This document shows positions 1 through 59,661 of a stretch of 59,661 bases of DNA, piece by piece (the stretch's first letter is position 1; every line of letters starts with the position of its first letter). The notes below the pieces were generated by a model that saw only the letters and a list, made by a program, of their open reading frames with translations, had not been told where the DNA came from and did not search any database. The stretch is taken from the IMG/VR virus record IMGVR_UViG_3300015264_000004, positions 1 to 59,661 of that record, one strand, 5' to 3'. The position numbers were made by a program, and so were the translations under genes. This DNA comes from a virus. Taxonomy: Duplodnaviria > Caudoviricetes.

Positions 1-77
1 CGGCTTGACGCTAGATTTTTTGAGATAGCGCGGTGCGTGTTTAGTTCCGCGTTAATAAGTTTCGGAAACGTAGCCTC
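1..77. repeat. 77-bp terminal overlap identical to 59585-59661 (circular assembly)
   Basis: Exact match CGGCTTGACG...GTAGCCTC at both ends. It lies inside the thyX frame, and 77 is a common assembler k-mer. Confidence 0.95.
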
Positions 78-182
78 GACCGTGACAAGTCGCTGTCCGT
101 ATGGTGATATACTATCCCGGATAATCCTGGCGCTAATTCGCGTCGGCTCAAAGTCTTTACCGCGTTTTATTTCTTGGATCAT
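1..182 (-). CDS. thyX: N-terminal part of flavin-dependent thymidylate synthase (continues at 59584 to 58675)
   Basis: ATG at 182 gives MIQEIKRG...DSISPYGQRLVTVEATFPKLINAELNTHRAISKNLASSRAIP, in frame with ORF 58675..59556 across the join. THR-x-S-x-N-x-ASSRAIP is the phage ThyX motif. Confidence 0.9.
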   Translation of the reverse strand, partial: MIQEIKRGKDFEPTRISARIIRDSISPYGQRLVTVEATFPKLINAELNTHRAISKNLASS

Positions 183-613
183 AGCTGTATACCGCCTACA
201 CCTGGGATTTCCGTTGTCGGTAACTCTGCGTCATCCGTGGCAAGCTCTATTGGCTGGCTGCGCATCATTTGACGTACCGCGCTAACTTCGGGGCCGTGCA
301 ACTCATAACAGAATTGGCAGACCCGGAATGTACCAATGCTTTTGTCACCATCTTTCAACTCGACAGAGGAAATTGAAACTTTTTCGTCGCGGCCGGGTAT
401 TTCCTGCCCTTCGTGAAATCGACAGATTTGGCAGCGCGCCGCATCTGTGGATTGCAATTGTCGCCGTTCGTCAATGTTTCCGGCGTGTTGATCTGAATTG
501 TCAGTCATGTTTGATCCTTTCGATATGTGAGTGTTCGGGCAACCTAATTCGCCTATGTGCCCTTCGGCATAAACCGGATATGGACAATAAGGACATGCTC
601 CTAAATATATCAT
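179..613 (-). CDS. hypothetical protein with CxxC pairs
   Basis: ORF with CPYC, CQIC, CQFC. Its stop overlaps the thyX start (ATGA). Confidence 0.6.
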   Translation of the reverse strand: MIYLGACPYCPYPVYAEGHIGELGCPNTHISKGSNMTDNSDQHAGNIDERRQLQSTDAARCQICRFHEGQEIPGRDEKVSISSVELKDGDKSIGTFRVCQFCYELHGPEVSAVRQMMRSQPIELATDDAELPTTEIPGVGGIQL

Positions 614-749
614 TGGTTCCCTGTGATCCTGAGCCTTATTCTTGCGGCTCTGACCGGGCTAGATCAAGAGTTAGGCTCCTGATTCGGTGATTCCCCCCAG
701 GTTTCACCATGAGCTACAAACACAAGAGCCTAGCTCCCGGTCAGGAGCT

Positions 750-790
750 AGGCTATCGTGACTTGTTAAACAAGTCAAGTTATATTTACA
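750..790 (-). promoter_or_regulatory. sigma70-type promoter with 18-bp box, upstream of the thyX operon
   Basis: TTGACT-17 bp-TAGCCT. The -35 is also part of the palindrome TGACTTGT-TAA-ACAAGTCA. Confidence 0.55.
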
Positions 791-805
791 TAGCGTCGTA
801 TTTTT

Positions 806-1345
806 TCAGCGCCTGTACTTACGATCTTTCATGCGTTTGTTCCACTTTTTCTTTTCCATTATCCGCTCTGCCCGGTGGATTGCCTTGGCAACACCCTTTT
901 TCACGCCTATAAACTCGACAATAAGGTAATTACCTTTCCGCTTGATGACTTTCAGGTATGCATTCTTAAAACAGATGGTATTTTCAAGTGTCACGTTTGG
1001 CGCATTGCCATCCGTGGTATCCGCAATTTCCAATACCATAAACGGGTATGTCACCCGGATCACTGCAATTAAACAGTTTCGATACTGGAAACCGTCGCCG
1101 GGATAAATCGAGATATACAACGACTGACGCTTTAACATTCCGTCAAGTTTTTCGGTGTCCACGGTTCGGACGGTTCGACCTGCGGCGGTTTGCTCTTGAA
1201 TCATCGTTTCTGTTTCGTCGGGCACATCCGGGCCGTTGTAACATTCAGGACACTGGCCGTCACTGGTGTCATAAGTGTCCTGCGTGATAGATGCGCCGCA
1301 GCCTTCACAATTTACAAGTTTTTCTAAATCAGGCATTGGTTTCAT
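806..1345 (-). CDS. hypothetical protein, N-terminal Zn ribbon
   Basis: CEGC...CPEC, with RBS GAAAGG. Confidence 0.6.
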   Translation of the reverse strand: MKPMPDLEKLVNCEGCGASITQDTYDTSDGQCPECYNGPDVPDETETMIQEQTAAGRTVRTVDTEKLDGMLKRQSLYISIYPGDGFQYRNCLIAVIRVTYPFMVLEIADTTDGNAPNVTLENTICFKNAYLKVIKRKGNYLIVEFIGVKKGVAKAIHRAERIMEKKKWNKRMKDRKYRR

Positions 1346-1472
1346 CCTTTCCCGCCTTTTGCATTTTCTTCGCGCCGATCATCTTACCAAAAATGAACGG
1401 AGCATATTGACCTAGTGGAATGTTAAGAGTTTCACTGATATACCAAATGATCTTGCACATTAGTTTAATCAT
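1329..1472 (-). CDS. small hypothetical protein (47 aa, not in the ORF track)
   Basis: MIKLMCKIIWYISETLNIPLGQYAPFIFGKMIG... starts in an ATGA overlap with the upstream stop and fills the gap. Confidence 0.55.
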   Translation of the reverse strand: MIKLMCKIIWYISETLNIPLGQYAPFIFGKMIGAKKMQKAGKDETNA

Positions 1473-1735
1473 TTTGATCCTTTCTTTTGGCAAAGTGGGC
1501 AATATACCTTACTGTTGTGCCCGCGTTTTAATTCTTTTTCCTTGGCTTTGTTGCCGTCTTTCCAGACCCGGACAACATCAAAGTCTATGCGTTGCTGGAT
1601 TGCGGCCGCTAACATTCGGGAGCCATTACCGGCCATGTGTCGTTCATACCTGCGCGCCACGTTAGACGCATAGCCCAGGTAATGACTCGCATGGCCGGCT
1701 AGTGGCTGGTATAGGTGGATCAAGTAACAGGGCAT
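1469..1735 (-). CDS. GIY-YIG family endonuclease (small)
   Basis: CYLIH...HYLG...RRYERH..G.G...E..LK pattern, with RBS AAAGGA. Confidence 0.8.
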   Translation of the reverse strand: MPCYLIHLYQPLAGHASHYLGYASNVARRYERHMAGNGSRMLAAAIQQRIDFDVVRVWKDGNKAKEKELKRGHNSKVYCPLCQKKGSK

Positions 1736-1744
1736 CGGTTTCCT

Positions 1745-1957
1745 TTAGAACGGTAATTCATCCTCGACAGTCAGCGGCGCAAAGATTTCCTGAGCCGTGA
1801 CAGAAAAATTGCCTTTTGAAAAGGCCGCTATCAGCCTATCCATTGGCGCGTTGACAATGGGTACCGCCGTCGCTTCGTATTCGCGTTCAAGTCTGGCAAG
1901 CTCTGCCATAACCTCGTCAACTTCTTCGGGGCTGGTGTATTCGATTGGTTCTCGCAT
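1745..1957 (-). CDS. hypothetical protein with acidic DELPF tail
   Basis: RBS AAGGAG, downstream of a promoter repeat. The SSB-like C-terminus is EDELPF. Confidence 0.65.
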   Translation of the reverse strand: MREPIEYTSPEEVDEVMAELARLEREYEATAVPIVNAPMDRLIAAFSKGNFSVTAQEIFAPLTVEDELPF

Positions 1958-1981
1958 TGTCTTGACTCCTTATGATTCCTA

Positions 1982-2031
1982 GTTATACCTGAGTTATCGG
2001 CCGCTGTCAAGATAACTTTACAACTATTTTT
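1982..2031 (-). promoter_or_regulatory. cassette repeat / sigma70 promoter (outlying copy)
   Basis: TGTAAAGTTATCTTGACA-GCGGCCGATAACTCAGG-TATAAC, 17-bp spacer. Confidence 0.8.
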
Positions 2032-2239
2032 CAGGCTCTTTCTTATTCTTTTTGGCGTGACGTGTAACGATGATAAATCTGTAGTCCCAATTCAAAGGAA
2101 TCGCGTCAATCTTACAAGAGAACATCGGGTCACCCGTTAAAGAGCTTTCCTGTAACCAAGCTGTACCGATGGTTATCCATCGGCCCTTTTCGTCAGCCTG
2201 GGCCACGTTCGCCTTAATGTCATGTGGCTCTTTAGTCAT
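2024..2239 (-). CDS. small DUF736-like protein
   Basis: W.TIGTAW...FSCKID motif, basic tail, RBS GAGG. Confidence 0.55.
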   Translation of the reverse strand: MTKEPHDIKANVAQADEKGRWITIGTAWLQESSLTGDPMFSCKIDAIPLNWDYRFIIVTRHAKKNKKEPEK

Positions 2240-2245
2240 AATACC

Positions 2246-2473
2246 TCAAACAAGAATCGTTGCGTCAGGATCACTAACAAAGGCCCACAGACATACACCG
2301 TTCTGGTACTGCGTATAATAGCGCCATTGCTCAGGTTTGCTACATTGCAGGCTTGCCGCAAGTTTCATGGCCGAAGCCTGAATAGCCATTGCGTATCCGT
2401 CGCCGGTCAGCGAAACGGCCTTGTCGGCCGTTCGTTCGTCGCGTGGTAATCCCAGGAATTCGCCTTGCGTCAT
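2246..2473 (-). CDS. hypothetical protein
   Basis: TAATG coupling to the upstream gene. Confidence 0.55.
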   Translation of the reverse strand: MTQGEFLGLPRDERTADKAVSLTGDGYAMAIQASAMKLAASLQCSKPEQWRYYTQYQNGVCLWAFVSDPDATILV

Positions 2474-2778
2474 TATGCTACCTGCCTTTCGCGTTGAAAC
2501 TCAGGATGTACACCAGCCGCAGACCTGATATGCTTGCAAGCCATGCGGTGATACTTGTAGTTTGCGAAGTCGGGGCACGTGCAAGAGCCGATACGTTGAC
2601 CACTCTTGGAAACTGTCAGAGTAACCAAATTTTCTGTAGGGCGCATGTGGCCGGTATTCTTGACAAGATATTGACCCTGGCCGACGGGTTTGACATACAA
2701 TCTGTCTTTGGGTTGACGAAAACGCATACGCGGTTCGCTTAACGGGACTAACTGCGGGTTGTTTCCTTGAATCTTCAT
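2473..2778 (-). CDS. SWIM zinc-finger protein
   Basis: SCTCPDF...ACKHI is the SWIM CxCxnCxH motif. Confidence 0.8.
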   Translation of the reverse strand: MKIQGNNPQLVPLSEPRMRFRQPKDRLYVKPVGQGQYLVKNTGHMRPTENLVTLTVSKSGQRIGSCTCPDFANYKYHRMACKHIRSAAGVHPEFQRERQVA

Positions 2779-2813
2779 AATTTCCTAATCCTTTCGTGCC
2801 TGACTTGATAGCC

Positions 2814-2856
2814 ACTATACAGACATTATCGGAGCCTGTCAAGAAAACTTTACAAG
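2814..2856 (-). promoter_or_regulatory. cassette repeat / strong sigma70 promoter (outlying copy)
   Basis: TTGACA-GGCTCCGATAATGTCTG-TATAGT, 17-bp spacer. Confidence 0.85.
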
Positions 2857-2863
2857 AAAAATC

Positions 2864-2898
2864 AAAAAAAAATAGCGGGCCGCGTTTAACCCGCTATT
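2864..2898 (-). terminator. intrinsic terminator
   Basis: AATAGCGGGTT-loop-GGCCCGCTATT running into a T9 tract on the minus strand. Confidence 0.85.
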
Positions 2899-2910
2899 CC
2901 GATATGTTAA

Positions 2911-3028
2911 TTTGATTGGGCCGCTGTCTCTGCGCTCTTATTTCGCGTCAGGGCCGCTACTCAGCTACGCTTTTCACGGCTTATCTGACAGCTAAACAGG
3001 CAGCGCAGAGACAGCGGCCCAAATCAAA
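2911..3028 (-). ncRNA. candidate structured RNA (long hairpin with central bubble and loop-E-like motif)
   Basis: 19-bp perfect inverted repeat 2918-2936/3002-3020, extendable to about 26 bp. Inner stems GUCAG/CUGAC and GCCGU/GCGGC, with a GAA/AGUA internal loop. Confidence 0.55.
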
Positions 3029-3070
3029 CCAGCCATTCCCACAGTCTTTTTAGCCAGCTAATTAGACTTG

Positions 3071-3484
3071 TTAGCCGGTCACTGTAGGGACAGGCGCATT
3101 TGGATCAACGGCCTTGACCGCGCTTGCGGTCTTGGCGTTTGCGTCTGACAGCGCCTGCGTGTCATCCTTGATTTGCTTCAGCGCAGCCAATAGGGCCGGG
3201 TCCGTATCTTCGGCGTCAATTGCGGCCTGAATTGCCGCAGCCTGCGCGCCTGCGTCATTGGTCAGGAAAGTATTCAGCGCGGTTGTCAGGCTGGCCGTGC
3301 TGTCAACCAAATCTTGAACGTTCTTACTTAATGCCATGATAATCCTTTCAACTTTCATGTCAATTGTCTCTAACTTGCGTAGTTCCCCAAACATCGGTTC
3401 CAGCATATCGAGACGGTTGTTAATACGTTTCAGGTAATCGAATATACCTAGAAACACTTCGGTTTGATTCAACTCAACAGTCAT
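3071..3484 (-). CDS. coiled-coil Ala-rich hypothetical protein (possible second in-frame start at 3337)
   Basis: Own promoter at 3523-3563. Internal GAAAGGA-N5-ATG. Confidence 0.7.
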   Translation of the reverse strand: MTVELNQTEVFLGIFDYLKRINNRLDMLEPMFGELRKLETIDMKVERIIMALSKNVQDLVDSTASLTTALNTFLTNDAGAQAAAIQAAIDAEDTDPALLAALKQIKDDTQALSDANAKTASAVKAVDPNAPVPTVTG

Positions 3485-3522
3485 ACTTTACACCTTTTCA
3501 GGATGTAGGTTTATCGAATCTA

Positions 3523-3563
3523 CCTATATCAGAGCCGGAAACCCTAGTCAAGTTAATTATACG
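3523..3563 (-). promoter_or_regulatory. sigma70 promoter with 18-bp box
   Basis: TTGACT-17 bp-TATAGG. Confidence 0.55.
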
Positions 3564-4375
3564 GCAAAAGGTCGATTACTTATGAACAATTCCTGACCCG
3601 GTACACAGGCCTTACCGCCTACATTATTCATTCCGTATCGCTTTGTCCATGGCCTGACATGCGCCCATGTGTATAAGTCTCTAATACCCTCTACATCATC
3701 GTATGTCATTAGCCAATGATGTTCGCAGGAGCGCAACAGACACGATAGGCGGCCATGGTCGAATTTTTGCAGATGTCCATTGATACCATAGATACCTGCG
3801 GCTGACATGTACGGTGGATCAAGATATATAAATACGTCGTCACCTGGGCACGTCAACAACGGTTCGTAATCATCGCAGGTAATGTGTATGTTAGGATATT
3901 TCATTGCGACAGCCAAACCATATAGCCTGCCAATACTCGACAGCGTAAACCGCTTGTCAAACGCTTGCTGACTATAGCCGCCACTCTCGATAGTCCCGGA
4001 AAAGGTAATCCGATTCAAAACGAAGAAGCGGGCAGCGCGTTCTATCTCATTCAGGGTATTTACGTCGCAATCCTTGTACATCCTAAATAACTCGCGGCCG
4101 TCTTTATACTCACGTTTGATTTCATATAATCGAGTAACTAACTGTTTCAGATGATCCATTGCAACCTGAAAATGCGTGGCAAGCTCAGGATTAATATCAT
4201 TGATCCAATACCGCCCTGCGGCTTCGCTCTGAAGCAAGGATAGGAACACTGACGCGCCGCCTAGAAACGGTTCGCGGTACTCCGTCATAGTTTCCGGGAT
4301 AAGAGGCAAGATGACCTTTAACGCATGCGCCTTACCACCGGGATAGCGTAACCAGCTTGGCATAGTCTTTACCAT
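3557..4375 (-). CDS. D12/Dam-family N6-adenine DNA methyltransferase
   Basis: LRYPGGK, EPFLGG (motif I), YLDPPY (motif IV). Specificity cannot be read from sequence. Confidence 0.9.
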   Translation of the reverse strand: MVKTMPSWLRYPGGKAHALKVILPLIPETMTEYREPFLGGASVFLSLLQSEAAGRYWINDINPELATHFQVAMDHLKQLVTRLYEIKREYKDGRELFRMYKDCDVNTLNEIERAARFFVLNRITFSGTIESGGYSQQAFDKRFTLSSIGRLYGLAVAMKYPNIHITCDDYEPLLTCPGDDVFIYLDPPYMSAAGIYGINGHLQKFDHGRLSCLLRSCEHHWLMTYDDVEGIRDLYTWAHVRPWTKRYGMNNVGGKACVPGQELFISNRPFAV

Positions 4376-6126
4376 AAGTATTTATGTAACCCCTGTACGT
4401 AATAATCACTGCCCGGATTTAAAATAACAAGTGTATCCCTTGCGCGTGTCATCGCAACATAAAACTGCCTGATAACTTCGTCTCTGGTATCCTGGGCTAT
4501 CCAATTATCATAGCCGCGCCTTGACAGGTCAGGTATCACGTATACAACGTCAGACTGCCCGCCCTTGACTGAATGTATCGTACCTATGGTTATTAGGGGC
4601 GGTTTCTGTAAGACTTCAGGCCGTCGTTGCTTATAGATCACTTGGCACAGGTATTCATACTTTTTGTAATTGGTTTTCTGTACATTCCGCAAGAACCAGC
4701 CGATATGACCGTTGACGCTCTGCATTACATCCCGTTCGTCTAATAACAGGTCTGCCCACTGGCCGCCTGTTATCCGCTTATCAAAATCAATATCTTCGCC
4801 TGTATCAAAGATAGCCTCAACCTTTCGCTTTGCGCCGCGCTTCAAAAATTTTGACACGGACATTTGAGAAAGCCAATTCTCTAACTCTGTATTATCCCAT
4901 AGATCAAGAGACATTAACCTTTTCCAGCCGTCAAGATTATCTTCTAGTCTTGGATTGCCGCGCATCCGTGGCGCAAAGTAGGCCAGCAATGCAGCCACGC
5001 CCCGGCCCCTGCCTAGCGGATTCCAGTCGCCGCGTTTGATCCTGTATTCATTATGAAACAATAAGCCGCGCTCCCGTAGCTCAGCCTTTAGCGGGTTAAG
5101 CATATAAGCGCAGGATGCAAGGAACATAACCTTTTTGCCTTCGACTATGTATTTTTCAGCGTCGGTCAACGCCTTGCGCATATCCTGAAAGTTTGAATCG
5201 CCTAACCATTTCGCATTACCCATTACCGGCTTGCCCTCGTCGTCAACACGTGCCCGGTACTCCTGCGGACTCAACTTCGATAATCCGGCAACCCACTTGT
5301 TAGCCACATTCTGTACGGCGACTGGTACACGATACGACTGCGGTAAAACAAACCGTCTATCAGTCGGTATCTTGTCGCTAAAGAATACATCTGGATTGGC
5401 ACCCTTAAAACTGTAGATACACTGTCTGTCATCCCCGGCAACGATAAGATGCGTTGCGCTGTTACCCCACTTATAGGCAAGCTTACTTTCCAGCGTTGTC
5501 AAGTCCTGGGCCTCGTCAACAAAGATTACGTCAGGTCTGCCCGGCGCATACAACACATCACGATAAGCCCGGTCAATCATATCTGTAAAGTCAATGCTAT
5601 TAGTTGACTTTTTGAATTGCTCCCATAGCCTAGCGAATCCGGCAACGACGGGGTGTAATCGCACATCTTGACACCGTGCCCGGATCAATTGATAAGCCGA
5701 TAACAATTCGTCACCCTGCCCGTAGTCATCAATTTCCTTCGCTATGTCATCCGCATACGGGTCATCAAGATCATTCTTTGAGCCGCCAATCGCGTACTGT
5801 GGATACTCTTCATTCCAGGCGGCCAATAGCTCTTTGTCGGTTTCCACAAGTCGAGGCTTGCCGATGCTACGGAAAGCATGGGCGTGTAGCGTGGCGACCT
5901 GTTCCGCTTCTAATGGCAAATCGCGGGTAGTCAGTTCCACAGCGGCGGCACGTGTGAAGGATGTAACCAGTACGCCAGAGCCGCCAAACTTCGCCACGGC
6001 TCTGTTAATTTGTTTTGACAGGAAAGTTGTCTTGCCGGTCCCAGGCGGGCCTACAACAACGTAAATTCCATCCGGTTTATTTTCGTAAGCGTACTCGTCA
6101 CCCTTCGTCATTACATCACCTGTCAA
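4369..6126 (-). CDS. UvrD/Rep-like SF1 DNA helicase
   Basis: GPPGTGKT, VDEAQD, GDDRQCIY, QSYR, TIHSVKG, YVAMTRAR. Confidence 0.93.
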   Translation of the reverse strand: MTGDVMTKGDEYAYENKPDGIYVVVGPPGTGKTTFLSKQINRAVAKFGGSGVLVTSFTRAAAVELTTRDLPLEAEQVATLHAHAFRSIGKPRLVETDKELLAAWNEEYPQYAIGGSKNDLDDPYADDIAKEIDDYGQGDELLSAYQLIRARCQDVRLHPVVAGFARLWEQFKKSTNSIDFTDMIDRAYRDVLYAPGRPDVIFVDEAQDLTTLESKLAYKWGNSATHLIVAGDDRQCIYSFKGANPDVFFSDKIPTDRRFVLPQSYRVPVAVQNVANKWVAGLSKLSPQEYRARVDDEGKPVMGNAKWLGDSNFQDMRKALTDAEKYIVEGKKVMFLASCAYMLNPLKAELRERGLLFHNEYRIKRGDWNPLGRGRGVAALLAYFAPRMRGNPRLEDNLDGWKRLMSLDLWDNTELENWLSQMSVSKFLKRGAKRKVEAIFDTGEDIDFDKRITGGQWADLLLDERDVMQSVNGHIGWFLRNVQKTNYKKYEYLCQVIYKQRRPEVLQKPPLITIGTIHSVKGGQSDVVYVIPDLSRRGYDNWIAQDTRDEVIRQFYVAMTRARDTLVILNPGSDYYVQGLHKYLW

Positions 6127-6179
6127 GTTATTTGGACCGCCTATTTAGCGTAATTTCCCGAAACTGCCATTTTTCCAAT

Positions 6180-6520
6180 TTGTCATACACGGCTCTTTTT
6201 TGTTCGGCCACAAACAGTTTGCATGCATCCTGAGAGTAATATGCATGTCTGACGGACATAAGAATTTCATTTTCAATAATTTAGTGGCTCGCGGACGTTT
6301 AGTAATGTATGCTTTTGCTGTCATACTTGTAATACGAAAAACCCTATAAAGTATGACATAAAGTATGACAAGATTTTCGCCCCGAAACTCTGTGGACATA
6401 ACACTTACCTAAACTGAAACACGATTTGTAATACGGTAATACGTTTTTTAGACGGAAAATGAAATCCGTTTTTTTTTTTTTGTCCAGAGTTTCATACGTC
6501 CCGTGTTTTGTATGACAAGT
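6180..6520. other. putative replication origin (GTATGACA iterons, T-tract)
   Basis: Gap of about 390 bp after the primase with 5 copies of GTATGACA/TGTCATAC and a T13 run. Confidence 0.5.
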
Positions 6521-6521
6521 A

Positions 6522-8318
6522 TTACCAGCCCTCTTTTTCTTCGGTATCGGTTTCCGCGTTCGGATCATCTTCTTTAACGATATTTTTCGGTGTCCACTTG
6601 GCGGGCAATGACAGGACACTGACACACTTTGGATTACCGCGTTCGTCTCTGACGGTGTGAACAACTCTTTCCCCGCCGATACGATACAGGAATGTCATTA
6701 GCTCAGTCTTGGTTTTCTTGAATCCGAAGGCATGCTTGGCGTATTTCCAGAAACTCAGGGCGGAAATACATATTGCATTGTCGAGATATGCGGGCTGTGC
6801 GTGTGCCGCTGCCTGACGATGTTTCATAAGGCTTATCTCGACTGGCAAGAATTCATCAAGGTACTGTTGTAACATTTCCTTAATTTCGCCTAGCTCCGTC
6901 ATAGATTCGGCTACAGGCCTATCTTCCGCAAGATTCAATAGTTTCTGTGATGTCGGCCACCAAAGATCATCCTTCATACGTGGAACAACATGATTTATGC
7001 CGTTTGCAATTTGCCGCCTAAACGCGCTCTGTTCGATAAGGCTTAACACGTCACCCAGGTTGACATACTTGTCACCCGGAAAGTACATAATGAATTGCGG
7101 CGGTTGCGTCAAATGTTTTTCTATCTTTTCAATTCGGAAACCAAGGATTGTATAAAGTTGATCTATCAGGATATTATAATCGTCAGCCGGAGCGTGTGCC
7201 GCTGTGATCCGTTCGCGGGCCTGACGGTGCACGCTAGCAGCATCAAATATTGTCCGCTGATAATAGTCGATTCTATGCGCAGGATCACCGTACTTACGCC
7301 GGTGCGCAATCATCACATTGACTGTTTCTTGATCCGTCAGCCCGTTAACTATGCAGAGATTAGCCAGAGCCATATCATAGGAGCTACGGCTTTGGTCTGG
7401 CAGGTCTGACCGCTTGCGCTCCCATGTCTTTTTGAATTTTTTGGAATTGGCTGTAAGGGCTTCGAAAATCGCGGCCCCGATGTCCGCGTTATCGTCTACG
7501 GTAATATCTACCCGTTTCCAGGGCGCGTCAATATCAGGCTTTAGCTGCGTTACATTCGAAGCCTGTACACGCGCCTGCGGGCTGGTAGCCTTTTCTTTTG
7601 GTAGTTGCGCCCTGAGCGTATCAAGTAATCCCTCAAAGTCTGCGGTCGTATAGCGCTTATCATTGTCGAGATAGCTAATAGCCGCGAGTACTGGGGATTC
7701 TGCGATTTTATAATTCAGGGTGCCCGGTATTCGTAAGACCCGTGTTAGATCGTGCACGCTGTCAACATCCCATTTGTTTTTAGCGGCACGCCACTTAAAC
7801 ATGCGCTGCCATACTTCTATCAGCTTGGCAGCCTCTGCCCTTTCTTCGGCCTCGTTATCCCCGGCAAAAGTCCAAAAGTCTTTGAATAGCCAATAGGCAT
7901 GGATACCGTACCCGCTATGCACAATCATTGATACTGGTAATTCTATGGAATTGACTAACTCTACGGCTGCGTCAATGGTAGGCGGTAGGTTTCCCTTTTT
8001 ATGTACCCGTTTGTCCGGGTGTGCAACGTCAATATCTAAATGTATACCGCCGATGCCTGCCATAGCATCATGCTTGCCGCGTCCCGAGCGCGGTTTCGTG
8101 GCGACGGTAGCCACGCCGAAATACACATCGGTACCGGCTTCTTTTTGTCGAGTGGCGAACGTGGCAGCCTGGGTAATGTCTGCGTAAAAATGTCTTGTGC
8201 TGGCCTCTTCGGGGCCTGTTTTATTAAGCTGCCAAATGCAGATTAGATCATTTACAGGTTTGTTACCGAAAATAGCCGACAGGAATTCTAACGCGCTGGT
8301 GTTGTCGTTACCATTCAT
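6522..8318 (-). CDS. AEP-superfamily DNA primase (RepB'-like) with helical-bundle domain
   Basis: VYFG, LDID, HSGYGIHAYW, RVLRIPGTLNYK. C-terminal SRSSYDMALA...YYQRTI. Confidence 0.85.
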   Translation of the reverse strand: MNGNDNTSALEFLSAIFGNKPVNDLICIWQLNKTGPEEASTRHFYADITQAATFATRQKEAGTDVYFGVATVATKPRSGRGKHDAMAGIGGIHLDIDVAHPDKRVHKKGNLPPTIDAAVELVNSIELPVSMIVHSGYGIHAYWLFKDFWTFAGDNEAEERAEAAKLIEVWQRMFKWRAAKNKWDVDSVHDLTRVLRIPGTLNYKIAESPVLAAISYLDNDKRYTTADFEGLLDTLRAQLPKEKATSPQARVQASNVTQLKPDIDAPWKRVDITVDDNADIGAAIFEALTANSKKFKKTWERKRSDLPDQSRSSYDMALANLCIVNGLTDQETVNVMIAHRRKYGDPAHRIDYYQRTIFDAASVHRQARERITAAHAPADDYNILIDQLYTILGFRIEKIEKHLTQPPQFIMYFPGDKYVNLGDVLSLIEQSAFRRQIANGINHVVPRMKDDLWWPTSQKLLNLAEDRPVAESMTELGEIKEMLQQYLDEFLPVEISLMKHRQAAAHAQPAYLDNAICISALSFWKYAKHAFGFKKTKTELMTFLYRIGGERVVHTVRDERGNPKCVSVLSLPAKWTPKNIVKEDDPNAETDTEEKEGW

Positions 8319-8375
8319 GAATTGTGTCCGAAAACCCGACGCGATTTAGCGCCGTTACCAAGATTCCATGTCAAA

Positions 8376-8410
8376 CGCGGCCGCCTTCGGTTTGATCCTG
8401 GGCGGCCGCG
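8376..8410 (-). terminator. GC-rich hairpin, possible terminator
   Basis: CGCGGCCGCC/GGCGGCCGCG stem right after a stop codon, with only a short T tail. Confidence 0.45.
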
Positions 8411-8418
8411 CTGTTCTG

Positions 8419-9414
8419 CTAAAACTCTGCGTATTCTTTAGCGTCACTGTTAGGGCTGGCTTGTGGCGCTTTGTTTTCGGGCTGTGGTGCTGCGGCTTCT
8501 GCGGTTGCCGGTGCCTCTTCGGTTTTGACTTCTTTATCCGCTGTCAAGGCGTCAAAGGCGTCATCCTCTTCAAGCAACGGCTGGAATTCGTTATGATATG
8601 ACAGGGCTGCGACTTTTTCTTCTTCGGTCAGGGGCCGGATAGCCTTGGCTTCAATCGCGCTATACGCGATGTTTTTGTTAGGGCCGCCCATTTCCCGACG
8701 CAGGGTAAACGATGTCATGACTTGATGATACTGGAAACGGTTTGACGTAAGGCGTTTGAAGTAATCCTTCATTCCGCGTATCGAGGTTGCGGGAGCGCGC
8801 AGAACGACAGGCAGGGTACCATTTTCCAGCATGACAATAAAGAATCGCATATCTCGACAGGCTTTACCGTCGCCCTCTTCGGCTGTGCCAAACTGGTTAT
8901 GCGGGCATGTCTCACAAACGATGCCGCCCTGGGCGTTACTAACGATGCGCTCTAACTTACCCTCTTCAATCAATTGCAGTTCTTTCCGATTGAAGTTTGA
9001 CAACGGATCACCGTGACCAAAGATCGTATCGTTACTGCGACACTTGGGCCGCTTGTCCCCGTCAACCTCTTGCCCGAATTTGTAAGGCCACCAGCCCTTA
9101 CCGTCATTCCATGCCAGAATGACCATGCGTAACTCTTTTGTAGTCGCCGCATCGTCATCAAATAGCGTCGGCAGATTCCATGATATTTGCTGGTTTGGAT
9201 TCTGCGGCGGCGTCGGCACGGTGATCCTGTCAAGGTCTGCCAGCTTGATACCTTTGACCCCGAAGTTAGCCTTGATTAAATCCTTGATTTGAGCCGCGTT
9301 CTCAGGTTTGAAAGCCTCGATTGCCACGTTTGACGGCTTGACCTCTAATGCTTCAGTCGGGACAGGCGCGGCCTCTGTCGAGGCTTTGCCTGCCTTGTTT
9401 TTACTTACTGACAT
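8419..9414 (-). CDS. putative ssDNA-binding / replication accessory protein (Zn-binding)
   Basis: C.S.D...CETCPHNQFG...GKAC motif, acidic tail ending in F, between primase and helicase. Start revised to the ATG after GAAAGGA. Confidence 0.6.
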   Translation of the reverse strand: MSVSKNKAGKASTEAAPVPTEALEVKPSNVAIEAFKPENAAQIKDLIKANFGVKGIKLADLDRITVPTPPQNPNQQISWNLPTLFDDDAATTKELRMVILAWNDGKGWWPYKFGQEVDGDKRPKCRSNDTIFGHGDPLSNFNRKELQLIEEGKLERIVSNAQGGIVCETCPHNQFGTAEEGDGKACRDMRFFIVMLENGTLPVVLRAPATSIRGMKDYFKRLTSNRFQYHQVMTSFTLRREMGGPNKNIAYSAIEAKAIRPLTEEEKVAALSYHNEFQPLLEEDDAFDALTADKEVKTEEAPATAEAAAPQPENKAPQASPNSDAKEYAEF

Positions 9415-9475
9415 AATGTTTTCCTTTCGAATGTGACTTTGTAGCGTCGTGACGTTGTAACAGTGAATCGTTGTA

Positions 9476-9778
9476 TTACGCAACTTGTGATACCGGCTGC
9501 GTGTCGGCTGGCTTCGCGTCATACCATGCGCGCCATTTGGTGTACAGAGTTGCCGTGTTAAGCCCCATCAATTTGGCAAAGACAACCATATATTTATCTT
9601 TCGGGAAGAAACTACCGCGCTCATAGTTCATGATCGTGGTTCGCGTGGTATCGGCATCGTCTGCCACGTCCTGCATTGGTTTCACCCCGTCAAACTTACT
9701 TCGCCATACGTACAGGGGATTCGCAGCAAGCCAATCGTCCTCTGTCGCATAATTTTTTAATTCAGTCTCTTTTGCCAT
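9476..9778 (-). CDS. XRE-family helix-turn-helix regulator
   Basis: MQDVADDADTTRTTIMNYERGSFFP helix-turn-helix, with its own promoter at 9834-9874. Confidence 0.75.
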   Translation of the reverse strand: MAKETELKNYATEDDWLAANPLYVWRSKFDGVKPMQDVADDADTTRTTIMNYERGSFFPKDKYMVVFAKLMGLNTATLYTKWRAWYDAKPADTQPVSQVA

Positions 9779-9869
9779 AATCTTTTTACCTCTTCAATTT
9801 GTCCTGTCCGGCCCCCGCATTGATACTATCGGTAAGGTATCACGCGAGTTTAGGGCTGTCAAGTTATTT

Positions 9870-11642
9870 TTACGTAAATTTTGGCAATGCGCGGGCCTTT
9901 GTCATGAGGCTACTAATCACGTCAAGACCCTTGCGCAGGGATTCGATTATATCAATGTTAATGGTTTTCGCAGCCGCGAGATAGATATTCAGTACGCTAT
10001 GCATTTGTCCGGGTCTGTCAAGGCGGCCTTGACTCTGAATGAAATTAATAAGGGAATGATCCGTATTATAATAGATAGCCACGTGTGCCACGTCCTGCAA
10101 ACCGTCAACGCCTGTCCCGCCTGCGGCAATCTGACAAGCTACCAGATTCGCCTTGCCGCTCTTAAACTTTTCCTGTTCGTCAATCTTGCCGCTAATTTCG
10201 CAATACTGGTAGCCCAATTCTTTAGCAATCCTCATAATAGCATCGCTATCAGGATCAAAGGCATAGTATATCAAAAGCGGCGCATGCGGTGGAATCCCGG
10301 CCGTCTCTGGTAGCTCCTGAATGATACTTTTTAGGAATTCAGCCCGGCTATCATCAATAAATTCTATGCGTTGTTTCTTTTTGATCCTGTCCGGGCCGGT
10401 TCCACAGACGGGGCAGCCGAAGAATAGCTTTTCCTTGTCGGAGTCCGTAAAGTTTGCTTTACAGTCTCGACAGCGGAAACCATCGTCAACACCGATGTAT
10501 CCGGCTGTGATTTGCTGACAGCGTAGTATCTTCGTTAGGATATTGTCAGCGCTAACCGTTACGTCATCCCTGAGCGCTGCGAAGGCGTCATTTTCCATAG
10601 CGTCATAGATGCGCTGCGCGGCCGGCGATAGATCGAAGAAGTATTTTTTGTGACGCATTGGCAGGAGTTTCAAAACAGATTTGTCAACTTCGAATATGTA
10701 AGGCGCTAACTTTGACATCATCAAATCAGGATGACGGTAGCCCAGGATTTGTTTGTTATTAAATCCGCCCATAATTAGGTACTCGTCGGAAAACTTCTTA
10801 AAGGACGTACCGAATACCCCCGGGTCAATAACTTTCATCTGTCCGAATATGTCAGCGCCTGGGCGGTTGCCCATAAACGTGGCCGTACCTGCGGTCACTT
10901 GCTGGCATACGTGTTCTGTAAAATCGGCTAGGTACTTTGATACAACGCTCCCGGAATCCTTAAACATGTGGGACTCGTCAAAGATAACCTGACCTATTGG
11001 CTGTTGCATAAGCCACGATGCGAGCGGATCACGCCATACCGATTGGTAGTTAGTCACCAATACGATTAGCTTACCCCCGCCGTGCATAGTCGCGGCCTTC
11101 GCCATTTGTAGGTTTCGTTCTGCATTGCCCGCGTTCAAGGCGACACACCAGACGGGTACCGTAGCAAATTCATCAAAGCCACGCGGAAAATTGACGATTG
11201 ATTTTTTCTTGGTAACGACCAATGTTAATTTAATTTGACGCTTGCAAATCAGGTCAACATAGATTTTGGTTTTGCCGGTCGCTGTCGGCATAAACAAAAC
11301 CGACGCCTGTTGAGGTAGGATAAAGCGCAAGCCTTCGCCTTGGTGATGCCACGGCGGGCAGTCAGCGCTACACCTGTGCCGCTTGATGTCCTGGGCTTGA
11401 TCCTGAGCGCGCATAAGAGCCAAGAGGCTTTGGAATCCTTTGTCACCCTGGGCCTTAATATTCTCTTGATGCACGAAAAAATAGAGGGTCCGGGCTGCGC
11501 CTGTAGTCTTTGCCATCGTCCATTTTTTTGGCCCTTTTTCCCATCTACAGGACGGTAATGTTTGCAGCTTGGCTTTAAGTGGGAACGTGTCACCACCTAG
11601 TATTAAACGCTTGGCACCTGTCGAGACTGTTAGGTTGTACAT
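9870..11642 (-). CDS. SNF2-like SF2 helicase with Zn-ribbon insert
   Basis: MPTATGKT, FDESH, TAT, QGRLDRPGQ, plus an inserted CRDC...CPVC. Confidence 0.88.
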   Translation of the reverse strand: MYNLTVSTGAKRLILGGDTFPLKAKLQTLPSCRWEKGPKKWTMAKTTGAARTLYFFVHQENIKAQGDKGFQSLLALMRAQDQAQDIKRHRCSADCPPWHHQGEGLRFILPQQASVLFMPTATGKTKIYVDLICKRQIKLTLVVTKKKSIVNFPRGFDEFATVPVWCVALNAGNAERNLQMAKAATMHGGGKLIVLVTNYQSVWRDPLASWLMQQPIGQVIFDESHMFKDSGSVVSKYLADFTEHVCQQVTAGTATFMGNRPGADIFGQMKVIDPGVFGTSFKKFSDEYLIMGGFNNKQILGYRHPDLMMSKLAPYIFEVDKSVLKLLPMRHKKYFFDLSPAAQRIYDAMENDAFAALRDDVTVSADNILTKILRCQQITAGYIGVDDGFRCRDCKANFTDSDKEKLFFGCPVCGTGPDRIKKKQRIEFIDDSRAEFLKSIIQELPETAGIPPHAPLLIYYAFDPDSDAIMRIAKELGYQYCEISGKIDEQEKFKSGKANLVACQIAAGGTGVDGLQDVAHVAIYYNTDHSLINFIQSQGRLDRPGQMHSVLNIYLAAAKTINIDIIESLRKGLDVISSLMTKARALPKFT

Positions 11643-11980
11643 TATTGTAGTTTCAGCCCTTCAGGAGTGAAACTCATAAGAGAGTGTACCTCGATATAGA
11701 CATGTCCAATATTACAATCGAATTCGATAACCATAGGGTTTGGTGTACCGCCCATACCTATAGGTTTCCTCTGGTGTATGAAGTTTTCGATATTCCAAAG
11801 GTCTACGGGCTTGCCGTCCTTAATTAATAGCCCCTTGCGTGTCTTTTGGTTGACGGCTATAGCGACTTGCCCGGAAAGATTTACCTGTGTCATATTTTCG
11901 GTTGCTACCTCTTCAATCGTCGGCTGATTCATGCCAATCATACCGTTAATGTCTAACCACTCTTGCCAATTTGCAATCAT
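11642..11980 (-). CDS. hypothetical protein
   Basis: Coupled at both ends (ATGA and TAATG overlaps). Confidence 0.6.
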   Translation of the reverse strand: MIANWQEWLDINGMIGMNQPTIEEVATENMTQVNLSGQVAIAVNQKTRKGLLIKDGKPVDLWNIENFIHQRKPIGMGGTPNPMVIEFDCNIGHVYIEVHSLMSFTPEGLKLQ

Positions 11981-12327
11981 AATAAATACCCTTCGCCGAA
12001 TGTAATAATAGCCTGACACTGTATCACGTCAGATTCGCCTATGTGTATCTCGCGTCTGAAGTGTGTCTTTAGTTCCTGATAGACTTGTTTGCGTGTTAGG
12101 ATTTCCCGTTGCCAGATAGGATCAATGGCGGCGTGTGCCTTAATGCGCCAATCGCGCAGTTCCTTATTTGCCATTGTGCCAAGGGGCCGCTGCGTGTTGC
12201 TATGGCATCCTACGTATGCGTCACAGGCTTTGCATAGCCAGCACATATAAGACTTGCCGAAGTTACGGCCGTATATTGCTTTATTCTCGCACCAGACCGC
12301 AGGAGCGCCACAGTAGGGACAATGCAT
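11977..12327 (-). CDS. zinc-finger protein (DUF3268-like)
   Basis: CPYCG...CKACDAYVGCH...PLGT.A...LR..R..AH..D..W. Confidence 0.85.
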   Translation of the reverse strand: MHCPYCGAPAVWCENKAIYGRNFGKSYMCWLCKACDAYVGCHSNTQRPLGTMANKELRDWRIKAHAAIDPIWQREILTRKQVYQELKTHFRREIHIGESDVIQCQAIITFGEGYLL

Positions 12328-12347
12328 GATCCGTTACCCCGTAAAAC

Positions 12348-12407
12348 CGAAAAGCCTGTCAGGGTAATCCTAACAGGCTTTCGATTGGGCGTCAAGTTAT
12401 CTTTACG
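12348..12407 (-). terminator. intrinsic terminator overlapped by a boxed promoter
   Basis: AAAGCCTGTTAGG-loop-CCTGACAGGCTTTT. TTGACG-17-TAGGAT has its -10 inside the stem. Confidence 0.65.
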
Positions 12408-12408
12408 A

Positions 12409-12753
12409 TTACTTCTTGTTCGCGGGGCCGCGTTTGCGTTTGGGCTTGCCAGCGTTGCGCAGGGCGCTTGCGGCGCGGGCTGCGGCGCTGATTTGACCGG
12501 CGAACGCCTGACGATTGGCGACGGTGACAATAAACTTGTCAATTACGGCGCGTTCGTCGGTAGGCAGTTCCATGATGACCTGAGCGGTCACGGTCTGGTT
12601 TCGCGTAGCATCAAGCAACTTTCCCGCGCTTCCGATTGCCGATGATACTTCGGGTGCAATCTCGACTGGCGGCTTTGCGGCTGGCTGTGCTGCGGCTGTT
12701 TCGGTCTGCGCTCCTGCGGTCGCGCCTTTTTGTACTGGTGTTTGGGTTGACAT
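12409..12753 (-). CDS. Ala-rich protein with basic tail (possible DNA-binding)
   Basis: RBS AAAGGA, tail KPKRKRGPANKK, own promoter (box 12838-12855). Confidence 0.65.
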   Translation of the reverse strand: MSTQTPVQKGATAGAQTETAAAQPAAKPPVEIAPEVSSAIGSAGKLLDATRNQTVTAQVIMELPTDERAVIDKFIVTVANRQAFAGQISAAARAASALRNAGKPKRKRGPANKK

Positions 12754-12850
12754 TAGATTCGATTCCTTTCAAATTTGAAAATAGGCAATTGCCATTCATT
12801 ACTGACAAGCGAAAGACTAACATGTACGCTGTGTACGTGTCAAGATATTT

Positions 12851-13063
12851 TCACGCTACAATTGAAACATTCCGATTTTTCTTTTCCAAGGCCTTTTTAC
12901 GGCTGAAAAAGTTATCCCAGGCAATGCGCGACATCTGACGATAGCTTTCCGCGCTGGCTAGATTGCCACATTTTGTACACATCCCGGCATTTTGATCCGC
13001 GTTTAGGGCCTGAGTGTACCAGCTTTGCAAATCCTTATCGTCAGCTAATCCGTGATGCGTCAT
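12851..13063 (-). CDS. hypothetical protein
   Basis: Operon-packed ORF with CTKC. Confidence 0.55.
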   Translation of the reverse strand: MTHHGLADDKDLQSWYTQALNADQNAGMCTKCGNLASAESYRQMSRIAWDNFFSRKKALEKKNRNVSIVA

Positions 13064-13065
13064 TG

Positions 13066-14028
13066 TTATTTATCCTCTTCAGAGCCTTCGCCGGCCTCTG
13101 TCTCTTCGTCAATCCAGCCTTGATCTATGGTGTACTGGTGTACGTCGCCAAAATTATTCGATATAGCCCGCAGCGTTGCCCGGTGTTCGTTCTCTGTATC
13201 GACATCCTCTTGCCATTGATCGTCATCCCTGAGTTTTTCAACTTCGGTTCGAACAAGATCATTTAGCACGTCAGGCGGTAATGCATCAAGCTCCCATGAT
13301 TCGTGGCCGTGCAAGGCTATGTACCCATTTTCGCCGTGTGCCCGGCTGTCCGTAAGCTTTGTCGGGTTTGGCGGCGGGTTGTACGCTTCGACCTGGGCCA
13401 TATTAAGGGCCATACGCTCTACCCTAACGTCGGCCATGAATACTTGCATGCGGTCTGTAATGTCGCGTGTCATATCCAGACCTGACGGGTCATGGTCACC
13501 AAAATGCAGGATCACAGGTTGTTGACCTGCCTTTAGGTATTGGCGCATACGGAGCGAAGCCCGCCACGCTTCAGACTGTGAGTTGTAACCTTTACATGCA
13601 AAGTAAGGAATAAACATTTCCTCACAGACGCGCGCAAAGACTCCCGCGAGCGCTTCTTTCTCTATCCAGACTTCAATACGTACCGGCTGTTTAGCCCACT
13701 TATCAATACGAAAAGCCTGGGCGGCCGTGTCGAGGATTGCAGATGGGTTTTTCCATGTGCTAATACTCTGTAGATTGCGTGTGCGGTCCACCAAATGATT
13801 CCAGTCAAGCAAACCGGCAAGCCGGGCCTTCGATACCAGCTTGCCAAGGTTGTCATAGCTTTCCTCTTTGTTAGGAATGATATTCTGTGTCACAAGCTGA
13901 TAATAAAGTTGCCGCAGTGTCATATCATAGCCTTGACCGTGATACCGCTTTAAGATCGTGTCACACTGCTTAATTAGCTCATGACTCGCGGCCCGAAATT
14001 TAATGTTTTGATATATTATCTTTGACAT
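13066..14028 (-). CDS. Toprim-fold protein related to Topo VI-A/Spo11 (wHTH + Toprim)
   Basis: TLRQLYY, WIEK, GY.S, GDHDPSG, WELDAL. Confidence 0.8.
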   Translation of the reverse strand: MSKIIYQNIKFRAASHELIKQCDTILKRYHGQGYDMTLRQLYYQLVTQNIIPNKEESYDNLGKLVSKARLAGLLDWNHLVDRTRNLQSISTWKNPSAILDTAAQAFRIDKWAKQPVRIEVWIEKEALAGVFARVCEEMFIPYFACKGYNSQSEAWRASLRMRQYLKAGQQPVILHFGDHDPSGLDMTRDITDRMQVFMADVRVERMALNMAQVEAYNPPPNPTKLTDSRAHGENGYIALHGHESWELDALPPDVLNDLVRTEVEKLRDDDQWQEDVDTENEHRATLRAISNNFGDVHQYTIDQGWIDEETEAGEGSEEDK

Positions 14029-14224
14029 TGCGTTTTCGTTTTTCCCCTTTCCAAAGTGTAGATGTCAACAATTTAGTGTTATCGGTCACGTCCCCTATCA
14101 TTTCCTTGGCTGACTCAAAGTAACCGTGTTTGACATCGGTCTTTGCGCATTGAAGTACATTAATCATCCTGTCAAGACGTGCAATAACAGCGTCAGGATG
14201 TATCCTCGTTTTTCTCTCTGCCAT
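14000..14224 (-). CDS. hypothetical protein
   Basis: RBS GAAAGG. Confidence 0.55.
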   Translation of the reverse strand: MAERKTRIHPDAVIARLDRMINVLQCAKTDVKHGYFESAKEMIGDVTDNTKLLTSTLWKGEKRKRNVKDNISKH

Positions 14225-14276
14225 ATCCGTTACCTTTCAGGCGGCCACGCCTTCGCAGCCGCCGTTCTGTGGAAAC

Positions 14277-15467
14277 CTAAACGTCAACGCCGCCGATGCG
14301 CTGACCCTTCGCGCCTTCGGACCTTGACAACTTCGCGTCAGGATGCGACGAATCCACAGACGCGCAAGCGGCGTTTTCGGGGTGTACATATAGCCCGTCA
14401 ATAGCGTTCGGGTAATGGTGTGATAAGCCCGGCTGGATTATGTGTAACATCATTCCGCAGCTAGAACAGACCGGAATACCGGCTTTCAATTCTACGCCTT
14501 CGGGCAGGTCAACATCAGGAGCGGGGCCGCCTATAGCCGCTATGAATTCAGGGCTATCTTCGCCGCGCTTACTCTCTTCAGTTTGTTCGGCGCTGCCATC
14601 GTCAGTATGTAAGCCGATAACGATGTCTTTCTTACGATTTTCGGTCAGGGCCCCCGGATGCGCGGCCATGACATTAGGCGGGCAGCCAAGTTTTAACTGC
14701 GCTGCGGTCTGCGCATCGTTCGCGCTCAAAATCTGCGTTGTTACATCGTCAACGTATTTCCCCGGTGCATCGTCAACGCGGGTTACTGGCAGGGATTCGG
14801 TTATTACTCTCTCTGCGTCTGATATGCCGGTTTCGAAGGCCTGAGCCATAACAGGCTTGCCATGTGCCCGTAGCCAATCCCCGATAACCATGCGGCCCTC
14901 TTGCGTATCTATAAACGCATGGATAAGGTCAGCGTTTATCTGGTAGCCGTCAGGTATTCCCGTTAGGGTTTTATCCGTGTTCGCTGTCTGGCTACCGTCT
15001 ACCGTCTTATCGGTCAGGTTTGATCCAAGTTTCGGCGCGGTAACCTCGATTGCAATTGACGTGTCAGCCTGTACAACCTTGGCAAGGGTTAAGGCGAATT
15101 GGAATTGCGCGTCACGGCGGCCAAGCAATGCAAATTCATAGTCAGATGTAAAAACCATAATCCGCGTTTGACTATCAATGATTGACGCCTGAAAATTGAA
15201 CCGTTCAATTTCCGCGTCAGCAATCGCTTTCAGCCCTGCGATGTATCGACCGTCATTGATACGCGCCATGCGCTTGGCCTCTGTCCGCTGTTTTTCGTTC
15301 TTGTACAGCCCATTGTCCGCGATTTCCCCGATTATGGTATCTTCGATACGCTTCAGGGCTTCGCGGGCTTCGTAAACTTTCTGCGCGGCTTTCCATTCGT
15401 TAAAAAGGGCTTTGCGCAGCAAGTCCCTTTCCTCAACAATTCTAACTTTAATATCTTGCGATGTCAT
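14277..15467 (-). CDS. hypothetical protein, N-terminal coiled coil and C-terminal Zn motif
   Basis: Start after GAAAGGA, downstream of the promoter at 15520-15559. Confidence 0.7.
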   Translation of the reverse strand: MTSQDIKVRIVEERDLLRKALFNEWKAAQKVYEAREALKRIEDTIIGEIADNGLYKNEKQRTEAKRMARINDGRYIAGLKAIADAEIERFNFQASIIDSQTRIMVFTSDYEFALLGRRDAQFQFALTLAKVVQADTSIAIEVTAPKLGSNLTDKTVDGSQTANTDKTLTGIPDGYQINADLIHAFIDTQEGRMVIGDWLRAHGKPVMAQAFETGISDAERVITESLPVTRVDDAPGKYVDDVTTQILSANDAQTAAQLKLGCPPNVMAAHPGALTENRKKDIVIGLHTDDGSAEQTEESKRGEDSPEFIAAIGGPAPDVDLPEGVELKAGIPVCSSCGMMLHIIQPGLSHHYPNAIDGLYVHPENAACASVDSSHPDAKLSRSEGAKGQRIGGVDV

Positions 15468-15519
15468 AGTGTTCCTTTCGGTCAAAATATTTTGACAGCC
15501 TGTAACGACTGACAGGGAC

Positions 15520-15559
15520 ATATTAACACACGTTTTCAGCGTGTCAAGAAAAAATTACA
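15520..15559 (-). promoter_or_regulatory. sigma70 promoter with 18-bp box (replication module)
   Basis: TTGACA-16 bp-TAATAT with an AT-rich upstream element. Confidence 0.75.
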
Positions 15560-15704
15560 AAAAATCATCACGGCTATTTATTAATTCTTTAATAGTTCGG
15601 ATCCGGGCAGACCCGGCCGGCCAGCCGAAATAAACACGTCAACATATCTGTACAATATGTCATCGTGCCTACTTTGGATTGGTGCCCCGTCAGGCGGGTA
15701 ATGT

Positions 15705-16448
15705 TTAGGTGGTAGCTTTGCGTGTAGGGACACTCAGGTAGAGGTCGTTAGCGATAAGGCTCAGGCTTTCCCGGATGTCGAGGCCGTCAACGTCAAAGCC
15801 TGCGTGTATCCAGCCGTCAACCTGTCGGGCTGTCTCAGTCGAGAATAACTCGACACGTGGGATGTCGCCAAGCATCCGAACGATGCGGCCACGTGTTTCG
15901 TCCGGCTTGTGACTGTGATGCGAGACGGGAGCGTAGATTATCTGTTTGACATCCTTGGCTTCGCGCATCGGCGCGCCGCATTTAGCAAGGATCACAATTT
16001 CAGCGTTACCATTAGCCCAATAGCCCAGGCCTGAGAACGTGCCGCTAATCATTAATTGATTGGTTGTCGGTACGCCGGTCAGGATTTGACCCTTGGTATA
16101 GCTGTCCGATGTCAATAGAGGCTGATTACCAATCATTAATTCGGACATCTGGTAATCCGTCAACTCGACAAGCCTACCAGTCGAATTCAACTTGACCCAA
16201 ACAAAAGGCACGGTCACAAAGCGCATATCCCAGGCGTCAATCAATTCCAGCGCTTCGGGCAGCTTTGGCAGCGTGGCCCAAATAAACATGGCGCAATCGC
16301 GGGATGTAATCTGTTCTACCAGTGGCCCTAAATCCTTTAGGTCTGAAAGCGACATTCGGCCATAGCCCGTGCCGCCACGGGCCGGGTCCCCGGATTGGTC
16401 GTTGTCATACTGCCAGGGCGGGTCAATGTATATAACCGGAAAGCGCAT
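15705..16448 (-). CDS. MT-A70 family adenine methyltransferase
   Basis: IYIDPPW, FVWVK, HSHKP, VELF. Confidence 0.9.
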   Translation of the reverse strand: MRFPVIYIDPPWQYDNDQSGDPARGGTGYGRMSLSDLKDLGPLVEQITSRDCAMFIWATLPKLPEALELIDAWDMRFVTVPFVWVKLNSTGRLVELTDYQMSELMIGNQPLLTSDSYTKGQILTGVPTTNQLMISGTFSGLGYWANGNAEIVILAKCGAPMREAKDVKQIIYAPVSHHSHKPDETRGRIVRMLGDIPRVELFSTETARQVDGWIHAGFDVDGLDIRESLSLIANDLYLSVPTRKATT

Positions 16449-16540
16449 AAGCTCCTAACGCGACAGCGGCGCAGTCTTAATAGCCCTGCGCCGCGCCGTT
16501 TTACATGGATAGGTAACGGACAGAAAGAGCCTAACACGGA

Positions 16541-17056
16541 TCAATCCCCATGTCCAGATTTTTCTACAAAATCTTTTGCCTTTAAGTGTTCGTCGGTATC
16601 ATCGTCAGTGTTAGCAATGATGAATTTCGTTAGCGGTACAAAGGTTATCTCAGGAACTTCAAGACCGCCTTTAATCATTTTCTCTTGTAGGCCAAGGATC
16701 AAATGATACAGCCGCATTAACTCGTTAACCATTAAATGGTTTGTCGTTCTAACTTCAAATACTTCGGCGCGCAGTCGATCACATTGCGCCTTATAGAAAG
16801 TTTCCTTTTCTTGTGACAGCCGCTTGAATTCTTCGCGTAACTGTTCTTTATCCTTCTGTTCTAGCTCTAACACCTTGTCAGCCGTAGCATGTTCTTTTTG
16901 CTGCGATTCGCGCTGGTTCTTTCGATTCTCATACCAGACATCTAACAGTTTAATTAGCAGAGCTACCGCACCGCCAATAATACCGCCTGTTACTGCGGGA
17001 TTATGGGCCACCGCTTCCGATGCTTCGCCGGCCAGCCAAGCCAGGGCAATAATCAT
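16541..17056 (-). CDS. membrane-anchored coiled-coil protein (lysis-cassette position)
   Basis: TM segment GGIIGGAVALLIKLL followed by a charged coiled coil. Start uncertain. Confidence 0.55.
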   Translation of the reverse strand: MIIALAWLAGEASEAVAHNPAVTGGIIGGAVALLIKLLDVWYENRKNQRESQQKEHATADKVLELEQKDKEQLREEFKRLSQEKETFYKAQCDRLRAEVFEVRTTNHLMVNELMRLYHLILGLQEKMIKGGLEVPEITFVPLTKFIIANTDDDTDEHLKAKDFVEKSGHGD

Positions 17057-17157
17057 AACAATTTTCGCACCCTCAACATGTTGTAAGACGAACGCTGGTA
17101 CTACTCTATAATGCACGATATAACCTATTCTATCTTGCACATACCAGAGTAATACTG

Positions 17158-17571
17158 TTAGCTCCCATTTGATAACCGAATACACAGGAATCCCCGAAAA
17201 GCGCTGACGGCCAGCACAAAATAAACCGGCACACCCGGCGAGCGCCATTCACTAATCAGAGCCGTATATAACAAGAAAACCCATAAACCACCTTGAATTA
17301 ATAGAGTCCATTTCCTGAGTCTTGCTGTTCCATGTTCTATGATAGCGATATGAGCGATACCAATTGACATGAATACTATTCCCCATGTGTTCTGTCGGGC
17401 CACTGACAGTAATACCATGTAGATATGCGGGCAGCTATGAAACATATCAAAAAATAAAATCCATAATCCTAGCCCTGTCATTATTAGCGCGTTTTGTGTT
17501 TCCACGCCTTGCGTACCGTGCATGTATGCACAGACAAATCTATCTAGGAATTTATAAATTTTATTCGCCAT
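17158..17571 (-). CDS. multi-pass membrane protein (holin-like)
   Basis: About four hydrophobic segments, located after the tail genes. Confidence 0.55.
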   Translation of the reverse strand: MANKIYKFLDRFVCAYMHGTQGVETQNALIMTGLGLWILFFDMFHSCPHIYMVLLSVARQNTWGIVFMSIGIAHIAIIEHGTARLRKWTLLIQGGLWVFLLYTALISEWRSPGVPVYFVLAVSAFRGFLCIRLSNGS

Positions 17572-17638
17572 TTGAACGCTATTCGACTGAAACGGTTTCC
17601 ACAGAGGCGCGAGCGCGCTGCCTCTGTGGAAAGATTAC

Positions 17639-17857
17639 CTACTTACCAGCGTCGGTTTTTGCTTTCGCATCAAGCCGGGCTAATTCTGCATGATCGAAGT
17701 CATGGCCCTCTTTTGATAGCCTGTCGGCATCAAGCCATGCTTGCTCTGGTGATACGCCGTGGCGCATTTTCCAGTCAATGTACACCTTTTGCGCAGCGAC
17801 GATGCCATTGATTAATAGCTGTTCATCCTCTGAAATTGTTTGCGCGTTGAATGTCAT
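17639..17857 (-). CDS. hypothetical protein
   Basis: Packed directly behind the lipoprotein gene. Confidence 0.6.
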   Translation of the reverse strand: MTFNAQTISEDEQLLINGIVAAQKVYIDWKMRHGVSPEQAWLDADRLSKEGHDFDHAELARLDAKAKTDAGK

Positions 17858-17859
17858 AG

Positions 17860-18405
17860 TTATTCGCCATTCCTTTCGATTAATTTCATGCGAAACTCTT
17901 CAGCCCGCATGTCAAGCCGCTGTTTGTAATAATAGTCGAATTCGGCTACGATTTTCGCTGTCACCGTTACCGGGCCTATGATTCCGGCTAACCAAGTCTG
18001 CACACCCGTCAATCCGACTTCGATTAAACCTATCGCGGTTGTCAATATAGGATCACTGACCCCGATACTGTTAAATAGATTTCCAGCGTCGGTTACGCTG
18101 CCAGCGATGAATGTAATCAATTCTTGCTTGTTATTTTGATCTACCGTGCCGAATGTCCGTGCCCGGTCCTTAAAGTGGTCAAGCGATGTCAGTATCTTGT
18201 CATGCGTGGTAAGCGCCGCGCGGTACCTGTCATCGGATAGCTTACCTGCCCGGTTCAACGTACCGCAGTACTGAATGAATTGATTCAAGCCGCTATAGGC
18301 ATCGGCTGTGTATTCCGCTACTGTTTTTGGATTGCAAGCTATCTGCGCGAGCGCAAACATTAGCAATACTGTAATTTGAACAATCGCTAAAATTTTCTTT
18401 TTCAT
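17860..18405 (-). CDS. putative lipoprotein
   Basis: MKKK, hydrophobic stretch, lipobox-like QIA-C24, RBS GAAAGGA. Confidence 0.7.
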   Translation of the reverse strand: MKKKILAIVQITVLLMFALAQIACNPKTVAEYTADAYSGLNQFIQYCGTLNRAGKLSDDRYRAALTTHDKILTSLDHFKDRARTFGTVDQNNKQELITFIAGSVTDAGNLFNSIGVSDPILTTAIGLIEVGLTGVQTWLAGIIGPVTVTAKIVAEFDYYYKQRLDMRAEEFRMKLIERNGE

Positions 18406-18423
18406 GTCTGGTGTCCTTTCAAG

Positions 18424-21400
18424 TTAGTGAATTAGATGCATCGTAAAAACTGGTTCCAAACCGGCGAACACGCCTTTGATAGCAAGACTACCGCCGATGT
18501 GATGAAATACATAAGCCTTTACAAAGTCGCCTGCGGTCAGGTTGTATTCTGTATAGGTATGCATGTAAGTTAGGTCAATTGTCAGCGCTACCGTTCGCCA
18601 TTCTACAATCGTTGTTGTTCCGTTCAATTGCAGACCAATAATCCTAATAGTCGCGCTGGCTGCATTGTCAAACGCCGCCCTGACGGAAATAGCGTATTTC
18701 CCGGTTACGGGAGCGATAAACTTATCAGTGTTCGTTGACGTATCGTGATAAGTATTGGTGTCGTAATCTTCACTGGTAAACAACAGGAAAGTTGTTGTAT
18801 TGTCAGGTATAGATTGATCCGTATTACGGCTTGCCCTGATACCGCTAAAAGCTGGTGACGTTGCCAGCAAATCCCAAAAACTAGCATTGGGCGGTACGTG
18901 ATTCGTATGCGCAGCGGTACATATATAAGAATTCGTACCATCTGTAATCGCATCGTTGACGGCGTATGCGGTAGCGCTTGACCATGTGCCGCGCCATACC
19001 AGACCTGCGGGGCCGGTTGCCCCGGTTGCTCCCGTTGCACCAGCGGCCCCGGCTGCCCCTGTCGCGCCGGTTGCTCCCGTTGCACCAGCGGCCCCGGCTG
19101 CCCCGGTTGCTCCCGTAGCTCCTGTTGCACCGGCCGGCCCTGTCGCGCTGACATCTACCACGCCGCCGCCGATATTTGACACGCTGCCATTAGGAAAGCG
19201 TAATGTAGTCGCTGCCAATACCGGGCTGCCGTCAGGCTCAGTTACAGTTAGCCCGGTAAGTTGCCATGTGATCGTGCCCGTTGTCGGATCATAAACAGGC
19301 GTTGTATGCGTAGCATCCGGCGCGCCCGTTACTGTGACTCCCGCTATCGAGGTTGCGTTACCTGCGGCGGGCTGCGTATATGTACCGCTTGGTGAATAGG
19401 CCGGATTAGACGGCGTTGCGCCTGTACGCGAGACACCACGTACCTGGGCATGATAGCTTGTCAAGCCGTCTCGCGTGGCATAGAGAACAAACGTTAGCGC
19501 ATTGGCAAGACTCCCATTATCGGTAGTTTCGTTTGCATTGGTGTACACATAAGATGTTGTGATTAGACCTGTCACCGTTCGGAGCAATGTACCGGCTTGA
19601 TTGTATATCTTCAGTATGTAATTCGCGCCGCCTTCAGGACCTGCAATACTTGTATTAGATTGCGGGATAACTGTACCCTGTCGAGTCCTATCACGATGCG
19701 CCCAGGCTATTGTTATATCACCCGTCGCAGGTATTGTTGTCGTTGTTGCGCTGGTATTGATTGTTACGTTACCCGGCGCGTATGGCCTGAGCGCTCTTTG
19801 ATTAATCGTTCTTGAAAGTAGGGTAGCTGATCCTGCATCAAGTGTTCCCTGTAATGATCTTGATAACAACTTGGCGTATGCCGTTGTACCCGCCGCGAAA
19901 GGCAGCAAGCCCCGCGCATCACCATAAGAGAAAAACCAGACTCGCGCCCCTGCGGTAAACGGCTGCGGCGTAGTATCCATAAGACCGCGCCATACATTGC
20001 TAAATTGGTAATTCCCACTAACGACGGTAACCGTTTCAAAGCCCAGGATTTCAAATACACCGCTTTGAACGATAAGCATTAGATTTTCGCCATTGCCTAT
20101 CTGTGTTGACGTGGCATTGATTAATTTATCCAAATCCGTGCTACCGCTACCAGTAACGACAAGAGTACCGCTACTGTCGATAGCGCTTGTGTTCCTTGCG
20201 TATGATCCATTCAAGACGCCCGTAGGCGTAAAGGCGTTGTTACTTTGATCCGTGGTAAACTCTGAATTGTCCGGGCTATCAGAAAGATCATACGAATAAT
20301 TGCCGGCCGGTCTAATTGCCATTGTCCATAGATGCGCCGTGCCGTCACCGCTCAACATGAAAGGTAGCTCCGACAATTGAGTTGTTGCGCTGTCTGCGGC
20401 TGGTGTAACTATGGCGGCCTGACCGCTAGTCGGCGGCGCGGCTATGACATTCGCGGTTGAATTAAATACATCTTCGATTCCCTCAATTTCGATAATCGGT
20501 TGATCCGTGTCGCCGTATTTGACGGACGTAGCCCGCATCACCATGCCTACGATGCCTCTACCTTGATCGTCAACAATGTCCGGCCAATTCCATTTATATA
20601 CACCGCCCGGCGTCATTGTATAGCCAGTTCGATTAACCTGTATCGTGTGTTTCGCCAGGGGTGTTGACAAAGAGCGTAAGTCACGCTGCGCAATCTGGGC
20701 CGCTGTCGTACCGTTGCTAATTCCGACATGCAGTACGTTACTTGGCACGATACCGCCCTGCGTCTCGACATTCGCAAGATCGTAAGCGTAGGCAGTCTTG
20801 CCGCTAAAAGAATCCGTTCTATCTACGTAAGGCAGGGTTATCCAATTGGTCGTATCATTCCATGCGCTACGCGAATAGCCAGCCATTGACAGGATGTTAT
20901 CTTGATCGAACACGGGCAGCGTACTGACATCGTAATCAGCCCGCGCCGCCTTCAAGACACAAAGCCCTGTCCGCAGGTCAGAATAAAGAATACTATCAGT
21001 CAGGGTTAGAATATTGTTAATAACTTCGGAGCATTGCTTTGACGTGTCCCAAAGGCCAGAGAATCCAAAGCCATCATTAAAATACGTATGTGCCGCGCTC
21101 AGGAAACTGGCATCATCAATTAATGTAGAATCCATACCAGCGCCGTACAGCGCGTTGCGCATGATGTCATAGATAACCTCTGCGGGATTTGCATCGCCGC
21201 TATTGATATTATGATAGGCTCCCGCGCTTGGAATGTTTGACGGTAAGGTTTCTGTTACGAATGACCATGCCGCCACGCTTGTCGAGTTGCCCAGGTAGCC
21301 GCTGCCCTTGGCTCTATGCTGTCCTTTGAATATGACATAGCTCCTGTCACGATGCGCAGAATAGTTACCGTATTCACTGACAAGATAGGCGTCTTTACTT

Positions 21401-21900
21401 GCGGTAGGTAATCCCACATGTACACCAAGATAACCATAGATACCGCCGTTACCGCCGCTGGCTTGATCGTCACCGCCGAATAAACTTTTCTTATCAATTA
21501 ATATTTCGCTGTCAGTCGTTACGCTCCCGGTCCATGCAACCTTGTCACCGATATTAATCTGCGTCAGCCTGTCGATACGATAACCAAGAGCCATTTCGAT
21601 ACCACAATAGTATCGAAAGCCAATTGTCTGTTTGCCTGTCATTGTCAGTAGTAAGCTCAACTTTTCAATCAAGCCTAGCTTTCTGACAATCGGCTCCGAT
21701 GAAAAATCGGTAACCGACGTGACATTAGGGGCCTTCATTAACACGGTACCATACGGCCGGGGTATGGCCCTTGACGCGTCTGCGGTAGGAAAATTAAAAT
21801 CGGAAAGTGACGCGGCCTTTGACGGCGCTACCTTGGGCCTGAATAATTGACCCAATACCGTGCTAATCGAGAACAATAATAAGACTAACCAGAACGGCAT
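18424..21900 (-). CDS. central tail tip/hub protein with collagen repeats, CBM5/12-like and C1q-like C-terminal domains
   Basis: N-terminal FPTA...IP..YGT and NPAE..YD tail motifs, (GAT/GAA)n repeat, WRGTWS..AY..ND module, F.APV.GKY...L.AGD.V C1q-like pattern. Confidence 0.85.
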   Translation of the reverse strand: MPFWLVLLLFSISTVLGQLFRPKVAPSKAASLSDFNFPTADASRAIPRPYGTVLMKAPNVTSVTDFSSEPIVRKLGLIEKLSLLLTMTGKQTIGFRYYCGIEMALGYRIDRLTQINIGDKVAWTGSVTTDSEILIDKKSLFGGDDQASGGNGGIYGYLGVHVGLPTASKDAYLVSEYGNYSAHRDRSYVIFKGQHRAKGSGYLGNSTSVAAWSFVTETLPSNIPSAGAYHNINSGDANPAEVIYDIMRNALYGAGMDSTLIDDASFLSAAHTYFNDGFGFSGLWDTSKQCSEVINNILTLTDSILYSDLRTGLCVLKAARADYDVSTLPVFDQDNILSMAGYSRSAWNDTTNWITLPYVDRTDSFSGKTAYAYDLANVETQGGIVPSNVLHVGISNGTTAAQIAQRDLRSLSTPLAKHTIQVNRTGYTMTPGGVYKWNWPDIVDDQGRGIVGMVMRATSVKYGDTDQPIIEIEGIEDVFNSTANVIAAPPTSGQAAIVTPAADSATTQLSELPFMLSGDGTAHLWTMAIRPAGNYSYDLSDSPDNSEFTTDQSNNAFTPTGVLNGSYARNTSAIDSSGTLVVTGSGSTDLDKLINATSTQIGNGENLMLIVQSGVFEILGFETVTVVSGNYQFSNVWRGLMDTTPQPFTAGARVWFFSYGDARGLLPFAAGTTAYAKLLSRSLQGTLDAGSATLLSRTINQRALRPYAPGNVTINTSATTTTIPATGDITIAWAHRDRTRQGTVIPQSNTSIAGPEGGANYILKIYNQAGTLLRTVTGLITTSYVYTNANETTDNGSLANALTFVLYATRDGLTSYHAQVRGVSRTGATPSNPAYSPSGTYTQPAAGNATSIAGVTVTGAPDATHTTPVYDPTTGTITWQLTGLTVTEPDGSPVLAATTLRFPNGSVSNIGGGVVDVSATGPAGATGATGATGAAGAAGATGATGATGAAGAAGATGATGATGPAGLVWRGTWSSATAYAVNDAITDGTNSYICTAAHTNHVPPNASFWDLLATSPAFSGIRASRNTDQSIPDNTTTFLLFTSEDYDTNTYHDTSTNTDKFIAPVTGKYAISVRAAFDNAASATIRIIGLQLNGTTTIVEWRTVALTIDLTYMHTYTEYNLTAGDFVKAYVFHHIGGSLAIKGVFAGLEPVFTMHLIH
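19007..19140 (-). repeat. collagen-like Gly-X-Y coding repeat
   Basis: About 15 GXY triplets. A 38-bp identical duplicate lies at 19022-19059 and 19067-19104. Confidence 0.9.
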
Positions 21901-21902
21901 AG

Positions 21903-22745
21903 TTACACCGGGTTTTCCAATCCAGTTTCAAACAAATTCTTAACAGGCACCTTGTCATATCCGGCAAAAGCGCCGCCTGTATCTGTGAACGCGCCAAACT
22001 TACCCGCGCAGGTCGAAAACAAGTGGTCACAGCCTGCGTACCCTCTAATAACTTCGCCGCCCTGTAGATCACTAGGAAACGGCGACAGAATTGTTAATGT
22101 CGTTGTTGTATGCGCAACAATAAAGCGCCTGTCAATCAAACCGCTTAATAGCACGCGTTCAACCATGCCAGACGTAAACCAGCCGTCAGGCTGGCCCGCC
22201 CACTCAGGCGCAGTCAACGTGAATCCGCTTGGCGCTGTGGATAGCGTACCGTCAACTCTAAAGGATGACTTCGGCACAGGACAGAAGCCGTCATATAATA
22301 CCTTGCTACAGAGCGGCCCGAATGTCTCACGTAGTCCCATTCGATTCAAGAGAATCATTATAGGATCACAGTCTATTGATGTCTTTTTCCCGCCGTACTT
22401 ACCGTCTCTAACAATCCCTTGCCAAAATACATAATCGTCAGTCGGCGCATCTCTGTGGATTTTGTAGACGGTAAGAAACATGGTTGTAGCCGGTACAAAC
22501 GATACGAACATACGCGGAATAATCCAATCCTTACCCGCGCTGATAACAACACGCTGCGCATTGACTTCTTTTGATTGCGATGTACCGGCCATCTTTAACC
22601 CAGGCTCAGGCGCGTAATCTTCAGAAAGAAGCGTAAAAGTATCGTCAGCGTCAGTAAAGCGCCAAGAATTCGTACCAATACTGAAGCGGTATAGAAAAAC
22701 CGGCTTGCCGCTTCGGGAACTAATTTCCAGTGTATTGAATGACAT
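21903..22745 (-). CDS. DUF2163/BR0599-family tail assembly protein
   Basis: P..LYRF, C...LYD..C, GCD....C..KF motifs. Confidence 0.85.
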   Translation of the reverse strand: MSFNTLEISSRSGKPVFLYRFSIGTNSWRFTDADDTFTLLSEDYAPEPGLKMAGTSQSKEVNAQRVVISAGKDWIIPRMFVSFVPATTMFLTVYKIHRDAPTDDYVFWQGIVRDGKYGGKKTSIDCDPIMILLNRMGLRETFGPLCSKVLYDGFCPVPKSSFRVDGTLSTAPSGFTLTAPEWAGQPDGWFTSGMVERVLLSGLIDRRFIVAHTTTTLTILSPFPSDLQGGEVIRGYAGCDHLFSTCAGKFGAFTDTGGAFAGYDKVPVKNLFETGLENPV

Positions 22746-24490
22746 TAGATACCCATATCCAAAAGGTCAGCGGTAGCAAATTGAGTCAAGCTAACATTGC
22801 CGCTCTGCCATGAGATTTCCACGGCATCGGCGGCTTGGCGCGACGGGATTAGAAACGATACGCGCTGTACGGTGTTTGCCGGAATAACAACGCCAAATGT
22901 CGAATCGAGGCTTAAAGTCTCCGTTCCGTCGCCGTTGTCGCCTGCGCTTGTGATCCGTCTAAAATACAACGTGCCAGCCAGGGTTTGTAACATAATATCC
23001 CTGCGGCTTGCTATTGGCACGCCGTCAATCATGTACAGGTCTGAATAACCAATTTTATTAACAACAATCGAATTGTCTGTGTTGCCGATGTCCTGGGACA
23101 CTTCGAAATCATGTGCCCATGTGGGATACCAAAAAGCGCCATAGCGACCCTTGCGCGAGTTAAGCCAGGCGAACAGGTCAGCGCTGTCTTGATGGTTTCC
23201 ACAGAGCCAGGCGAATTCGTTTTGAGTGTGCGGGGCCGGGTTGACCGCATCCTGACTGAAGTAGCCTATGTTCGCGTCGTACCGTTCTACAGGTCGATTA
23301 ATTTCAAAGGCATGTGTGTCATTGTAAAAATTCGGTTTCAATAACACGTGTAAGCCCCTGTACGTGGTTCGCGCTCCCGCCACAAGTCGATTAGTACTAA
23401 AGGCGTTAACCAGCAATTCAAACGTGACCGGCACGGCATCAAGGTCTATGGTATGCTTTGTGCCCTGTATCTGTGGTGTGATGTAGCCCAGGCGCGCAGG
23501 CATTACGATTGTGCGCAGGGCCGGCCAGTCATTAGCTAAATTAACCGTCGCCGTTACGGTGCCCGAATCCATGCTGTCAATCTGTAATAACTCATAGTTA
23601 TCTTGATCCTGCCAAAGCATGACATAATTCCCTGGGTCATAATCAAAATAGGTTGTGGGGATTGTGATGACAGGCTGACCCGCAGCCGCTGTTACGGGTA
23701 ACCGTATTGCGTCGGTCCAAATCGGCACAGCAAAAACTCGATTCTGCCAGCCTGACATAAGAGCATGAAACAACGCCCTGACGCGTGCCGCATTGGTCGT
23801 ACTACTCGCAAGCAAGAAAGCGTACTGCAAAGTCCGACGCGGAACAGCCCGCATCATAATAGCTTGCTCAACACCGCTGACAGCCTCTAAAATATTGTTG
23901 CGCCATGTCAATCTCTCGACAACGGCGCTCCCGGTTGCGTCGTCCCAATTATGCGCGAACGGTACAGCCAGTACACGCTTGCCGTTAACAAATAAGAAAA
24001 AGTCGCCAAGGGTAGCGAAAGTAATCGTAAAGAAACCATCAAATGACGGCGGGCCGGCCGTGCCTACCGTCAATAGATGAAAACGCGACACATGCGCCGC
24101 GTAGACTTCGGGTGTTGTAATGTCGAGGCTGTTACCCTCTTCATCTGTGCTGGTAACACCTGTGATCGTCTGCGATGTCAGAAAACCATTCCAGATTTCA
24201 ACGGAGCGTACCTGACGGCTGACAAGGTTACCCGCATTGATCTGGCTTGGTATGATATGGATTCGATTGTACCAAAGGTCTGTAAAGTCGCCTGTCAGGA
24301 ATCCGTCATGATCTACAGGCGTCGGCCCTGTCGGTTCTACGTCGGTAACGGGTCCGAACAGTTCCCGCCCTGTCAGGGCAAGCCGGCCCGTAAAGTTATT
24401 AATCGTGCCAGCCTCGATTGACGGCGTGGTTGTAGTGAAATGGGTAATTGGAGTCGCTACGCTTGTATTATAGCCCGTATGTGATGCCAT
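22745..24490 (-). CDS. distal tail / virion structural protein
   Basis: WYNRIHIIP, ERLTW, PRR.L, GRYGAFW.P motifs of this tail module. Confidence 0.75.
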   Translation of the reverse strand: MASHTGYNTSVATPITHFTTTTPSIEAGTINNFTGRLALTGRELFGPVTDVEPTGPTPVDHDGFLTGDFTDLWYNRIHIIPSQINAGNLVSRQVRSVEIWNGFLTSQTITGVTSTDEEGNSLDITTPEVYAAHVSRFHLLTVGTAGPPSFDGFFTITFATLGDFFLFVNGKRVLAVPFAHNWDDATGSAVVERLTWRNNILEAVSGVEQAIMMRAVPRRTLQYAFLLASSTTNAARVRALFHALMSGWQNRVFAVPIWTDAIRLPVTAAAGQPVITIPTTYFDYDPGNYVMLWQDQDNYELLQIDSMDSGTVTATVNLANDWPALRTIVMPARLGYITPQIQGTKHTIDLDAVPVTFELLVNAFSTNRLVAGARTTYRGLHVLLKPNFYNDTHAFEINRPVERYDANIGYFSQDAVNPAPHTQNEFAWLCGNHQDSADLFAWLNSRKGRYGAFWYPTWAHDFEVSQDIGNTDNSIVVNKIGYSDLYMIDGVPIASRRDIMLQTLAGTLYFRRITSAGDNGDGTETLSLDSTFGVVIPANTVQRVSFLIPSRQAADAVEISWQSGNVSLTQFATADLLDMGI

Positions 24491-25464
24491 TAATTTTTCT
24501 TGATTGCAAAGCCCTGCCAGCCTGTAGCGCCTGTAACATTGGTCGTGCCTGACGTTGTTTTAAGGCGAAATGGAAATACTACATATTGATCCGTACTAAT
24601 CGTTAAGGTTTGCCCAGGTACAAGATTTTTCATATTGCACATGAAAACATCCGTCATATAGCCTTCGATTGAAATATTAGTCGTCCGGTTCCAGTTTCCC
24701 GCACCTGCCCGGCACATATACAATTCAATCGGTATTAAGACTGCCTGACTATTAAAACCGTTCGGCGAATTCATATTACAAGCGCCGTTTTTATTGAATC
24801 CGTCAAAAAACTTCGCCGTACTAGGATTCATTGTTAATGTCGCATCTGACGCCATCCAATTAGTTATACCGTCACATTCCGCGTACATAAAGCCATTCGG
24901 GTTGCCGTCAGTATTATTTGTACCGTACTGCGAACGACCGCACATAGTCGAGTGGACAGACCCCGTGTCATTACTCTTGCAATCTCTCGCGCCAAAAACC
25001 AGTATACCGCCTGTCCATGCTCCCTTCTTCGTCGGTTTGCCGAATCCAAGCCATTGATACTGACCCGTCGTATATTCGACAACGCAGTAAATCATACTAC
25101 TACGCGCAAATAAATGATAGGTAGGAAAGGCCCCGGATGCCACTAATCCGACAGCAACGCGATTAGGAGCGCCGCCACTAATGAGGGCCGCTCCCGGCTG
25201 CGCATACCATGCAGACGCGCCGCTGTAACCCGTGCTACCATTCATCGCTAGGCCTGTAATGCTTGGCGCGCTTGGCTGTGAGGCTTCGGCGACTAATGAT
25301 CTAAAATTAACAAAAACATCGCTACTTAATTGCAGATGTAGGCGGAAGCCCGCGCCTTCAGCTACAAACGAATTATTAGTCCATCCGTTCGTTACGGCAA
25401 ACGCTCTTATCTTGTCGATTAGATCATTAACGCCTGTCGTCGCGCCTGTTTCATAAATTGCCAT
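24490..25464 (-). CDS. minor tail structural protein
   Basis: MAIYETGATTG..DL...F...NGW, paralogous to 25799..26743. Confidence 0.7.
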   Translation of the reverse strand: MAIYETGATTGVNDLIDKIRAFAVTNGWTNNSFVAEGAGFRLHLQLSSDVFVNFRSLVAEASQPSAPSITGLAMNGSTGYSGASAWYAQPGAALISGGAPNRVAVGLVASGAFPTYHLFARSSMIYCVVEYTTGQYQWLGFGKPTKKGAWTGGILVFGARDCKSNDTGSVHSTMCGRSQYGTNNTDGNPNGFMYAECDGITNWMASDATLTMNPSTAKFFDGFNKNGACNMNSPNGFNSQAVLIPIELYMCRAGAGNWNRTTNISIEGYMTDVFMCNMKNLVPGQTLTISTDQYVVFPFRLKTTSGTTNVTGATGWQGFAIKKN

Positions 25465-25473
25465 TGTGTTACC

Positions 25474-25806
25474 TTATTGCTGATAGAAAGCCGTGCCAGT
25501 TCGAAGAAACCTAACAAAAGAGTATACCACATTCTGAAATTCGTAATCGCTAGGCGCGTCATCACCGTTACAGGTTATTATGACCTTTGTTTCTATCCCG
25601 TCAACCCTGCGCAGAATTGCCACACAGCTATTAGTCCTAATCGGCATCGCGCCCGTGCCCGTCTCTGCAAACCATGCTGCAATAGCGGCCTCTGACGGAA
25701 TATCAGCAACCGACGCAACTAATTTCGAATCAAATATTGTATGGCCGCCGCCCTCGACAATATCAATTAATCTCTGTCTGTATTGCGCGGGTGTCATTTT
25801 ATTCAT
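25474..25806 (-). CDS. hypothetical protein between tail genes
   Basis: Overlaps the upstream stop and fills the gap. Confidence 0.55.
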   Translation of the reverse strand: MNKMTPAQYRQRLIDIVEGGGHTIFDSKLVASVADIPSEAAIAAWFAETGTGAMPIRTNSCVAILRRVDGIETKVIITCNGDDAPSDYEFQNVVYSFVRFLRTGTAFYQQ

Positions 25807-26743
25807 CTTTTAATGCGTAAAATAGATTCGTCCTGAAAGTATCTTGAAATACTATCCAAGTATCCGCATTTTCATCTGTAATAGTATCTTCACTGGCAAT
25901 ACCCGGCATATTCAAGAGTGTGCGAACATTCGTAAAGATTCCATATATATCCGGGGTGTCAGAGCGCAAAACACGTAATGGCAATAGCGGGTAGTCGCCG
26001 TTCTGACTCTTTACGATATTAGCCAGCCCGACTACACTACCCGGTGTTGTTTCTGTTAGATTCTCGACAAGAGGCCATACACCAGAGTAAAGCGTATTAA
26101 ATGTTGTAGGATCACCGATACCAGCCACGCTAACCGAATTATTTAATATCCGTTTCCAAACTCCCGCAGGATCACGAATCATTAATGTAGAGTCAGCCCC
26201 GGCACCCGACATACTGCAATAACAAGCTATCATCTGGCTTGACGTGTCAGAAAATCTTGGCAGGTTAAAAGACACGTCGGTAATATTGCAACCGCCGATT
26301 ACCAAAGGATAAGGATACTGACCCGGTGTACCATTGATTTCCAGATAACCAAGATAGGCATGCATGTATACGGTTTGTACTTTCGCAACAATTCGTATCT
26401 CTGACCCTGTACAATAGAACCAATAGGGAATAGTATCATTTTGCAGTGGCAAGCCCGGTAATCTGGCTATGGCCGCTCCCGGCTGTAAATAAAAGCCGTC
26501 ACCGTTGACATAGGCTGTGTAGCCATTAAAAACCAGCCCGTACACGTCAATCCCCGTTAAAACATTTTTGGTAATCCCGACATAGATAGCATCGGAGCCG
26601 GTACCGCTGCCAGCTAGGATCACATAGCCCGCTGTACCTGACCGGGAATCCTCTGTCAATGTCCATCCATGCGCAGTGACAAACGTAATCAGCTTGTCAA
26701 GAAAATCTGAATAGTCGGTAGCTGTACCTGTAGTCTTTGCCAT
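25799..26743 (-). CDS. minor tail structural protein
   Basis: MAKTTGTAT...L..FVT..GW and YPYPL.IGG. Follows the tape measure gene. Confidence 0.75.
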   Translation of the reverse strand: MAKTTGTATDYSDFLDKLITFVTAHGWTLTEDSRSGTAGYVILAGSGTGSDAIYVGITKNVLTGIDVYGLVFNGYTAYVNGDGFYLQPGAAIARLPGLPLQNDTIPYWFYCTGSEIRIVAKVQTVYMHAYLGYLEINGTPGQYPYPLVIGGCNITDVSFNLPRFSDTSSQMIACYCSMSGAGADSTLMIRDPAGVWKRILNNSVSVAGIGDPTTFNTLYSGVWPLVENLTETTPGSVVGLANIVKSQNGDYPLLPLRVLRSDTPDIYGIFTNVRTLLNMPGIASEDTITDENADTWIVFQDTFRTNLFYALKDE

Positions 26744-26747
26744 TGTA

Positions 26748-29700
26748 TTACGCCTGACTGAGCCTTGTATTGATTGCTCCCGGGTTCTGTTCAATAAAAT
26801 TAAGCATTGCTTGCTTGCCGTCGCCGCTGGTAAGATAATTCGCCAAAAGATCATTAGGCAATACGTTAATAATCTTGGTATGCGTGACTTGCCCGCGTGA
26901 CGAAATAGGCCCGCCTGATATGCCGCCGCCTACGTTAACATTTCGTGACGGCGCTATGTTTGCATTGATTGAATGTAGCAATGCCAAGTTTTGACTTGTA
27001 GCCTGAGCGTTGACAATGTATTCCCCGTCAGATATTGGAACAAGGTTATTATCTATGCCACCTTGACCGCGAAACAGGCCGCCTGTCGCAAAACCACCGC
27101 CGCCGGCCGTACCAAGTAAGCCCGACAGAAAACCGCCCACACCACCAGCCCCTGAGCTACCGCCAAAGGCTGCCATAGCTATTCTTGTCAGAATGATCTT
27201 TTCCAGAATGTCAGTGAATACTTTGAACACCCCGGCCCCGAAGTCGAGGAAAGCTTGCTTTGCTGTATGCGCCCCATCTGTCAATTCACTTAAAGCATTG
27301 CCGATGACACTAACAAACCCCTGATTAAACGCCTTGCCTACATTATCCGTCTGGTTACTCAACTCCGATAATGATTGACGGGCCTTGTCAACGTATTGTT
27401 GCAGGTCTGTATTGCCCGTCGCCTTCGCAATCGCTTCAAGCTGATTTAACAGAACGTTGACAGCCGCGCTGTACTCTTTGATATGCTGCATGCGTAACTC
27501 ATGCGCATCTTTGTCCGACAGGGTGCCCTTGGTTACCTGTTCGGTTATCTTGGCCTCGTCAGTCTCGCGCAACGCGCCCAATGCTTCGATTTGTTTTTGC
27601 AGCGTGGCTACATTGCGCGCTACGCCCTCGACTTTCCAATTAGCCAAGCCTATTCTAACTTTTTCAATTGCGGCGACTAACGCAGGATCACCAATTTGTT
27701 TTGCGACGGCCGACATTCGATCTAACAAGGTAAACGCGGCCGCATTGGCCGTAGCCTCAAAATCAGATAATTCCTTATCCGCCTGGGTCCGGCTTTTGAG
27801 TCCCTGTAGTACCTGCGTATTTAACCGCTCTGATACGGCGCTCCGTTCGTCCTCTATAATCTTTTCCTGTTTTTGCAGGTCATTGTATTGCGCTTGAAGT
27901 TTTAACAGGCTAATAAGATTCTGCGTTTTCTTCAGGTCTGTATCGTTGCCCGTCTCTTTGGCCCGCGCCTGGGCCTGTGTTAATTGATCCTTGAATTGAT
28001 CGTCAATCTTATTTTCAGCGGCCTGTAGTGTGTGACCCTGTAACGTTAAAATCTCTTCGTCAACTTGTCTTAACGTCTTTAGGTAGGCTTCGGCCGCTTT
28101 CTGTGATTCAAAAGAAGCGTTTTTAGAGATTTGCCCGCGCTGATTTTCCAATTGCGCTATCTTCGCATTGGTATTTACTATTTCACCCTGTACCCGCAAC
28201 CGCGCCGGTTCGCCTTTTGTGGAATCGAGGCGCTTTTGCTCAATTTCAAGTAACTTTCGTTGTTGAGTTAATTGGACATCAATATCCGCGAGTTGCAGCG
28301 CTTCAAGATCGTGATAATACTTGGTTGCGGTAACTTTATTAAGGTCATAATGCTGTTTAAGATCGTTCTCTTGATCCTTCAATGCATCACGCTGCGCCTG
28401 TGTCGAGGCTGCCAATTGAGCCTTTTCTAAATCCTCTTGCGCCTTGGCTAATTGGTCGGCTTGACTCTTTTTGTTAGGGGCCGGCGAACCGCCCTTAAAA
28501 GTTGACGAGGGTTTTGGTTTCCCTGTCGGATTCGTGGCCGGTGTGCTAAACAATGCAAACATGGCCTCAAAACCTGTAGGCGGCGTTTGGAGTGAAGCCA
28601 TAGCCCTGTTCCATTGATGCGCAAAATCATCTACCGCAACACCAGCCTGTTTAGCCGCGCTAGTTAATGAATCTATTGCACCTTTCAGGTCCCCAGTAAA
28701 GAATTTGGTAACTCCGATACCTAACTCGACAATACCCTTGCCGACATCATACACAGCCTTGTAGAAGCCTATAACAACCTCTATATAAGCCTCTGTCGCA
28801 ATGCCTAATAGCTGGATCACCCCGATTAGACCAAATATCAGAGCCAGGATGTATTTAATGACTTCGCCGATGTCGGCCCCGACGTTGCTAACCTGACCGG
28901 GTGTATTCTGAATTAGATTGCTTAAATTAACTCCTAACGTAGTCAAGACAGGTAAGAGTTGCGAACCGACTTCATTCCTAACGCCTACAAGCGCGCCTTC
29001 AAGATCATCCATACTAACCTTGAAGTCATGGGCGGCCTTCGCATCGTTGTCACTGATAACAGCGCCTAAAGCCTCTGCCTTTTGTTTGAATTCTTCAAAA
29101 TTACCGTTTGCCTCTTGGATAATCGGTATCAGGTCAGCGCCGCTACGGCCTGCCAGTTTCATGGCCGCATCTACCTGTTGCGCTCCCGGCGGTAACTTAC
29201 TAATCGTCGTAAATAGCTGTTGCAACGCATTGTCGCTACTAGCCGCCGCTGACCTCGTATCAATGCCAAGTTGACCGAATGAATACGCAAGAGCCTTGTT
29301 ACCGGCTGCGGCCTCATTAGCATTTTTGATATATCTATCGAAAGCGGGTAAAGACTTGTCAATTGTTGACCCGGCCTCTTTGGCAGCGAAAGCCAAAGTA
29401 GAAACATTACTAGCCGATAATCCTGACTTTTGAGATAGTTCATAGATTTTATCCCCGGCACCCTCAAAAGATTTAGCCACGGCCACGCCAATACCGACAA
29501 TCAAACCTAAAACAACCAAAAGGCCGCCAGCCGCTACCGTCGCAGCCGTCATAGCTGTACCCGCAAGGGTTACCCCTGCGGCTTCTTCGGCTTCTGCGGC
29601 TGCGACTTCGCCTGACGTAACCGCTACCCTGCCCTGAGCTATTGCAAGAGCGTTTTCCGCGTCTACCAATGCTAAAGTCTGTTCTTCAAGGAAAAGCCTA

Positions 29701-30623
29701 GCCGCAGCTAATTCAAGCTCTAAAACACTGACCTCTTCAAGTGTAACGCCTTCTATTGCGTATTGAGCCTCTAAATCAGCCTCAATTGCTACGACTTCGG
29801 CGCTTGAAGCCTTTGTACTTGCCCGCGCCTCTGCCAAGGCTAATTCAGCCGCCGCTAATTCGGCTGTGGCAGCCGCCGCTGCCTGTTCCTGTACAACCAT
29901 TGCCTCTAACGTAGGTAAGACGCTTGCGGTACTAGCCCCAAACAAATTCGATACTGCTATAGCTCTTTCTTCGGCATCCGGGATATTGGCAAGCTCCCGC
30001 ACAAATTGACGCAACGCGACTTCAGGCGCAGCCAAGGCCGCTGACGCTTCAATACCAAAAGCCTTAATTAGTTGAGTGTTTACTAGGCCCTCTTGTGCCT
30101 TGGCGGCCTGCCCTAACACAGACGAAAAACGCTTGACAACCTGTTCGGCTCTCGCGCTTTCCACAGCGATAGCGGCGATTCCTGCGGCCGGCCCGCTGCC
30201 ACTTGACACGCCGAAAGACTCCCGGAAACCATAGCTCAGGGTCCGCAGAGCGCCGAAAAGGTTACCTGACAAGGCCTGTTGTATGGCAAGCCCGAATGAT
30301 CCGACATTACGCGCCAGGACCGAAAAATCCGCGCTGGCATCCTTGACATTGCCACGTACCTTAACCATTCCAGCGCTGGCCTGTGTCGAGGCTGTGCTAA
30401 TACCTGTCAATGAAGTTTGCGCAGTGGTTCCTAGCGATTGTATTTCGCTTTTAACGTTGCGTATCTCTACGCCTGCGGCTTTGAATGTATTCGTGAGTTG
30501 TGTAACCGAACCGCCAATAGTCGATAGTTTCTGTATTTCGGTGGACAGGGCCTTAACTTCGGCAAGGCCCTGTACTATCGCTTTGATGTCTATTCTTACA
30601 CTGTCACCGCTATCGTTTCCCAT
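26748..30623 (-). CDS. tape measure protein
   Basis: 1291 aa Ala-rich helical protein with C-terminal FATGG...ISDGEYIVNA, after the chaperone genes. Confidence 0.92.
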   Translation of the reverse strand: MGNDSGDSVRIDIKAIVQGLAEVKALSTEIQKLSTIGGSVTQLTNTFKAAGVEIRNVKSEIQSLGTTAQTSLTGISTASTQASAGMVKVRGNVKDASADFSVLARNVGSFGLAIQQALSGNLFGALRTLSYGFRESFGVSSGSGPAAGIAAIAVESARAEQVVKRFSSVLGQAAKAQEGLVNTQLIKAFGIEASAALAAPEVALRQFVRELANIPDAEERAIAVSNLFGASTASVLPTLEAMVVQEQAAAAATAELAAAELALAEARASTKASSAEVVAIEADLEAQYAIEGVTLEEVSVLELELAAARLFLEEQTLALVDAENALAIAQGRVAVTSGEVAAAEAEEAAGVTLAGTAMTAATVAAGGLLVVLGLIVGIGVAVAKSFEGAGDKIYELSQKSGLSASNVSTLAFAAKEAGSTIDKSLPAFDRYIKNANEAAAGNKALAYSFGQLGIDTRSAAASSDNALQQLFTTISKLPPGAQQVDAAMKLAGRSGADLIPIIQEANGNFEEFKQKAEALGAVISDNDAKAAHDFKVSMDDLEGALVGVRNEVGSQLLPVLTTLGVNLSNLIQNTPGQVSNVGADIGEVIKYILALIFGLIGVIQLLGIATEAYIEVVIGFYKAVYDVGKGIVELGIGVTKFFTGDLKGAIDSLTSAAKQAGVAVDDFAHQWNRAMASLQTPPTGFEAMFALFSTPATNPTGKPKPSSTFKGGSPAPNKKSQADQLAKAQEDLEKAQLAASTQAQRDALKDQENDLKQHYDLNKVTATKYYHDLEALQLADIDVQLTQQRKLLEIEQKRLDSTKGEPARLRVQGEIVNTNAKIAQLENQRGQISKNASFESQKAAEAYLKTLRQVDEEILTLQGHTLQAAENKIDDQFKDQLTQAQARAKETGNDTDLKKTQNLISLLKLQAQYNDLQKQEKIIEDERSAVSERLNTQVLQGLKSRTQADKELSDFEATANAAAFTLLDRMSAVAKQIGDPALVAAIEKVRIGLANWKVEGVARNVATLQKQIEALGALRETDEAKITEQVTKGTLSDKDAHELRMQHIKEYSAAVNVLLNQLEAIAKATGNTDLQQYVDKARQSLSELSNQTDNVGKAFNQGFVSVIGNALSELTDGAHTAKQAFLDFGAGVFKVFTDILEKIILTRIAMAAFGGSSGAGGVGGFLSGLLGTAGGGGFATGGLFRGQGGIDNNLVPISDGEYIVNAQATSQNLALLHSINANIAPSRNVNVGGGISGGPISSRGQVTHTKIINVLPNDLLANYLTSGDGKQAMLNFIEQNPGAINTRLSQA

Positions 30624-31074
30624 GTAGTTTTTTCGCTAACTCAGGATTGTTTTGCAGTTCTCTCGCGGCCCACTCTTTCATTTCGTTTTCATTAGCATTT
30701 TCAACTATCGGAGTCGCTAAAAAGCCACCGCCAAGTAACCGCTCTAATTCCTGGGTACTCAACATTGGTTTGTGTTCACCTAATAGGATGCTGGCTATTT
30801 CCCGTCTGTCTTTCGCTGTCCCGCCGAAGGCCACGGCGGTTACGTTCATTAATAATACCATGTTTTCCGCGCTTACATATTCGGCCGCTCTGGTAAAGGC
30901 GTCAATCTGTAAATATGTCATCCGCAGTATGTCAGCATAAGCATGGCCGACTTGTAACAGGGTATTGACCTGTTTGGCGTAATAATTTAGTTGACCGGCG
31001 CTGACATTTGTCTTGCCTGACTCATTACTTGCCCTAGCTCTTTTGATCCGGTCACGATTTTTGGTAATAGCCAT
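30610..31074 (-). CDS. tail assembly chaperone, downstream (-1 frame) part
   Basis: Overlaps 30987..31553 in the -1 frame and has no clear RBS. Confidence 0.6.
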   Translation of the reverse strand: MAITKNRDRIKRARASNESGKTNVSAGQLNYYAKQVNTLLQVGHAYADILRMTYLQIDAFTRAAEYVSAENMVLLMNVTAVAFGGTAKDRREIASILLGEHKPMLSTQELERLLGGGFLATPIVENANENEMKEWAARELQNNPELAKKLHGKR

Positions 31075-31553
31075 TGGACAAAAAAATTGACGTTAACCTC
31101 GATTACCGCCATAATTATGTCTATAGCCTCTTCGTACACGTGACTAAAGTATGTCACAGGTTTATCAATGGCGAACGCTAAAAATTCATAGATCATCTTG
31201 CCCGAATCACCGATTAGCGCTGCCATAATCTGACCCTTGTCAATATCAATAAAACTAGAATCGCCGCCGGCCTCTGTGATCTTTGCGGCTTTTTCTTCCC
31301 ATTGCTCAGGCGACATATTAAGATCAAAGCCAAGCAACGGAGCAAGACGAACAATGTAAATAAAGCCTTCGCGCCATTTCAGAAACGGCATGGCCTCTAT
31401 GGTTAATACTTCGTATGGCTTATATTCCGTACCGATAAGCTTTTCAGCTACTTCGCGGGGCTGCCTTACTTTCACTTGCTTGCGCATCGGGAATAGCGCG
31501 TCAAGGTCTGAAACATTGTTAAATTTGCCGGTGTCTATGCTGGTGTCTGTCAA
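30987..31553 (-). CDS. tail assembly chaperone
   Basis: TTG start after GAAAGGA, ...IEVNVNFF motif, between tube and tape measure genes. Confidence 0.7.
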   Translation of the reverse strand: MTDTSIDTGKFNNVSDLDALFPMRKQVKVRQPREVAEKLIGTEYKPYEVLTIEAMPFLKWREGFIYIVRLAPLLGFDLNMSPEQWEEKAAKITEAGGDSSFIDIDKGQIMAALIGDSGKMIYEFLAFAIDKPVTYFSHVYEEAIDIIMAVIEVNVNFFVQWLLPKIVTGSKELGQVMSQARQMSAPVN

Positions 31554-31586
31554 TTTGAATGTCCTTTCGTGTCCAAAAATACTAAC

Positions 31587-31631
31587 AAAAAAGCGCCTTG
31601 CCCACTTTCCACTTACCGCAGGCAAGACGCT
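31587..31631 (-). terminator. terminator/attenuator after the major tail gene
   Basis: AGCGTCTTGCC...GGCAAGGCGCT followed by TTTTT. Confidence 0.7.
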
Positions 31632-31653
31632 GTTAGTTGTTGTTGCGCTGCGG

Positions 31654-32442
31654 TTAGTTGTCGATATAGATCAATTGGCCGATTGCGCCGCCTGCGGCTG
31701 TGAAACTCTTAAACGGGTCCACCAGCGCAGAGCCTTTAAGCTGGCCGTCAGCGACCGTATCACCGATAAGAGCCAGGGCCGCAGCCGGATCAAATGTAAC
31801 ATTGTACAAGTCGAGTACAAAGCGCTTGTATGATCCATCGGTATTGATTGCTGCGGTATTGACTGCCAGGAACCGTAACCATCGTTGCGGCGGCGGCGTA
31901 GTCAGGATGTCAACCGACTTCTGCCCGGTAGTCTTTGTGTACGCGGCTTTGATCGGGCCAGTAAACGCAGACCAATTATTTACCAGCGTAATCAAACCGT
32001 ACCGCAGGTTAACGGTGTAATCCGTGCCAAGCGCTAACGTAACCGGGCTGCCCGCGCTGTCGGTTAATATTAAACTGGTGATGTCAACATTTTTCAATCC
32101 ATAGCTCTGCCCGATTGCAAAACCCGTTGTTATACCGCCCCCAATCTGTTCACTTGAGACGCTACCCGCGCCAAGTGAATTAACATTGCCATGCATTAGG
32201 AGCGCGTAGTTTGTCGCTAAAAACTCCTGTACATTCATTGTCAGTTCGGCCTTTTTCTCAGTGACAAGGCGCAAATCAACAACACGAAAACCGCTTGTAC
32301 TTTCCTTGTGTTCGACCGTTGTTACTGCTAACTGTAACTCAAATTGAGGTACATTGCCAAGCGCTTTGAAATCGAGGAAATTACCCGCCGCGTCTCTCTG
32401 CGCTTGGTAAACCAGACCCTGCCCGGATAAGTAAGTTGACAT
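31654..32442 (-). CDS. major tail tube protein
   Basis: Y.SGQG.VY...LGNV..F.L.....EHKES.SG motif of siphovirus tubes. Confidence 0.85.
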   Translation of the reverse strand: MSTYLSGQGLVYQAQRDAAGNFLDFKALGNVPQFELQLAVTTVEHKESTSGFRVVDLRLVTEKKAELTMNVQEFLATNYALLMHGNVNSLGAGSVSSEQIGGGITTGFAIGQSYGLKNVDITSLILTDSAGSPVTLALGTDYTVNLRYGLITLVNNWSAFTGPIKAAYTKTTGQKSVDILTTPPPQRWLRFLAVNTAAINTDGSYKRFVLDLYNVTFDPAAALALIGDTVADGQLKGSALVDPFKSFTAAGGAIGQLIYIDN

Positions 32443-32487
32443 AGTTTATTCCTTTCGTCAGTGAATTGCTGTTACCAGCGCAAACAA

Positions 32488-32805
32488 TTACTTGCCAATA
32501 TCATCTTTGTTGCCAGCAACGCCAATTTTATTGTCAAGCGCCCATCTGTATTCGGCAGGATCAAGCGCGATTGTCTGACCGGCCTCATAATCGACACTTG
32601 CATGCGTGTGATCCTGGGATAACTTCAAGGGTAACCCCGCGCTCTGCGCGCTCTGACCCTGCGCAGCGTTGTGTTGCTGTGCCACATCGGGAACGCCCAA
32701 ACTCGTAGCCGGTACACTCTTTGGTTGCTCTACCAGCGGTTCGGCTGCGGCCGCTGTCTTATTAGAATCCTGTACTTGGTCGTTTGTCTTGCTATCGGTT
32801 GTCAT
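32488..32805 (-). CDS. small virion-associated protein
   Basis: HTHA..DY.AG..I.L...W motif typical upstream of such tube genes. Confidence 0.55.
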   Translation of the reverse strand: MTTDSKTNDQVQDSNKTAAAAEPLVEQPKSVPATSLGVPDVAQQHNAAQGQSAQSAGLPLKLSQDHTHASVDYEAGQTIALDPAEYRWALDNKIGVAGNKDDIGK

Positions 32806-32819
32806 CGTAATAATTCCTT

Positions 32820-33416
32820 TCACGCCTTGGCGACATAATCAAAATTGAAAGGCAATGTAGCCGCTGCAACGTGTAACTGTCCCGCGTCACCCATTGGCAC
32901 GGTTACGATTGCCTGAAACTTAACAGTCTCATGTCGAAAGTTTGACCAATCCAAATTAAGACGCGGGGATGCCGCAATTGCCCGTTTTACCGCGTCACGT
33001 TCGGCGCGGTTGTCTAATTCGCTGTTGTCCGCGTCTGTCCCGTTTTCTAGTTGCTGTATTTGGTAGACCTTAACAATACCCTCGACATGTATCTTATAAT
33101 CTGTATTTGGGGCTGGATCACTACTCGATAAGCCGGGCAGCCCCATCATTTGTCTTGTCCAATCCTGCGGTACCTGTTTTTCGCCGTCTTTCGACCTGAC
33201 ATAGCTTTCAATCCAGCTTTGCATGGTCAACACCCAGGCATGCACCTTTTTATTGTCATTGGGAGCCTGCATCATATCTACAGCCTCACTTGGCTTAAAG
33301 CCAAGTATCCAGCGCGGTATGATCTTGGCTTTAATCGGGCCGCCGCTGACCTGTGTAGCCTGTATGACAGCCGCGCAAGCTGAAATTACGTCTGTCTCTG
33401 TAGGTACATTAATCAT
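32820..33416 (-). CDS. putative tail terminator
   Basis: Size and position in the neck cluster. Confidence 0.5.
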   Translation of the reverse strand: MINVPTETDVISACAAVIQATQVSGGPIKAKIIPRWILGFKPSEAVDMMQAPNDNKKVHAWVLTMQSWIESYVRSKDGEKQVPQDWTRQMMGLPGLSSSDPAPNTDYKIHVEGIVKVYQIQQLENGTDADNSELDNRAERDAVKRAIAASPRLNLDWSNFRHETVKFQAIVTVPMGDAGQLHVAAATLPFNFDYVAKA

Positions 33417-34057
33417 TAGAGGCCCGTAGTCCTAATCAGTACCTGTTCAAAGGTTTCATGTATAAACGGTCTGGTTTCAGCCAGGCCTTTTTCAAATGCA
33501 TGTTTTCCCTCGATACCACGTCTGACAATCTCTTTTCCAATAGCAAAAGCCAAACTTTTAAGCGCAAACTCTTCAGTCGGTACAATACCTTTATTTTTTG
33601 CCCATGCCACTAAAACGTCAATCGGCACCCATCCGCGATTAGGCGCATTGTGGACAAACCTGACAGTCTGCGTTCGATTCCAATTGACAGCAAAAGCGAA
33701 AGAACGCAACGTCTTTTCAGGGTCCGGCCTGATACCGTGCCTTTTGATCCAATTAATAATCTTGTCACTGGGCGGCATCTTACCGCCCGGCGGCCGGCCG
33801 TGTTCGTACCAATACATATTAGGCCATGTGCTAAAAACGCTGCCTGTCACTTCATTGAAGATTGAACCATAGCCACTTTGATTGACAACCCCGACAACAG
33901 TTTGCGCAAGGTCACCGTCAGGTATATTAGCCTGTACATTCCTTACCAGAGCATCAATGACTGTTTGCATATCTCGCGCAATGTTATCCGTAACAATGTT
34001 TGTCAGGTTAAAAACATTACGAGTATCAAACGTTACGTTGTATTCAAAACTAATCAT
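33416..34057 (-). CDS. tail completion / neck protein (HK97 gp10-like)
   Basis: EHGRPPG.KMPP...I..W and AFAI...I..RG motifs. Confidence 0.7.
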   Translation of the reverse strand: MISFEYNVTFDTRNVFNLTNIVTDNIARDMQTVIDALVRNVQANIPDGDLAQTVVGVVNQSGYGSIFNEVTGSVFSTWPNMYWYEHGRPPGGKMPPSDKIINWIKRHGIRPDPEKTLRSFAFAVNWNRTQTVRFVHNAPNRGWVPIDVLVAWAKNKGIVPTEEFALKSLAFAIGKEIVRRGIEGKHAFEKGLAETRPFIHETFEQVLIRTTGL

Positions 34058-34434
34058 AGCGTAATCGGAATGTCTCGACTGTATTCAATCTCAAAAATCC
34101 ATTGGTTAGGCGTTGACCCGTCAAAAGGGGTGTTGCCTATCTTCTTATACAAAATATTCGCAATCTGAAGCGCAACCGCATCACGGCAGATTTCCACAGT
34201 GACCGGTGGAAGAATCAGCACGTCTATGAACCGTGTCAGGCTGCCCGCCGTAGGATCAACAGGCTTGCGACCGCGCCAGCCGTTAACCAGGCCGCCAGAA
34301 ACCAAGCTGACATAGCCGCCGTCATTGCCAAGCCCTAACAATCCTAATTTCGCGTTGCCAAAGAGGGCCTTGCGTTCAAGTCGGTATTGTATTGCAAAGA
34401 GCCGTGTCGTCTTGACTAAATAGCCGGTGCCCAT
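34054..34434 (-). CDS. putative head closure protein
   Basis: Position and size. Confidence 0.45.
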   Translation of the reverse strand: MGTGYLVKTTRLFAIQYRLERKALFGNAKLGLLGLGNDGGYVSLVSGGLVNGWRGRKPVDPTAGSLTRFIDVLILPPVTVEICRDAVALQIANILYKKIGNTPFDGSTPNQWIFEIEYSRDIPITL

Positions 34435-34436
34435 TG

Positions 34437-34901
34437 TCAGTACCTTGTAATCGGAGCCAAAAACGGCTGATTATAAAAAATGCAGGTAGATAAGTGTACC
34501 CCGTAACAGCCACACGCGGCCATGCGTATCGCGGTTGCCATATCGCTTGGTTTTGTGCCCATGATCGTCAGCGGAACAGGCTCAAACATGGTAAACAAAG
34601 CGAATTCCATTTCATTCTTAAAGTTGTCTGGCATGTTCCAATTGACAGAACTATTAATAGCTGCCACGTCGGAACCGATTTCATCAAGATTAGTCAGAAC
34701 GGCTTTTAGGACCGCAGCGTTAATACCTACCTGGGCCGCAATCTTCGTCTGCAAATTCGGGTAGCCGCCGCTGCGGCCTGTGTCATATAGATACTTCTTC
34801 AAATTCACAAACAAAATTGCTTGATCGTTTGTGCTCAGGCTGCCCGTGGTAGGCGGTACAAGCCCTGCGGCGGCATCCGTAATTTGCTGTGGCGTCGGCA
34901 T
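34437..34901 (-). CDS. putative head-tail adaptor
   Basis: Position after the capsid genes. Confidence 0.45.
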   Translation of the reverse strand: MPTPQQITDAAAGLVPPTTGSLSTNDQAILFVNLKKYLYDTGRSGGYPNLQTKIAAQVGINAAVLKAVLTNLDEIGSDVAAINSSVNWNMPDNFKNEMEFALFTMFEPVPLTIMGTKPSDMATAIRMAACGCYGVHLSTCIFYNQPFLAPITRY

Positions 34902-34906
34902 TGTCT

Positions 34907-35392
34907 TTACGCTTTCAATCCAGCCAGGGAGTCGAGTAATTCATCCTTACTCATGCTACTGTAACCGACGATTTTGTTTTCCTGCGCTGCGATAATCAAG
35001 TCAGCTTTAGTAAATTCTGACATTTCAGCGCGTGACATCCTTTGAGGGTCAACTTTTCCGGTTTTATCATCCCGGCCGACAGGATTTGAGGCAAAATCCT
35101 CTAATTCCGGTTCATCCTCACGAAGTGTATCTTGTACGCCGTGGTTTCCCTTATCGTACTCTGTTACTTCGGCCGGCGTGGCTTCACGTATCGCGCCAAG
35201 CCTTGCCAGCCTGTCAAGGTTAATATTTTCCGGGAGCCTGTCGAGGGTGATTATATTCAAATGTTCAACGCCGCCCGGTATGTGATCCTGCATTAATTCA
35301 TCTTCGGTAGGAGTAAACCCGCCGATGTGATGCATGACTCTATACCGCGTTGTAGAGTTTCGGTCAAGTTTTACTGTCTGTTTAACTGCCAT
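34907..35392 (-). CDS. Rho-N/HeH domain protein
   Basis: TKADL...A....I.GYSSMSKDEL. Confidence 0.75.
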   Translation of the reverse strand: MAVKQTVKLDRNSTTRYRVMHHIGGFTPTEDELMQDHIPGGVEHLNIITLDRLPENINLDRLARLGAIREATPAEVTEYDKGNHGVQDTLREDEPELEDFASNPVGRDDKTGKVDPQRMSRAEMSEFTKADLIIAAQENKIVGYSSMSKDELLDSLAGLKA

Positions 35393-35483
35393 TCTATTTA
35401 TCCTTTCAATCTGTCAAATTATTTTAACGGAGCCGCCCGACACCAGCGCTAAACGGCCCCGCCTAATGACGTGCCTGTCCCTT

Positions 35484-36506
35484 CTACACGTTCATTAAGA
35501 CCATGGCCGACGGGTAGAACAAGACCGGCCCGCCGTTGTGGCCGTCATGGACTTCGATTTCACGCGGTACCCGTTTGTCGCCGTGATCTACTATCTTTTG
35601 ATATGCTCCCGGTGCGAATCCAGGGTTATTGACATTGCGGGTCATTAAGTATTCGCCAATCTGGCCGCCGTCAGTACGTATACCAGTGACGAGGACTTTG
35701 CCAGTCGCAATGAACAATTGAAAAGTATGCGAATCGTCAAGATAGCCTTCGTCATAAACGACTATCTGCGGCAAGCCTTCATTCAGCAAGATTGTGTTAA
35801 TTTCACTGATAGACAGCGGCGACAGCAAGCCGGTAACGCGGCGGCCTGCGATGTCGTTAGCGTTCGTGTTACTCAACATCCGATTAAGAGTAACCCTCGA
35901 CATGATAGCTTTGGAATTCGCGCCAAAGCTAACACCCTTGCCACGGCCTAATAATTGGATGTCACGAAAATTTGACAGCGGTACGGCTGTCGCAAACGTT
36001 GACCATGCGATAGCGGCCGTGTATGTCTGCAATGAATATGTATCGGTATGTAATACCGCGCCGTTAACACTCGATACCGCGAATGTTCCCGTAGTCAAGA
36101 GTATCCAGCCAAGATACTCGATTCGATCATAGCGACGGGCTAAAAGACGGTCCTGCCGTCTCATAACCAAATCGGAAATGTCAATACTCGCATCGGTCAG
36201 GTCACCCCACTTGCGGCGTACCGTCATTTCCTTTTCGTCAACTACCATGTGTTCGCCGTACACGCCCGGTTCCATTACGAACCGTTTCCCGCCTACGTGT
36301 TGCACGCGTGGCGGCTGGCCATTCAGGCCGCGAACCTGTTGTAGGCCGGTGTAATCGTCCTCTTGCTCCCATTCCAAATTATGAGAGTCTATAGTCGCAA
36401 TCGGCAAGATCGTAAAGATATAGCGGCGCGCTTCCAGATTTGGCGCTTTGACAGCCGCTATTACCCTTAACGTCCGATTTGTCGGGTATACCAGAGACAT
36501 TGCCAT
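35484..36506 (-). CDS. major capsid protein (capsid E-like, HK97 fold)
   Basis: 340 aa after protease and decoration genes, RBS GAAAGG, motifs RIEY..W..L..G and VVYDEGY. Confidence 0.88.
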   Translation of the reverse strand: MAMSLVYPTNRTLRVIAAVKAPNLEARRYIFTILPIATIDSHNLEWEQEDDYTGLQQVRGLNGQPPRVQHVGGKRFVMEPGVYGEHMVVDEKEMTVRRKWGDLTDASIDISDLVMRRQDRLLARRYDRIEYLGWILLTTGTFAVSSVNGAVLHTDTYSLQTYTAAIAWSTFATAVPLSNFRDIQLLGRGKGVSFGANSKAIMSRVTLNRMLSNTNANDIAGRRVTGLLSPLSISEINTILLNEGLPQIVVYDEGYLDDSHTFQLFIATGKVLVTGIRTDGGQIGEYLMTRNVNNPGFAPGAYQKIVDHGDKRVPREIEVHDGHNGGPVLFYPSAMVLMNV

Positions 36507-36550
36507 AGTGTTTTACCTTTCGTTAAGAAGTTTCTGCGATTGTCACCGCA

Positions 36551-37312
36551 TTAAGTTAAATGCAGGATTCCGTTATCCGGGGTCCCGCTTTCCAGCCTGC
36601 CAAGAGCCGCAATGATAGCTGTGTCACCTAACACCAGCGCAGGCGCAGTATCGCTCCCGCCTGTCAAGGGTGTTGCCGCCATTGCAATAACAACACCAGC
36701 GCCGGTATCCGCGCCAGCGTTCGCCACGGTCACCAGCGCCGCCGCCTGTGGATTGGCTGCGATAGCCGCCGCGATTTGTGCGGACGTAGAAGTAATGACG
36801 CTACTGCCATCGGTTGCCAAATTGACAGTAATCGCCTGACCTGTCACGCTGATAGACAACGGAGCATTGGCCGCCGCAGGATCAACGTAACGAATCGTTG
36901 TCGAGTTGCCAGCAACGCCGCTTGACACTGACGAATACTTCAAATCATTATTCGCGCCTGCCAGGGCTGTTGTCAGCGTGGCTACGGGGATAATTCCCTT
37001 CAAATCGGTTGTCAGGAACTTGCCTTGCGTATAAGCGCTGGTGTAGAATTCGCCTACGCCAATTTCATTGGCAATCTGGCTGCCTAAAAAGATATTGCCG
37101 GTCAGGTCAACGGCGCAATCATATTCAAGCAACATTTTTGCATTGGCAGCGACAGCCAGGGACCGAAACGTACCCTTTACGGCCGTTTCTTCTAAAATCT
37201 GCCCGGACTTGTAGATACCCTGTACCAGCTTAATCGCTGACTGTTGACTACCGCCGGGTGTCGGATATATCGGGGTCAGCTTTGTCCCGGTATATGTGAT
37301 GCTCTGTAACAT
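36551..37312 (-). CDS. head decoration protein with inserted beta-rich domain
   Basis: L..G.Y..G.ILE and AY..G.F...DL flanks, position before the major capsid gene. Confidence 0.7.
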   Translation of the reverse strand: MLQSITYTGTKLTPIYPTPGGSQQSAIKLVQGIYKSGQILEETAVKGTFRSLAVAANAKMLLEYDCAVDLTGNIFLGSQIANEIGVGEFYTSAYTQGKFLTTDLKGIIPVATLTTALAGANNDLKYSSVSSGVAGNSTTIRYVDPAAANAPLSISVTGQAITVNLATDGSSVITSTSAQIAAAIAANPQAAALVTVANAGADTGAGVVIAMAATPLTGGSDTAPALVLGDTAIIAALGRLESGTPDNGILHLT

Positions 37313-37360
37313 AGATTTTTCCTTTCAGTCGAGAGTCAGCGCATAAATCAAGCTATGCGG

Positions 37361-38818
37361 TTATTGAATTGGTGCTACTGCAAATTGGTCCCATGCCGGT
37401 GTTGTTTTGCCAGCCTTCAACGCTGATAAAGCCTGCGCGCCTTCGGGTGTCATTCGACATAATGTTGCGATTTCAGCCGCTTCGGTTTCGGCTGTCGGCC
37501 CTTGTGCGCTGCCTTGTCCGTCATTGCTCAAAACCGAAACCCTGCCACTTGACGCAACGGTTTCACGCAACATCGGATTAACCGGCCGTGCCTGTATGCT
37601 GGCCTTGTAATTATTCAACGGCGCTTGATCCGGCAATGCCGCCATACTCATATAAGCCTGTTTCGCGCTGGCCTCTTCGGCCGGGGTGACCCTGCCTGCG
37701 GTTTTCATTTCGGAGAAAAAAGCGCTGCATTCTGCGGTTAAGGCCCGGTTTAGCATTGCTGTAATGGCCGGGTCTGTGCTGTTCGTTGTGGCCGGTGCTG
37801 TCTGTATTTGCGCGGGCTGTGCCGCAGGTTGTGCCGGTTGTGCCGCTACGGCCGGCTGTTCAGTAATGCCAAGAGCCGCTAATAATGCCTTTTTGTCATC
37901 ATCTGCCAATCCGGCCACTATTTTTCCGGCTAACTCAGTGTTAATTGCCATGTTGTTTTCCCTTTCTGTGGCCGATGTGGCCAAATCTGACGATACAAAA
38001 CCTGTAGTCTTTTTACGATGTTCCGCCTGTAATGTGGCTACAACACCCTCAAATGTTCCAAGCGCATCCGCCATGCCTACCGTAACGGCTTCGCCGCCAA
38101 GCATGACGCCGCCCTGTCCGAAGTCCGACATAACTTTCTCAGGAGTCACCCCGCGCATTGTGGCGACGGCATTAATAAACAAAACGCCGTATTTATCGAC
38201 CTGCCCTTGTATGTATTTGCCGCCCTCGTCCGTTGTCGGGTCTACCCTCTTGTATTGCGACTGCGAAGAGATAAAAGTTACTTCATTCTTGTTTGGCGGT
38301 CTGTGTACACTGACAACACCGATACTACCAGCATAGGCGCTGTCATGCATCGTAATCTTATCTGTTGCAATTGCCAGCCAATAGGCTCCTGACGCGCCTA
38401 CGCCGCCGATATACGCCTGTATAGGCTTACCCTTGCCACGCGCAGCCGTTATTTGCTGTGCAAGCTCCGATATACCGTTAGCCTCACCGCCTGGGCTGTC
38501 AACGTTGAAAAGTATCGAGTGTATTGTAGGATCGCTGAGCGCCGCCGCAAAGTCGGTAGCTAACACCTGTACGCTTGTCGCGTTACTCGACAATTCCGAA
38601 AACAGGTTAGCCCGGCGAAAAATCGGACCCTCGATAGGGATAATAGCCACACCGCCACGATTCTCAACTTTCCGCGTATTCTCTAACTTGCGGCCTAGCT
38701 GTGTAGCTACTGTTTCCGGGTTAAGATTCGACCTTTCAGCAATAGACAAAATCGTTTCAAGGTTTGCCTGCGGAATAGCCCATATTAATGACTGTACAAG
38801 CTGATAGGCTAGATTCAT
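37361..38818 (-). CDS. S49 (SppA-like) prohead protease fused to scaffold
   Basis: DSPGG, GASGAYWLA, GSIGV. The C-terminal scaffold has an internal GAAAGGGA...ATG (MAINTELA). Confidence 0.9.
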   Translation of the reverse strand: MNLAYQLVQSLIWAIPQANLETILSIAERSNLNPETVATQLGRKLENTRKVENRGGVAIIPIEGPIFRRANLFSELSSNATSVQVLATDFAAALSDPTIHSILFNVDSPGGEANGISELAQQITAARGKGKPIQAYIGGVGASGAYWLAIATDKITMHDSAYAGSIGVVSVHRPPNKNEVTFISSQSQYKRVDPTTDEGGKYIQGQVDKYGVLFINAVATMRGVTPEKVMSDFGQGGVMLGGEAVTVGMADALGTFEGVVATLQAEHRKKTTGFVSSDLATSATERENNMAINTELAGKIVAGLADDDKKALLAALGITEQPAVAAQPAQPAAQPAQIQTAPATTNSTDPAITAMLNRALTAECSAFFSEMKTAGRVTPAEEASAKQAYMSMAALPDQAPLNNYKASIQARPVNPMLRETVASSGRVSVLSNDGQGSAQGPTAETEAAEIATLCRMTPEGAQALSALKAGKTTPAWDQFAVAPIQ

Positions 38819-40515
38819 CTTGCTGTATCCTTCCCCGGTGCCGGTTTCTTGCCGGCCGGCGCTGGCTTGCCATTTGACGGCTTATCATTGCCCTGCGCGT
38901 CTTGGCCCATTGAATCAATAGACATCTGTTGCGTTTGTTGCCCTAAAGCTTTGGCCATTGCGCGGAAAGAACGCTCTGCATTTGTCGGGAGCGGTATACC
39001 AAGCTGCGAAGTCAGATAATCCCATTGGGATTCTGTAACCTTGTCAGCCAGGGCCGCTATAGCTGTGGCATCCGTAGCCCAATCGCGGGCCTCTGTATCG
39101 CCGTAAGAAACCTCTGGTAACAATTCGTTTGCCGCGTCGTCACCAAAGTTATAGCGAACAAGAGGCTTTAGTATGTCATACTTAACCATTTCAGCCGCAA
39201 TATCACGTACCCAAAAGACAAGCAAGTCAACAATGCGGAATTGGCTCCCTGTCGAGGATTTTGTTTGGTGTTGACTGTCTTTCGTTGCCAATTGCTGTAA
39301 CAGTATGGCAAGTGTGATTTCCTTGCTGAAATGATCTAACGCATGTGTAAAAGCCTGCCCTTCGCTGTTTGCCTCTAATACAGTAAATTGCGTACCGTCA
39401 GGAGCTACGGCCACTTGATGATTGCGCATTTTCGCCAGTAAATTAAGCAAAAATTGCGCAGAGCTAATTTTTAACGGTTCGCCATCCTTATATACAGGCG
39501 TAATACCGTCATCCTCATATACAACTTGTTCGTCAGTGTTCGGCGGAAGCGTTGCCAGTATCCCAGGTATGGCAGACACCATAAGAAACAACAAATATTC
39601 CGGCCACGCCCTGCGCTTCAAGTCCCATCCGTTTAGCGCGGCGTCAAGTATGGTATTGCCCCTTGGATCATCGTCTTTAGGTCGATAGGTAAAGACTACA
39701 AACTTTTCTCGCGGGATGACCTGGGACATGTCAACAATCGTTGTTGCGTTAACGATATTCGATTTGCCCGGCTCTGCCACAAGGAAACCAAGTTGATTCA
39801 TGAAAGGATCAACAACAAACGCGAGTGCGTGGCGCGGCTTCGGCTTAACAGCCTTCAGGCACCACTTGTCAGCATCCGTACCGCCTATAGCAATCTCTAA
39901 AACCTGTTCGGCTACCTTATTACCATGTGTCAGGCCTTCGAAGATTAATTGAAACATCGCAGACCCGAATTTAGGTACGCGGGTCACCTGCCTATTACAA
40001 AAATCAGTTATATCCTGCGCAAGCTGTACCTGTGGATCAATCGGCGGCTTTGGCGGCTTGGCTCCCTGGGCATCGGGCTGCGTCGGATCACTGGCAGGTT
40101 TTGCAGCCCCGGCACCGGGTTTTGTAGCGGCTCTCTCGTTTTGGGCCGGTACATTGTCTTTCGGTGTCGAGGCCGTATCCTTATTACTGTTATTTGCGCT
40201 GCCCGCCTGCGGCATGGGCTGTGGCGGCGCGGCCGCTTCGTAATCTTCGGCTTCAAACTGTAGCGCAGGCTTTAATGTTAACTTTTCAGACAATGCCATA
40301 AGGACGATAAGCATGACCGCTGCAAATACGTCAGGATCATGCAACATTTCCTCGATTGTCTTTTCGTTAACGTGGTCACGTGAAAAAAACTTTTCGTCAA
40401 TGGTAGGCAGGGCATGCGGCTGGTTCGTAAACCATGTGCTGCCAGTTGTAAATTCAGTATCCGGCCGGATTTTCGAATTCGGCTTGACCTGAGTAACCTT
40501 TGTCGCTGTAGCCAT
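38815..40515 (-). CDS. portal protein (DUF935-like)
   Basis: G.KVAE, KF..F......PRG..L, EI..AIL.Q.L, L.PLV.YNFG. Contains a Pro/Ala-rich insert. Confidence 0.88.
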   Translation of the reverse strand: MATATKVTQVKPNSKIRPDTEFTTGSTWFTNQPHALPTIDEKFFSRDHVNEKTIEEMLHDPDVFAAVMLIVLMALSEKLTLKPALQFEAEDYEAAAPPQPMPQAGSANNSNKDTASTPKDNVPAQNERAATKPGAGAAKPASDPTQPDAQGAKPPKPPIDPQVQLAQDITDFCNRQVTRVPKFGSAMFQLIFEGLTHGNKVAEQVLEIAIGGTDADKWCLKAVKPKPRHALAFVVDPFMNQLGFLVAEPGKSNIVNATTIVDMSQVIPREKFVVFTYRPKDDDPRGNTILDAALNGWDLKRRAWPEYLLFLMVSAIPGILATLPPNTDEQVVYEDDGITPVYKDGEPLKISSAQFLLNLLAKMRNHQVAVAPDGTQFTVLEANSEGQAFTHALDHFSKEITLAILLQQLATKDSQHQTKSSTGSQFRIVDLLVFWVRDIAAEMVKYDILKPLVRYNFGDDAANELLPEVSYGDTEARDWATDATAIAALADKVTESQWDYLTSQLGIPLPTNAERSFRAMAKALGQQTQQMSIDSMGQDAQGNDKPSNGKPAPAGKKPAPGKDTAR

Positions 40516-40535
40516 AAATAAAAACAACCCGCGCC

Positions 40536-40656
40536 AGGAGTCAAGTTATAAAGCGCCCCATTGCTCTTATATAACCCGCTACCAGCGCGGATTGCATCAC
40601 GATCCGCGTAGACTCGATTTACCTATCGAGGCTCCATGCTTATGTTGTCAACTCCC
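40536..40656 (-). ncRNA. candidate four-way-junction RNA in the portal leader
   Basis: Closing helix GGGAGUUGA/UUGACUCCU encloses three hairpins. Confidence 0.45.
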
Positions 40657-40689
40657 ACACCTTCGTACCGCACAGCCTGAGATACAGGA

Positions 40690-40730
40690 CGTATAACACT
40701 GAGCGAAAAAGCTGTCAAGCATTTTTGACG
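40690..40730 (-). promoter_or_regulatory. promoter of the head operon with 18-bp box
   Basis: TTGACA-17 bp-TATACG. Confidence 0.65.
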
Positions 40731-40933
40731 CTACTAATAGGCTTTTTCCCGTTTTTATATCCATTAGTAGTATGCGCCCTTTCAAAATGCCAATCTCGCG
40801 TACACTGGCATGCGCCGCATTTGAGAGTCACGCAGGCGAAGGCCCCGGCCGGCAACACCTGCCCGGCAACGACAATCGTGTTTCCACAGACTGACGCGAG
40901 AACGAAGCCGCAGCTTTTACAAAGTATGTCCAT
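40715..40933 (-). CDS. Com-like zinc-ribbon regulator
   Basis: MDILCKSCG..LA...VTLKCGAC resembles the Mu Com pattern. Confidence 0.6.
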   Translation of the reverse strand: MDILCKSCGFVLASVCGNTIVVAGQVLPAGAFACVTLKCGACQCTRDWHFERAHTTNGYKNGKKPISSVKNA

Positions 40934-40947
40934 TTAACTTTACAGCC

Positions 40948-41214
40948 TTAATATAACTCTTCGTAAGCCTGTTGCCCATCTTCGCGTAGTTCATCCATCA
41001 ATTCTAAATCAGGCAAGTTACAAGGGCAATCCTGCCCGCGTATCTCGACAGCTATGTCAATCCATGTCCCGTTTTCGTCGCCGTCTAATTCCTGCCCGAC
41101 AAAGCAATGTACGCTTGCCTCTTTCTGGCATTGCGGGCAGGTCAACGATATTTCCATAGCCTGTCCTAAATCGGTATGTTGTGTTAATTCTTTCGTCAAG
41201 TTATTTATACTCAT
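40948..41214 (-). CDS. small Cys-containing hypothetical protein
   Basis: CPQC...CPC. Confidence 0.55.
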   Translation of the reverse strand: MSINNLTKELTQHTDLGQAMEISLTCPQCQKEASVHCFVGQELDGDENGTWIDIAVEIRGQDCPCNLPDLELMDELREDGQQAYEELY

Positions 41215-41218
41215 AATT

Positions 41219-42844
41219 TCACCTTGGCCTGTAAGTGTCTAACCCTTGGCGCTTGTTTGCGACAATGGGGCCGGGCATCGTAATTGGACAGAGACGCCGG
41301 CCGAATTGTGCCAGCGCGTAGGAATCCGCGAGATCGTCAAACATCCCTTCAGGAGCTAACAGCGTAGACCCTTCAATATTGGCAACTTGATCCTGCGTCG
41401 GTTCGTCATATATTGCGCAATCCTCTGTATTGATGGTAACGGCAAGGTTGTCATACAGAATAACCTTGGTACGTGGATTAGATAGGTAGCCGTGCTTTTT
41501 ATCGTCGGGATGCTTCAGTATTCTAACCTTTTTATGTTCCAGCGCTAACGCGATGATTGCATGACCGTGGTTATTCCGTTCGATAAGGGCAGGAGCGCTA
41601 TTATAATAATGTGCCAGCTTTTCTATGTGCCCGGTGAAAATATTGACATCAAACTTGCCTTGTAATACGGCAACCTGCGCGCCGCTCAACAGGTCAACAA
41701 TCTGCATGGCGCTGTCGTCGCTATTCGGGTTTCCTTCGGCTGGATCACCGCCGGCCACATATTTACGACCGGGCAGCGGCCGGCAGAAAATCCGCAGCCC
41801 GTTAATCGGCGGGGCCTTGATAAGTTTTACCGCGTCTGTGTCGAGTGGCGCATGTTCGACATAAATCTTTTCGATCAATTCAAAGGCTATGCGTTTATCA
41901 CCCTGAGACGGGGCTAGGGCCTGTTCTGGTGTCGCCGGATAGTTTTCCCAGGTCGCGTCAACGTTGCCCGTATTATGCTTATCCGTGGCCGTAATGCGGT
42001 CGTGCCACTCTTTTGTACGGCTAGGCCGTTCGTACCACGCCAAAAAGATAGCAACCCACTCAGTCAGACCCCGGACAGCATTTTTATAGATCGTCTTAAA
42101 CAAAGACATGGGCAATTCTTTGTTTGACTTGCTCAAAAGGATCAATTGCCCGCCGCCGTCAACGACGGGAGCGACGGACAGCATTAAATCGTCAAGGTCA
42201 GGGACTAAATCGGCCTCGTCAACAAATACCAGTGTCCCGGTGTAGCTATCCCCTGCGGATGTAGGAAAAGCCATGCAATTAGAATCGTTCGCCAAGGCCC
42301 ATTCATGCGCGTCGTCTTTGACAAACTTTGTGCTGCATGGAATCCACTCAGGCGGCGCGCTGGCATCCTCATTAAAACGACGCATCATAAACCAAGCGGG
42401 CAGCTTGGCGTAGATGCCTTTTAATCGTTTCTTGCCTAAAAGGTACTTGGCGTCTATGTCACGCAGGGAAAATATCAGTATTGATACTGTCGGATGAAAC
42501 AGCATTAACCAAAGGATATAGCACAGGACTAGCCATGTAAGGCCAAGCTGTCTAGCCTTCAGGATCACGCAGAAACGGTTATTCAAGAGCAACTTTAGAA
42601 CGCGGTACTGTCCGGCCCAAAGCAAAAAGGCAATCCAGCGCTTGACCTGCGGGTTAGCGTCGTAAATCTGACAGTACGTATTTATGAAATATGCGCAGGC
42701 TTTGTAATCGTGGACCCCTGAGCCTGCGCATTTTTGCAACTCAGGAATAAAGGCAGCACGCCGCCTTCTGCGCTCTTGTTCGGCCTTGGCGCGCAATTGC
42801 GGCGACGTGTTAGTTTCCTGATAGCTGTACGCAGGCAAGCCCAT
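41219..42844 (-). CDS. terL: terminase large subunit
   Basis: ILKARQLGLT (Walker A), VFVDEA (Walker B), GGDPAEG..D.SA, ERNNHG, DDLADS. Confidence 0.95.
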   Translation of the reverse strand: MGLPAYSYQETNTSPQLRAKAEQERRRRRAAFIPELQKCAGSGVHDYKACAYFINTYCQIYDANPQVKRWIAFLLWAGQYRVLKLLLNNRFCVILKARQLGLTWLVLCYILWLMLFHPTVSILIFSLRDIDAKYLLGKKRLKGIYAKLPAWFMMRRFNEDASAPPEWIPCSTKFVKDDAHEWALANDSNCMAFPTSAGDSYTGTLVFVDEADLVPDLDDLMLSVAPVVDGGGQLILLSKSNKELPMSLFKTIYKNAVRGLTEWVAIFLAWYERPSRTKEWHDRITATDKHNTGNVDATWENYPATPEQALAPSQGDKRIAFELIEKIYVEHAPLDTDAVKLIKAPPINGLRIFCRPLPGRKYVAGGDPAEGNPNSDDSAMQIVDLLSGAQVAVLQGKFDVNIFTGHIEKLAHYYNSAPALIERNNHGHAIIALALEHKKVRILKHPDDKKHGYLSNPRTKVILYDNLAVTINTEDCAIYDEPTQDQVANIEGSTLLAPEGMFDDLADSYALAQFGRRLCPITMPGPIVANKRQGLDTYRPR

Positions 42845-42960
42845 TATCTTCTAATACGAAAGTAATATTTGACTAGCGCCTTAATACCGTGAAAAATTGC
42901 CATCCCAATAAGGTTAGCCATCGTCAGCAAGGCGAAGTCGGACCAGGTTTCTATGTGCAT
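42844..42960 (-). CDS. 38-aa membrane peptide (not in the ORF track)
   Basis: MHIETWSDFALLTMANLIGMAIFHGIKALVKYYFRIRR, RBS GAGGA, TAATG coupling to terL. Confidence 0.55.
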   Translation of the reverse strand: MHIETWSDFALLTMANLIGMAIFHGIKALVKYYFRIRR

Positions 42961-43238
42961 GTTTCCTCGTCGGGCATCTTTTCCGCTAACTTCGGATTAA
43001 ACCGTGCCACAAGTTGTTTGCGTGTTATCTCGACAGCGCCAAGCCTTACAGCCACGGCCCGACGGCCTGCGGTCAGGTCATAATGTGGCAACCTGCCATT
43101 GTCAGGCTGAAACCATGCGCGCCGCATGCCAATACGGACAGCGAAGGCATGTAGCTCAGGGATAGTATCTGCGCATAGGTGACAATTAGGGCCTAGATTC
43201 CAGCCATTGTCTGTCAGTGGGTCAACGTAGACAGGCAT
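42951..43238 (-). CDS. DUF4031 family protein
   Basis: VYVD...CHL.AD...ELHAFA..IG..R.WFQ...HYDLT. Confidence 0.85.
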   Translation of the reverse strand: MPVYVDPLTDNGWNLGPNCHLCADTIPELHAFAVRIGMRRAWFQPDNGRLPHYDLTAGRRAVAVRLGAVEITRKQLVARFNPKLAEKMPDEETCT

Positions 43239-43549
43239 TAGTCGGCCGCCTTTTTCACGTGCCAAGTCTGCATGGCACGCATGACAGATTCGGCACGGCT
43301 GCGCTTGTCCTGTGTCAACGTTTCCTCGTTTTCGTCTAACCATAGTTTAATGATACGCGCTGCGCTTGCATCCTGGGCACGCAGGACAAAGACAGGCTCA
43401 TTATGGCGGGCCTTCGTGAATTCACTAGGTAGATGCTCTGTCAGGATACTATGCATGGCATCTAATGCCATGTCTAACTTTTCTGTCGGTACGACACCTA
43501 GCAACGCGTCTGCTATGTCCTCTTCGATTGTCCGTAACTTTGTACTCAT
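43238..43549 (-). CDS. hypothetical phage protein
   Basis: EPVFVLRAQD..A...W motif. Confidence 0.65.
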   Translation of the reverse strand: MSTKLRTIEEDIADALLGVVPTEKLDMALDAMHSILTEHLPSEFTKARHNEPVFVLRAQDASAARIIKLWLDENEETLTQDKRSRAESVMRAMQTWHVKKAAD

Positions 43550-44271
43550 GCTGACTCCTGCGGTCCCCAAAATTCATGCCACGCCGTCATGTTGCGCGCT
43601 GCGACGGTACGCCAATGCGTAAACGCCATGCTAACTTGATCCTTTGTTATTTGAAAACCGCAGGACGGACACATAAAGGCTACGTGTCGCCACTCGTCAA
43701 AGGCTGGTGGTTGTAGTTCCGAAGGGCTGCGCAGGCTGCCATTGCCATTCGCGCTGCATTGCAGACATTCACCGTCATGCATGGCCCGTATGACACGATG
43801 CAATACCCAAAACTTTTCGATACTCATGTCAACGGCATGTTGCATCGTCGCTGCGGTATAGTTAGGCGTCAATTGTTCGTGGCTGTCGGCAAGCCTGTCT
43901 GACCTGCCCAGGGCAGCGGCCGCTACATCATGTATCTGTGCCACGTGCAAAAGCATGGCATCGTAGTCAGTCGCCGATATTAAGGCCCGGCCTTCAGATG
44001 TCGCTACGTCTACGTTTTCCCTGTACAGTTCTGCCAAAGCCTCGACTATACAGGTCAACTCTGCCATGTGTTGCGTCTGGGCCTCTTCTATCTTTGACTG
44101 TACGGCCTTGCGGGACTCCCAAACCTCAATAATTTCGGCCCTGTCGCGCATAACAATATTACATGCATGTGCAGAATAGGAACTGCTGACCTCGACAGTA
44201 AATAAGATTTGATCCACCATTAAAACATAGTTGCGGCCATGCGACCCCTTAACGTCAATTGTCAGGCTCAT
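43546..44271 (-). CDS. hypothetical protein with C-terminal Zn ribbon
   Basis: CLQC...CPSC, coupled overlaps. Confidence 0.6.
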   Translation of the reverse strand: MSLTIDVKGSHGRNYVLMVDQILFTVEVSSSYSAHACNIVMRDRAEIIEVWESRKAVQSKIEEAQTQHMAELTCIVEALAELYRENVDVATSEGRALISATDYDAMLLHVAQIHDVAAAALGRSDRLADSHEQLTPNYTAATMQHAVDMSIEKFWVLHRVIRAMHDGECLQCSANGNGSLRSPSELQPPAFDEWRHVAFMCPSCGFQITKDQVSMAFTHWRTVAARNMTAWHEFWGPQESA

Positions 44272-44546
44272 GTTTGCTCCTGTTTATTCTCGACTTCAGA
44301 CTGTGACACATGGAAAAGAGAGTTGCCACTATTCAAGGCTCCAATAACACTACGCAAGCTTGTCTGATATGTGATTCTGACGCCAAGCTGCGGGCCGTAT
44401 TGGATCATAGCGGTATTGTTGTCAGGATTCGCAGAGTCCACTACCGCCATGTACATGGTCCCGTCTATCCGTGCCATTATGTTTGGCCGTTCGTTCGCAA
44501 TGCGGTCAGGAGTCCAGAAAAGTTTATCGTTTTGAGGCTTGCCCAC
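44268..44546 (-). CDS. hypothetical protein
   Basis: Operon packing. Confidence 0.55.
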   Translation of the reverse strand: MGKPQNDKLFWTPDRIANERPNIMARIDGTMYMAVVDSANPDNNTAMIQYGPQLGVRITYQTSLRSVIGALNSGNSLFHVSQSEVENKQEQT

Positions 44547-44552
44547 TTTAGG

Positions 44553-44861
44553 TTAACTTTCCTTTACCGCAGGATCATAGGCAACGCTGATAGAGTTGCC
44601 CGACTTCAGTACTATCATTCCTTCGGGCACGGCATCGTCACGAACAATACGACCGTATAGCCCCGCATGGGGCCGGCCCTGCGGCGCAGTTTGCCTACCG
44701 TCATCGGACCATGTAATATTGAGTGTCAGGCTGCCTGACCTGCCCTCTGTAAATAAAGTTTCATGGCTCCCATCATGCCTTACATCCCTGTGGCAAAGAT
44801 AAACCAGAGGGCCGTGGCTGTCATCTATCGTAATTTCAGCGTTACATAGTTTAGGTTTCAT
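44553..44861 (-). CDS. hypothetical protein
   Basis: Operon packing. Confidence 0.55.
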   Translation of the reverse strand: MKPKLCNAEITIDDSHGPLVYLCHRDVRHDGSHETLFTEGRSGSLTLNITWSDDGRQTAPQGRPHAGLYGRIVRDDAVPEGMIVLKSGNSISVAYDPAVKES

Positions 44862-45570
44862 TGGCCATAGCCTCTAATTCTGCGTCAGTCATTTTGGTAA
44901 CATCTACGTTACTACGAAACTTTTTATCGTCGAGGCCCGTTGCCAGCCTTGCAAATTTGGATTGGATTAATAGAAACCGTGTCATGTCTGCCAAGTCCCA
45001 TTCCGCAGGCTCCTGCCTGATAATGTTCTGTACAACAATACCGTCGCCGGTCAACCTTTCCTCTGTACGTTCGAACGTCTCGACAAAGAGGGGCCATGCT
45101 AACATTTCCTCGATTTGCCTGCGCAACTTAACAGAGACATCCCATTCCCATTCTTTTTGGGTGTCGGCACGTTTGGCCCACTTTGCAGCCTGCAAATCCT
45201 GGGCTTTCCTGCGGGCCTCGTCTTGCCTGCGTACCCAATAGGTGTCATAGGCACGTGACCGCTCTTGCCATTCGTATTTAGTGGCCAGGTCACGAATCTG
45301 TAGGTAGGATAGGCCTGTCTTTTTGGCAACTCTGGTATAGTTCCTACTGTTAGCAAGATAGCAGTACAAACGGAATAATCCGTAATGATAGGTAGACTCT
45401 TCGGGCCGTAGATGCCATATCTGTATTTCAACGTCGGCATCACATTCAAAGGGGCCGACAGGCAGGTCATCCTCTAATAACTGCAAAGCCTCGACAGGCT
45501 GCCCCTCTAACATGGTACTGTCAACGTCAGGCTCTATCCCTGTTAACCTTTCGGCCCTATGTAATGCCAT
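44851..45570 (-). CDS. putative terminase small subunit
   Basis: ES..Y..F..Y....R....VA...W.ER.RAYD HTH pattern, tail DVTKMTDAELEA. Confidence 0.7.
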   Translation of the reverse strand: MALHRAERLTGIEPDVDSTMLEGQPVEALQLLEDDLPVGPFECDADVEIQIWHLRPEESTYHYGLFRLYCYLANSRNYTRVAKKTGLSYLQIRDLATKYEWQERSRAYDTYWVRRQDEARRKAQDLQAAKWAKRADTQKEWEWDVSVKLRRQIEEMLAWPLFVETFERTEERLTGDGIVVQNIIRQEPAEWDLADMTRFLLIQSKFARLATGLDDKKFRSNVDVTKMTDAELEAMANET

Positions 45571-45899
45571 TAGATAGATACTCCTGTACTCCGCGGCCCC
45601 GACTGTGTAGGGCCGTGATCCTATCGAGGCAAGCCTCTACATTATCGAACCATGCGACATCGGCCCCGCAGGCTGCCCAGTACCGCAGTCTATTTGCCTG
45701 CCAGCCTGTAGGCCTTTCGCCTGGGCGTTTAATCTCATAAAAGCCTGCCAAACCGCAGCAAACGACCAATAAGTCTACATCCCTATTGATACCACTAGAC
45801 CATAGTTTTTTGATCCTAGTGTCGGGCAGGAGTGCAACTCTGTCCATGATGCTTTTCACAAGGTCAGATTCCAATATTGCTGTTTGCTTGTCCGGCATG
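45557..45899 (-). CDS. VRR-NUC (PD-(D/E)xK) nuclease
   Basis: E..L, DLL, EIKRPG..PT..Q. Start at the ATG after GAGG. Confidence 0.85.
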
Positions 45900-45931
45900 G
45901 AGCCTCGATTCCACAGACGCGCTGCGAATGA

Positions 45932-45973
45932 ATTATAAGTGATATACATGTCTGACGTAAAGAAAAAATTACA
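45932..45973 (-). promoter_or_regulatory. promoter of the packaging operon with 18-bp box
   Basis: TTTACG-18 bp-TATAAT. Confidence 0.65.
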
Positions 45974-46048
45974 AATCAAAAATTACTGTGTCTCGCGGAC
46001 ACCATGTGCAAATCTGTAACTTACTAGGTTTAGGTAGGCAGACGCAAG

Positions 46049-46086
46049 TTTGCACGGCCACAAACATGCGTCTGTGGCCGTGCAAA
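46049..46086. repeat. 14-bp perfect inverted repeat at the early/packaging boundary
   Basis: TTTGCACGGCCACA-N10-TGTGGCCGTGCAAA. Confidence 0.85.
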
Positions 46087-46121
46087 TCGGGCAGGAGTGT
46101 ATTACAAGTATGACCGAAGTT

Positions 46122-46718
46122 TCACTGACTCTGTGGGGCCGGACAGGCATGGAGCCTTCGGTTTTCCTGGGTCAGGCTTTTATTCTCTTCTGTGATCCTG
46201 CCTACCATGACCCTGAGCCTATCGACTAAAATACCGGACAGGCTTGCCTCTGGTGTATCGGCTAATAAATCATTCATGGTGTCGGCCGCCACTTGCCATA
46301 GGTTAGCGGTCAATTCGTGCCTCTGGATTGTTTGTACATGTGTCTCTATTTCGCTTCGGAGCCGTTCGCTAATATCGTCAGCGTGCCTGACCTGGGCTTG
46401 CAACTCTTGTGCGATGTCGCGCAGTGTCGAGGCTGTCTTTTCCTGTTCTACCATTCGACACAGAAAAGCGCTGACTACAGGATCACTGGCCAGCCAGCAT
46501 GCTATGGTTTCAAGCGTTGCTAATGTATCGGCTCCCTGGGCTTGTCTCTGCAATCCTGAGTCAGGATTGTCATTCATAAAGTTAACCATGTTAAGCGCAG
46601 CCTTGCCTATCCGTGGGCTTGCTATTGGCATACGCAAAGTTGCGCAATTATCGAGTGGTTTTGCTGGCATTTTTGTTTGGCTCCCTTGTAACGTTGAAAT
46701 TTCAGGGCCAAACGGCAA
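46122..46718 (-). CDS. coiled-coil hypothetical protein (start uncertain)
   Basis: Heptad-rich ORF. Confidence 0.55.
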   Translation of the reverse strand: MPFGPEISTLQGSQTKMPAKPLDNCATLRMPIASPRIGKAALNMVNFMNDNPDSGLQRQAQGADTLATLETIACWLASDPVVSAFLCRMVEQEKTASTLRDIAQELQAQVRHADDISERLRSEIETHVQTIQRHELTANLWQVAADTMNDLLADTPEASLSGILVDRLRVMVGRITEENKSLTQENRRLHACPAPQSQ

Positions 46719-46753
46719 CGCTTACGGCGCACCGCTGCCCATCTGTGGAATCC

Positions 46754-47302
46754 CTAACAGTCTCTGAAAATCGGTATTGCCTTGTGATCCTGACGGTTAG
46801 CGGCTGGCCGCCACGTTGAAAACATAATATTCTCGTCTCTGTCGAGTACATACACTTTATCTTGTTCGTGTCTGCGCTCTGCTATCTTTATAGCTATCGC
46901 AATGGCGTCAGGCTGGCTCAGGCTGACCGCTTTGTCGTAACGTGGCGTAAAGTTATAATCAGATGTCGGCACGAAGTCAGTAGCAACATAACCGCATTGT
47001 AGGGTATCCCACACTGTATATGTAGGCTCAGGCTGCGGCGACAAAAAACCAGAGCCGTACATCTGTGCCAATACCCTGCGCTTTGTTTCCTGGGCTATGG
47101 CATTAATCACGTTAAATTCGCCTGTCGTTTTAATTAACTCCTGTGCTCCCGACAGGGTTTGACCCTGTTTAACCAGTTCCTGACGGACAGGCCCCGCAAT
47201 CCTTTCGTATTCTGCCATAAACTTCTGATAATCGCCTGCGCAGGCTTGTATTGCTGCGTTGTAGTCACCAATACCCTGATTAATTCCTTTTATCGTTGTC
47301 AT
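46754..47302 (-). CDS. early-region hypothetical protein
   Basis: RBS ACAGGAGC before the ATG at 47302. Confidence 0.7.
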   Translation of the reverse strand: MTTIKGINQGIGDYNAAIQACAGDYQKFMAEYERIAGPVRQELVKQGQTLSGAQELIKTTGEFNVINAIAQETKRRVLAQMYGSGFLSPQPEPTYTVWDTLQCGYVATDFVPTSDYNFTPRYDKAVSLSQPDAIAIAIKIAERRHEQDKVYVLDRDENIMFSTWRPAANRQDHKAIPIFRDC

Positions 47303-47324
47303 GGGTTGCTCCTGTGTTCGTGAT

Positions 47325-47540
47325 CTAAAAATTGACATTCAAACCTGCGGCTGGATTAACCCAAATAGGCAAAGTGGGGAAATCCGTTTGATACTCCGTT
47401 GCTATCTCTACAGCCTCGTCTGACGTTCGTACTATGTCATACATTTTAACGGAGCCGTTTATAATCGCGGCCACTTGATACCCTGGCTGATTTCCTTGCG
47501 GTTTGCCGACTTCGATTCTGTTTCCTGGCATTGTATTCAT
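47325..47540 (-). CDS. early-region hypothetical protein
   Basis: RBS ACAGGAG, follows the repeat copy at 47576. Confidence 0.65.
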   Translation of the reverse strand: MNTMPGNRIEVGKPQGNQPGYQVAAIINGSVKMYDIVRTSDEAVEIATEYQTDFPTLPIWVNPAAGLNVNF

Positions 47541-47611
47541 TGTCGTAACTCCTGTGTGATCTAGGGTCACACATATTATCGTCGCGGGTCAAAATAACTT
47601 TACGGTTATTT

Positions 47612-47860
47612 TTAATTATTTTGCGGATAGAATTCTATTGTGATCCTTTGCGCATTACGGCCCTGAGCCTTGCCTAGTGTTTCGTCAGGCTTTCGATTGT
47701 GATCTATCGTCAAATAGAGGCTCCCGTCGCCATTATCTTCTAACCTGGCAGAATCATTCTCGACATCAATAGGCAGGCAATAGCCTTGCGTCAAGGCCCA
47801 TTGCAGAGGGGCCTCTGTGGCCCCGTGTTTCGTGTTGCCGATATAAATGTAATAGGTCAT
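47612..47860 (-). CDS. early-region hypothetical protein
   Basis: RBS GGGAGC. Stop abuts a repeat. Confidence 0.65.
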   Translation of the reverse strand: MTYYIYIGNTKHGATEAPLQWALTQGYCLPIDVENDSARLEDNGDGSLYLTIDHNRKPDETLGKAQGRNAQRITIEFYPQNN

Positions 47861-47872
47861 GCTTGGCTCCCG

Positions 47873-48034
47873 TTAGAAACTTTCAAGTTTCTGTCGTAGT
47901 TCCTCTAACAAATCGTATTCGGCTGCCTGAAACGTGGTTTCAATTTGCGCATGGATCACAGGATAGAGGGCCGTTTGCCTTTCTGTGATAATCGCAAGCG
48001 CAGCCTGTATTCTTTTTTCTGCGTCTGTGTTCAC
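47873..48034 (-). CDS. early-region hypothetical protein
   Basis: GTG start after ACAGGAGC. Confidence 0.6.
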   Translation of the reverse strand: MNTDAEKRIQAALAIITERQTALYPVIHAQIETTFQAAEYDLLEELRQKLESF

Positions 48035-48059
48035 TGTATTTGCTCCTGTGCAGCCTGCC

Positions 48060-48320
48060 CTATGCGCTTTTTTCGAATTTATCAAGGGCCTCGATTATTC
48101 GGCTGTCAATTTTGATTGCGGTTTGTGAATACTCGTCAGCGGATTCATGATCCTGTACCGCAAGCGCTTTCATGCCTCTGGTTCGATTCAAAGCATAGCG
48201 CGATAGCTTGCCAACTATTTCCGCCATGTCGTTTGCTTCTGCGGCCGTGCCTCGACAATCAAAGGCATGTAACAATTCGTTTATCTTCAGTGTGAAATTC
48301 TCTTTTTCCTGCGTTGTCAT
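48060..48320 (-). CDS. early-region hypothetical protein
   Basis: ATG after AAGGGAGC. The TTG start in the ORF track is the -35 box. Confidence 0.7.
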   Translation of the reverse strand: MTTQEKENFTLKINELLHAFDCRGTAAEANDMAEIVGKLSRYALNRTRGMKALAVQDHESADEYSQTAIKIDSRIIEALDKFEKSA

Positions 48321-48384
48321 GTTCGTGGCTCCCTTGCTCCGATAATTCCTTACACTGGTATTATCGGAGCCTGTCAAAATAACT

Positions 48385-48942
48385 TTACAGTGTCGCCATT
48401 AATTTTTTGAATTTTGCTTCTGACGTAAACTTAAAGTTAACGTAAATACGGGCAGGGTACTGATTAAACAGGAGGCCCTTGCACGAACAATTGATTATCA
48501 TATCCTGTTCAATCCTGACTGTCAGGCCCTTTACCGTACCGCTCAGGTCAAACCGACAATGGTTATAATCTCTAACCGTGACATCGGACAGCATACCAAT
48601 CTTACTGTTTATCTTCGCTAACCAGTTATCAATAGAATCCTGAGCGAATTCAACGGCCGCAGCCTCGACTTTGGCGTCAACTAACCGATAACCTTTCGTG
48701 GCCCGAATAGCATCAATACCGGTCAGGGTTTCGTCTACAACATAGGTTTCTGTCAGTGGGCGGATAGTGTTAGCGAAAAATGAATAGTCGGGGCTATTGT
48801 ATACGCTCTTGAATCCGTTGTTTGCCTCTGTCATCGTTACACCGTAGTCAGCAACCAAACGGGCCATGCCTGCGTTAACTCTATTGATAAACATTTCCTT
48901 AAATAAGGGCCTTCGTGATTCCAATGCCTCTGTAATCGTCAT
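48385..48942 (-). CDS. early-region hypothetical protein
   Basis: ATG after ACAGGAGC. TAA stop lies inside the repeat. Confidence 0.75.
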   Translation of the reverse strand: MTITEALESRRPLFKEMFINRVNAGMARLVADYGVTMTEANNGFKSVYNSPDYSFFANTIRPLTETYVVDETLTGIDAIRATKGYRLVDAKVEAAAVEFAQDSIDNWLAKINSKIGMLSDVTVRDYNHCRFDLSGTVKGLTVRIEQDMIINCSCKGLLFNQYPARIYVNFKFTSEAKFKKLMATL

Positions 48943-49044
48943 GTCCGTTGCTCCTGTTTCTGTAATCTCATAACCAATCATAGTAAGGTTATCGGAGCCT
49001 GTCAAAATAACTTTACACTTATTTTTAGGATCACAAAAATAATT

Positions 49045-49908
49045 TTATAAGAGCGGTACGCCATCGGCGCGCATGACCTGAGCAACCTTTACCAAATACG
49101 GCCCCAATACGCAGGGCCCTAATGTTCTATGCAATTCCTCGTCAGATGTATCCTTTGCACCGTCGGCACGAAGTCGGCCCCGTATAGCCTCTAAAAATTG
49201 CATACCATTAGCGCGCAAGCTATCGACTTCGCCACGGTTCAATAATTCGTTTTGTGTGACTGCAATCATATACTGCGCTTGGTTAACTTCTGCCCTGGCA
49301 TTGTCGGTCAGTCTTTCGACATAACCATAGGAGTCACTTATCACGCGATTATACGACCGAATAAGGCTGCCAAGATAGGCCGTCGGCATTGCAATCATAT
49401 CCTTTATTTGCTCTGCGTATGCCTGTAATCCTGCGTCAATAGGACTCAAAACAGAATTGCAAGGCTCAGGATCACATGCCGCTACTTTTCCAGTTTCTAC
49501 GGCTGCGGCCGTTGCTTTGTTAATCAGGATTACAAAGGCAGGAGTTAGCACGGCCTGACCTGCCATTAATGCGCGCAATTCTTTATCGTCGCCGCTGCGC
49601 ATCATGTAGTCTGCCCATTGGTTAGTTTTTGCAATTGCCTCTTTTTTGTTCGTGCCTGACGTGCCGATTTTCATACCCGTTGCAACTTCGGTTATGACCC
49701 AATAAAAATATTTAGGATTCGGGCAGGGCCGTTTGGCAATGCTCAAAAATAAGAACGGCGCGCTATTAAGAGTTACGGGCGACGATATAGCCGTAATATC
49801 GACATATCCGTCACGGCCCTGATTACTGTATACCTTTTTTGTGCGCTGATAATAGCCCAGGGATTCATAAAACGCTTTTTGTATCGGTGTCATTATCGCG
49901 TATAACAT
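49045..49908 (-). CDS. early-region hypothetical protein
   Basis: Promoter repeat plus ACAGGAGC RBS. Confidence 0.75.
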   Translation of the reverse strand: MLYAIMTPIQKAFYESLGYYQRTKKVYSNQGRDGYVDITAISSPVTLNSAPFLFLSIAKRPCPNPKYFYWVITEVATGMKIGTSGTNKKEAIAKTNQWADYMMRSGDDKELRALMAGQAVLTPAFVILINKATAAAVETGKVAACDPEPCNSVLSPIDAGLQAYAEQIKDMIAMPTAYLGSLIRSYNRVISDSYGYVERLTDNARAEVNQAQYMIAVTQNELLNRGEVDSLRANGMQFLEAIRGRLRADGAKDTSDEELHRTLGPCVLGPYLVKVAQVMRADGVPLL

Positions 49909-49989
49909 GTTTGTTGCTCCTGTTCAATCAAGATAATTCAAGCTTACATAAGTTATCGGAGCCTGTAAAGATAACTTTACAATTATTTT

Positions 49990-50259
49990 TCAGACTTCAA
50001 AGCTTGCCCAAAAAGAGGGAGCAAACAAACCTGCGTTGTAATCAGAGGATGTAATTTTTTCAATTATCGTGGTGTCAAACCAGTCATTAGGCAGAAGTGT
50101 CAAAACACATGTTCCCTCGCATTGCTCTGCCCGCCTACCCGCTAACTCTGCGCTGACCTGCCATGTCAGGTCAGCCTTATAGTTTGCCTGTATAATTGTT
50201 ATCGGTGTACCGAATCTGTCGGCCGTTTGCTGCGCTTTGTCTATTTTTTCCGGTGTCAT
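49990..50259 (-). CDS. early-region hypothetical protein
   Basis: Leader nearly identical to that of 52127..52414. Confidence 0.7.
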   Translation of the reverse strand: MTPEKIDKAQQTADRFGTPITIIQANYKADLTWQVSAELAGRRAEQCEGTCVLTLLPNDWFDTTIIEKITSSDYNAGLFAPSFWASFEV

Positions 50260-50339
50260 GTTGTTTGCTCCTGTCGTATTAAGATAATTCAAGCTTACAT
50301 AAGCTATCGGAGCCTGTAAAGATAACTTTACAGTTATTT

Positions 50340-50951
50340 TTAATAATCATCGCGTCTATCGGCTAATAGGTGACTAAAGCGCTTGCGTGCCTCTGGTGTA
50401 TCAAACGAATAGACCCGTAAGCGCTGCGTGGTAATGGCCCTGACCTGTCGGGAATCCCGCCACAAACTAGCCTGATAATCGTCGGATAGTTTACGCCACG
50501 AAGGCCGGCCCCACTTATCAGAGGGAATAGTTTGCGGTACTCGCATGTTTATCCTGGCATGTAAAGCTTTCCATGCGCCATGTTCGAATTGGCTCCTGTC
50601 TAAATATACGCCATAGGTAGGATTAATTTGCCTATAGCCTGACGCAAACGCTTTGCGGGCCGTCTTAATGTAGACAACATACTTTCCTTTGTCGGGCAGG
50701 CTTTGAATTGACTGCGGCGCGCAACGCGCTAATGACCTGACCCTGAGTTGACGGTTATTGCCAAGTCGGTAGATCATAGGTTGCACGGTGTAGGCTTTCG
50801 CGTTATTCTCTGCGCAATCATCGGCCGTCAGAATAAACTTTGCATCGTTGCGGCCCCGTACAAGTTGCGAAACAGAATAGATCATACCGTCATCACCAAT
50901 AACTTTGTCGGTAATGCTCAGGTCAGCAATGCGGATTAATGCAATATTCAT
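50340..50951 (-). CDS. early-region hypothetical protein
   Basis: RBS AAGGGAGC. Stop abuts a repeat. Confidence 0.7.
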   Translation of the reverse strand: MNIALIRIADLSITDKVIGDDGMIYSVSQLVRGRNDAKFILTADDCAENNAKAYTVQPMIYRLGNNRQLRVRSLARCAPQSIQSLPDKGKYVVYIKTARKAFASGYRQINPTYGVYLDRSQFEHGAWKALHARINMRVPQTIPSDKWGRPSWRKLSDDYQASLWRDSRQVRAITTQRLRVYSFDTPEARKRFSHLLADRRDDY

Positions 50952-50953
50952 GG

Positions 50954-51304
50954 TTATGCTCCCTTTTCCTGAAACTGGAACACTCTGTCATGTGGGGCCT
51001 CTAATAATCCTGTCATGCGCAGGATCACTACAGGGTACCCTTTACCGTTGCATGCCTTACACTCGACAGGAAACATGCGCTTGCGCTTTGTATACTTTTT
51101 GCCATGGCCCTGGCATACCGGACAGGCTTGTTTGATTTGTATTTTGCTGACTTTCATGCCAGCCTCCAAAGTCAGATAATAGTTGACCGACTTTTCCAGT
51201 TCCTTTCGGGCCTCTGAAACAGTCGCCGCGCCGCTATGGATTGCAGATTCGTGCCCTGTGATCCTGCCAAAGTCAACTTCTACCGAATAACGCCATAATT
51301 CCAT
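50954..51304 (-). CDS. early protein with DnaJ-type CxxCxGxG zinc motifs
   Basis: CPVCQGHG and CKACNGKG. Confidence 0.7.
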   Translation of the reverse strand: MELWRYSVEVDFGRITGHESAIHSGAATVSEARKELEKSVNYYLTLEAGMKVSKIQIKQACPVCQGHGKKYTKRKRMFPVECKACNGKGYPVVILRMTGLLEAPHDRVFQFQEKGA

Positions 51305-51380
51305 GTCTGTTCACTCCTGCGCTTCAAAATTCCTTACACTGGTATTATCGGAGCCTGTAAAGATAACTTTACAGTTATTA

Positions 51381-51773
51381 TCAGTCAGATGCAAAATAAT
51401 TTGCTTTAGCGCGCTGCGCATGTAAACAAACGGGGCCACAGACTCTATGCTGCAATTTCCCTGAGCAATGCCATGCGCCATGATACACTCCTGCCAATAC
51501 AAGTAGGCTTGCCTCTGTTATCATGTGATCCTGGGCCTCTGGATTCCACAGACGCGCTGCGGCGCGCAATTCTCTTATTAGTTCCCACAATAGGAAATGC
51601 GCAGCCTGTTTAATTGCCATGTGTTGCGTCAGTCTATCGTCAAAACGGATAATGCGGCCCTCTGTCAACTCGACAAGTGTAGCAACTCTGACCTGACGGC
51701 CCGTGCCCGTCTTAATATTGTAAGGCCGTATGTCTTTTATTCCGGCCTGAGCCTTAAAGTCTATTAATCCCAT
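51381..51773 (-). CDS. early-region hypothetical protein
   Basis: RBS AGGAGC. Stop abuts a repeat. Confidence 0.6.
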   Translation of the reverse strand: MGLIDFKAQAGIKDIRPYNIKTGTGRQVRVATLVELTEGRIIRFDDRLTQHMAIKQAAHFLLWELIRELRAAARLWNPEAQDHMITEASLLVLAGVYHGAWHCSGKLQHRVCGPVCLHAQRAKANYFASD

Positions 51774-51790
51774 GTCAGGCTCCTATTCTT

Positions 51791-52096
51791 TTAGAGTTTA
51801 GCAGATTGCAACGGTTTGCCTAGTGATCTAGCCAAGCCGCAAGTAACATGGTCAGCAGGCGACATGCCGCAGGCACGAACACACACATGGCCCCGTTTGT
51901 CCGTACGAATCCCTGCGTATGTTGCTATGGATTTGCTAATGTCGAGAATACGGCCCTGAAAAACAATAAAGAACGAACAGAATTTTGTCATGTCCGTAAA
52001 ATGGTGTACCACGCAGTAAATAGTATCGTCATCGGCCAAAATGCTACGCAGATAACTTTCTGAATTCGTTTTCATTGCTGGTGTAATTTGGTTCAT
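51791..52096 (-). CDS. early-region hypothetical protein
   Basis: RBS GAAAGGA after a partial repeat. Confidence 0.7.
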   Translation of the reverse strand: MNQITPAMKTNSESYLRSILADDDTIYCVVHHFTDMTKFCSFFIVFQGRILDISKSIATYAGIRTDKRGHVCVRACGMSPADHVTCGLARSLGKPLQSAKL

Positions 52097-52126
52097 GTTC
52101 GTTTCCTTTCGTCGGTCAAAATAAGT

Positions 52127-52414
52127 TTACAGGGTTTCCTCTGGTACTACATAGGCCTCTTTTGGGTCAGGGTCACCATAAGCGGATTCTATGCGCTTGC
52201 TACACTCGTCGCAATACAGGTCATTATCTTCATAATTGACATCGGCGGCCACGATGTCAGATGTTTTACAAACGCTTGCCTCTTCTGTGTTCGCGCAGTC
52301 AGGGCAGAGTACAGAACTTCTACTGTCGAGGTAAAAAATCGGGTATCCGCCCGGCCATGCGAAACTCTGTAATTTGCCATTATCATTCCTTGGTAACTCT
52401 GGTTTGCCTGTCAT
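52127..52414 (-). CDS. early-region zinc-binding hypothetical protein
   Basis: AWPGGYP.FY...LCPDC...LYCDEC..IESAYG. Stop lies in the partial repeat. Confidence 0.75.
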   Translation of the reverse strand: MTGKPELPRNDNGKLQSFAWPGGYPIFYLDSRSSVLCPDCANTEEASVCKTSDIVAADVNYEDNDLYCDECSKRIESAYGDPDPKEAYVVPEETL

Positions 52415-52482
52415 GTTGTTTGCTCCTGTCGTATTAAGATAATTCAAGCTTACATAAGTTATCGGAGCCTGTCAAAATAACT

Positions 52483-52776
52483 TTACAGGTATTTTAATGA
52501 CAGGTCAGAACTATTCCATGTTAATCCCGCGTCGTGCCTTTCTTTGGCATGTTTAATGCATTCGCGCAGAGTAGCATGGCCCCTTTCGTTATAATGGCAC
52601 AGACTTGATAGGTAATGATACGGCCTGCCATCGGTCCCGCCGTATCGACTTATTCTGATACTGTCATTTTTATATCTCAAGTATCGGTCATAATGATGAC
52701 TAATTGTTATGCCGTATGGGGCATGGCCTTGATAATACTGTTTTGTTAGATTCCAGTCTGTTCTATGTTTAAGCAT
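52483..52776 (-). CDS. early-region hypothetical protein
   Basis: The last codons and TAA are supplied by the repeat. Confidence 0.6.
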   Translation of the reverse strand: MLKHRTDWNLTKQYYQGHAPYGITISHHYDRYLRYKNDSIRISRYGGTDGRPYHYLSSLCHYNERGHATLRECIKHAKERHDAGLTWNSSDLSLKYL

Positions 52777-52869
52777 TATCCTATTCCTTTGTAGTCTCAA
52801 TGAATTACTTATATCTGGGTTATCGGAGCCTGTAAAGATAACTTTACAGTTATTTTTGACTTTCGTTAA

Positions 52870-53601
52870 TTATTTTTCGTCTCTACGTTGTATTAATCCT
52901 GGGCTATAGGTTGCATGCCGGCCACAGTATAATCGGGCAGTACAGAGGCCCTCGTTTGTCAGACCCGAAGTTGCAAGGCAGTACCCATGCGATATATTTT
53001 CGTTTTCGTTTGCGGGCCTGCGCTTCCACTCCGTTTCATATGCCCTGAGCCTGACCGCTAATTCCTGACGATAGGCAAGGGCCGCAGGATCACATGCAAA
53101 GTTATCATCTGCGCATGGTTCGTATGACCTTGAGGGCAGAGCAAACGACATGACCCAAACGATTAATTCATTAGCCGACATACTGACCTGCCTTGCCTTT
53201 CGTTCGCCGGCCTTGCGTATGAAAAAGGTTTTGGTTGTTCGGGGCCGCGTCTGCAATGCCTCTATTGTAAATGCCTGACCATGTTCGTCGGCAACTTCTA
53301 CGGCCTGACCTGCCCGAAGCCTGCCAATAATTTCCTTGGCGTCAACTTCTGTCATACGCTCAGTATACACTGTCGAGGCTCCCAGGTTAGCTATTCTTAT
53401 CTGTAGTTCCTCTGAAACTAGCTTGCGGTTTGCCTCGACTTGTACAGTAATAATGATTTGGTCGTTTACATGCATGCCTGCCCAGGGCCTTGCAATTATT
53501 TTGTCGAGTACATGAGGATACATGAGTAAGTCGAAAGTGTATGACGGGGCTAATAGTTCCCTGCGTTCGACTTCTGTTAGTCTATCCCAAATAGTTTCCA
53601 T
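52870..53601 (-). CDS. early-region hypothetical protein (first gene of the array)
   Basis: Promoter repeat at 53646, RBS ACAGGAGC. Confidence 0.7.
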   Translation of the reverse strand: METIWDRLTEVERRELLAPSYTFDLLMYPHVLDKIIARPWAGMHVNDQIIITVQVEANRKLVSEELQIRIANLGASTVYTERMTEVDAKEIIGRLRAGQAVEVADEHGQAFTIEALQTRPRTTKTFFIRKAGERKARQVSMSANELIVWVMSFALPSRSYEPCADDNFACDPAALAYRQELAVRLRAYETEWKRRPANENENISHGYCLATSGLTNEGLCTARLYCGRHATYSPGLIQRRDEK

Positions 53602-53705
53602 GATATGCTCCTGTTAATAAATTCCTATACCTAGTTGTATTACTGCTATCGGAGCCTGTCAAGATAACTTTACAGGTATTTTTCACTGCCCGCAAGTAAA
53701 CAATC

Positions 53706-53822
53706 GTGACAATTATTACGATTTGTATAATTATCACGATTATTATAGCTATTACAATTGTGACGATTGTTACAATTGTTATGTTTGTTATATCTATTAC
53801 GATTTGGACATTTGTTACAATT
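53706..53822. repeat. 13 degenerate 9-bp tandem repeats (RTTACRATT)
   Basis: GTGACAATT ATTACGATT TGTATAATT ATCACGATT ... GTTACAATT in unbroken register. Confidence 0.85.
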
Positions 53823-53876
53823 CAGACTTTTTCCGATTTTTCAATTTTTTTTTATAGATTCTCTCGCACATGTTAC

Positions 53877-53936
53877 CATGGCCCGTTTTGTGTACGAAAG
53901 TACGAACATGGCGCGGTTTGTGTACGAAAGTATGCT
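53877..53936. repeat. two 30-bp tandem repeats
   Basis: CATGGCCCGTTTTGTGTACGAAAGTACGAA / CATGGCGCGGTTTGTGTACGAAAGTATGCT. Confidence 0.85.
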
Positions 53937-53943
53937 CCCTGGG

Positions 53944-54912
53944 CTATAACGCCAAGGTAATTACTCTGCCGTCGCATAATTTCCTTTGATTGTGTGCCAT
54001 ACCCTGCGGTCGAGGATGCGCGCAATTCTTATAGCCGCATCCGCAGGCCGTACAGTCAGGATCAAAGATTTTTTCCGGGCTGTCAGTTCCGGCCTCGTCT
54101 AACTCAGGCCCGTTTTGTGTACGGTCATCGGAATTAACGGTCGCTATGTACGATACAAGCGCATCCTTCAGCCCGCTAACACCTTTAGGTTCTTCTTCGG
54201 TCTGTACAGGGGTTTCATCAAGCCAATGTTCTCTACGCCAATCTGATAAGCGCATCCTGAGTTGTAATTCACTCTCAGGTGATAAATGTAGCTCATGCAC
54301 ACCCCGAAGATAAAATGCAAGCCAGCGCTCCCGGAAACGTTCGTCAGGATGCATGTAGCCAAGTATCTCAGTCGCATGCAGTAACTTCATAATGAAATGA
54401 TGTGGAATGTTATCAAGATTCTTATAGAAGTCGTCAACTTCGGTTTCCCAGGCAAGATTGCCCGCGAATGATCGTAATGACATGAAATCGTCAACGTGTT
54501 CGCCGTACTCTATCATCCTGCCAAACCGGGCAGCAACTAACACCGTTGCACGATAGGCCCGTTGTACATTTTTGCAGGGATGATATTTTTGCGCGCCGTC
54601 GGGGCCGCGAGTTGCCAGCAATAGGACAGACTGTTGTTGCACGGTCAGGTATCGACACCAGACAGGCTGTACCGATACTATTGACGGTAAATTCTGTATT
54701 GGTAGGTCATCCCTGCCTTTAGTCTTTGTTGCACGTACTCCGTTAGTGCATACATCCGCAGGCCGCCAAATGTACGTACAATAATCGCAGCGGTGGCTAC
54801 GATGCGGTCTGTTAATCCAATTCTGTTCCGGCTTGTCTTTGTCAATGTGTTGCCTGAAACATAACGGACAAAACAGGATCATATCAATAACTAACTCAGT
54901 GGCTGGTGTCAT
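53944..54912 (-). CDS. hypothetical phage protein (Zn motif plus helical domain)
   Basis: CPLC..QHID...PHRSHRC..C and RGPDG...HHF..H..EILGY.HP, RBS GAAAGGA. Confidence 0.75.
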   Translation of the reverse strand: MTPATELVIDMILFCPLCFRQHIDKDKPEQNWINRPHRSHRCDYCTYIWRPADVCTNGVRATKTKGRDDLPIQNLPSIVSVQPVWCRYLTVQQQSVLLLATRGPDGAQKYHPCKNVQRAYRATVLVAARFGRMIEYGEHVDDFMSLRSFAGNLAWETEVDDFYKNLDNIPHHFIMKLLHATEILGYMHPDERFRERWLAFYLRGVHELHLSPESELQLRMRLSDWRREHWLDETPVQTEEEPKGVSGLKDALVSYIATVNSDDRTQNGPELDEAGTDSPEKIFDPDCTACGCGYKNCAHPRPQGMAHNQRKLCDGRVITLAL

Positions 54913-54931
54913 CTGCTAAATCCTTTCAATT

Positions 54932-55207
54932 TTAGTCGGGCAGAAGTGTCCAAATCTTTTCACGTAAAAGGGTGATGCCGAAACATAGTAAAGTTATCTT
55001 TATCCATACCCTTTCGATTTCGTAGTATTCATCCTCGATTTCAACCCTGAAGCCTACACTCCAATTGTACAGGTCTAAAGATTTGCCCAGTTTCCATGTA
55101 CACATTTCCAGCGTGTTAGGATTGCTCAGGCCCCCGGCTTCTACGACTTCGGTCAGGGCGGGCCATATAACATCTGTGCGAGTTTCCGCGCTTCGTTTGA
55201 TAATCAT
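54932..55207 (-). CDS. hypothetical protein
   Basis: ATGA coupling. Confidence 0.55.
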   Translation of the reverse strand: MIIKRSAETRTDVIWPALTEVVEAGGLSNPNTLEMCTWKLGKSLDLYNWSVGFRVEIEDEYYEIERVWIKITLLCFGITLLREKIWTLLPD

Positions 55208-55500
55208 TCCGTGTCTTTCTTGTCGAGGCGTTCAATAGCGGTTTGGGCCTTACGGTTGTATTTTTCCTCTGGTGTTTCGTCGGCCTGTGTCGGCGGTTGC
55301 CATGACCTGTCATACCTACGGCTGTATCGTTTCTCCGGTGTCTCTTCGCCGTATGTACCTATCTCTCTGCGCAGGATGTCAGATAATACTTTCGACATAC
55401 TGCCGTCGCGTGTAGCCTTGGCGCGTTTGGCTAGTTCGTCTTTCATGTACTGCGGGATGTACGCGCCCACAAATACACCCTTGCGTTTTGGTTTAGTCAT
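55204..55500 (-). CDS. ribbon-helix-helix DNA-binding protein
   Basis: VFVGAYIP...DEL...A......MSKVLSDIL strand-helix-helix pattern. Confidence 0.65.
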   Translation of the reverse strand: MTKPKRKGVFVGAYIPQYMKDELAKRAKATRDGSMSKVLSDILRREIGTYGEETPEKRYSRRYDRSWQPPTQADETPEEKYNRKAQTAIERLDKKDTE

Positions 55501-55913
55501 AATTGCTCTATATCCAAGATAATACTAAAATTGGTCTTATGTTTTGATCCGCCAGACCGGGCCTCGACAATCAAAGGTATCTTTGCTAATCCTGGCTGCA
55601 ATACAACAGGCTCCCACTTATGCGGCTGGATTAAAAACTCTGCGTACTCGGGCCTACGTGGCGGCTGCGTCAAATCAAACTTCGTCATACCGAATATACT
55701 GTAACATTCAAAGATCACGGCTGCCGCGCTAGATTCGCCTACTTGACGATGCCTGTTAAACTCGACATTCCGTACCGCTGCATCCTTGTACAGGATCAAA
55801 CGGCAAGGGTAATTCATGGTAATAGAATGTAAGGCGAAGCGTAGGCCAAGGGTCGCTTCGCCTTTCCACAGCATGCCATTTGTGAGTTTTGCTGTGACTA
55901 TTTCGATTTGCAT
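55497..55913 (-). CDS. hypothetical protein
   Basis: Operon packing. Confidence 0.55.
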   Translation of the reverse strand: MQIEIVTAKLTNGMLWKGEATLGLRFALHSITMNYPCRLILYKDAAVRNVEFNRHRQVGESSAAAVIFECYSIFGMTKFDLTQPPRRPEYAEFLIQPHKWEPVVLQPGLAKIPLIVEARSGGSKHKTNFSIILDIEQL

Positions 55914-56300
55914 CTATGCGAGTCCTGGGCCTTCGCCAAATTTATAAGTCTGCCCGTTACGCGCCCGGTATCGCGTCTCAGGATCATGCGCCTTGATCCA
56001 GTAATTAATCCATACCTTGACGGTCACGGTTTTATCATCGTCGTTGAGATTGGTTTCTATGCGCGGCGACACGGCGCTATCGAATTCAAGGCAGTACGGG
56101 CTAATACCAAAGCCTGTAGTATGCTTGGTCACATGTGACTGTGTATGTCTGCGGTTATACTCTGCCCGTTGCATTAGATGACCAAACAGACGCGCAATAG
56201 TGGCCTCTGCGGTAGGGTACCCGGTCGCGGTGTCCTCTGCGGATTCGGATATGTACAGATGCGCGCCGATATATGTTGTTGCGTCTCTATTGACCTGCAT
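55914..56300 (-). CDS. hypothetical protein
   Basis: Operon packing. Confidence 0.55.
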   Translation of the reverse strand: MQVNRDATTYIGAHLYISESAEDTATGYPTAEATIARLFGHLMQRAEYNRRHTQSHVTKHTTGFGISPYCLEFDSAVSPRIETNLNDDDKTVTVKVWINYWIKAHDPETRYRARNGQTYKFGEGPGLA

Positions 56301-56301
56301 A

Positions 56302-56970
56302 TTATTTCAATCCTAATTGCCGTTGCACGGGTCCCAATATCTTATCAGGCGTCGGTATCGTCAACGGCTGATAATTAATCGGTGAAAGCAATGTCCCGCT
56401 TATGATCCTGTCAAGGATACCCTTTGTCAGCCTGACATCGTGCATGCAATAGTCCCGCAACTCTGCGTACTTGCCAGCCTGCCAGAGCAATGGGGCGTCG
56501 GCACCGTCACCTGTCTTATCTGGAAAACTGTTAGCCCGTGCTACGTCGCCAAGTTTATGACCTTTCCAAGCCCAAAAAGGCTGACGCGATAGTCCCGCCG
56601 CTTCGATTATCTGCGGATAGATGTCGTATGACCGCTCAGGCGGGACAACGATGTCAAATGCGGCTAGTAGCTTATTATCAAACGTATGCGTATTGTACCC
56701 GATAATATAATCAGTCTGCGCAATCAAGGCCCGCAGGTCATCAAGGCCCGCGTTGACATAATCGGTGCGGCCCTGGGCGTCAGGCGGAATTATCGAAAGA
56801 TCACAATCCCAAAATGAATACTTGGTTTTCGTGTCGTAATCGAATACGCATGCGATAGCTAAACCCATCCCGCGAAAGTTGCCCCATCCTTCGCAGTATT
56901 CGACATTAGGCAGTCGAGGCTTATGCTTGTCGGGTATCATGTTCTTAATTTCGGTGTCGATAACAATCAT
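56302..56970 (-). CDS. DEDD/RNase H-like 3'-5' exonuclease
   Basis: VIDTE (ExoI), GYN...FD (ExoII), YCMHDV (ExoIII). Confidence 0.85.
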   Translation of the reverse strand: MIVIDTEIKNMIPDKHKPRLPNVEYCEGWGNFRGMGLAIACVFDYDTKTKYSFWDCDLSIIPPDAQGRTDYVNAGLDDLRALIAQTDYIIGYNTHTFDNKLLAAFDIVVPPERSYDIYPQIIEAAGLSRQPFWAWKGHKLGDVARANSFPDKTGDGADAPLLWQAGKYAELRDYCMHDVRLTKGILDRIISGTLLSPINYQPLTIPTPDKILGPVQRQLGLK

Positions 56971-57464
56971 TAGATTTTTCCTTTTCTGGCCATGCTCTGC
57001 ATTGCGGCCGCTGCAATAGATGCCGCTTTTAAGAATTTGTCATGTACATACTCGACAGTTAAGTCATGATCCATTGTCAGCCTGCCAAGTTGACGGATCA
57101 TAATCATTTTCCAGTCGCGCCATGTATGTTCGTCGTCATGCTCAGGGCCGCCCCATTGCGCGTCTTGTCTCTCGCGTTCTGCGGTTATTTCCATGAAAAT
57201 CAAGTTGAGACTGTTAGCCTCGACTTCGCTGTCGATAAACTCTCTTGCGGCCTTCGTCCTGGCTGCGTCAATCGCTTGTTGTAGCTCTAATAGGCTGTCA
57301 GTTGTTACAGCGCTTGTCGTATCGCTGAAACATAAGCGCAGCGTGCCCTCACACTCAGGAATTACCCTGACAAGGTAGCCAAGCATAAAAGCCATTTCGC
57401 GGCCGTGTTCGTCGTGATATGGCACGATAATAAACGATGTAAGCTTTTGGTCTGGTAGTTCCAT
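56970..57464 (-). CDS. hypothetical protein with MazG-like helical C-terminal domain
   Basis: EITAERERQDAQWG..HD...W...L.AASIAAAA motif. Confidence 0.55.
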   Translation of the reverse strand: MELPDQKLTSFIIVPYHDEHGREMAFMLGYLVRVIPECEGTLRLCFSDTTSAVTTDSLLELQQAIDAARTKAAREFIDSEVEANSLNLIFMEITAERERQDAQWGGPEHDDEHTWRDWKMIMIRQLGRLTMDHDLTVEYVHDKFLKAASIAAAAMQSMARKGKI

Positions 57465-57465
57465 G

Positions 57466-57864
57466 CTAATCCCCTATTGTAATCTTAATACTATGCAAGG
57501 TGTCCTCTGACACGATGAAATTTGAATAAAATGCTGGTAAGAACACTACAGGCATATCGGCTGAGCGTGCTATCTGGATTTCATCGGTCACGCCTATACT
57601 TGTATCCCATCCTTCAAGCGTTAAGACTACCAGCTTATATGACAGGTCTAAAAATACCGTATCGTACCGTTTCCAGAATTCCCAATCCCTTGACATGGTA
57701 ACATGTGTTGTCATCGGATGATTATGTGAGATAGGCGAATAGACATTATAGCCAAGGTTAACCAGACGGCCCGCAGCCCTCGACAGGCAGTTAAAACGCT
57801 TGATACGTACATTCTCTAAATCATGACGATAAGGGCCGGCTAAATAGAGTAACGGTTTTGTCAT
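57466..57864 (-). CDS. nucleoside 2-deoxyribosyltransferase-like (DUF1937/DUF4406) protein
   Basis: LYLAGPY, YSPI, GWD.S.GV..EI..A. Confidence 0.8.
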   Translation of the reverse strand: MTKPLLYLAGPYRHDLENVRIKRFNCLSRAAGRLVNLGYNVYSPISHNHPMTTHVTMSRDWEFWKRYDTVFLDLSYKLVVLTLEGWDTSIGVTDEIQIARSADMPVVFLPAFYSNFIVSEDTLHSIKITIGD

Positions 57865-57866
57865 CG

Positions 57867-58283
57867 CTAATCTTTCCTCTTTTCCAGATACAAATTAAAC
57901 AGGTCAGTATACATGTCAGCCGCGTTGTCATCGGCAACCCAAAACAAAAAGTCCTGTTCGCGCATGTCATCCGTGGTAACCGGCGTCGGGCTAATCTGTT
58001 TCATGTAGCTTGCCATTTGATCCGGTCTGACTTTGCCTTTCGATACCACTAGGAAAGTCAGGGCCGTTGTCTGTTCGTCACCTATGTGCATCGGAGCCAC
58101 AATAGCCTTGAAGCCGTCTCTATCGACAGGGAAAAACCAGTTCTGAAAGTCAACGACATACTGCGCAGCCGTAGCATTGTCAAAGATTATGATCCAATGC
58201 TTACCGCCTTGTAACTTTTGCCAAGTGTCCTGTGCTGACTCTTTGATATTGAAAAAGTCAGCCTTTGGTAGTGTGAAACCCAT
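57867..58283 (-). CDS. hypothetical protein
   Basis: Operon packing. Confidence 0.55.
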   Translation of the reverse strand: MGFTLPKADFFNIKESAQDTWQKLQGGKHWIIIFDNATAAQYVVDFQNWFFPVDRDGFKAIVAPMHIGDEQTTALTFLVVSKGKVRPDQMASYMKQISPTPVTTDDMREQDFLFWVADDNAADMYTDLFNLYLEKRKD

Positions 58284-58285
58284 GA

Positions 58286-58678
58286 TTAATCCTGCGGTAT
58301 ATTGCTATGATCCAAACCACACGTAGGGCACACGCTACCCTGTAAATAATCTCGCGGTATGGTATTGTGATGTAGGTACGGTTGAATATTTTTCGCTTTC
58401 GACTGCCGGAAAGCCTCTATACCATCTTCAGTCACATCGCCGGTGTCTATCATAAGACGCATAGCAAAAGACACGTCGCCTAACTCTTTTTCTAATTCCC
58501 CGCGATTATCCCAGGGTGTCGAGGCTACAGGATTGCGTGTACTGTAGCCGTGGCGCATAATCTTACCTATCGCCTGTTGCGCTTCCCCTAATTCTTCACT
58601 CAGGAGCGCTAGGCGTTCGTGTTCGGCTGGTGTTAACGCGCAAAACATCGACATTACTTGCTTGTTATCATATTTCAT
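58286..58678 (-). CDS. MazG-like nucleotide pyrophosphohydrolase
   Basis: EELGE..Q...K..RHG...LEKELGDV, ATGA overlap with the thyX stop. Confidence 0.82.
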   Translation of the reverse strand: MKYDNKQVMSMFCALTPAEHERLALLSEELGEAQQAIGKIMRHGYSTRNPVASTPWDNRGELEKELGDVSFAMRLMIDTGDVTEDGIEAFRQSKAKNIQPYLHHNTIPRDYLQGSVCPTCGLDHSNIPQD

Positions 58679-59661
58679 ATTCCGCGCTCCTGACAGCCGC
58701 AATAAAACAAATGGCTCCCGCAAACCGGACATGGTTCGGAATTGTTACCAAAATTCGTTACGCAGCCTTTCGCAGCCTCTTTTGCCTTGTCGCATCCTTC
58801 AGGTTGCACAAACTGCCCGACATGCTTTGTTACCATCGCATCCCGGATGTGTGCTAACTCAGGCAGGTTTGGTAAGAAGTGACGCCGGTTTTCGTCCTTA
58901 AATTCCTTCCGGTACTGGTGGTACCCGCGCAGATTACCTTGTTTGCGGCAATCTTCCCTCGTATCTATAGGACAGTCGCAGGGTGTTGCCACATGTTCGA
59001 ATGGTGACCAATGGCCAGAGCCTAGCAACTTATCGAACAGGTCAACATCCTTGCGCATGTCCGGGGCTGTTTGATCGTGATTCAAGTATGACACCCTGGC
59101 GCAGCGCGCCGTAGATACCTGACGCAAATCCAGCAAGTTTACGGGGTCCACATTCCACATGCCTATTTCGGCATTGGTTACGTATGGTAAATGGTATTCA
59201 CCGGGTTTTAATTCCTGCGGCGTGCTGGTGTAATAAACCATCTGGATAGCATCGGCTAACGCTTTCATTTCGGGTTGTGCCGCAGGGTGACACCGTTGCC
59301 AGAAAAAGTTATCCCACTCCGTAGCCGTAAGAATCGCAGTTACCCACAACCACGGCTCAAGATAGCGATTGGCATGTTGCTTATGCAATCCCTCGACTTC
59401 GGTTAACTGCCTGACACAATGTACAGCGCTATTCTTTAGCGCTAGGATGCGAGCTAGGGCTGTCCGGGCTTTGACGGAATCTATATGTTGCGGCGCTTGC
59501 ATACCGGCCACGTTAGCGCCGTACCATATTGGCGTATACGGATCATTGCTAACCATGTCAAGTATGCGCTTTGACGGTATGGCGCGGCTTGACGCTAGAT
59601 TTTTTGAGATAGCGCGGTGCGTGTTTAGTTCCGCGTTAATAAGTTTCGGAAACGTAGCCTC
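58675..59661 (-). CDS. thyX: flavin-dependent thymidylate synthase (main part; starts at 182 across the join)
   Basis: HKQHANRYLEPW, NFF.QR, AQPE, SxARCARVSY, HWSPFEHVA, GNLRG..QYR. Confidence 0.92.
   Translation of the reverse strand, partial: EATFPKLINAELNTHRAISKNLASSRAIPSKRILDMVSNDPYTPIWYGANVAGMQAPQHIDSVKARTALARILALKNSAVHCVRQLTEVEGLHKQHANRYLEPWLWVTAILTATEWDNFFWQRCHPAAQPEMKALADAIQMVYYTSTPQELKPGEYHLPYVTNAEIGMWNVDPVNLLDLRQVSTARCARVSYLNHDQTAPDMRKDVDLFDKLLGSGHWSPFEHVATPCDCPIDTREDCRKQGNLRGYHQYRKEFKDENRRHFLPNLPELAHIRDAMVTKHVGQFVQPEGCDKAKEAAKGCVTNFGNNSEPCPVCGSHLFYCGCQERGI

What the first reader, a model, noticed from the sequence alone, without database searches (positions are those of the whole stretch)
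2911..3028. Candidate 118-nt structured RNA with a loop-E/bulged-G motif
Seen (minus strand): a ~26-bp closing stem (19 bp perfect), a 12/10-nt open bubble, a GUCAG/CUGAC stem, then GCCGU-GAA-A-AGC-GUA-GCU-G-AGUA-GCGGC. GAA opposite AGUA between helices is the established sarcin-ricin/loop-E signature, and it forms only on the transcribed strand. The element lies between gene 3071..3484 and a separate intrinsic terminator, so it is not the terminator. Inference: a functional phage RNA. Stem-bubble-stem resembles 6S RNA (an RNA polymerase decoy), and the loop-E tip could be a protein-binding site or a decoy for host ribotoxins.
Basis: partly seen in the sequence, partly recalled or inferred. 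Interest (0 to 1): 0.75.

Follow-up and report, generated by a model that had tools for sequence, protein, structure and literature searches.

The report
Orphan giant hairpin in phage 3′UTR
An uncultured soil phage carries one exceptionally stable 118-base hairpin between a small gene and its terminator; it is probably an ordinary mRNA processing or stabilising signal, and its ribosome-like loop motif could not be tested because no relatives' DNA could be reached.

Summary
Window 2911-3028 is an imperfect palindrome that folds at -70.8 kcal/mol (z -9.3). It is the most stable 120-nt window of this complete 59.7-kb phage record and occurs once. It lies on the transcribed strand, 42 nt after the stop of a 137-aa gene and 10 nt before a separate strong intrinsic terminator. 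Its apical 4x5 loop (GAAA/GAGUA) fits every position of the published sarcin-ricin/loop-E consensus.

The helices fold equally well on both strands. The "open bubble" is mostly paired in the ensemble. No Rfam family, including 6S, matches. The tip is a GUA triloop with the motif inverted relative to the ribosomal loop, so it is not a ribotoxin decoy.

No copy was found in viral, prokaryote-genome, plasmid or phage collections. The only relative whose DNA I could reach (50% protein identity) has no hairpin at this spot. Closer relatives (78-99%) exist only as protein records, so covariation could not be tested. No RNA data exist.

Best reading (about 0.42): a cis-acting 3′-UTR hairpin that acts as an RNase III-type processing or stability element. 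Interest is low to moderate.

The parts
3524..3551 (-). Promoter-like site upstream of the 137-aa gene (TTGACT, 17 nt, TATAGG). It is weaker than the one at 2842 because it lacks the final T of the -10 hexamer.
   Evidence: A perfect match to TTGAC-N18-TATAG, and one of 3 perfect matches in the genome. That motif gives 15 matches at up to 1 mismatch against 3.2 expected. The stricter sigma-70 scan did not list it.
3071..3484 (-). Gene for a 137-aa helical protein of unknown function. The hairpin lies in its 3' UTR.
   Evidence: ORF. Homologues at 53-99% identity and of similar length, so the gene is intact. Only a sub-threshold XhlA match, E 0.0038, and no PHROG. The AF2 model is two long helices at pLDDT 61.7. 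The atlas finds viral hypothetical proteins.
2911..3028 (-). The 118-nt hairpin. G.U and U-A pairs extend it to about 2903-3036.
3002..3027 (-). 5' arm of the lower helix; it pairs with 2912-2936.
   Evidence: 25-26 bp with one bulged U; 21 bp are perfect in the alternative register.
2912..2936 (-). 3' arm of the lower helix.
2937..3001 (-). Apical domain: the mismatch-rich 'bubble', P2 (GUCAG/CUGAC), the AUAA/C loop, P3 (GCCGU/GCGGC), the S/R-type loop, then a 3-bp helix with a GUA triloop.
   Evidence: Folded alone, the 64-nt apical domain gives -19.8 kcal/mol.
2958..2975 (-). Sarcin-ricin/loop-E-type 4x5 internal loop: GAAA at 2975-2972 opposite GAGUA at 2962-2958, enclosing AGC-GUA-GCU.
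   Evidence: Sequence, consensus and pattern scan.
2859..2900 (-). Separate intrinsic terminator: a 13-pair stem with a 6-nt loop, followed by a long T run.
   Evidence: It has the longest T run (9 counted by the script) among the 10 terminator-like hits of my genome scan.
2814..2842 (-). Strong promoter-like site of the next unit (TTGACA, 17 nt, TATAGT; 11 of 12).
2473..2778 (-). Next gene, 101 aa, with no family match.

Best explanation
The element is a cis-acting RNA hairpin in the 3' untranslated region of the mRNA of the 137-aa gene. It is transcribed with that gene and lies just before the unit's intrinsic terminator. Its 25-26-bp, nearly perfect lower helix is longer than the two helical turns (22 bp) of an idealised bacterial RNase III substrate. 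The most likely action is therefore on the fate of the message. Either double-strand cleavage in the stem removes the terminator hairpin and exposes the message to 3' exonucleases, which is retroregulation as at lambda sib. Or the hairpin, intact or nicked on one strand, acts as a 3' barrier that stabilises the message, as at the T7 early sites. What is shown: the structure, its statistical extremity, its single copy, and its place on the transcribed strand between a stop codon and a terminator. What is inferred: that it is transcribed, that RNase III or another dsRNA-binding factor acts on it, and the direction of the effect. The sarcin-ricin-type loop at the apex may be a docking site for a protein or a chance match. 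I cannot tell which.
For: The hairpin is extreme (z -9.3) and is the top window of the genome. All substantial ORFs are on the minus strand, so the region is transcribed in that sense if it is transcribed at all. It sits 42 nt after the stop codon and 10 nt before the clearest terminator in the genome, and the next promoter-like site follows. The strict scan found no promoter-like site between the stop codon and the hairpin, which favours co-transcription with the gene. The lower helix has 21 perfect bp and 25-26 bp in all. The RNase III review gives 22 bp (two A-helical turns) for the idealised E. coli substrate, says single-strand cleavage can leave 3' hairpins that act as stability determinants, and describes five processing signals in the T7 early precursor (PMC3867540, passages read). 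There is a slight lean to the minus strand over 2903-3036: -75.6 against -70.4 kcal/mol, with 4 G.U pairs against 1 C.A mismatch. No DNA-level signal was found: GC skew is monotonic and GATC sites do not cluster. No integrase, recombinase or ParB family appeared among the 40 of about 80 ORFs scanned.
Against: There is no expression data at all; the one run listed as holding the stretch is on record as DNA. No covariation is available. The only relative with reachable DNA (50% protein identity) goes straight from stop codon to terminator with no long hairpin and has no copy or analogue anywhere in its 69 kb. The element is therefore not an old, conserved part of this gene. A terminator hairpin already protects the 3' end, so a second hairpin is not obviously needed. 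The helices fold equally well on both strands as RNA and as DNA (-39.7 and -40.9 kcal/mol). The 4-to-1 G.U bias is not significant. The host, and so its RNase III rules, are unknown. About 40 ORFs were not scanned against family libraries.
Confidence: 0.42

Rival explanations
1. A discrete structured non-coding RNA. It would be either the apical ~65 nt released by cleavage of the lower stem, or the hairpin plus terminator as a 3'-UTR-derived small RNA. Its sarcin-ricin/loop-E loop would be the docking site for a phage or host protein.
For: The 4x5 loop GAAA/GAGUA fills all positions of the S/R consensus: bulged G, U.A, A.G, A.A, and a G-A lower pair that the authors studied (sequence). It sits at the apex of the one outlier hairpin and forms only on the transcribed strand. 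The layout of hairpin, A/U-rich linker, terminator and U tail is that of many 3'-UTR-derived sRNAs (recalled).
Against: With relaxed criteria, S/R-like loops arise about 0.7 times per shuffled genome, and the real genome has 2, the other one antisense inside an ORF. The motif rests on a 3-bp helix with a triloop and is closed by a G.U pair. Conservation is untestable. Two earlier follow-ups found that such S/R looks were not kept by relatives (e1-6047073, e1-5679758). No RNA-binding or RNA-processing protein appeared among the 40 ORFs scanned. There is no antisense target longer than 12 nt in the phage, and 78 of 200 shuffles reach at least 12. No own promoter was found.
Confidence: 0.2
2. A DNA-level palindrome: a binding or cleavage site for a phage protein, a cruciform or hairpin used in replication or recombination, or an origin-associated element beside the replication genes.
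For: Both strands fold equally well as DNA (-39.7 and -40.9 kcal/mol, z -9.3 and -10) and as RNA. The element lies about 0.5-5 kb from the Dam-type methylase, helicase-like and primase genes.
Against: There is no GC-skew inflection, and there is no GATC site at all between 2269 and 3103. No iterons or neighbouring repeats were found. The centre of the palindrome is imperfect over 65 nt, which does not suit a telomere-resolvase or symmetric recombinase core. No integrase, recombinase or ParB appeared among the 40 ORFs scanned. There is a slight energy and G.U lean to the RNA strand.
Confidence: 0.15
3. A functionless scar: a recent inverted duplication or the remnant of a small palindromic mobile element (MITE/REP-like) lodged in a tolerant intergenic gap.
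For: The element is absent from the only reachable relative at the homologous spot. The stem is nearly perfect, which fits a young age. No function has been shown.
Against: It is single-copy in the genome. There were 0 true matches in viral contigs: four patterns, whose only 2 hits were chance matches in ORFs. There were 0 in one genome for each of 185,579 prokaryote species for the two-arm pattern, 0 in plasmids and 0 in GenBank phages. There is no target-site duplication; the flanks instead extend the pairing. The exact-pattern scans would miss diverged copies.
Confidence: 0.12
4. A 6S-like RNA polymerase decoy, or a sarcin-ricin-loop decoy for ribotoxins.
For: Only the superficial stem-loop-stem outline and the AGUA/GAA motif.
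Against: There is no 6S family hit even at E<=10. The bubble is mostly paired. At 118 nt the element is well short of the roughly 180 nt of 6S RNA (recalled figure). No own promoter was found. There is no GAGA tetraloop, and the S/R motif is inverted relative to the ribosomal loop.
Confidence: 0.04

Closest known systems
RNase III processing hairpins of phage mRNAs: the five sites in the T7 early precursor (PMC3867540, passages) and lambda sib downstream of int (Plunkett & Echols 1989, seen only in the reference list of PMC5371410; mechanism recalled)
   Same: A long irregular hairpin in a non-coding stretch of a phage transcript, 3' of a gene. The helix is at least two turns long and interrupted by internal loops. 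The expected effect is on mRNA stability.
   Different: No cleavage has been shown. The lower helix is longer and more perfect than I recall for the T7 sites. The hairpin lies immediately before an intrinsic terminator rather than between cistrons. The host is unknown. There is no sequence similarity.
Sarcin-ricin / eukaryal loop-E (bulged-G) motif (PMC8450098)
   Same: A 5x4 internal loop with a G bulge and nucleotides that fit the U.A trans-WC/Hoogsteen pair, the A.G sheared pair, the A.A trans-Hoogsteen pair and a G-A lower sheared pair, flanked by U-A and G.U.
   Different: The match is at sequence level only. It is inverted relative to the 23S rRNA loop, capped by a 3-bp helix and a GUA triloop rather than a GAGA tetraloop, and its conservation is unknown.
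6S RNA
   Same: A rod-like hairpin with interruptions in the middle.
   Different: No Rfam match, no large open bubble, about two thirds of the length, and no own promoter seen.
3'-UTR-derived small RNAs of bacteria (recalled class)
   Same: A structured module followed by an A/U-rich linker and the mRNA's own terminator.
   Different: There is no exposed seed and no target complementarity beyond chance. Processing has not been shown.

Membership tests
Sarcin-ricin / loop-E (bulged-G) motif | A 5x4 internal loop between two Watson-Crick or wobble flanking pairs | tested here: met
   GAAA (4 nt) opposite GAGUA (5 nt), between U.G and A-U, in the MFE and centroid folds. Definition from PMC8450098.
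Sarcin-ricin / loop-E (bulged-G) motif | Nucleotide identities: A3, bulged G4, U5, A6 on the long strand; G9, A10, A/C11 on the short strand; an allowed lower tSH pair | tested here: met
   The long strand is G-A-G-U-A and the short strand G-A-A-A. The lower pair G2-A12 is a variant studied in PMC8450098.
Sarcin-ricin / loop-E (bulged-G) motif | More than chance would give | tested here: inconclusive
   The relaxed pattern gives 2 hits in the real genome against a mean of 0.725 in 40 shuffled genomes, and 0 hits in 98 kb of other loci. Its position at the apex of the outlier hairpin is suggestive, but it was noticed after the fact.
Sarcin-ricin / loop-E (bulged-G) motif | S-turn 3D geometry, and conservation in homologues | not testable with these tools
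   There is no RNA 3D tool, and no homologous DNA with the element.
Ribosomal sarcin-ricin loop mimic (ribotoxin decoy) | A GAGA tetraloop closed next to the A.G pair of the bulged-G motif (feature recalled) | tested here: not met
   The tip is a GUA triloop on AGC/GCU. The A.G pair faces the base of the hairpin, not the tip.
6S RNA | Match to the Rfam 6S covariance models | tested here: not met
   No gathering-score hit in the window. No 6S hit at E<=10 in 2500-3500.
6S RNA | A large open central bubble that mimics an open promoter | tested here: not met
   The bubble positions are mostly paired in the ensemble.
6S RNA | RNA polymerase binding and pRNA templating | not testable with these tools
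   This needs biochemistry.
RNase III processing site | A double helix of about two turns (22 bp) or more | tested here: met
   21 perfect bp, 25-26 bp with one bulge. Criterion from PMC3867540.
RNase III processing site | Lies in a transcribed non-coding stretch of an mRNA | tested here: inconclusive
   The position and strand fit, but there is no RNA evidence.
RNase III processing site | Cleaved by RNase III; free of antideterminant base pairs | not tested
   The host and its enzyme are unknown. This needs an assay.
MITE / REP-type palindromic repeat | Many copies in the genome or in related genomes | tested here: not met
   One copy in the record. 0 true matches elsewhere. Exact-pattern scans can miss diverged copies.
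MITE / REP-type palindromic repeat | Target-site duplication at the ends | tested here: not met
   The flanks GGCTGG and TTAACA are not direct repeats. They extend the pairing instead.
Intrinsic terminator | A hairpin directly followed by a U tract | tested here: not met
   The hairpin is followed by AAUCAAAUUAACAUAUCGG. The true terminator is a separate hairpin 10 nt further on.

The most novel reading that the evidence does not exclude
The hairpin is the precursor of a new kind of phage non-coding RNA. The near-perfect lower stem would be cut away by a dsRNA nuclease, releasing a ~65-nt apical RNA. Its sarcin-ricin/loop-E platform would recruit or sequester a host protein that normally reads that motif on ribosomal RNA, such as a ribosomal protein, a translation GTPase or an RNA-targeting defence enzyme.
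Probability: 0.1. Interest if true: 0.7.

Novelty: new member of a known kind. Interest (0 to 1): 0.3.

Why it matters
If the hairpin is a processing or stability signal, it is one more example of a long-known way for phages to tune single messages, here in a poorly charted soil phage. Of the 40 ORFs scanned, 14 matched any family, and 4 of those only below the curated cut-off. If instead the apical loop-E module proves to be conserved and bound by a protein, it would be an RNA-level phage-host interaction built on a ribosomal RNA motif. That would be worth following up. The question can be settled cheaply once the contigs of the 78-99% relatives can be read.

Tried and rejected
- **Rfam:** nothing at gathering score over the whole window. 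At E<=10 over 2500-3500 there were only miRNA-precursor noise hits on both strands and other sub-threshold hits. No tRNA or tmRNA.
- **Homologous DNA, routes that failed:**
  - GenBank phages by blastn of 2400-3600: no match.
  - Plasmids: no match.
  - Viral contigs with the 137-aa protein and the 585-aa protein: no relative.
  - Exact element patterns in viral contigs: only 2 hits, both chance matches inside ORFs with no inverted repeat.
  - A specific back-translated pattern from the invariant 12-residue block found only that same viral record and nothing in genome contigs.
  - The two-arm pattern in genome contigs: 0.
- **Sequencing runs:** no RNA holder was listed. Of the three rows, only one holds the stretch, and it is the probable source sample; the other two are tiny runs of that same sample. 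Laying them at 80% likeness gave the source contig only, with no variants.
- **Back-door test:** I searched the protein database for the 45-codon + strand frame that spans the hairpin, hoping that gene callers had translated it in relatives. No candidate.
- **Related record G001:** the weak match at 44938-44968 lies in an ORF with no hairpin. Its best-folding windows are unrelated.
- **Covariance model:** I made a two-row self-alignment (A2) for one but built no model, because there was nothing to search beyond G001, which blastn and the fold scan already covered.
- **Upstream protein:** the AF2 model was too poor (pLDDT 61.7) for a fold search, so none was run. The atlas gave only viral hypothetical proteins and generic helical look-alikes.
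- **Trans-target search within the phage:** nothing beyond chance.
- **Origin signals:** none.
- **My first 'reader structure' energy** (-6.5) came from an indexing slip in my script and is not used.
- **Earlier notes of this scan:** none for this genome or sequence.

Full report
**Setting.** The window is a complete viral record of 59,661 bp. It has a 77-bp exact terminal repeat. A ThyX-like gene runs across the record's ends. I read this as a circular or permuted assembly. GC content is 48.5%. All substantial ORFs lie on the minus strand, so the minus strand is the sense strand throughout. The one run that holds the stretch is a soil metagenome and is probably the source sample. I scanned 40 of about 80 ORFs against Pfam and/or PHROGs. 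Only 14 matched any family, 4 of them below the curated cut-off. The matches:
- A D12-class adenine methylase (3557-4375).
- A primase/polymerase-like protein (6522-8318).
- A helicase (9870-11642).
- An MT-A70 methylase.
- ThyX.
- Several DUFs.
- Weak GIY-YIG and Hint matches.

None is an RNase III, reverse transcriptase, Ro, RNA ligase, integrase, recombinase or ParB. About 40 ORFs, mostly between 18 and 41 kb, were not scanned.

**The observation.** The MFE is -70.8 kcal/mol. Dinucleotide shuffles give -35.6 +/- 3.8, so z is -9.28, and 0 of 200 shuffles fold as well. From base to tip the fold is:
- A 25-26-bp lower helix with one bulged U; 21 bp are perfect in the register of the repeat finder.
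- A 12/10-nt mismatch-rich segment.
- GUCAG/CUGAC.
- An AUAA/C loop.
- GCCGU/GCGGC.
- A 4x5 loop, GAAA/GAGUA.
- AGC/GCU closed by a GUA triloop.

In a fold scan of the whole genome (5956 windows of 120 nt, both strands) this is the most stable window: -66.3 against a mean of -28.7, sd 7.05. The runners-up at 19.0, 29.5, 36.6 and 12.4 kb lie inside ORFs and are explained by composition (z -1.6 to -3.2). An independent contig assembly of the probable source run is identical over 2300-3700.

Two details need correcting. First, the 'open bubble' is mostly paired in the thermodynamic ensemble: C-G, UGUUU/AAAUA and GC/GC, separated by single mismatches and bulges. Second, the helices themselves are not strand-specific. 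The + strand folds at -68.6 (z -11.0). Each strand has 46 pairs including 2 G.U. As DNA, the two strands give -39.7 and -40.9 kcal/mol. Over the extended stem (2903-3036) the minus strand is favoured, -75.6 against -70.4, with 4 G.U pairs against 1 C.A mismatch. That leans towards an RNA on the sense strand, but the counts are far too small to be significant.

**Context.**
- The element starts 42 nt after the stop codon of the 137-aa gene (3484-3071).
- It ends 10 nt before a separate intrinsic terminator, with stem 2900-2869 and then a long T run. That terminator has the longest T run among the 10 terminator-like hits of my scan.
- A strong promoter-like site (TTGACA, 17 nt, TATAGT; 2842-2814) and the next gene follow.
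- The motif TTGAC-N18-TATAG is enriched: 15 matches at up to 1 mismatch against 3.2 expected, 12 of them on the minus strand. Its three perfect copies include 3551-3524, upstream of the 137-aa gene, and 2842-2815.
- The 3551 site lacks the final T of the -10 hexamer, and the stricter scan did not list it. That scan instead lists a site inside the gene, at 3363-3336.
- So the start of the transcript is uncertain. The region would be transcribed in the minus sense in any case, and no promoter-like site lies between the stop codon and the hairpin.
- The element is therefore best described as a 3'-UTR hairpin that is distinct from the terminator.

**The loop-E claim.** PMC8450098 (passages read) defines the sarcin-ricin motif as a 5x4 loop. 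The long strand has nt 2 (lower tSH), nt 3 (tHH), the bulged G4, U5 (tWH) and A6 (upper tHS). The short strand has G9, A10, A/C11 and nt 12. Here the long strand is G-A-G-U-A (2962-2958) and the short strand G-A-A-A (2975-2972). Every position fits.

How much that means is less clear. A relaxed scan for such loops in small hairpins found 2 in the real genome: this one, and one antisense inside an ORF at 18750-18790. It found 0 in 98 kb of other loci, and a mean of 0.725 per shuffled genome. The motif alone is therefore not significant genome-wide. By my own estimate (inference, not a tool result), a given 4x5 loop matches with a probability of about 1e-4, before allowing for the many motifs a reader could have noticed. 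The motif rests on only a 3-bp helix and a triloop. It is inverted relative to the ribosomal loop, with the A.G pair facing the base, and the tip is not a GAGA tetraloop. A ribotoxin-decoy reading fails on the features I recall as defining. Earlier notes of this scan (unchecked leads) include two phage hairpins whose sarcin-ricin look was not kept by relatives, and one conserved loop-E module. This cautions about base rates and nothing more.

**Known families.** No Rfam family reaches its gathering score in the window. At E<=10 the region gives only miRNA-precursor hits on both strands, which is what any long hairpin gives, and no 6S model. With no open bubble and a length of 118 nt, the 6S analogy is not supported.

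**Relatives.**
- The 137-aa protein has homologues at 99, 88, 85, 78 and 53% identity (alignment). All are of similar length, so the gene is intact.
- I could obtain DNA only for a 50% relative: L005, and L006/L007 in the 69-kb record G001.
- There the gene is followed at once by its own terminator, with no long hairpin.
- The record holds no copy of the element; a weak match lies in an ORF.
- It holds no comparably stable hairpin: its best is -54.3, in an unrelated repeat-bearing gap.
- Exact or gapped patterns of the element found nothing real in viral contigs, in one genome for each of 185,579 prokaryote species, in plasmids or in GenBank phages.

Covariation, the decisive test, could not be made. 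The element is single-copy and so far an orphan. It is not a repeat family, but it is also not shown to be conserved.

**Mechanism.** I commit to a cis-acting 3'-UTR RNA element that acts on the fate of the message (confidence about 0.42). The lower helix exceeds the 22 bp of the idealised RNase III substrate. Single-strand cleavage at irregular sites is known to leave stabilising 3' hairpins, and phage T7 uses five such signals (PMC3867540, passages). Double-strand cleavage downstream of a gene that triggers 3' decay is the lambda sib/int case (recalled; the paper was not held). The structure and its position are shown. Transcription, cleavage and the direction of the effect are inferred.

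The rivals, with my confidence in each:
- A discrete RNA with a loop-E docking site: 0.2.
- A DNA-level palindrome: 0.15. There is no skew inflection, GATC cluster or recombinase.
- A functionless young inverted duplication or mobile-element scar: 0.12.
- The 6S or ribotoxin-decoy ideas: 0.04.

A trans-acting antisense role within the phage finds no support. The longest complementarity is 12 nt, which 78 of 200 shuffles reach.

**Verdict.** This is a real and striking hairpin, most likely an ordinary kind of phage mRNA signal. Its apical loop-E match is correct at sequence level but unproven. Interest is low to moderate until the relatives' contigs or RNA data can be read.

Noticed in passing
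window 1-77 and 59585-59661; 3-182(-) and 58675-59661(-): The 77-bp exact terminal repeat, together with a ThyX-like gene (Thy1 domain, E 2.9e-9) that runs across the record's ends, suggests the 'direct terminal repeat' is the overlap of a circular or permuted assembly rather than a physical genome end.
   Followed up: partly
window, minus strand, e.g. 2815-2842, 3524-3551, 35340-35367: The promoter-like motif TTGAC-N18-TATAG is enriched: 15 matches at up to 1 mismatch against 3.2 expected, 12 of them on the minus strand. It is a candidate promoter class of this phage.
   Followed up: partly
window about 18990-19130 (-), inside ORF 18424-21900: A repetitive G-rich coding stretch (repeated GGAGCAACCGGGGCAGCCGGGGCC-type units), probably a Gly-X-Y collagen-like repeat in a 1158-aa protein. 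It explains the second most stable fold window.
   Followed up: no
window 18750-18790 (+): The second match to the relaxed sarcin-ricin-in-hairpin pattern, antisense inside a long ORF. Probably chance.
   Followed up: no
window 3336-3363 (-): A strong sigma-70-like site (TTGACA, 16 nt, TATCAT; 11 of 12) inside the 137-aa gene. If active, it would give a short transcript made of the gene's 3' part, the hairpin and the terminator.
   Followed up: no
window 3557-4375 (-) and 15705-16448 (-): Two DNA methyltransferases in one phage: D12-class Dam-like (E 9.5e-32) and MT-A70 (E 5.7e-15). GATC is somewhat under-represented, 173 against about 230 expected.
   Followed up: no
window 50340-50951 (-) and 1469-1735 (-): Weak, sub-threshold matches to a Hint/homing-endonuclease-associated domain (E 3.7e-4) and to GIY-YIG (E 3e-4). 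These may be traces of mobile endonucleases.
   Followed up: no
L010 4071-4210 (record G001): An intergenic gap in the related phage holds short hairpins built on a 20-nt direct repeat (GGGCCAGAACGTACCTACTT, twice), z -4 to -5 on both strands. It may be an operator or terminator cluster.
   Followed up: no
L006 4368-4427 (record G001): A 17-nt-arm inverted repeat (88% complementary, 26 nt between the arms) lies just after the terminator of the homologous gene and overlaps a TTGACT. It may be an operator at the next promoter.
   Followed up: no

Follow-up and report, generated by a model that had tools for sequence, protein, structure and literature searches.

The window, here the whole stretch of 59,661 nt that was analysed, is the genome of an uncultivated soil phage of about 60 kb (59.7 kb), and a 77-nt repeat at the sequence ends is a k-mer-sized assembly overlap. 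Between 47.5 and 53.7 kb a repeated element is present in eight copies with an identical 27-nt core (GTAAAGTTATYTTKACAGGCTCCGATA, exact at eight minus-strand sites), one copy with a changed spacer, and one relic (Table 1). This is essentially the count of nine full copies and one partial copy given by an earlier reading made from the letters of the DNA (the sequence-only reading). The 37-nt consensus of that reading has seven sites with three or fewer mismatches, against none in 100 shuffles. Two extra copies are found beyond the array interval, at 2827-2853 (1 mismatch to the core) and 1995-2021 (3 mismatches), making 12, all of them on the gene strand, with a chance expectation of 0. These copies at 2.0 and 2.85 kb had been missed in the earlier reading. 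Nine usable copies are in tandem within an accessory slot, each before one to three small genes. On the circular map, the 10 or 11 usable copies in all form a single contiguous group that begins at 2853, crosses the sequence ends and reaches 47603. The relic has no room for promoter function, because the next ATG is 24 nt past its -35 box.

Table 1. Coordinates of the promoter repeats, the cargo genes and neighbouring features in the window
Feature	Position	Strand	Details
Copy 1, first of array	53634..53683	-	core 53647-53673; unit 53646-53682; -35 CTTGACA; -10 TACAAC at 53634-53639
Copy 2	52808..52857	-	core 52821-52847; matches consensus exactly; -35 TTTACA; -10 TATAAG; perfect 8-bp dyad
Copy 3	52447..52496	-	core 52460-52486; -35 TTGACA; -10 TAAGCT; type-A leader, same as copy 5 leader up to ATG+6
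Relic copy	52109..52130	-	GTAAACTTATTTTGAC; overlaps stop codon of gene 52414-52127
Copy 4	51333..51382	-	core 51346-51372; -35 TTTACA; type-B -10 region TGTAAG, as in copy 8
Copy 5	50292..50341	-	core 50305-50331; -35 TTTACA; -10 TAAGCT; type-A leader
Copy 6	49941..49990	-	core 49954-49980; -35 TTTACA; -10 TAAGCT; type-A leader; 89% identity to copy 5 across 87-nt repeat
Copy 7	48977..49026	-	core 48990-49016; TTGACA-17-TATGAT, 11/12 consensus positions
Copy 8	48349..48388	-	core 48362-48388; type-B -10 region; stop codon of upstream gene inside repeat (CTGTAA); leader holds inverted spacer motif
Copy 9, diverged, full-length	47564..47613	-	end 47603; spacer CCGCGACGATAA; without good -10 box (TGACCC)
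Extra copy 2853, outside array	2814..2853	-	TTGACA-17-TATAGT (11/12); directly 3' of strong terminator
Extra copy 2021, outside array	1982..2031	-	spacer GCGGCCGATAA; -10 TATAAC
Intrinsic-terminator-like hairpin	2869..2900	-	13 pairs + T run; closes long upstream gene block before copy 2853
AT-rich array of 9-bp periodic units	53700..53816		ACAATTGTN / ACGATTGTN, direct and inverted; immediately upstream of copy 1
Second promoter class, example	12355..12406	-	GTAAAGATAAC-TTGACG upstream signature, unrelated spacer
Second promoter class, others	9858-9873, 774-789, near 15547, near 12843
Cargo genes, span	47325..53601	-	n = 14
Cargo genes 1-5	53601-52870, 52776-52483, 52414-52127, 52096-51791, 51773-51381	-
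Cargo genes 6-10	51304-50954, 50951-50340, 50259-49990, 49908-49045, 48942-48385	-
Cargo genes 11-14	48320-48060, 48034-47873, 47860-47612, 47540-47325	-

Each copy is composed of an A-rich tract, GTAAAG near position -46, a -35 box (TTGACA or TTTACA) and, always 17 nt after that box, a T at -12. The A-rich tract reads AAAATAA before the core in 8 of 11 copies and ATAATAA in a ninth. The upstream genes' stop codons abut this tract or fall within the repeat, and at 22-28 nt past the predicted start there is a ribosome-binding site with an ATG. The T at -12 is invariant in all 11 copies and in all eight distinct downstream sequences. An A at -11 is present in 8 of 11, with a G in copies 4, 8 and 9 (ends 51372, 48388 and 47603), and several -10 boxes are without T at -7. 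The -10 boxes listed in the sequence-only reading (TACAAC, TATAAG, TAAGCT three times, TATGAT) were borne out, each at the same spacing; TGTAAG in two copies and TGACCC in one are additional to its list. A strict sigma-70 scan is passed by only 2 of 11 copies, copy 7 and copy 2853. In sequence the copies fit sigma-70-type promoters, and the earlier claim that they are promoters finds support at that level in the invariant T and the fixed 17-nt spacing. The repeats are probably active as promoters, and the genes of the array would be expressed early.

The sequence shared by the copies extends from about -57 to -19 and ends sharply there, in the middle of the spacer. Within the spacer half, all 11 copies retain CGATAA (-24 to -19), including those with an altered GGCT. 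Since the repeat stops at -19, the -10 box, leader, ribosome-binding site and gene are particular to each unit. Past GATA, similarity ends within 5 nt in 50 of 55 copy pairs; one of the remaining pairs extends 12 nt and four extend 18-51 nt.

The promoter type itself is more widespread than the array. The signature GTAAA-N5-Y-TTKAC has 16 gene-strand sites in the genome, with 0.09 expected, and in G001, a 55-kb relative, its three sites are all on the gene strand. Five promoters of this type outside the array have spacers unrelated to the array spacer, so that the spacer motif is limited to one contiguous set of promoters. The G001 promoter that matches the position of copy 2853 retains the upstream part and is without the motif. 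It had been claimed that RNA polymerase would not require the conserved spacer, and this was upheld: GGCTCCGATAA is not needed by the polymerase, because both the non-array promoters and those of G001 have unrelated spacers.

A dyad, CTGTAAAG-N4-CTTTACAG, results from the complementarity of TTTAC to the family-wide GTAAA. It is a perfect 8-bp dyad in three of the four TTTACA copies (52847, 51372 and 50331), those keeping CTGTAAAG. The fourth (49980) has a 7-bp dyad and takes another predicted fold at -10.2 kcal/mol. Folding predictions return the perfect AU-rich stem for just 3 of 11 copies (-9.2 to -10 kcal/mol), and for 6 of 11 copies the predicted folding is no better than that of shuffles. 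The T run of the stem-loop is on the antisense strand only. A role as a sense-strand terminator was ruled out, the fold being weak and the sense strand having no U-tract. No sense-strand terminators were found between the units, nor any insulation from the downstream packaging genes, and Rfam has no family match in the window. The units had been described as gene cassettes. That each has promoter parts of its own stands; they are less self-contained than cassettes, because there are no terminators between them.

The units contain 1, 1, 3, 2, 1, 1, 1 and 3 genes. The cargo had been described as unrelated proteins, and among the 14 the best pair has E = 0.18; in a set of 26 proteins the best match (E = 0.003) pairs a cargo protein with the 322-aa flanking protein. 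The G+C content of the cargo genes is 0.462, versus 0.500 for the core genes (p = 2e-5). None of the 14 cargo proteins has a cluster mate at 90% identity outside this genome, compared with 3 of 6 non-array proteins tested, whose mates are on a 54,989-base relative. A single homologue, carried by a 964-base contig, was found for the 287-aa cargo protein, with none on the 54,989-base relative and no usable Atlas match. In the libraries searched, 11 of the 14 had no match with E <= 1e-4, and no cargo protein had one that passed a curated cut-off. An anti-defence or host-takeover role, proposed for the cargo in the sequence-only reading, would be a possibility that these matches do not bear out. 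The 95-aa protein matches a zinc-ribbon family, phrog_18452 (E = 1.2e-13), and also phrog_18238 (E = 1.3e-7). The 116-aa protein matches a DnaJ-type zinc finger under the Pfam curated cut-off (E = 3.6e-5), with weaker Q-like matches (E = 6e-4 to 2e-3). The 203-aa protein has a Hint-like match under the curated cut-off, and the 243-aa protein has weak matches only, to its C-terminal part.

G001 is collinear with this phage genome-wide, with a TerL identity of 54%. In its slot the repeat is absent, and unrelated reading frames, tightly packed, fill about 1.75 kb. Judging by this sequence comparison, the slot is hypervariable. A search of related phages for breakpoints at the repeat had been proposed as a check. 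Compared with G001, similarity is lost inside the 322-aa gene and regained about 1.2 kb beyond the last repeat, so that neither limit is at a repeat, although at 54% TerL identity the small proteins may have diverged past detection.

Signs of recombination are present within the array itself. Copies 3 and 5 (52486 and 50331), which precede unrelated genes, have five differences in their upstream 40 nt and none in the next 50 nt, as far as ATG+6. Such mosaic copies point to copy-to-copy recombination, on few sites ((40/90)^5, about 0.02) and in a comparison picked after the data had been seen. Source-sample contigs end at every repeat. Two apparent joints among them prove to be cross-matches between repeats, with sides that measure 28 and 43 nt and fall within repeats. 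The statement that the genome has no integrase was confirmed for the families searched: PF00589 and PF00239 have no six-frame match in the whole genome, with positive controls. An ERF or RecT recombinase was also sought and not found. Free-standing nucleases are represented by an HNH gene (45557-45979) and a weak GIY-YIG-like match (1469-1735).

It is suggested, with moderate confidence, that the repeats are extended promoter copies, homogenised by recombination and able to serve as a joint between units, as has been proposed for the PeSL of T4-type phages. All would be copies of one extended promoter for a host sigma-70-type RNA polymerase. The extra identical part, including GGCTCCGATAA, would reflect common descent, with recombination or gene conversion among the copies as the probable cause of their uniformity. 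The 38-40 nt of shared homology could then act as a portable joint at which units are gained, lost and reordered. Unit turnover at the repeats, as in the T4-type PeSL, is plausible, with indirect support from the hypervariable slot, the mosaic copies and the lack of close relatives of the cargo.

It is possible, but rather unlikely, that the block from -57 to -19 is instead an operator, through which a phage or host DNA-binding protein would switch the promoter class off or on together for timed early control. Selection for binding, and not recombination, would then explain why the copies are identical. The block is invariant where RNA polymerase does not read, CGATAA outlasts changes in GGCT, the motif is confined to its contiguous set while promoters of the same type elsewhere lack it, and short symmetric elements (the dyad and GTTATC-N12-GATAAC) can be read from the alignment. 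However, the dyad is perfect in only three of the four TTTACA copies and is a by-product of the TTTAC/GTAAA complementarity, known operator families usually vary between sites by more than 0/27, and no DNA-binding protein has been identified. The 98-aa protein at 55204-55500 was considered by eye as a ribbon-helix-helix protein; sequence searches of Pfam and PDB returned nothing for it, and the confidence of its model is low (pLDDT 65). LexA, CRP and DnaA boxes and the P2 Ogr site (TGT-N12-ACA) were set aside, as their spacing or invariance would not fit.

It is doubtful that the 38-40-nt block is a dedicated cassette-exchange site, integron-like without an integrase, that splits the promoter in two. 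The site would supply the upstream tract, the -35 box and half the spacer, and an incoming unit the -10 box, leader and gene. The promoter would be completed from both parts, and the incoming unit would therefore be expressed at once. Entry could be by homologous exchange or after a cut by a phage nuclease (HNH or GIY-YIG-like), and the exact spacer would be kept as a crossover substrate common to co-infecting phages.

Equally improbable is that these are ordinary strong promoters, locally duplicated and alike through selection for strength, with no role in gene turnover and in a slot that is variable for unrelated reasons. Tandem early promoters are common in lytic phages. The position of the G001 similarity boundaries off the repeats is in keeping with this, as are the source-sample contigs, in which no alternative junction was seen, though they break at every repeat. 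However, selection for strength would preserve the -10 box no less than the spacer half, and it is the -10 box that varies and the spacer half that is invariant. Promoters of a working type with other spacers are present in the same genome, and the identical leaders before unrelated genes and the mosaic copies require transfer of sequence between copies.

Least probable is that the spacer GGCUCC is an anti-Shine-Dalgarno sequence in read-through RNA, pairing with the next gene's ribosome-binding site, GGAGC, so that each gene is translated mainly from the transcript of its own promoter. The early/late transcript switch of T4 lysozyme is a parallel. The GGCUCC-site pairing is in the predicted minimum-energy fold of read-through RNA for 5 of 8 array units (probability 0.94-1.0), with a lower pairing probability in own-promoter RNA (0.18-0.80). 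However, the mean of 0.81 is not significantly above the 0.62 of other GGAG-type genes of the genome (one-sided p = 0.067), copy 2853 has GGCTCC with an AAGGA-type binding site, copies 2021 and 47603 have lost GGCTCC with no compensating change, and the invariant part is CGATAA, not GGCTCC.

For the preferred reading, of extended promoter copies that recombination keeps uniform, the closest known system is PeSL, which had been named as an analogue. Arbiol et al. 2010 (PMC2839356) describe PeSL as sigma-70-like promoters present in repeated copies, with the stop codon of the upstream gene inside an AT-rich tract. In that paper and in Comeau et al. 2014 (PMC4122927), PeSL are dense in variable regions beside genes without relatives, crossover points in mini-circles are reported, and there is no dedicated recombinase. 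As in that description, the array has a sigma-70-like promoter, an AT-rich tract with a stop codon and then a ribosome-binding site and start codon, clusters in a variable slot beside genes without relatives, and lacks a dedicated recombinase. Some of its copies share sequence to the -10 box or the ATG, resembling the mini-circle crossovers. The analogy thus holds for the promoter, the AT-rich tract and the variable region, but not for the terminator stem-loop or the T4-type host. Unlike PeSL as described there, the array has an AU-rich stem-loop without a sense-strand U-tract that is neither terminator nor attenuator, its units are uninsulated, and its identity is much tighter (27/27), ending at -19. 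This phage is not T4-type; its genome is 59.7 kb and its TerL is at most 27% identical to those of cultured phages. The array is best seen as a PeSL-like variant and not a PeSL member, since its stem-loop, besides being weak, is no terminator on the sense strand.

The array resembles integron arrays in its tandem one-gene units parted by a repeated site, a logic that permits circular intermediates. It differs from them in having no integrase, its own -35 and -10 boxes for each unit instead of one common promoter, and a repeat that is not folded like attC. Morons of lambdoid phages are accessory genes with their own promoter and terminator and no conserved flanking repeat. The array genes likewise bring their own promoter, but without sense-strand terminators between units and with a conserved flanking repeat. 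Early promoters of T4 have an extended consensus, with conserved positions beyond -35 and -10 and an A-rich upstream part. Here too many promoters in one phage have conserved positions outside the two boxes, but the array subset shares an exact spacer half that is absent from sister promoters in the same genome. The SPO1 host-takeover module is driven by several host-polymerase promoters. It comprises some two dozen early genes, all small and lacking known relatives (PMC10531801). The array is likewise a cluster of small genes without known relatives, and probably early. However, the two have no sequence in common, and the SPO1 module is in a terminal redundancy, whereas the 77-nt end repeat of this sequence is an assembly overlap.

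In the literature found, promoter repeats flanking accessory genes are described for T4-type phages only. The array is a clear instance from an uncultivated soil phage of 60 kb that is unrelated to them, and its repeat boundary cuts the promoter in two. As it stands, the architecture is well described and the mechanism is a proposal. If units are gained and lost through the repeats, homology carried by promoters would be a more general means of accessory-gene renewal in lytic phages, and the array would also mark where to seek host-takeover or counter-defence genes.

The nearest relatives, with TerL identities of 88-94%, are present as 54,989-base contigs. A 24-nt pattern of the repeat is absent from IMG/VR, and a degenerate 27-nt pattern is absent from metagenome contigs and from genome contigs. 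A dyad-only pattern has 13 single matches in IMG/VR, which is the chance level, and no contig with several. Queries with P0136 in IMG/VR and metagenomes returned nothing, as did those with P0008 and P0016. There is no megablast match among the INPHARED cultured phages. The listing of sequencing runs gave one soil metagenome, probably the source sample, and no RNA run. A search with TerS found no relatives. One with TerL found a 4.8-kb fragment (L009) that ends just downstream of the array (window position 47393) and a 24% match. Aligning TerL also brought up 80 loci, all with identities of 46% or below. No dispersed promoter-like repeat was seen in the eight of these that were inspected, where about 9-10 kb upstream of TerL is present. 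Loci L021 and L035 have short-period G+C-rich arrays, which are of a different kind.

The promoter-repeat array between 47.5 and 53.7 kb is real and sharply defined. The consensus proposed in the sequence-only reading is found at seven sites with 3 or fewer mismatches, against 0 in 100 shuffles. The 27-nt core of the repeat is an exact match at eight sites within the array; a ninth copy that ends at 47603 is full-length with an altered spacer, and a relic copy is present at 52109-52130. The eight array units contain 1, 1, 3, 2, 1, 1, 1 and 3 genes. Two additional copies lie beyond the interval originally reported, at 2827-2853 and 1995-2021. The complete record, 59,661 bases in IMG/VR, begins and ends with the same 77 bases, an assembly overlap of k-mer size; the map is therefore circular, and the sequence ends do not give the physical ends. 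On this circular map, the two additional copies mean that the family covers a single unbroken arc of some 15 kb, not just the 6-kb array. Every gene is on the minus strand.

In an alignment, the 11 copies are nearly identical from about -57 (AAAAATAAC) to -19 (GATAA), after which similarity is suddenly lost. A T is found precisely 17 nt 3' of the -35 box in all 11 copies, followed by an A in 8. Because the 11 copies have 8 distinct downstream sequences, the invariant T is not a by-product of duplication, and it is the best sequence evidence for a putative -10 box at this spacing. Two of the 11 copies pass a strict sigma-70 scan (49005 and 2842, each 11/12), and the T at -7 is missing from several of the -10 boxes. 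The stop codons of upstream genes adjoin the A-rich tract, with that at copy 48388 inside the repeat, and a ribosome-binding site and then an ATG follow downstream. The leader of copy 48388 also holds the spacer motif in inverted form (CTCCGATAAT ... ATTATCGGAG), with 10-bp arms across the -10 box (48335-48371), and this is the most stable local fold at -27.8 kcal/mol.

The repeat hairpin, CUGUAAAG-UUAU-CUUUACAG, is perfect in three of the four TTTACA copies, the stem of copy 49980 having one pair less. It is the predicted fold in 3 of the 11 copies (52847, 51372 and 50331; -9.2 to -10 kcal/mol); copy 49980 has another predicted fold (-10.2 kcal/mol), and 6 copies fold no better than shuffles. 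With its T run antisense, the stem-loop is ruled out as a sense-strand terminator. The 'dyad' is due largely to TTTAC being the complement of GTAAA. No terminators were found between the array units or ahead of the packaging genes.

The only relative readable in full, G001, is complete at 55,270 bases, is collinear with the window genome-wide and has a TerL that is 54% identical. A promoter signature, GTAAA-N5-Y-TTKAC, is common to the two genomes. On the gene strand of the window there are 16 sites against 0.09 expected, comprising 12 of the repeat family and those at 774, 9858, 10447 and 12391. G001 has three exact sites on the gene strand and none on the opposite strand, besides near-matches such as that at 27165. 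The latter is in the position of window copy 2853, 5' of the homologue of the 101-aa gene, and retains TTGTTAAGTTTACTTGACA while the conserved spacer motif, GGCTCCGATAA, is absent. Spacers are unrelated in the window promoters outside the family and in all of the G001 promoters. This comparison places the GTAAAG part in the ordinary promoter design of the family. It also bears out the earlier proposal that the polymerase would not require the conserved spacer, as promoters of the same signature have unrelated ones. The site at 10447-10462 is a perfect palindrome, GTAAAGCAAACTTTAC, within a helicase gene, with a signature match on both strands. A promoter of the family type, on the minus strand at 727-789 (GTAAATATAACTTGACT ... 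TAGCCT), leads directly into a hairpin with a 12-bp stem, and may produce a small RNA or act as an attenuator.

The repeat block, which includes half of the spacer, varies less than the -10 box. Selection for promoter strength alone is not enough to explain this, because it should hold the -10 box no less constant than the spacer half. The main rival to recombination among the copies is that the conserved block is an operator. Among the 55 pairs of copies, similarity is over within 5 nt 3' of GATA in 50 and at 12 nt in one. For 52486/50331 it runs 51 nt, to ATG+6; for 52486/49980 and 50331/49980 there are 24 nt of further similarity each, and for 51372/48388 there are 18 nt. These four long-similarity pairs all precede mutually unrelated genes. 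Copies 52486 and 50331 have 5 differences in the upstream 40 nt and 0 in the following 50, a distribution with a probability of about 0.02 by our own arithmetic, for a comparison picked after seeing the data. At several pairs of variable sites, all four combinations are present among the copies. Together these patterns indicate that sequence has moved between copies, with breakpoints within or adjoining the block, as expected for a recombining repeat family.

The array occupies a slot between the 322-aa gene and the 182-aa gene (46670-46122). In G001 the slot between the homologues of these two genes is approximately 1.75 kb and holds six closely packed small reading frames, all unrelated, with no copy of the repeat; in the window it is 7.3 kb. 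The 14 cargo proteins have no similarity to each other, and none has a mate in 90%-identity clusters except from this genome's own two assemblies. The nearest relatives, on contigs of about 54,989 bases, have TerL identities of 94% and 88%. A 54,989-base relative, 4.7 kb shorter than the window genome, has partners at 90% identity or more for TerL, the 340-aa head protein and topoisomerase, and none for TerS, ThyX and the 182-aa protein. For the 287-aa cargo protein the one homologue, 75% identical, comes from a 964-base contig, and the 54,989-base relative has none; matches to the 243-aa protein are weak and cover the C-terminal part only. The G+C content of the cargo is lower than that of the core (0.462 vs 0.500, p = 2e-5). 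The variable slot, the lone cargo and the low G+C mark the array as an accessory region of the genome with fast turnover.

In family searches the 95-aa and 116-aa cargo proteins have zinc-ribbon or zinc-finger matches, and the other cargo proteins have weak matches at most, none at the curated cut-off. These matches point neither towards nor away from an anti-defence role of the cargo. The 116-aa protein (50954-51304) matches a DnaJ-type CxxCxGxG zinc finger in Pfam, under the curated cut-off, and its similarity to PHROGs of Q-like antiterminators is weak (E = 6e-4 and 2e-3). Ribosome-binding sites are of two styles, one at 43238-53601 and one in the rest of the window: between 53.6 and 43.2 kb most genes (17), TerS among them, have GGAG(C/T), often CAGGAGCAA, and GAAAGGA precedes most genes elsewhere.

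No other carrier of the repeat motif was found in IMG/VR, JGI metagenome contigs or the genome collection. The limits of similarity to G001 fall away from the repeats, which at that distance counts weakly against turnover at the repeats and does not support it. Contigs from the source run stop at every repeat, and the two 'joints' among them result from cross-matching repeat ends. The only sequencing run found to contain the window is a soil metagenome, probably the source sample. It is most likely that the repeats are a family of host-polymerase promoters, which would have been made uniform through recombination among the copies and would stand before a fast-turning set of accessory genes. 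Their early timing is suggested by promoter type and position. Of the readings considered, repeat-mediated shuffling, as first proposed, would best account for the sharp boundary that splits the promoter and for the mosaics.

The accounts of promoter-early stem-loop (PeSL) cassettes cited here describe a strong sigma-70-like promoter, an AT-rich tract upstream with the stop codon of the preceding gene, a stem-loop ending upstream transcription, and then a Shine-Dalgarno sequence and start codon (PMC2839356, PMC4122927). They are dense in hyperplastic regions beside genes without relatives, crossovers fall either in the loop or in the stretch from the -10 box to the ATG, and mini-circles were detected (PMC2839356, PMC4122927). 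As in these accounts, the array has the promoter, the AT-rich tract bearing stop codons, and the ribosome-binding site and start codon, and it is in a variable region with variable homology limits. However, it has no terminator feature and the phage is not T4-type. The array would be PeSL-like in most respects but lies outside the PeSL family. A literature search for similar arrays beyond T4-type phages, covering part of the whole literature, gave PeSL papers and papers citing them only. The phage itself is remote from all cultured phages, with no INPHARED megablast match to the window and TerL identities of 27% or less.

Map features in transcription direction (first five rows), followed by elements neighbouring the array and arc
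Feature	Position	Strand	Remarks
Strong terminator	2900-2869	-	First feature in this order
Small genes and nucleotide-metabolism block	Spans sequence ends, after 2900-2869 terminator	-	Thymidylate synthase, MazG-like protein, deoxyribosyltransferase, exonuclease
AT-rich stretch with 9-bp repeats	Between nucleotide-metabolism block and array	.	
Packaging/structural genes	3' of array	-	HNH nuclease, TerS, TerL, portal, protease, tail genes
Replication genes	Beyond tail genes	-	Topoisomerase, two helicases, primase-polymerase, two methyltransferases
26-nt repeats	53877-53932 and 54104-54129		
HNH endonuclease, free-standing	45557-45979		Adjoins TerS; phrog_93, E = 1e-9
GIY-YIG, weak match, free-standing	1469-1735		In promoter-repeat arc; 21.5 bits vs cut-off 22.6

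Immediately 5' of the first array promoter, at 53700-53816, units with a 9-bp period (ACAATTGTN / ACGATTGTN) form an AT-rich array in which both direct and inverted copies occur. The two-unit pattern has 7 matches in the window against 0.11 expected, all within these limits; the units of this array might be the iterons of an origin, or binding sites for a regulator. In the gap just 3' of the 322-aa gene are two direct repeats of 26 nt, 30 nt apart and 92% identical; the gene itself contains a third, weaker copy. A DNA methyltransferase (3557-4375) and a 137-aa gene, 5' of copy 2853, have no match in G001, making this a second variable spot adjoining a family promoter (window 3071-4375 vs G001 27165-27223). 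Clustered short-period G+C-rich repeats, with periods near 10 and 14 nt and dissimilar to the promoter repeat, are found 5' of TerL in two distant relatives with a TerL identity of 42%, L021 (3915-5443) and L035 (1033-6856).
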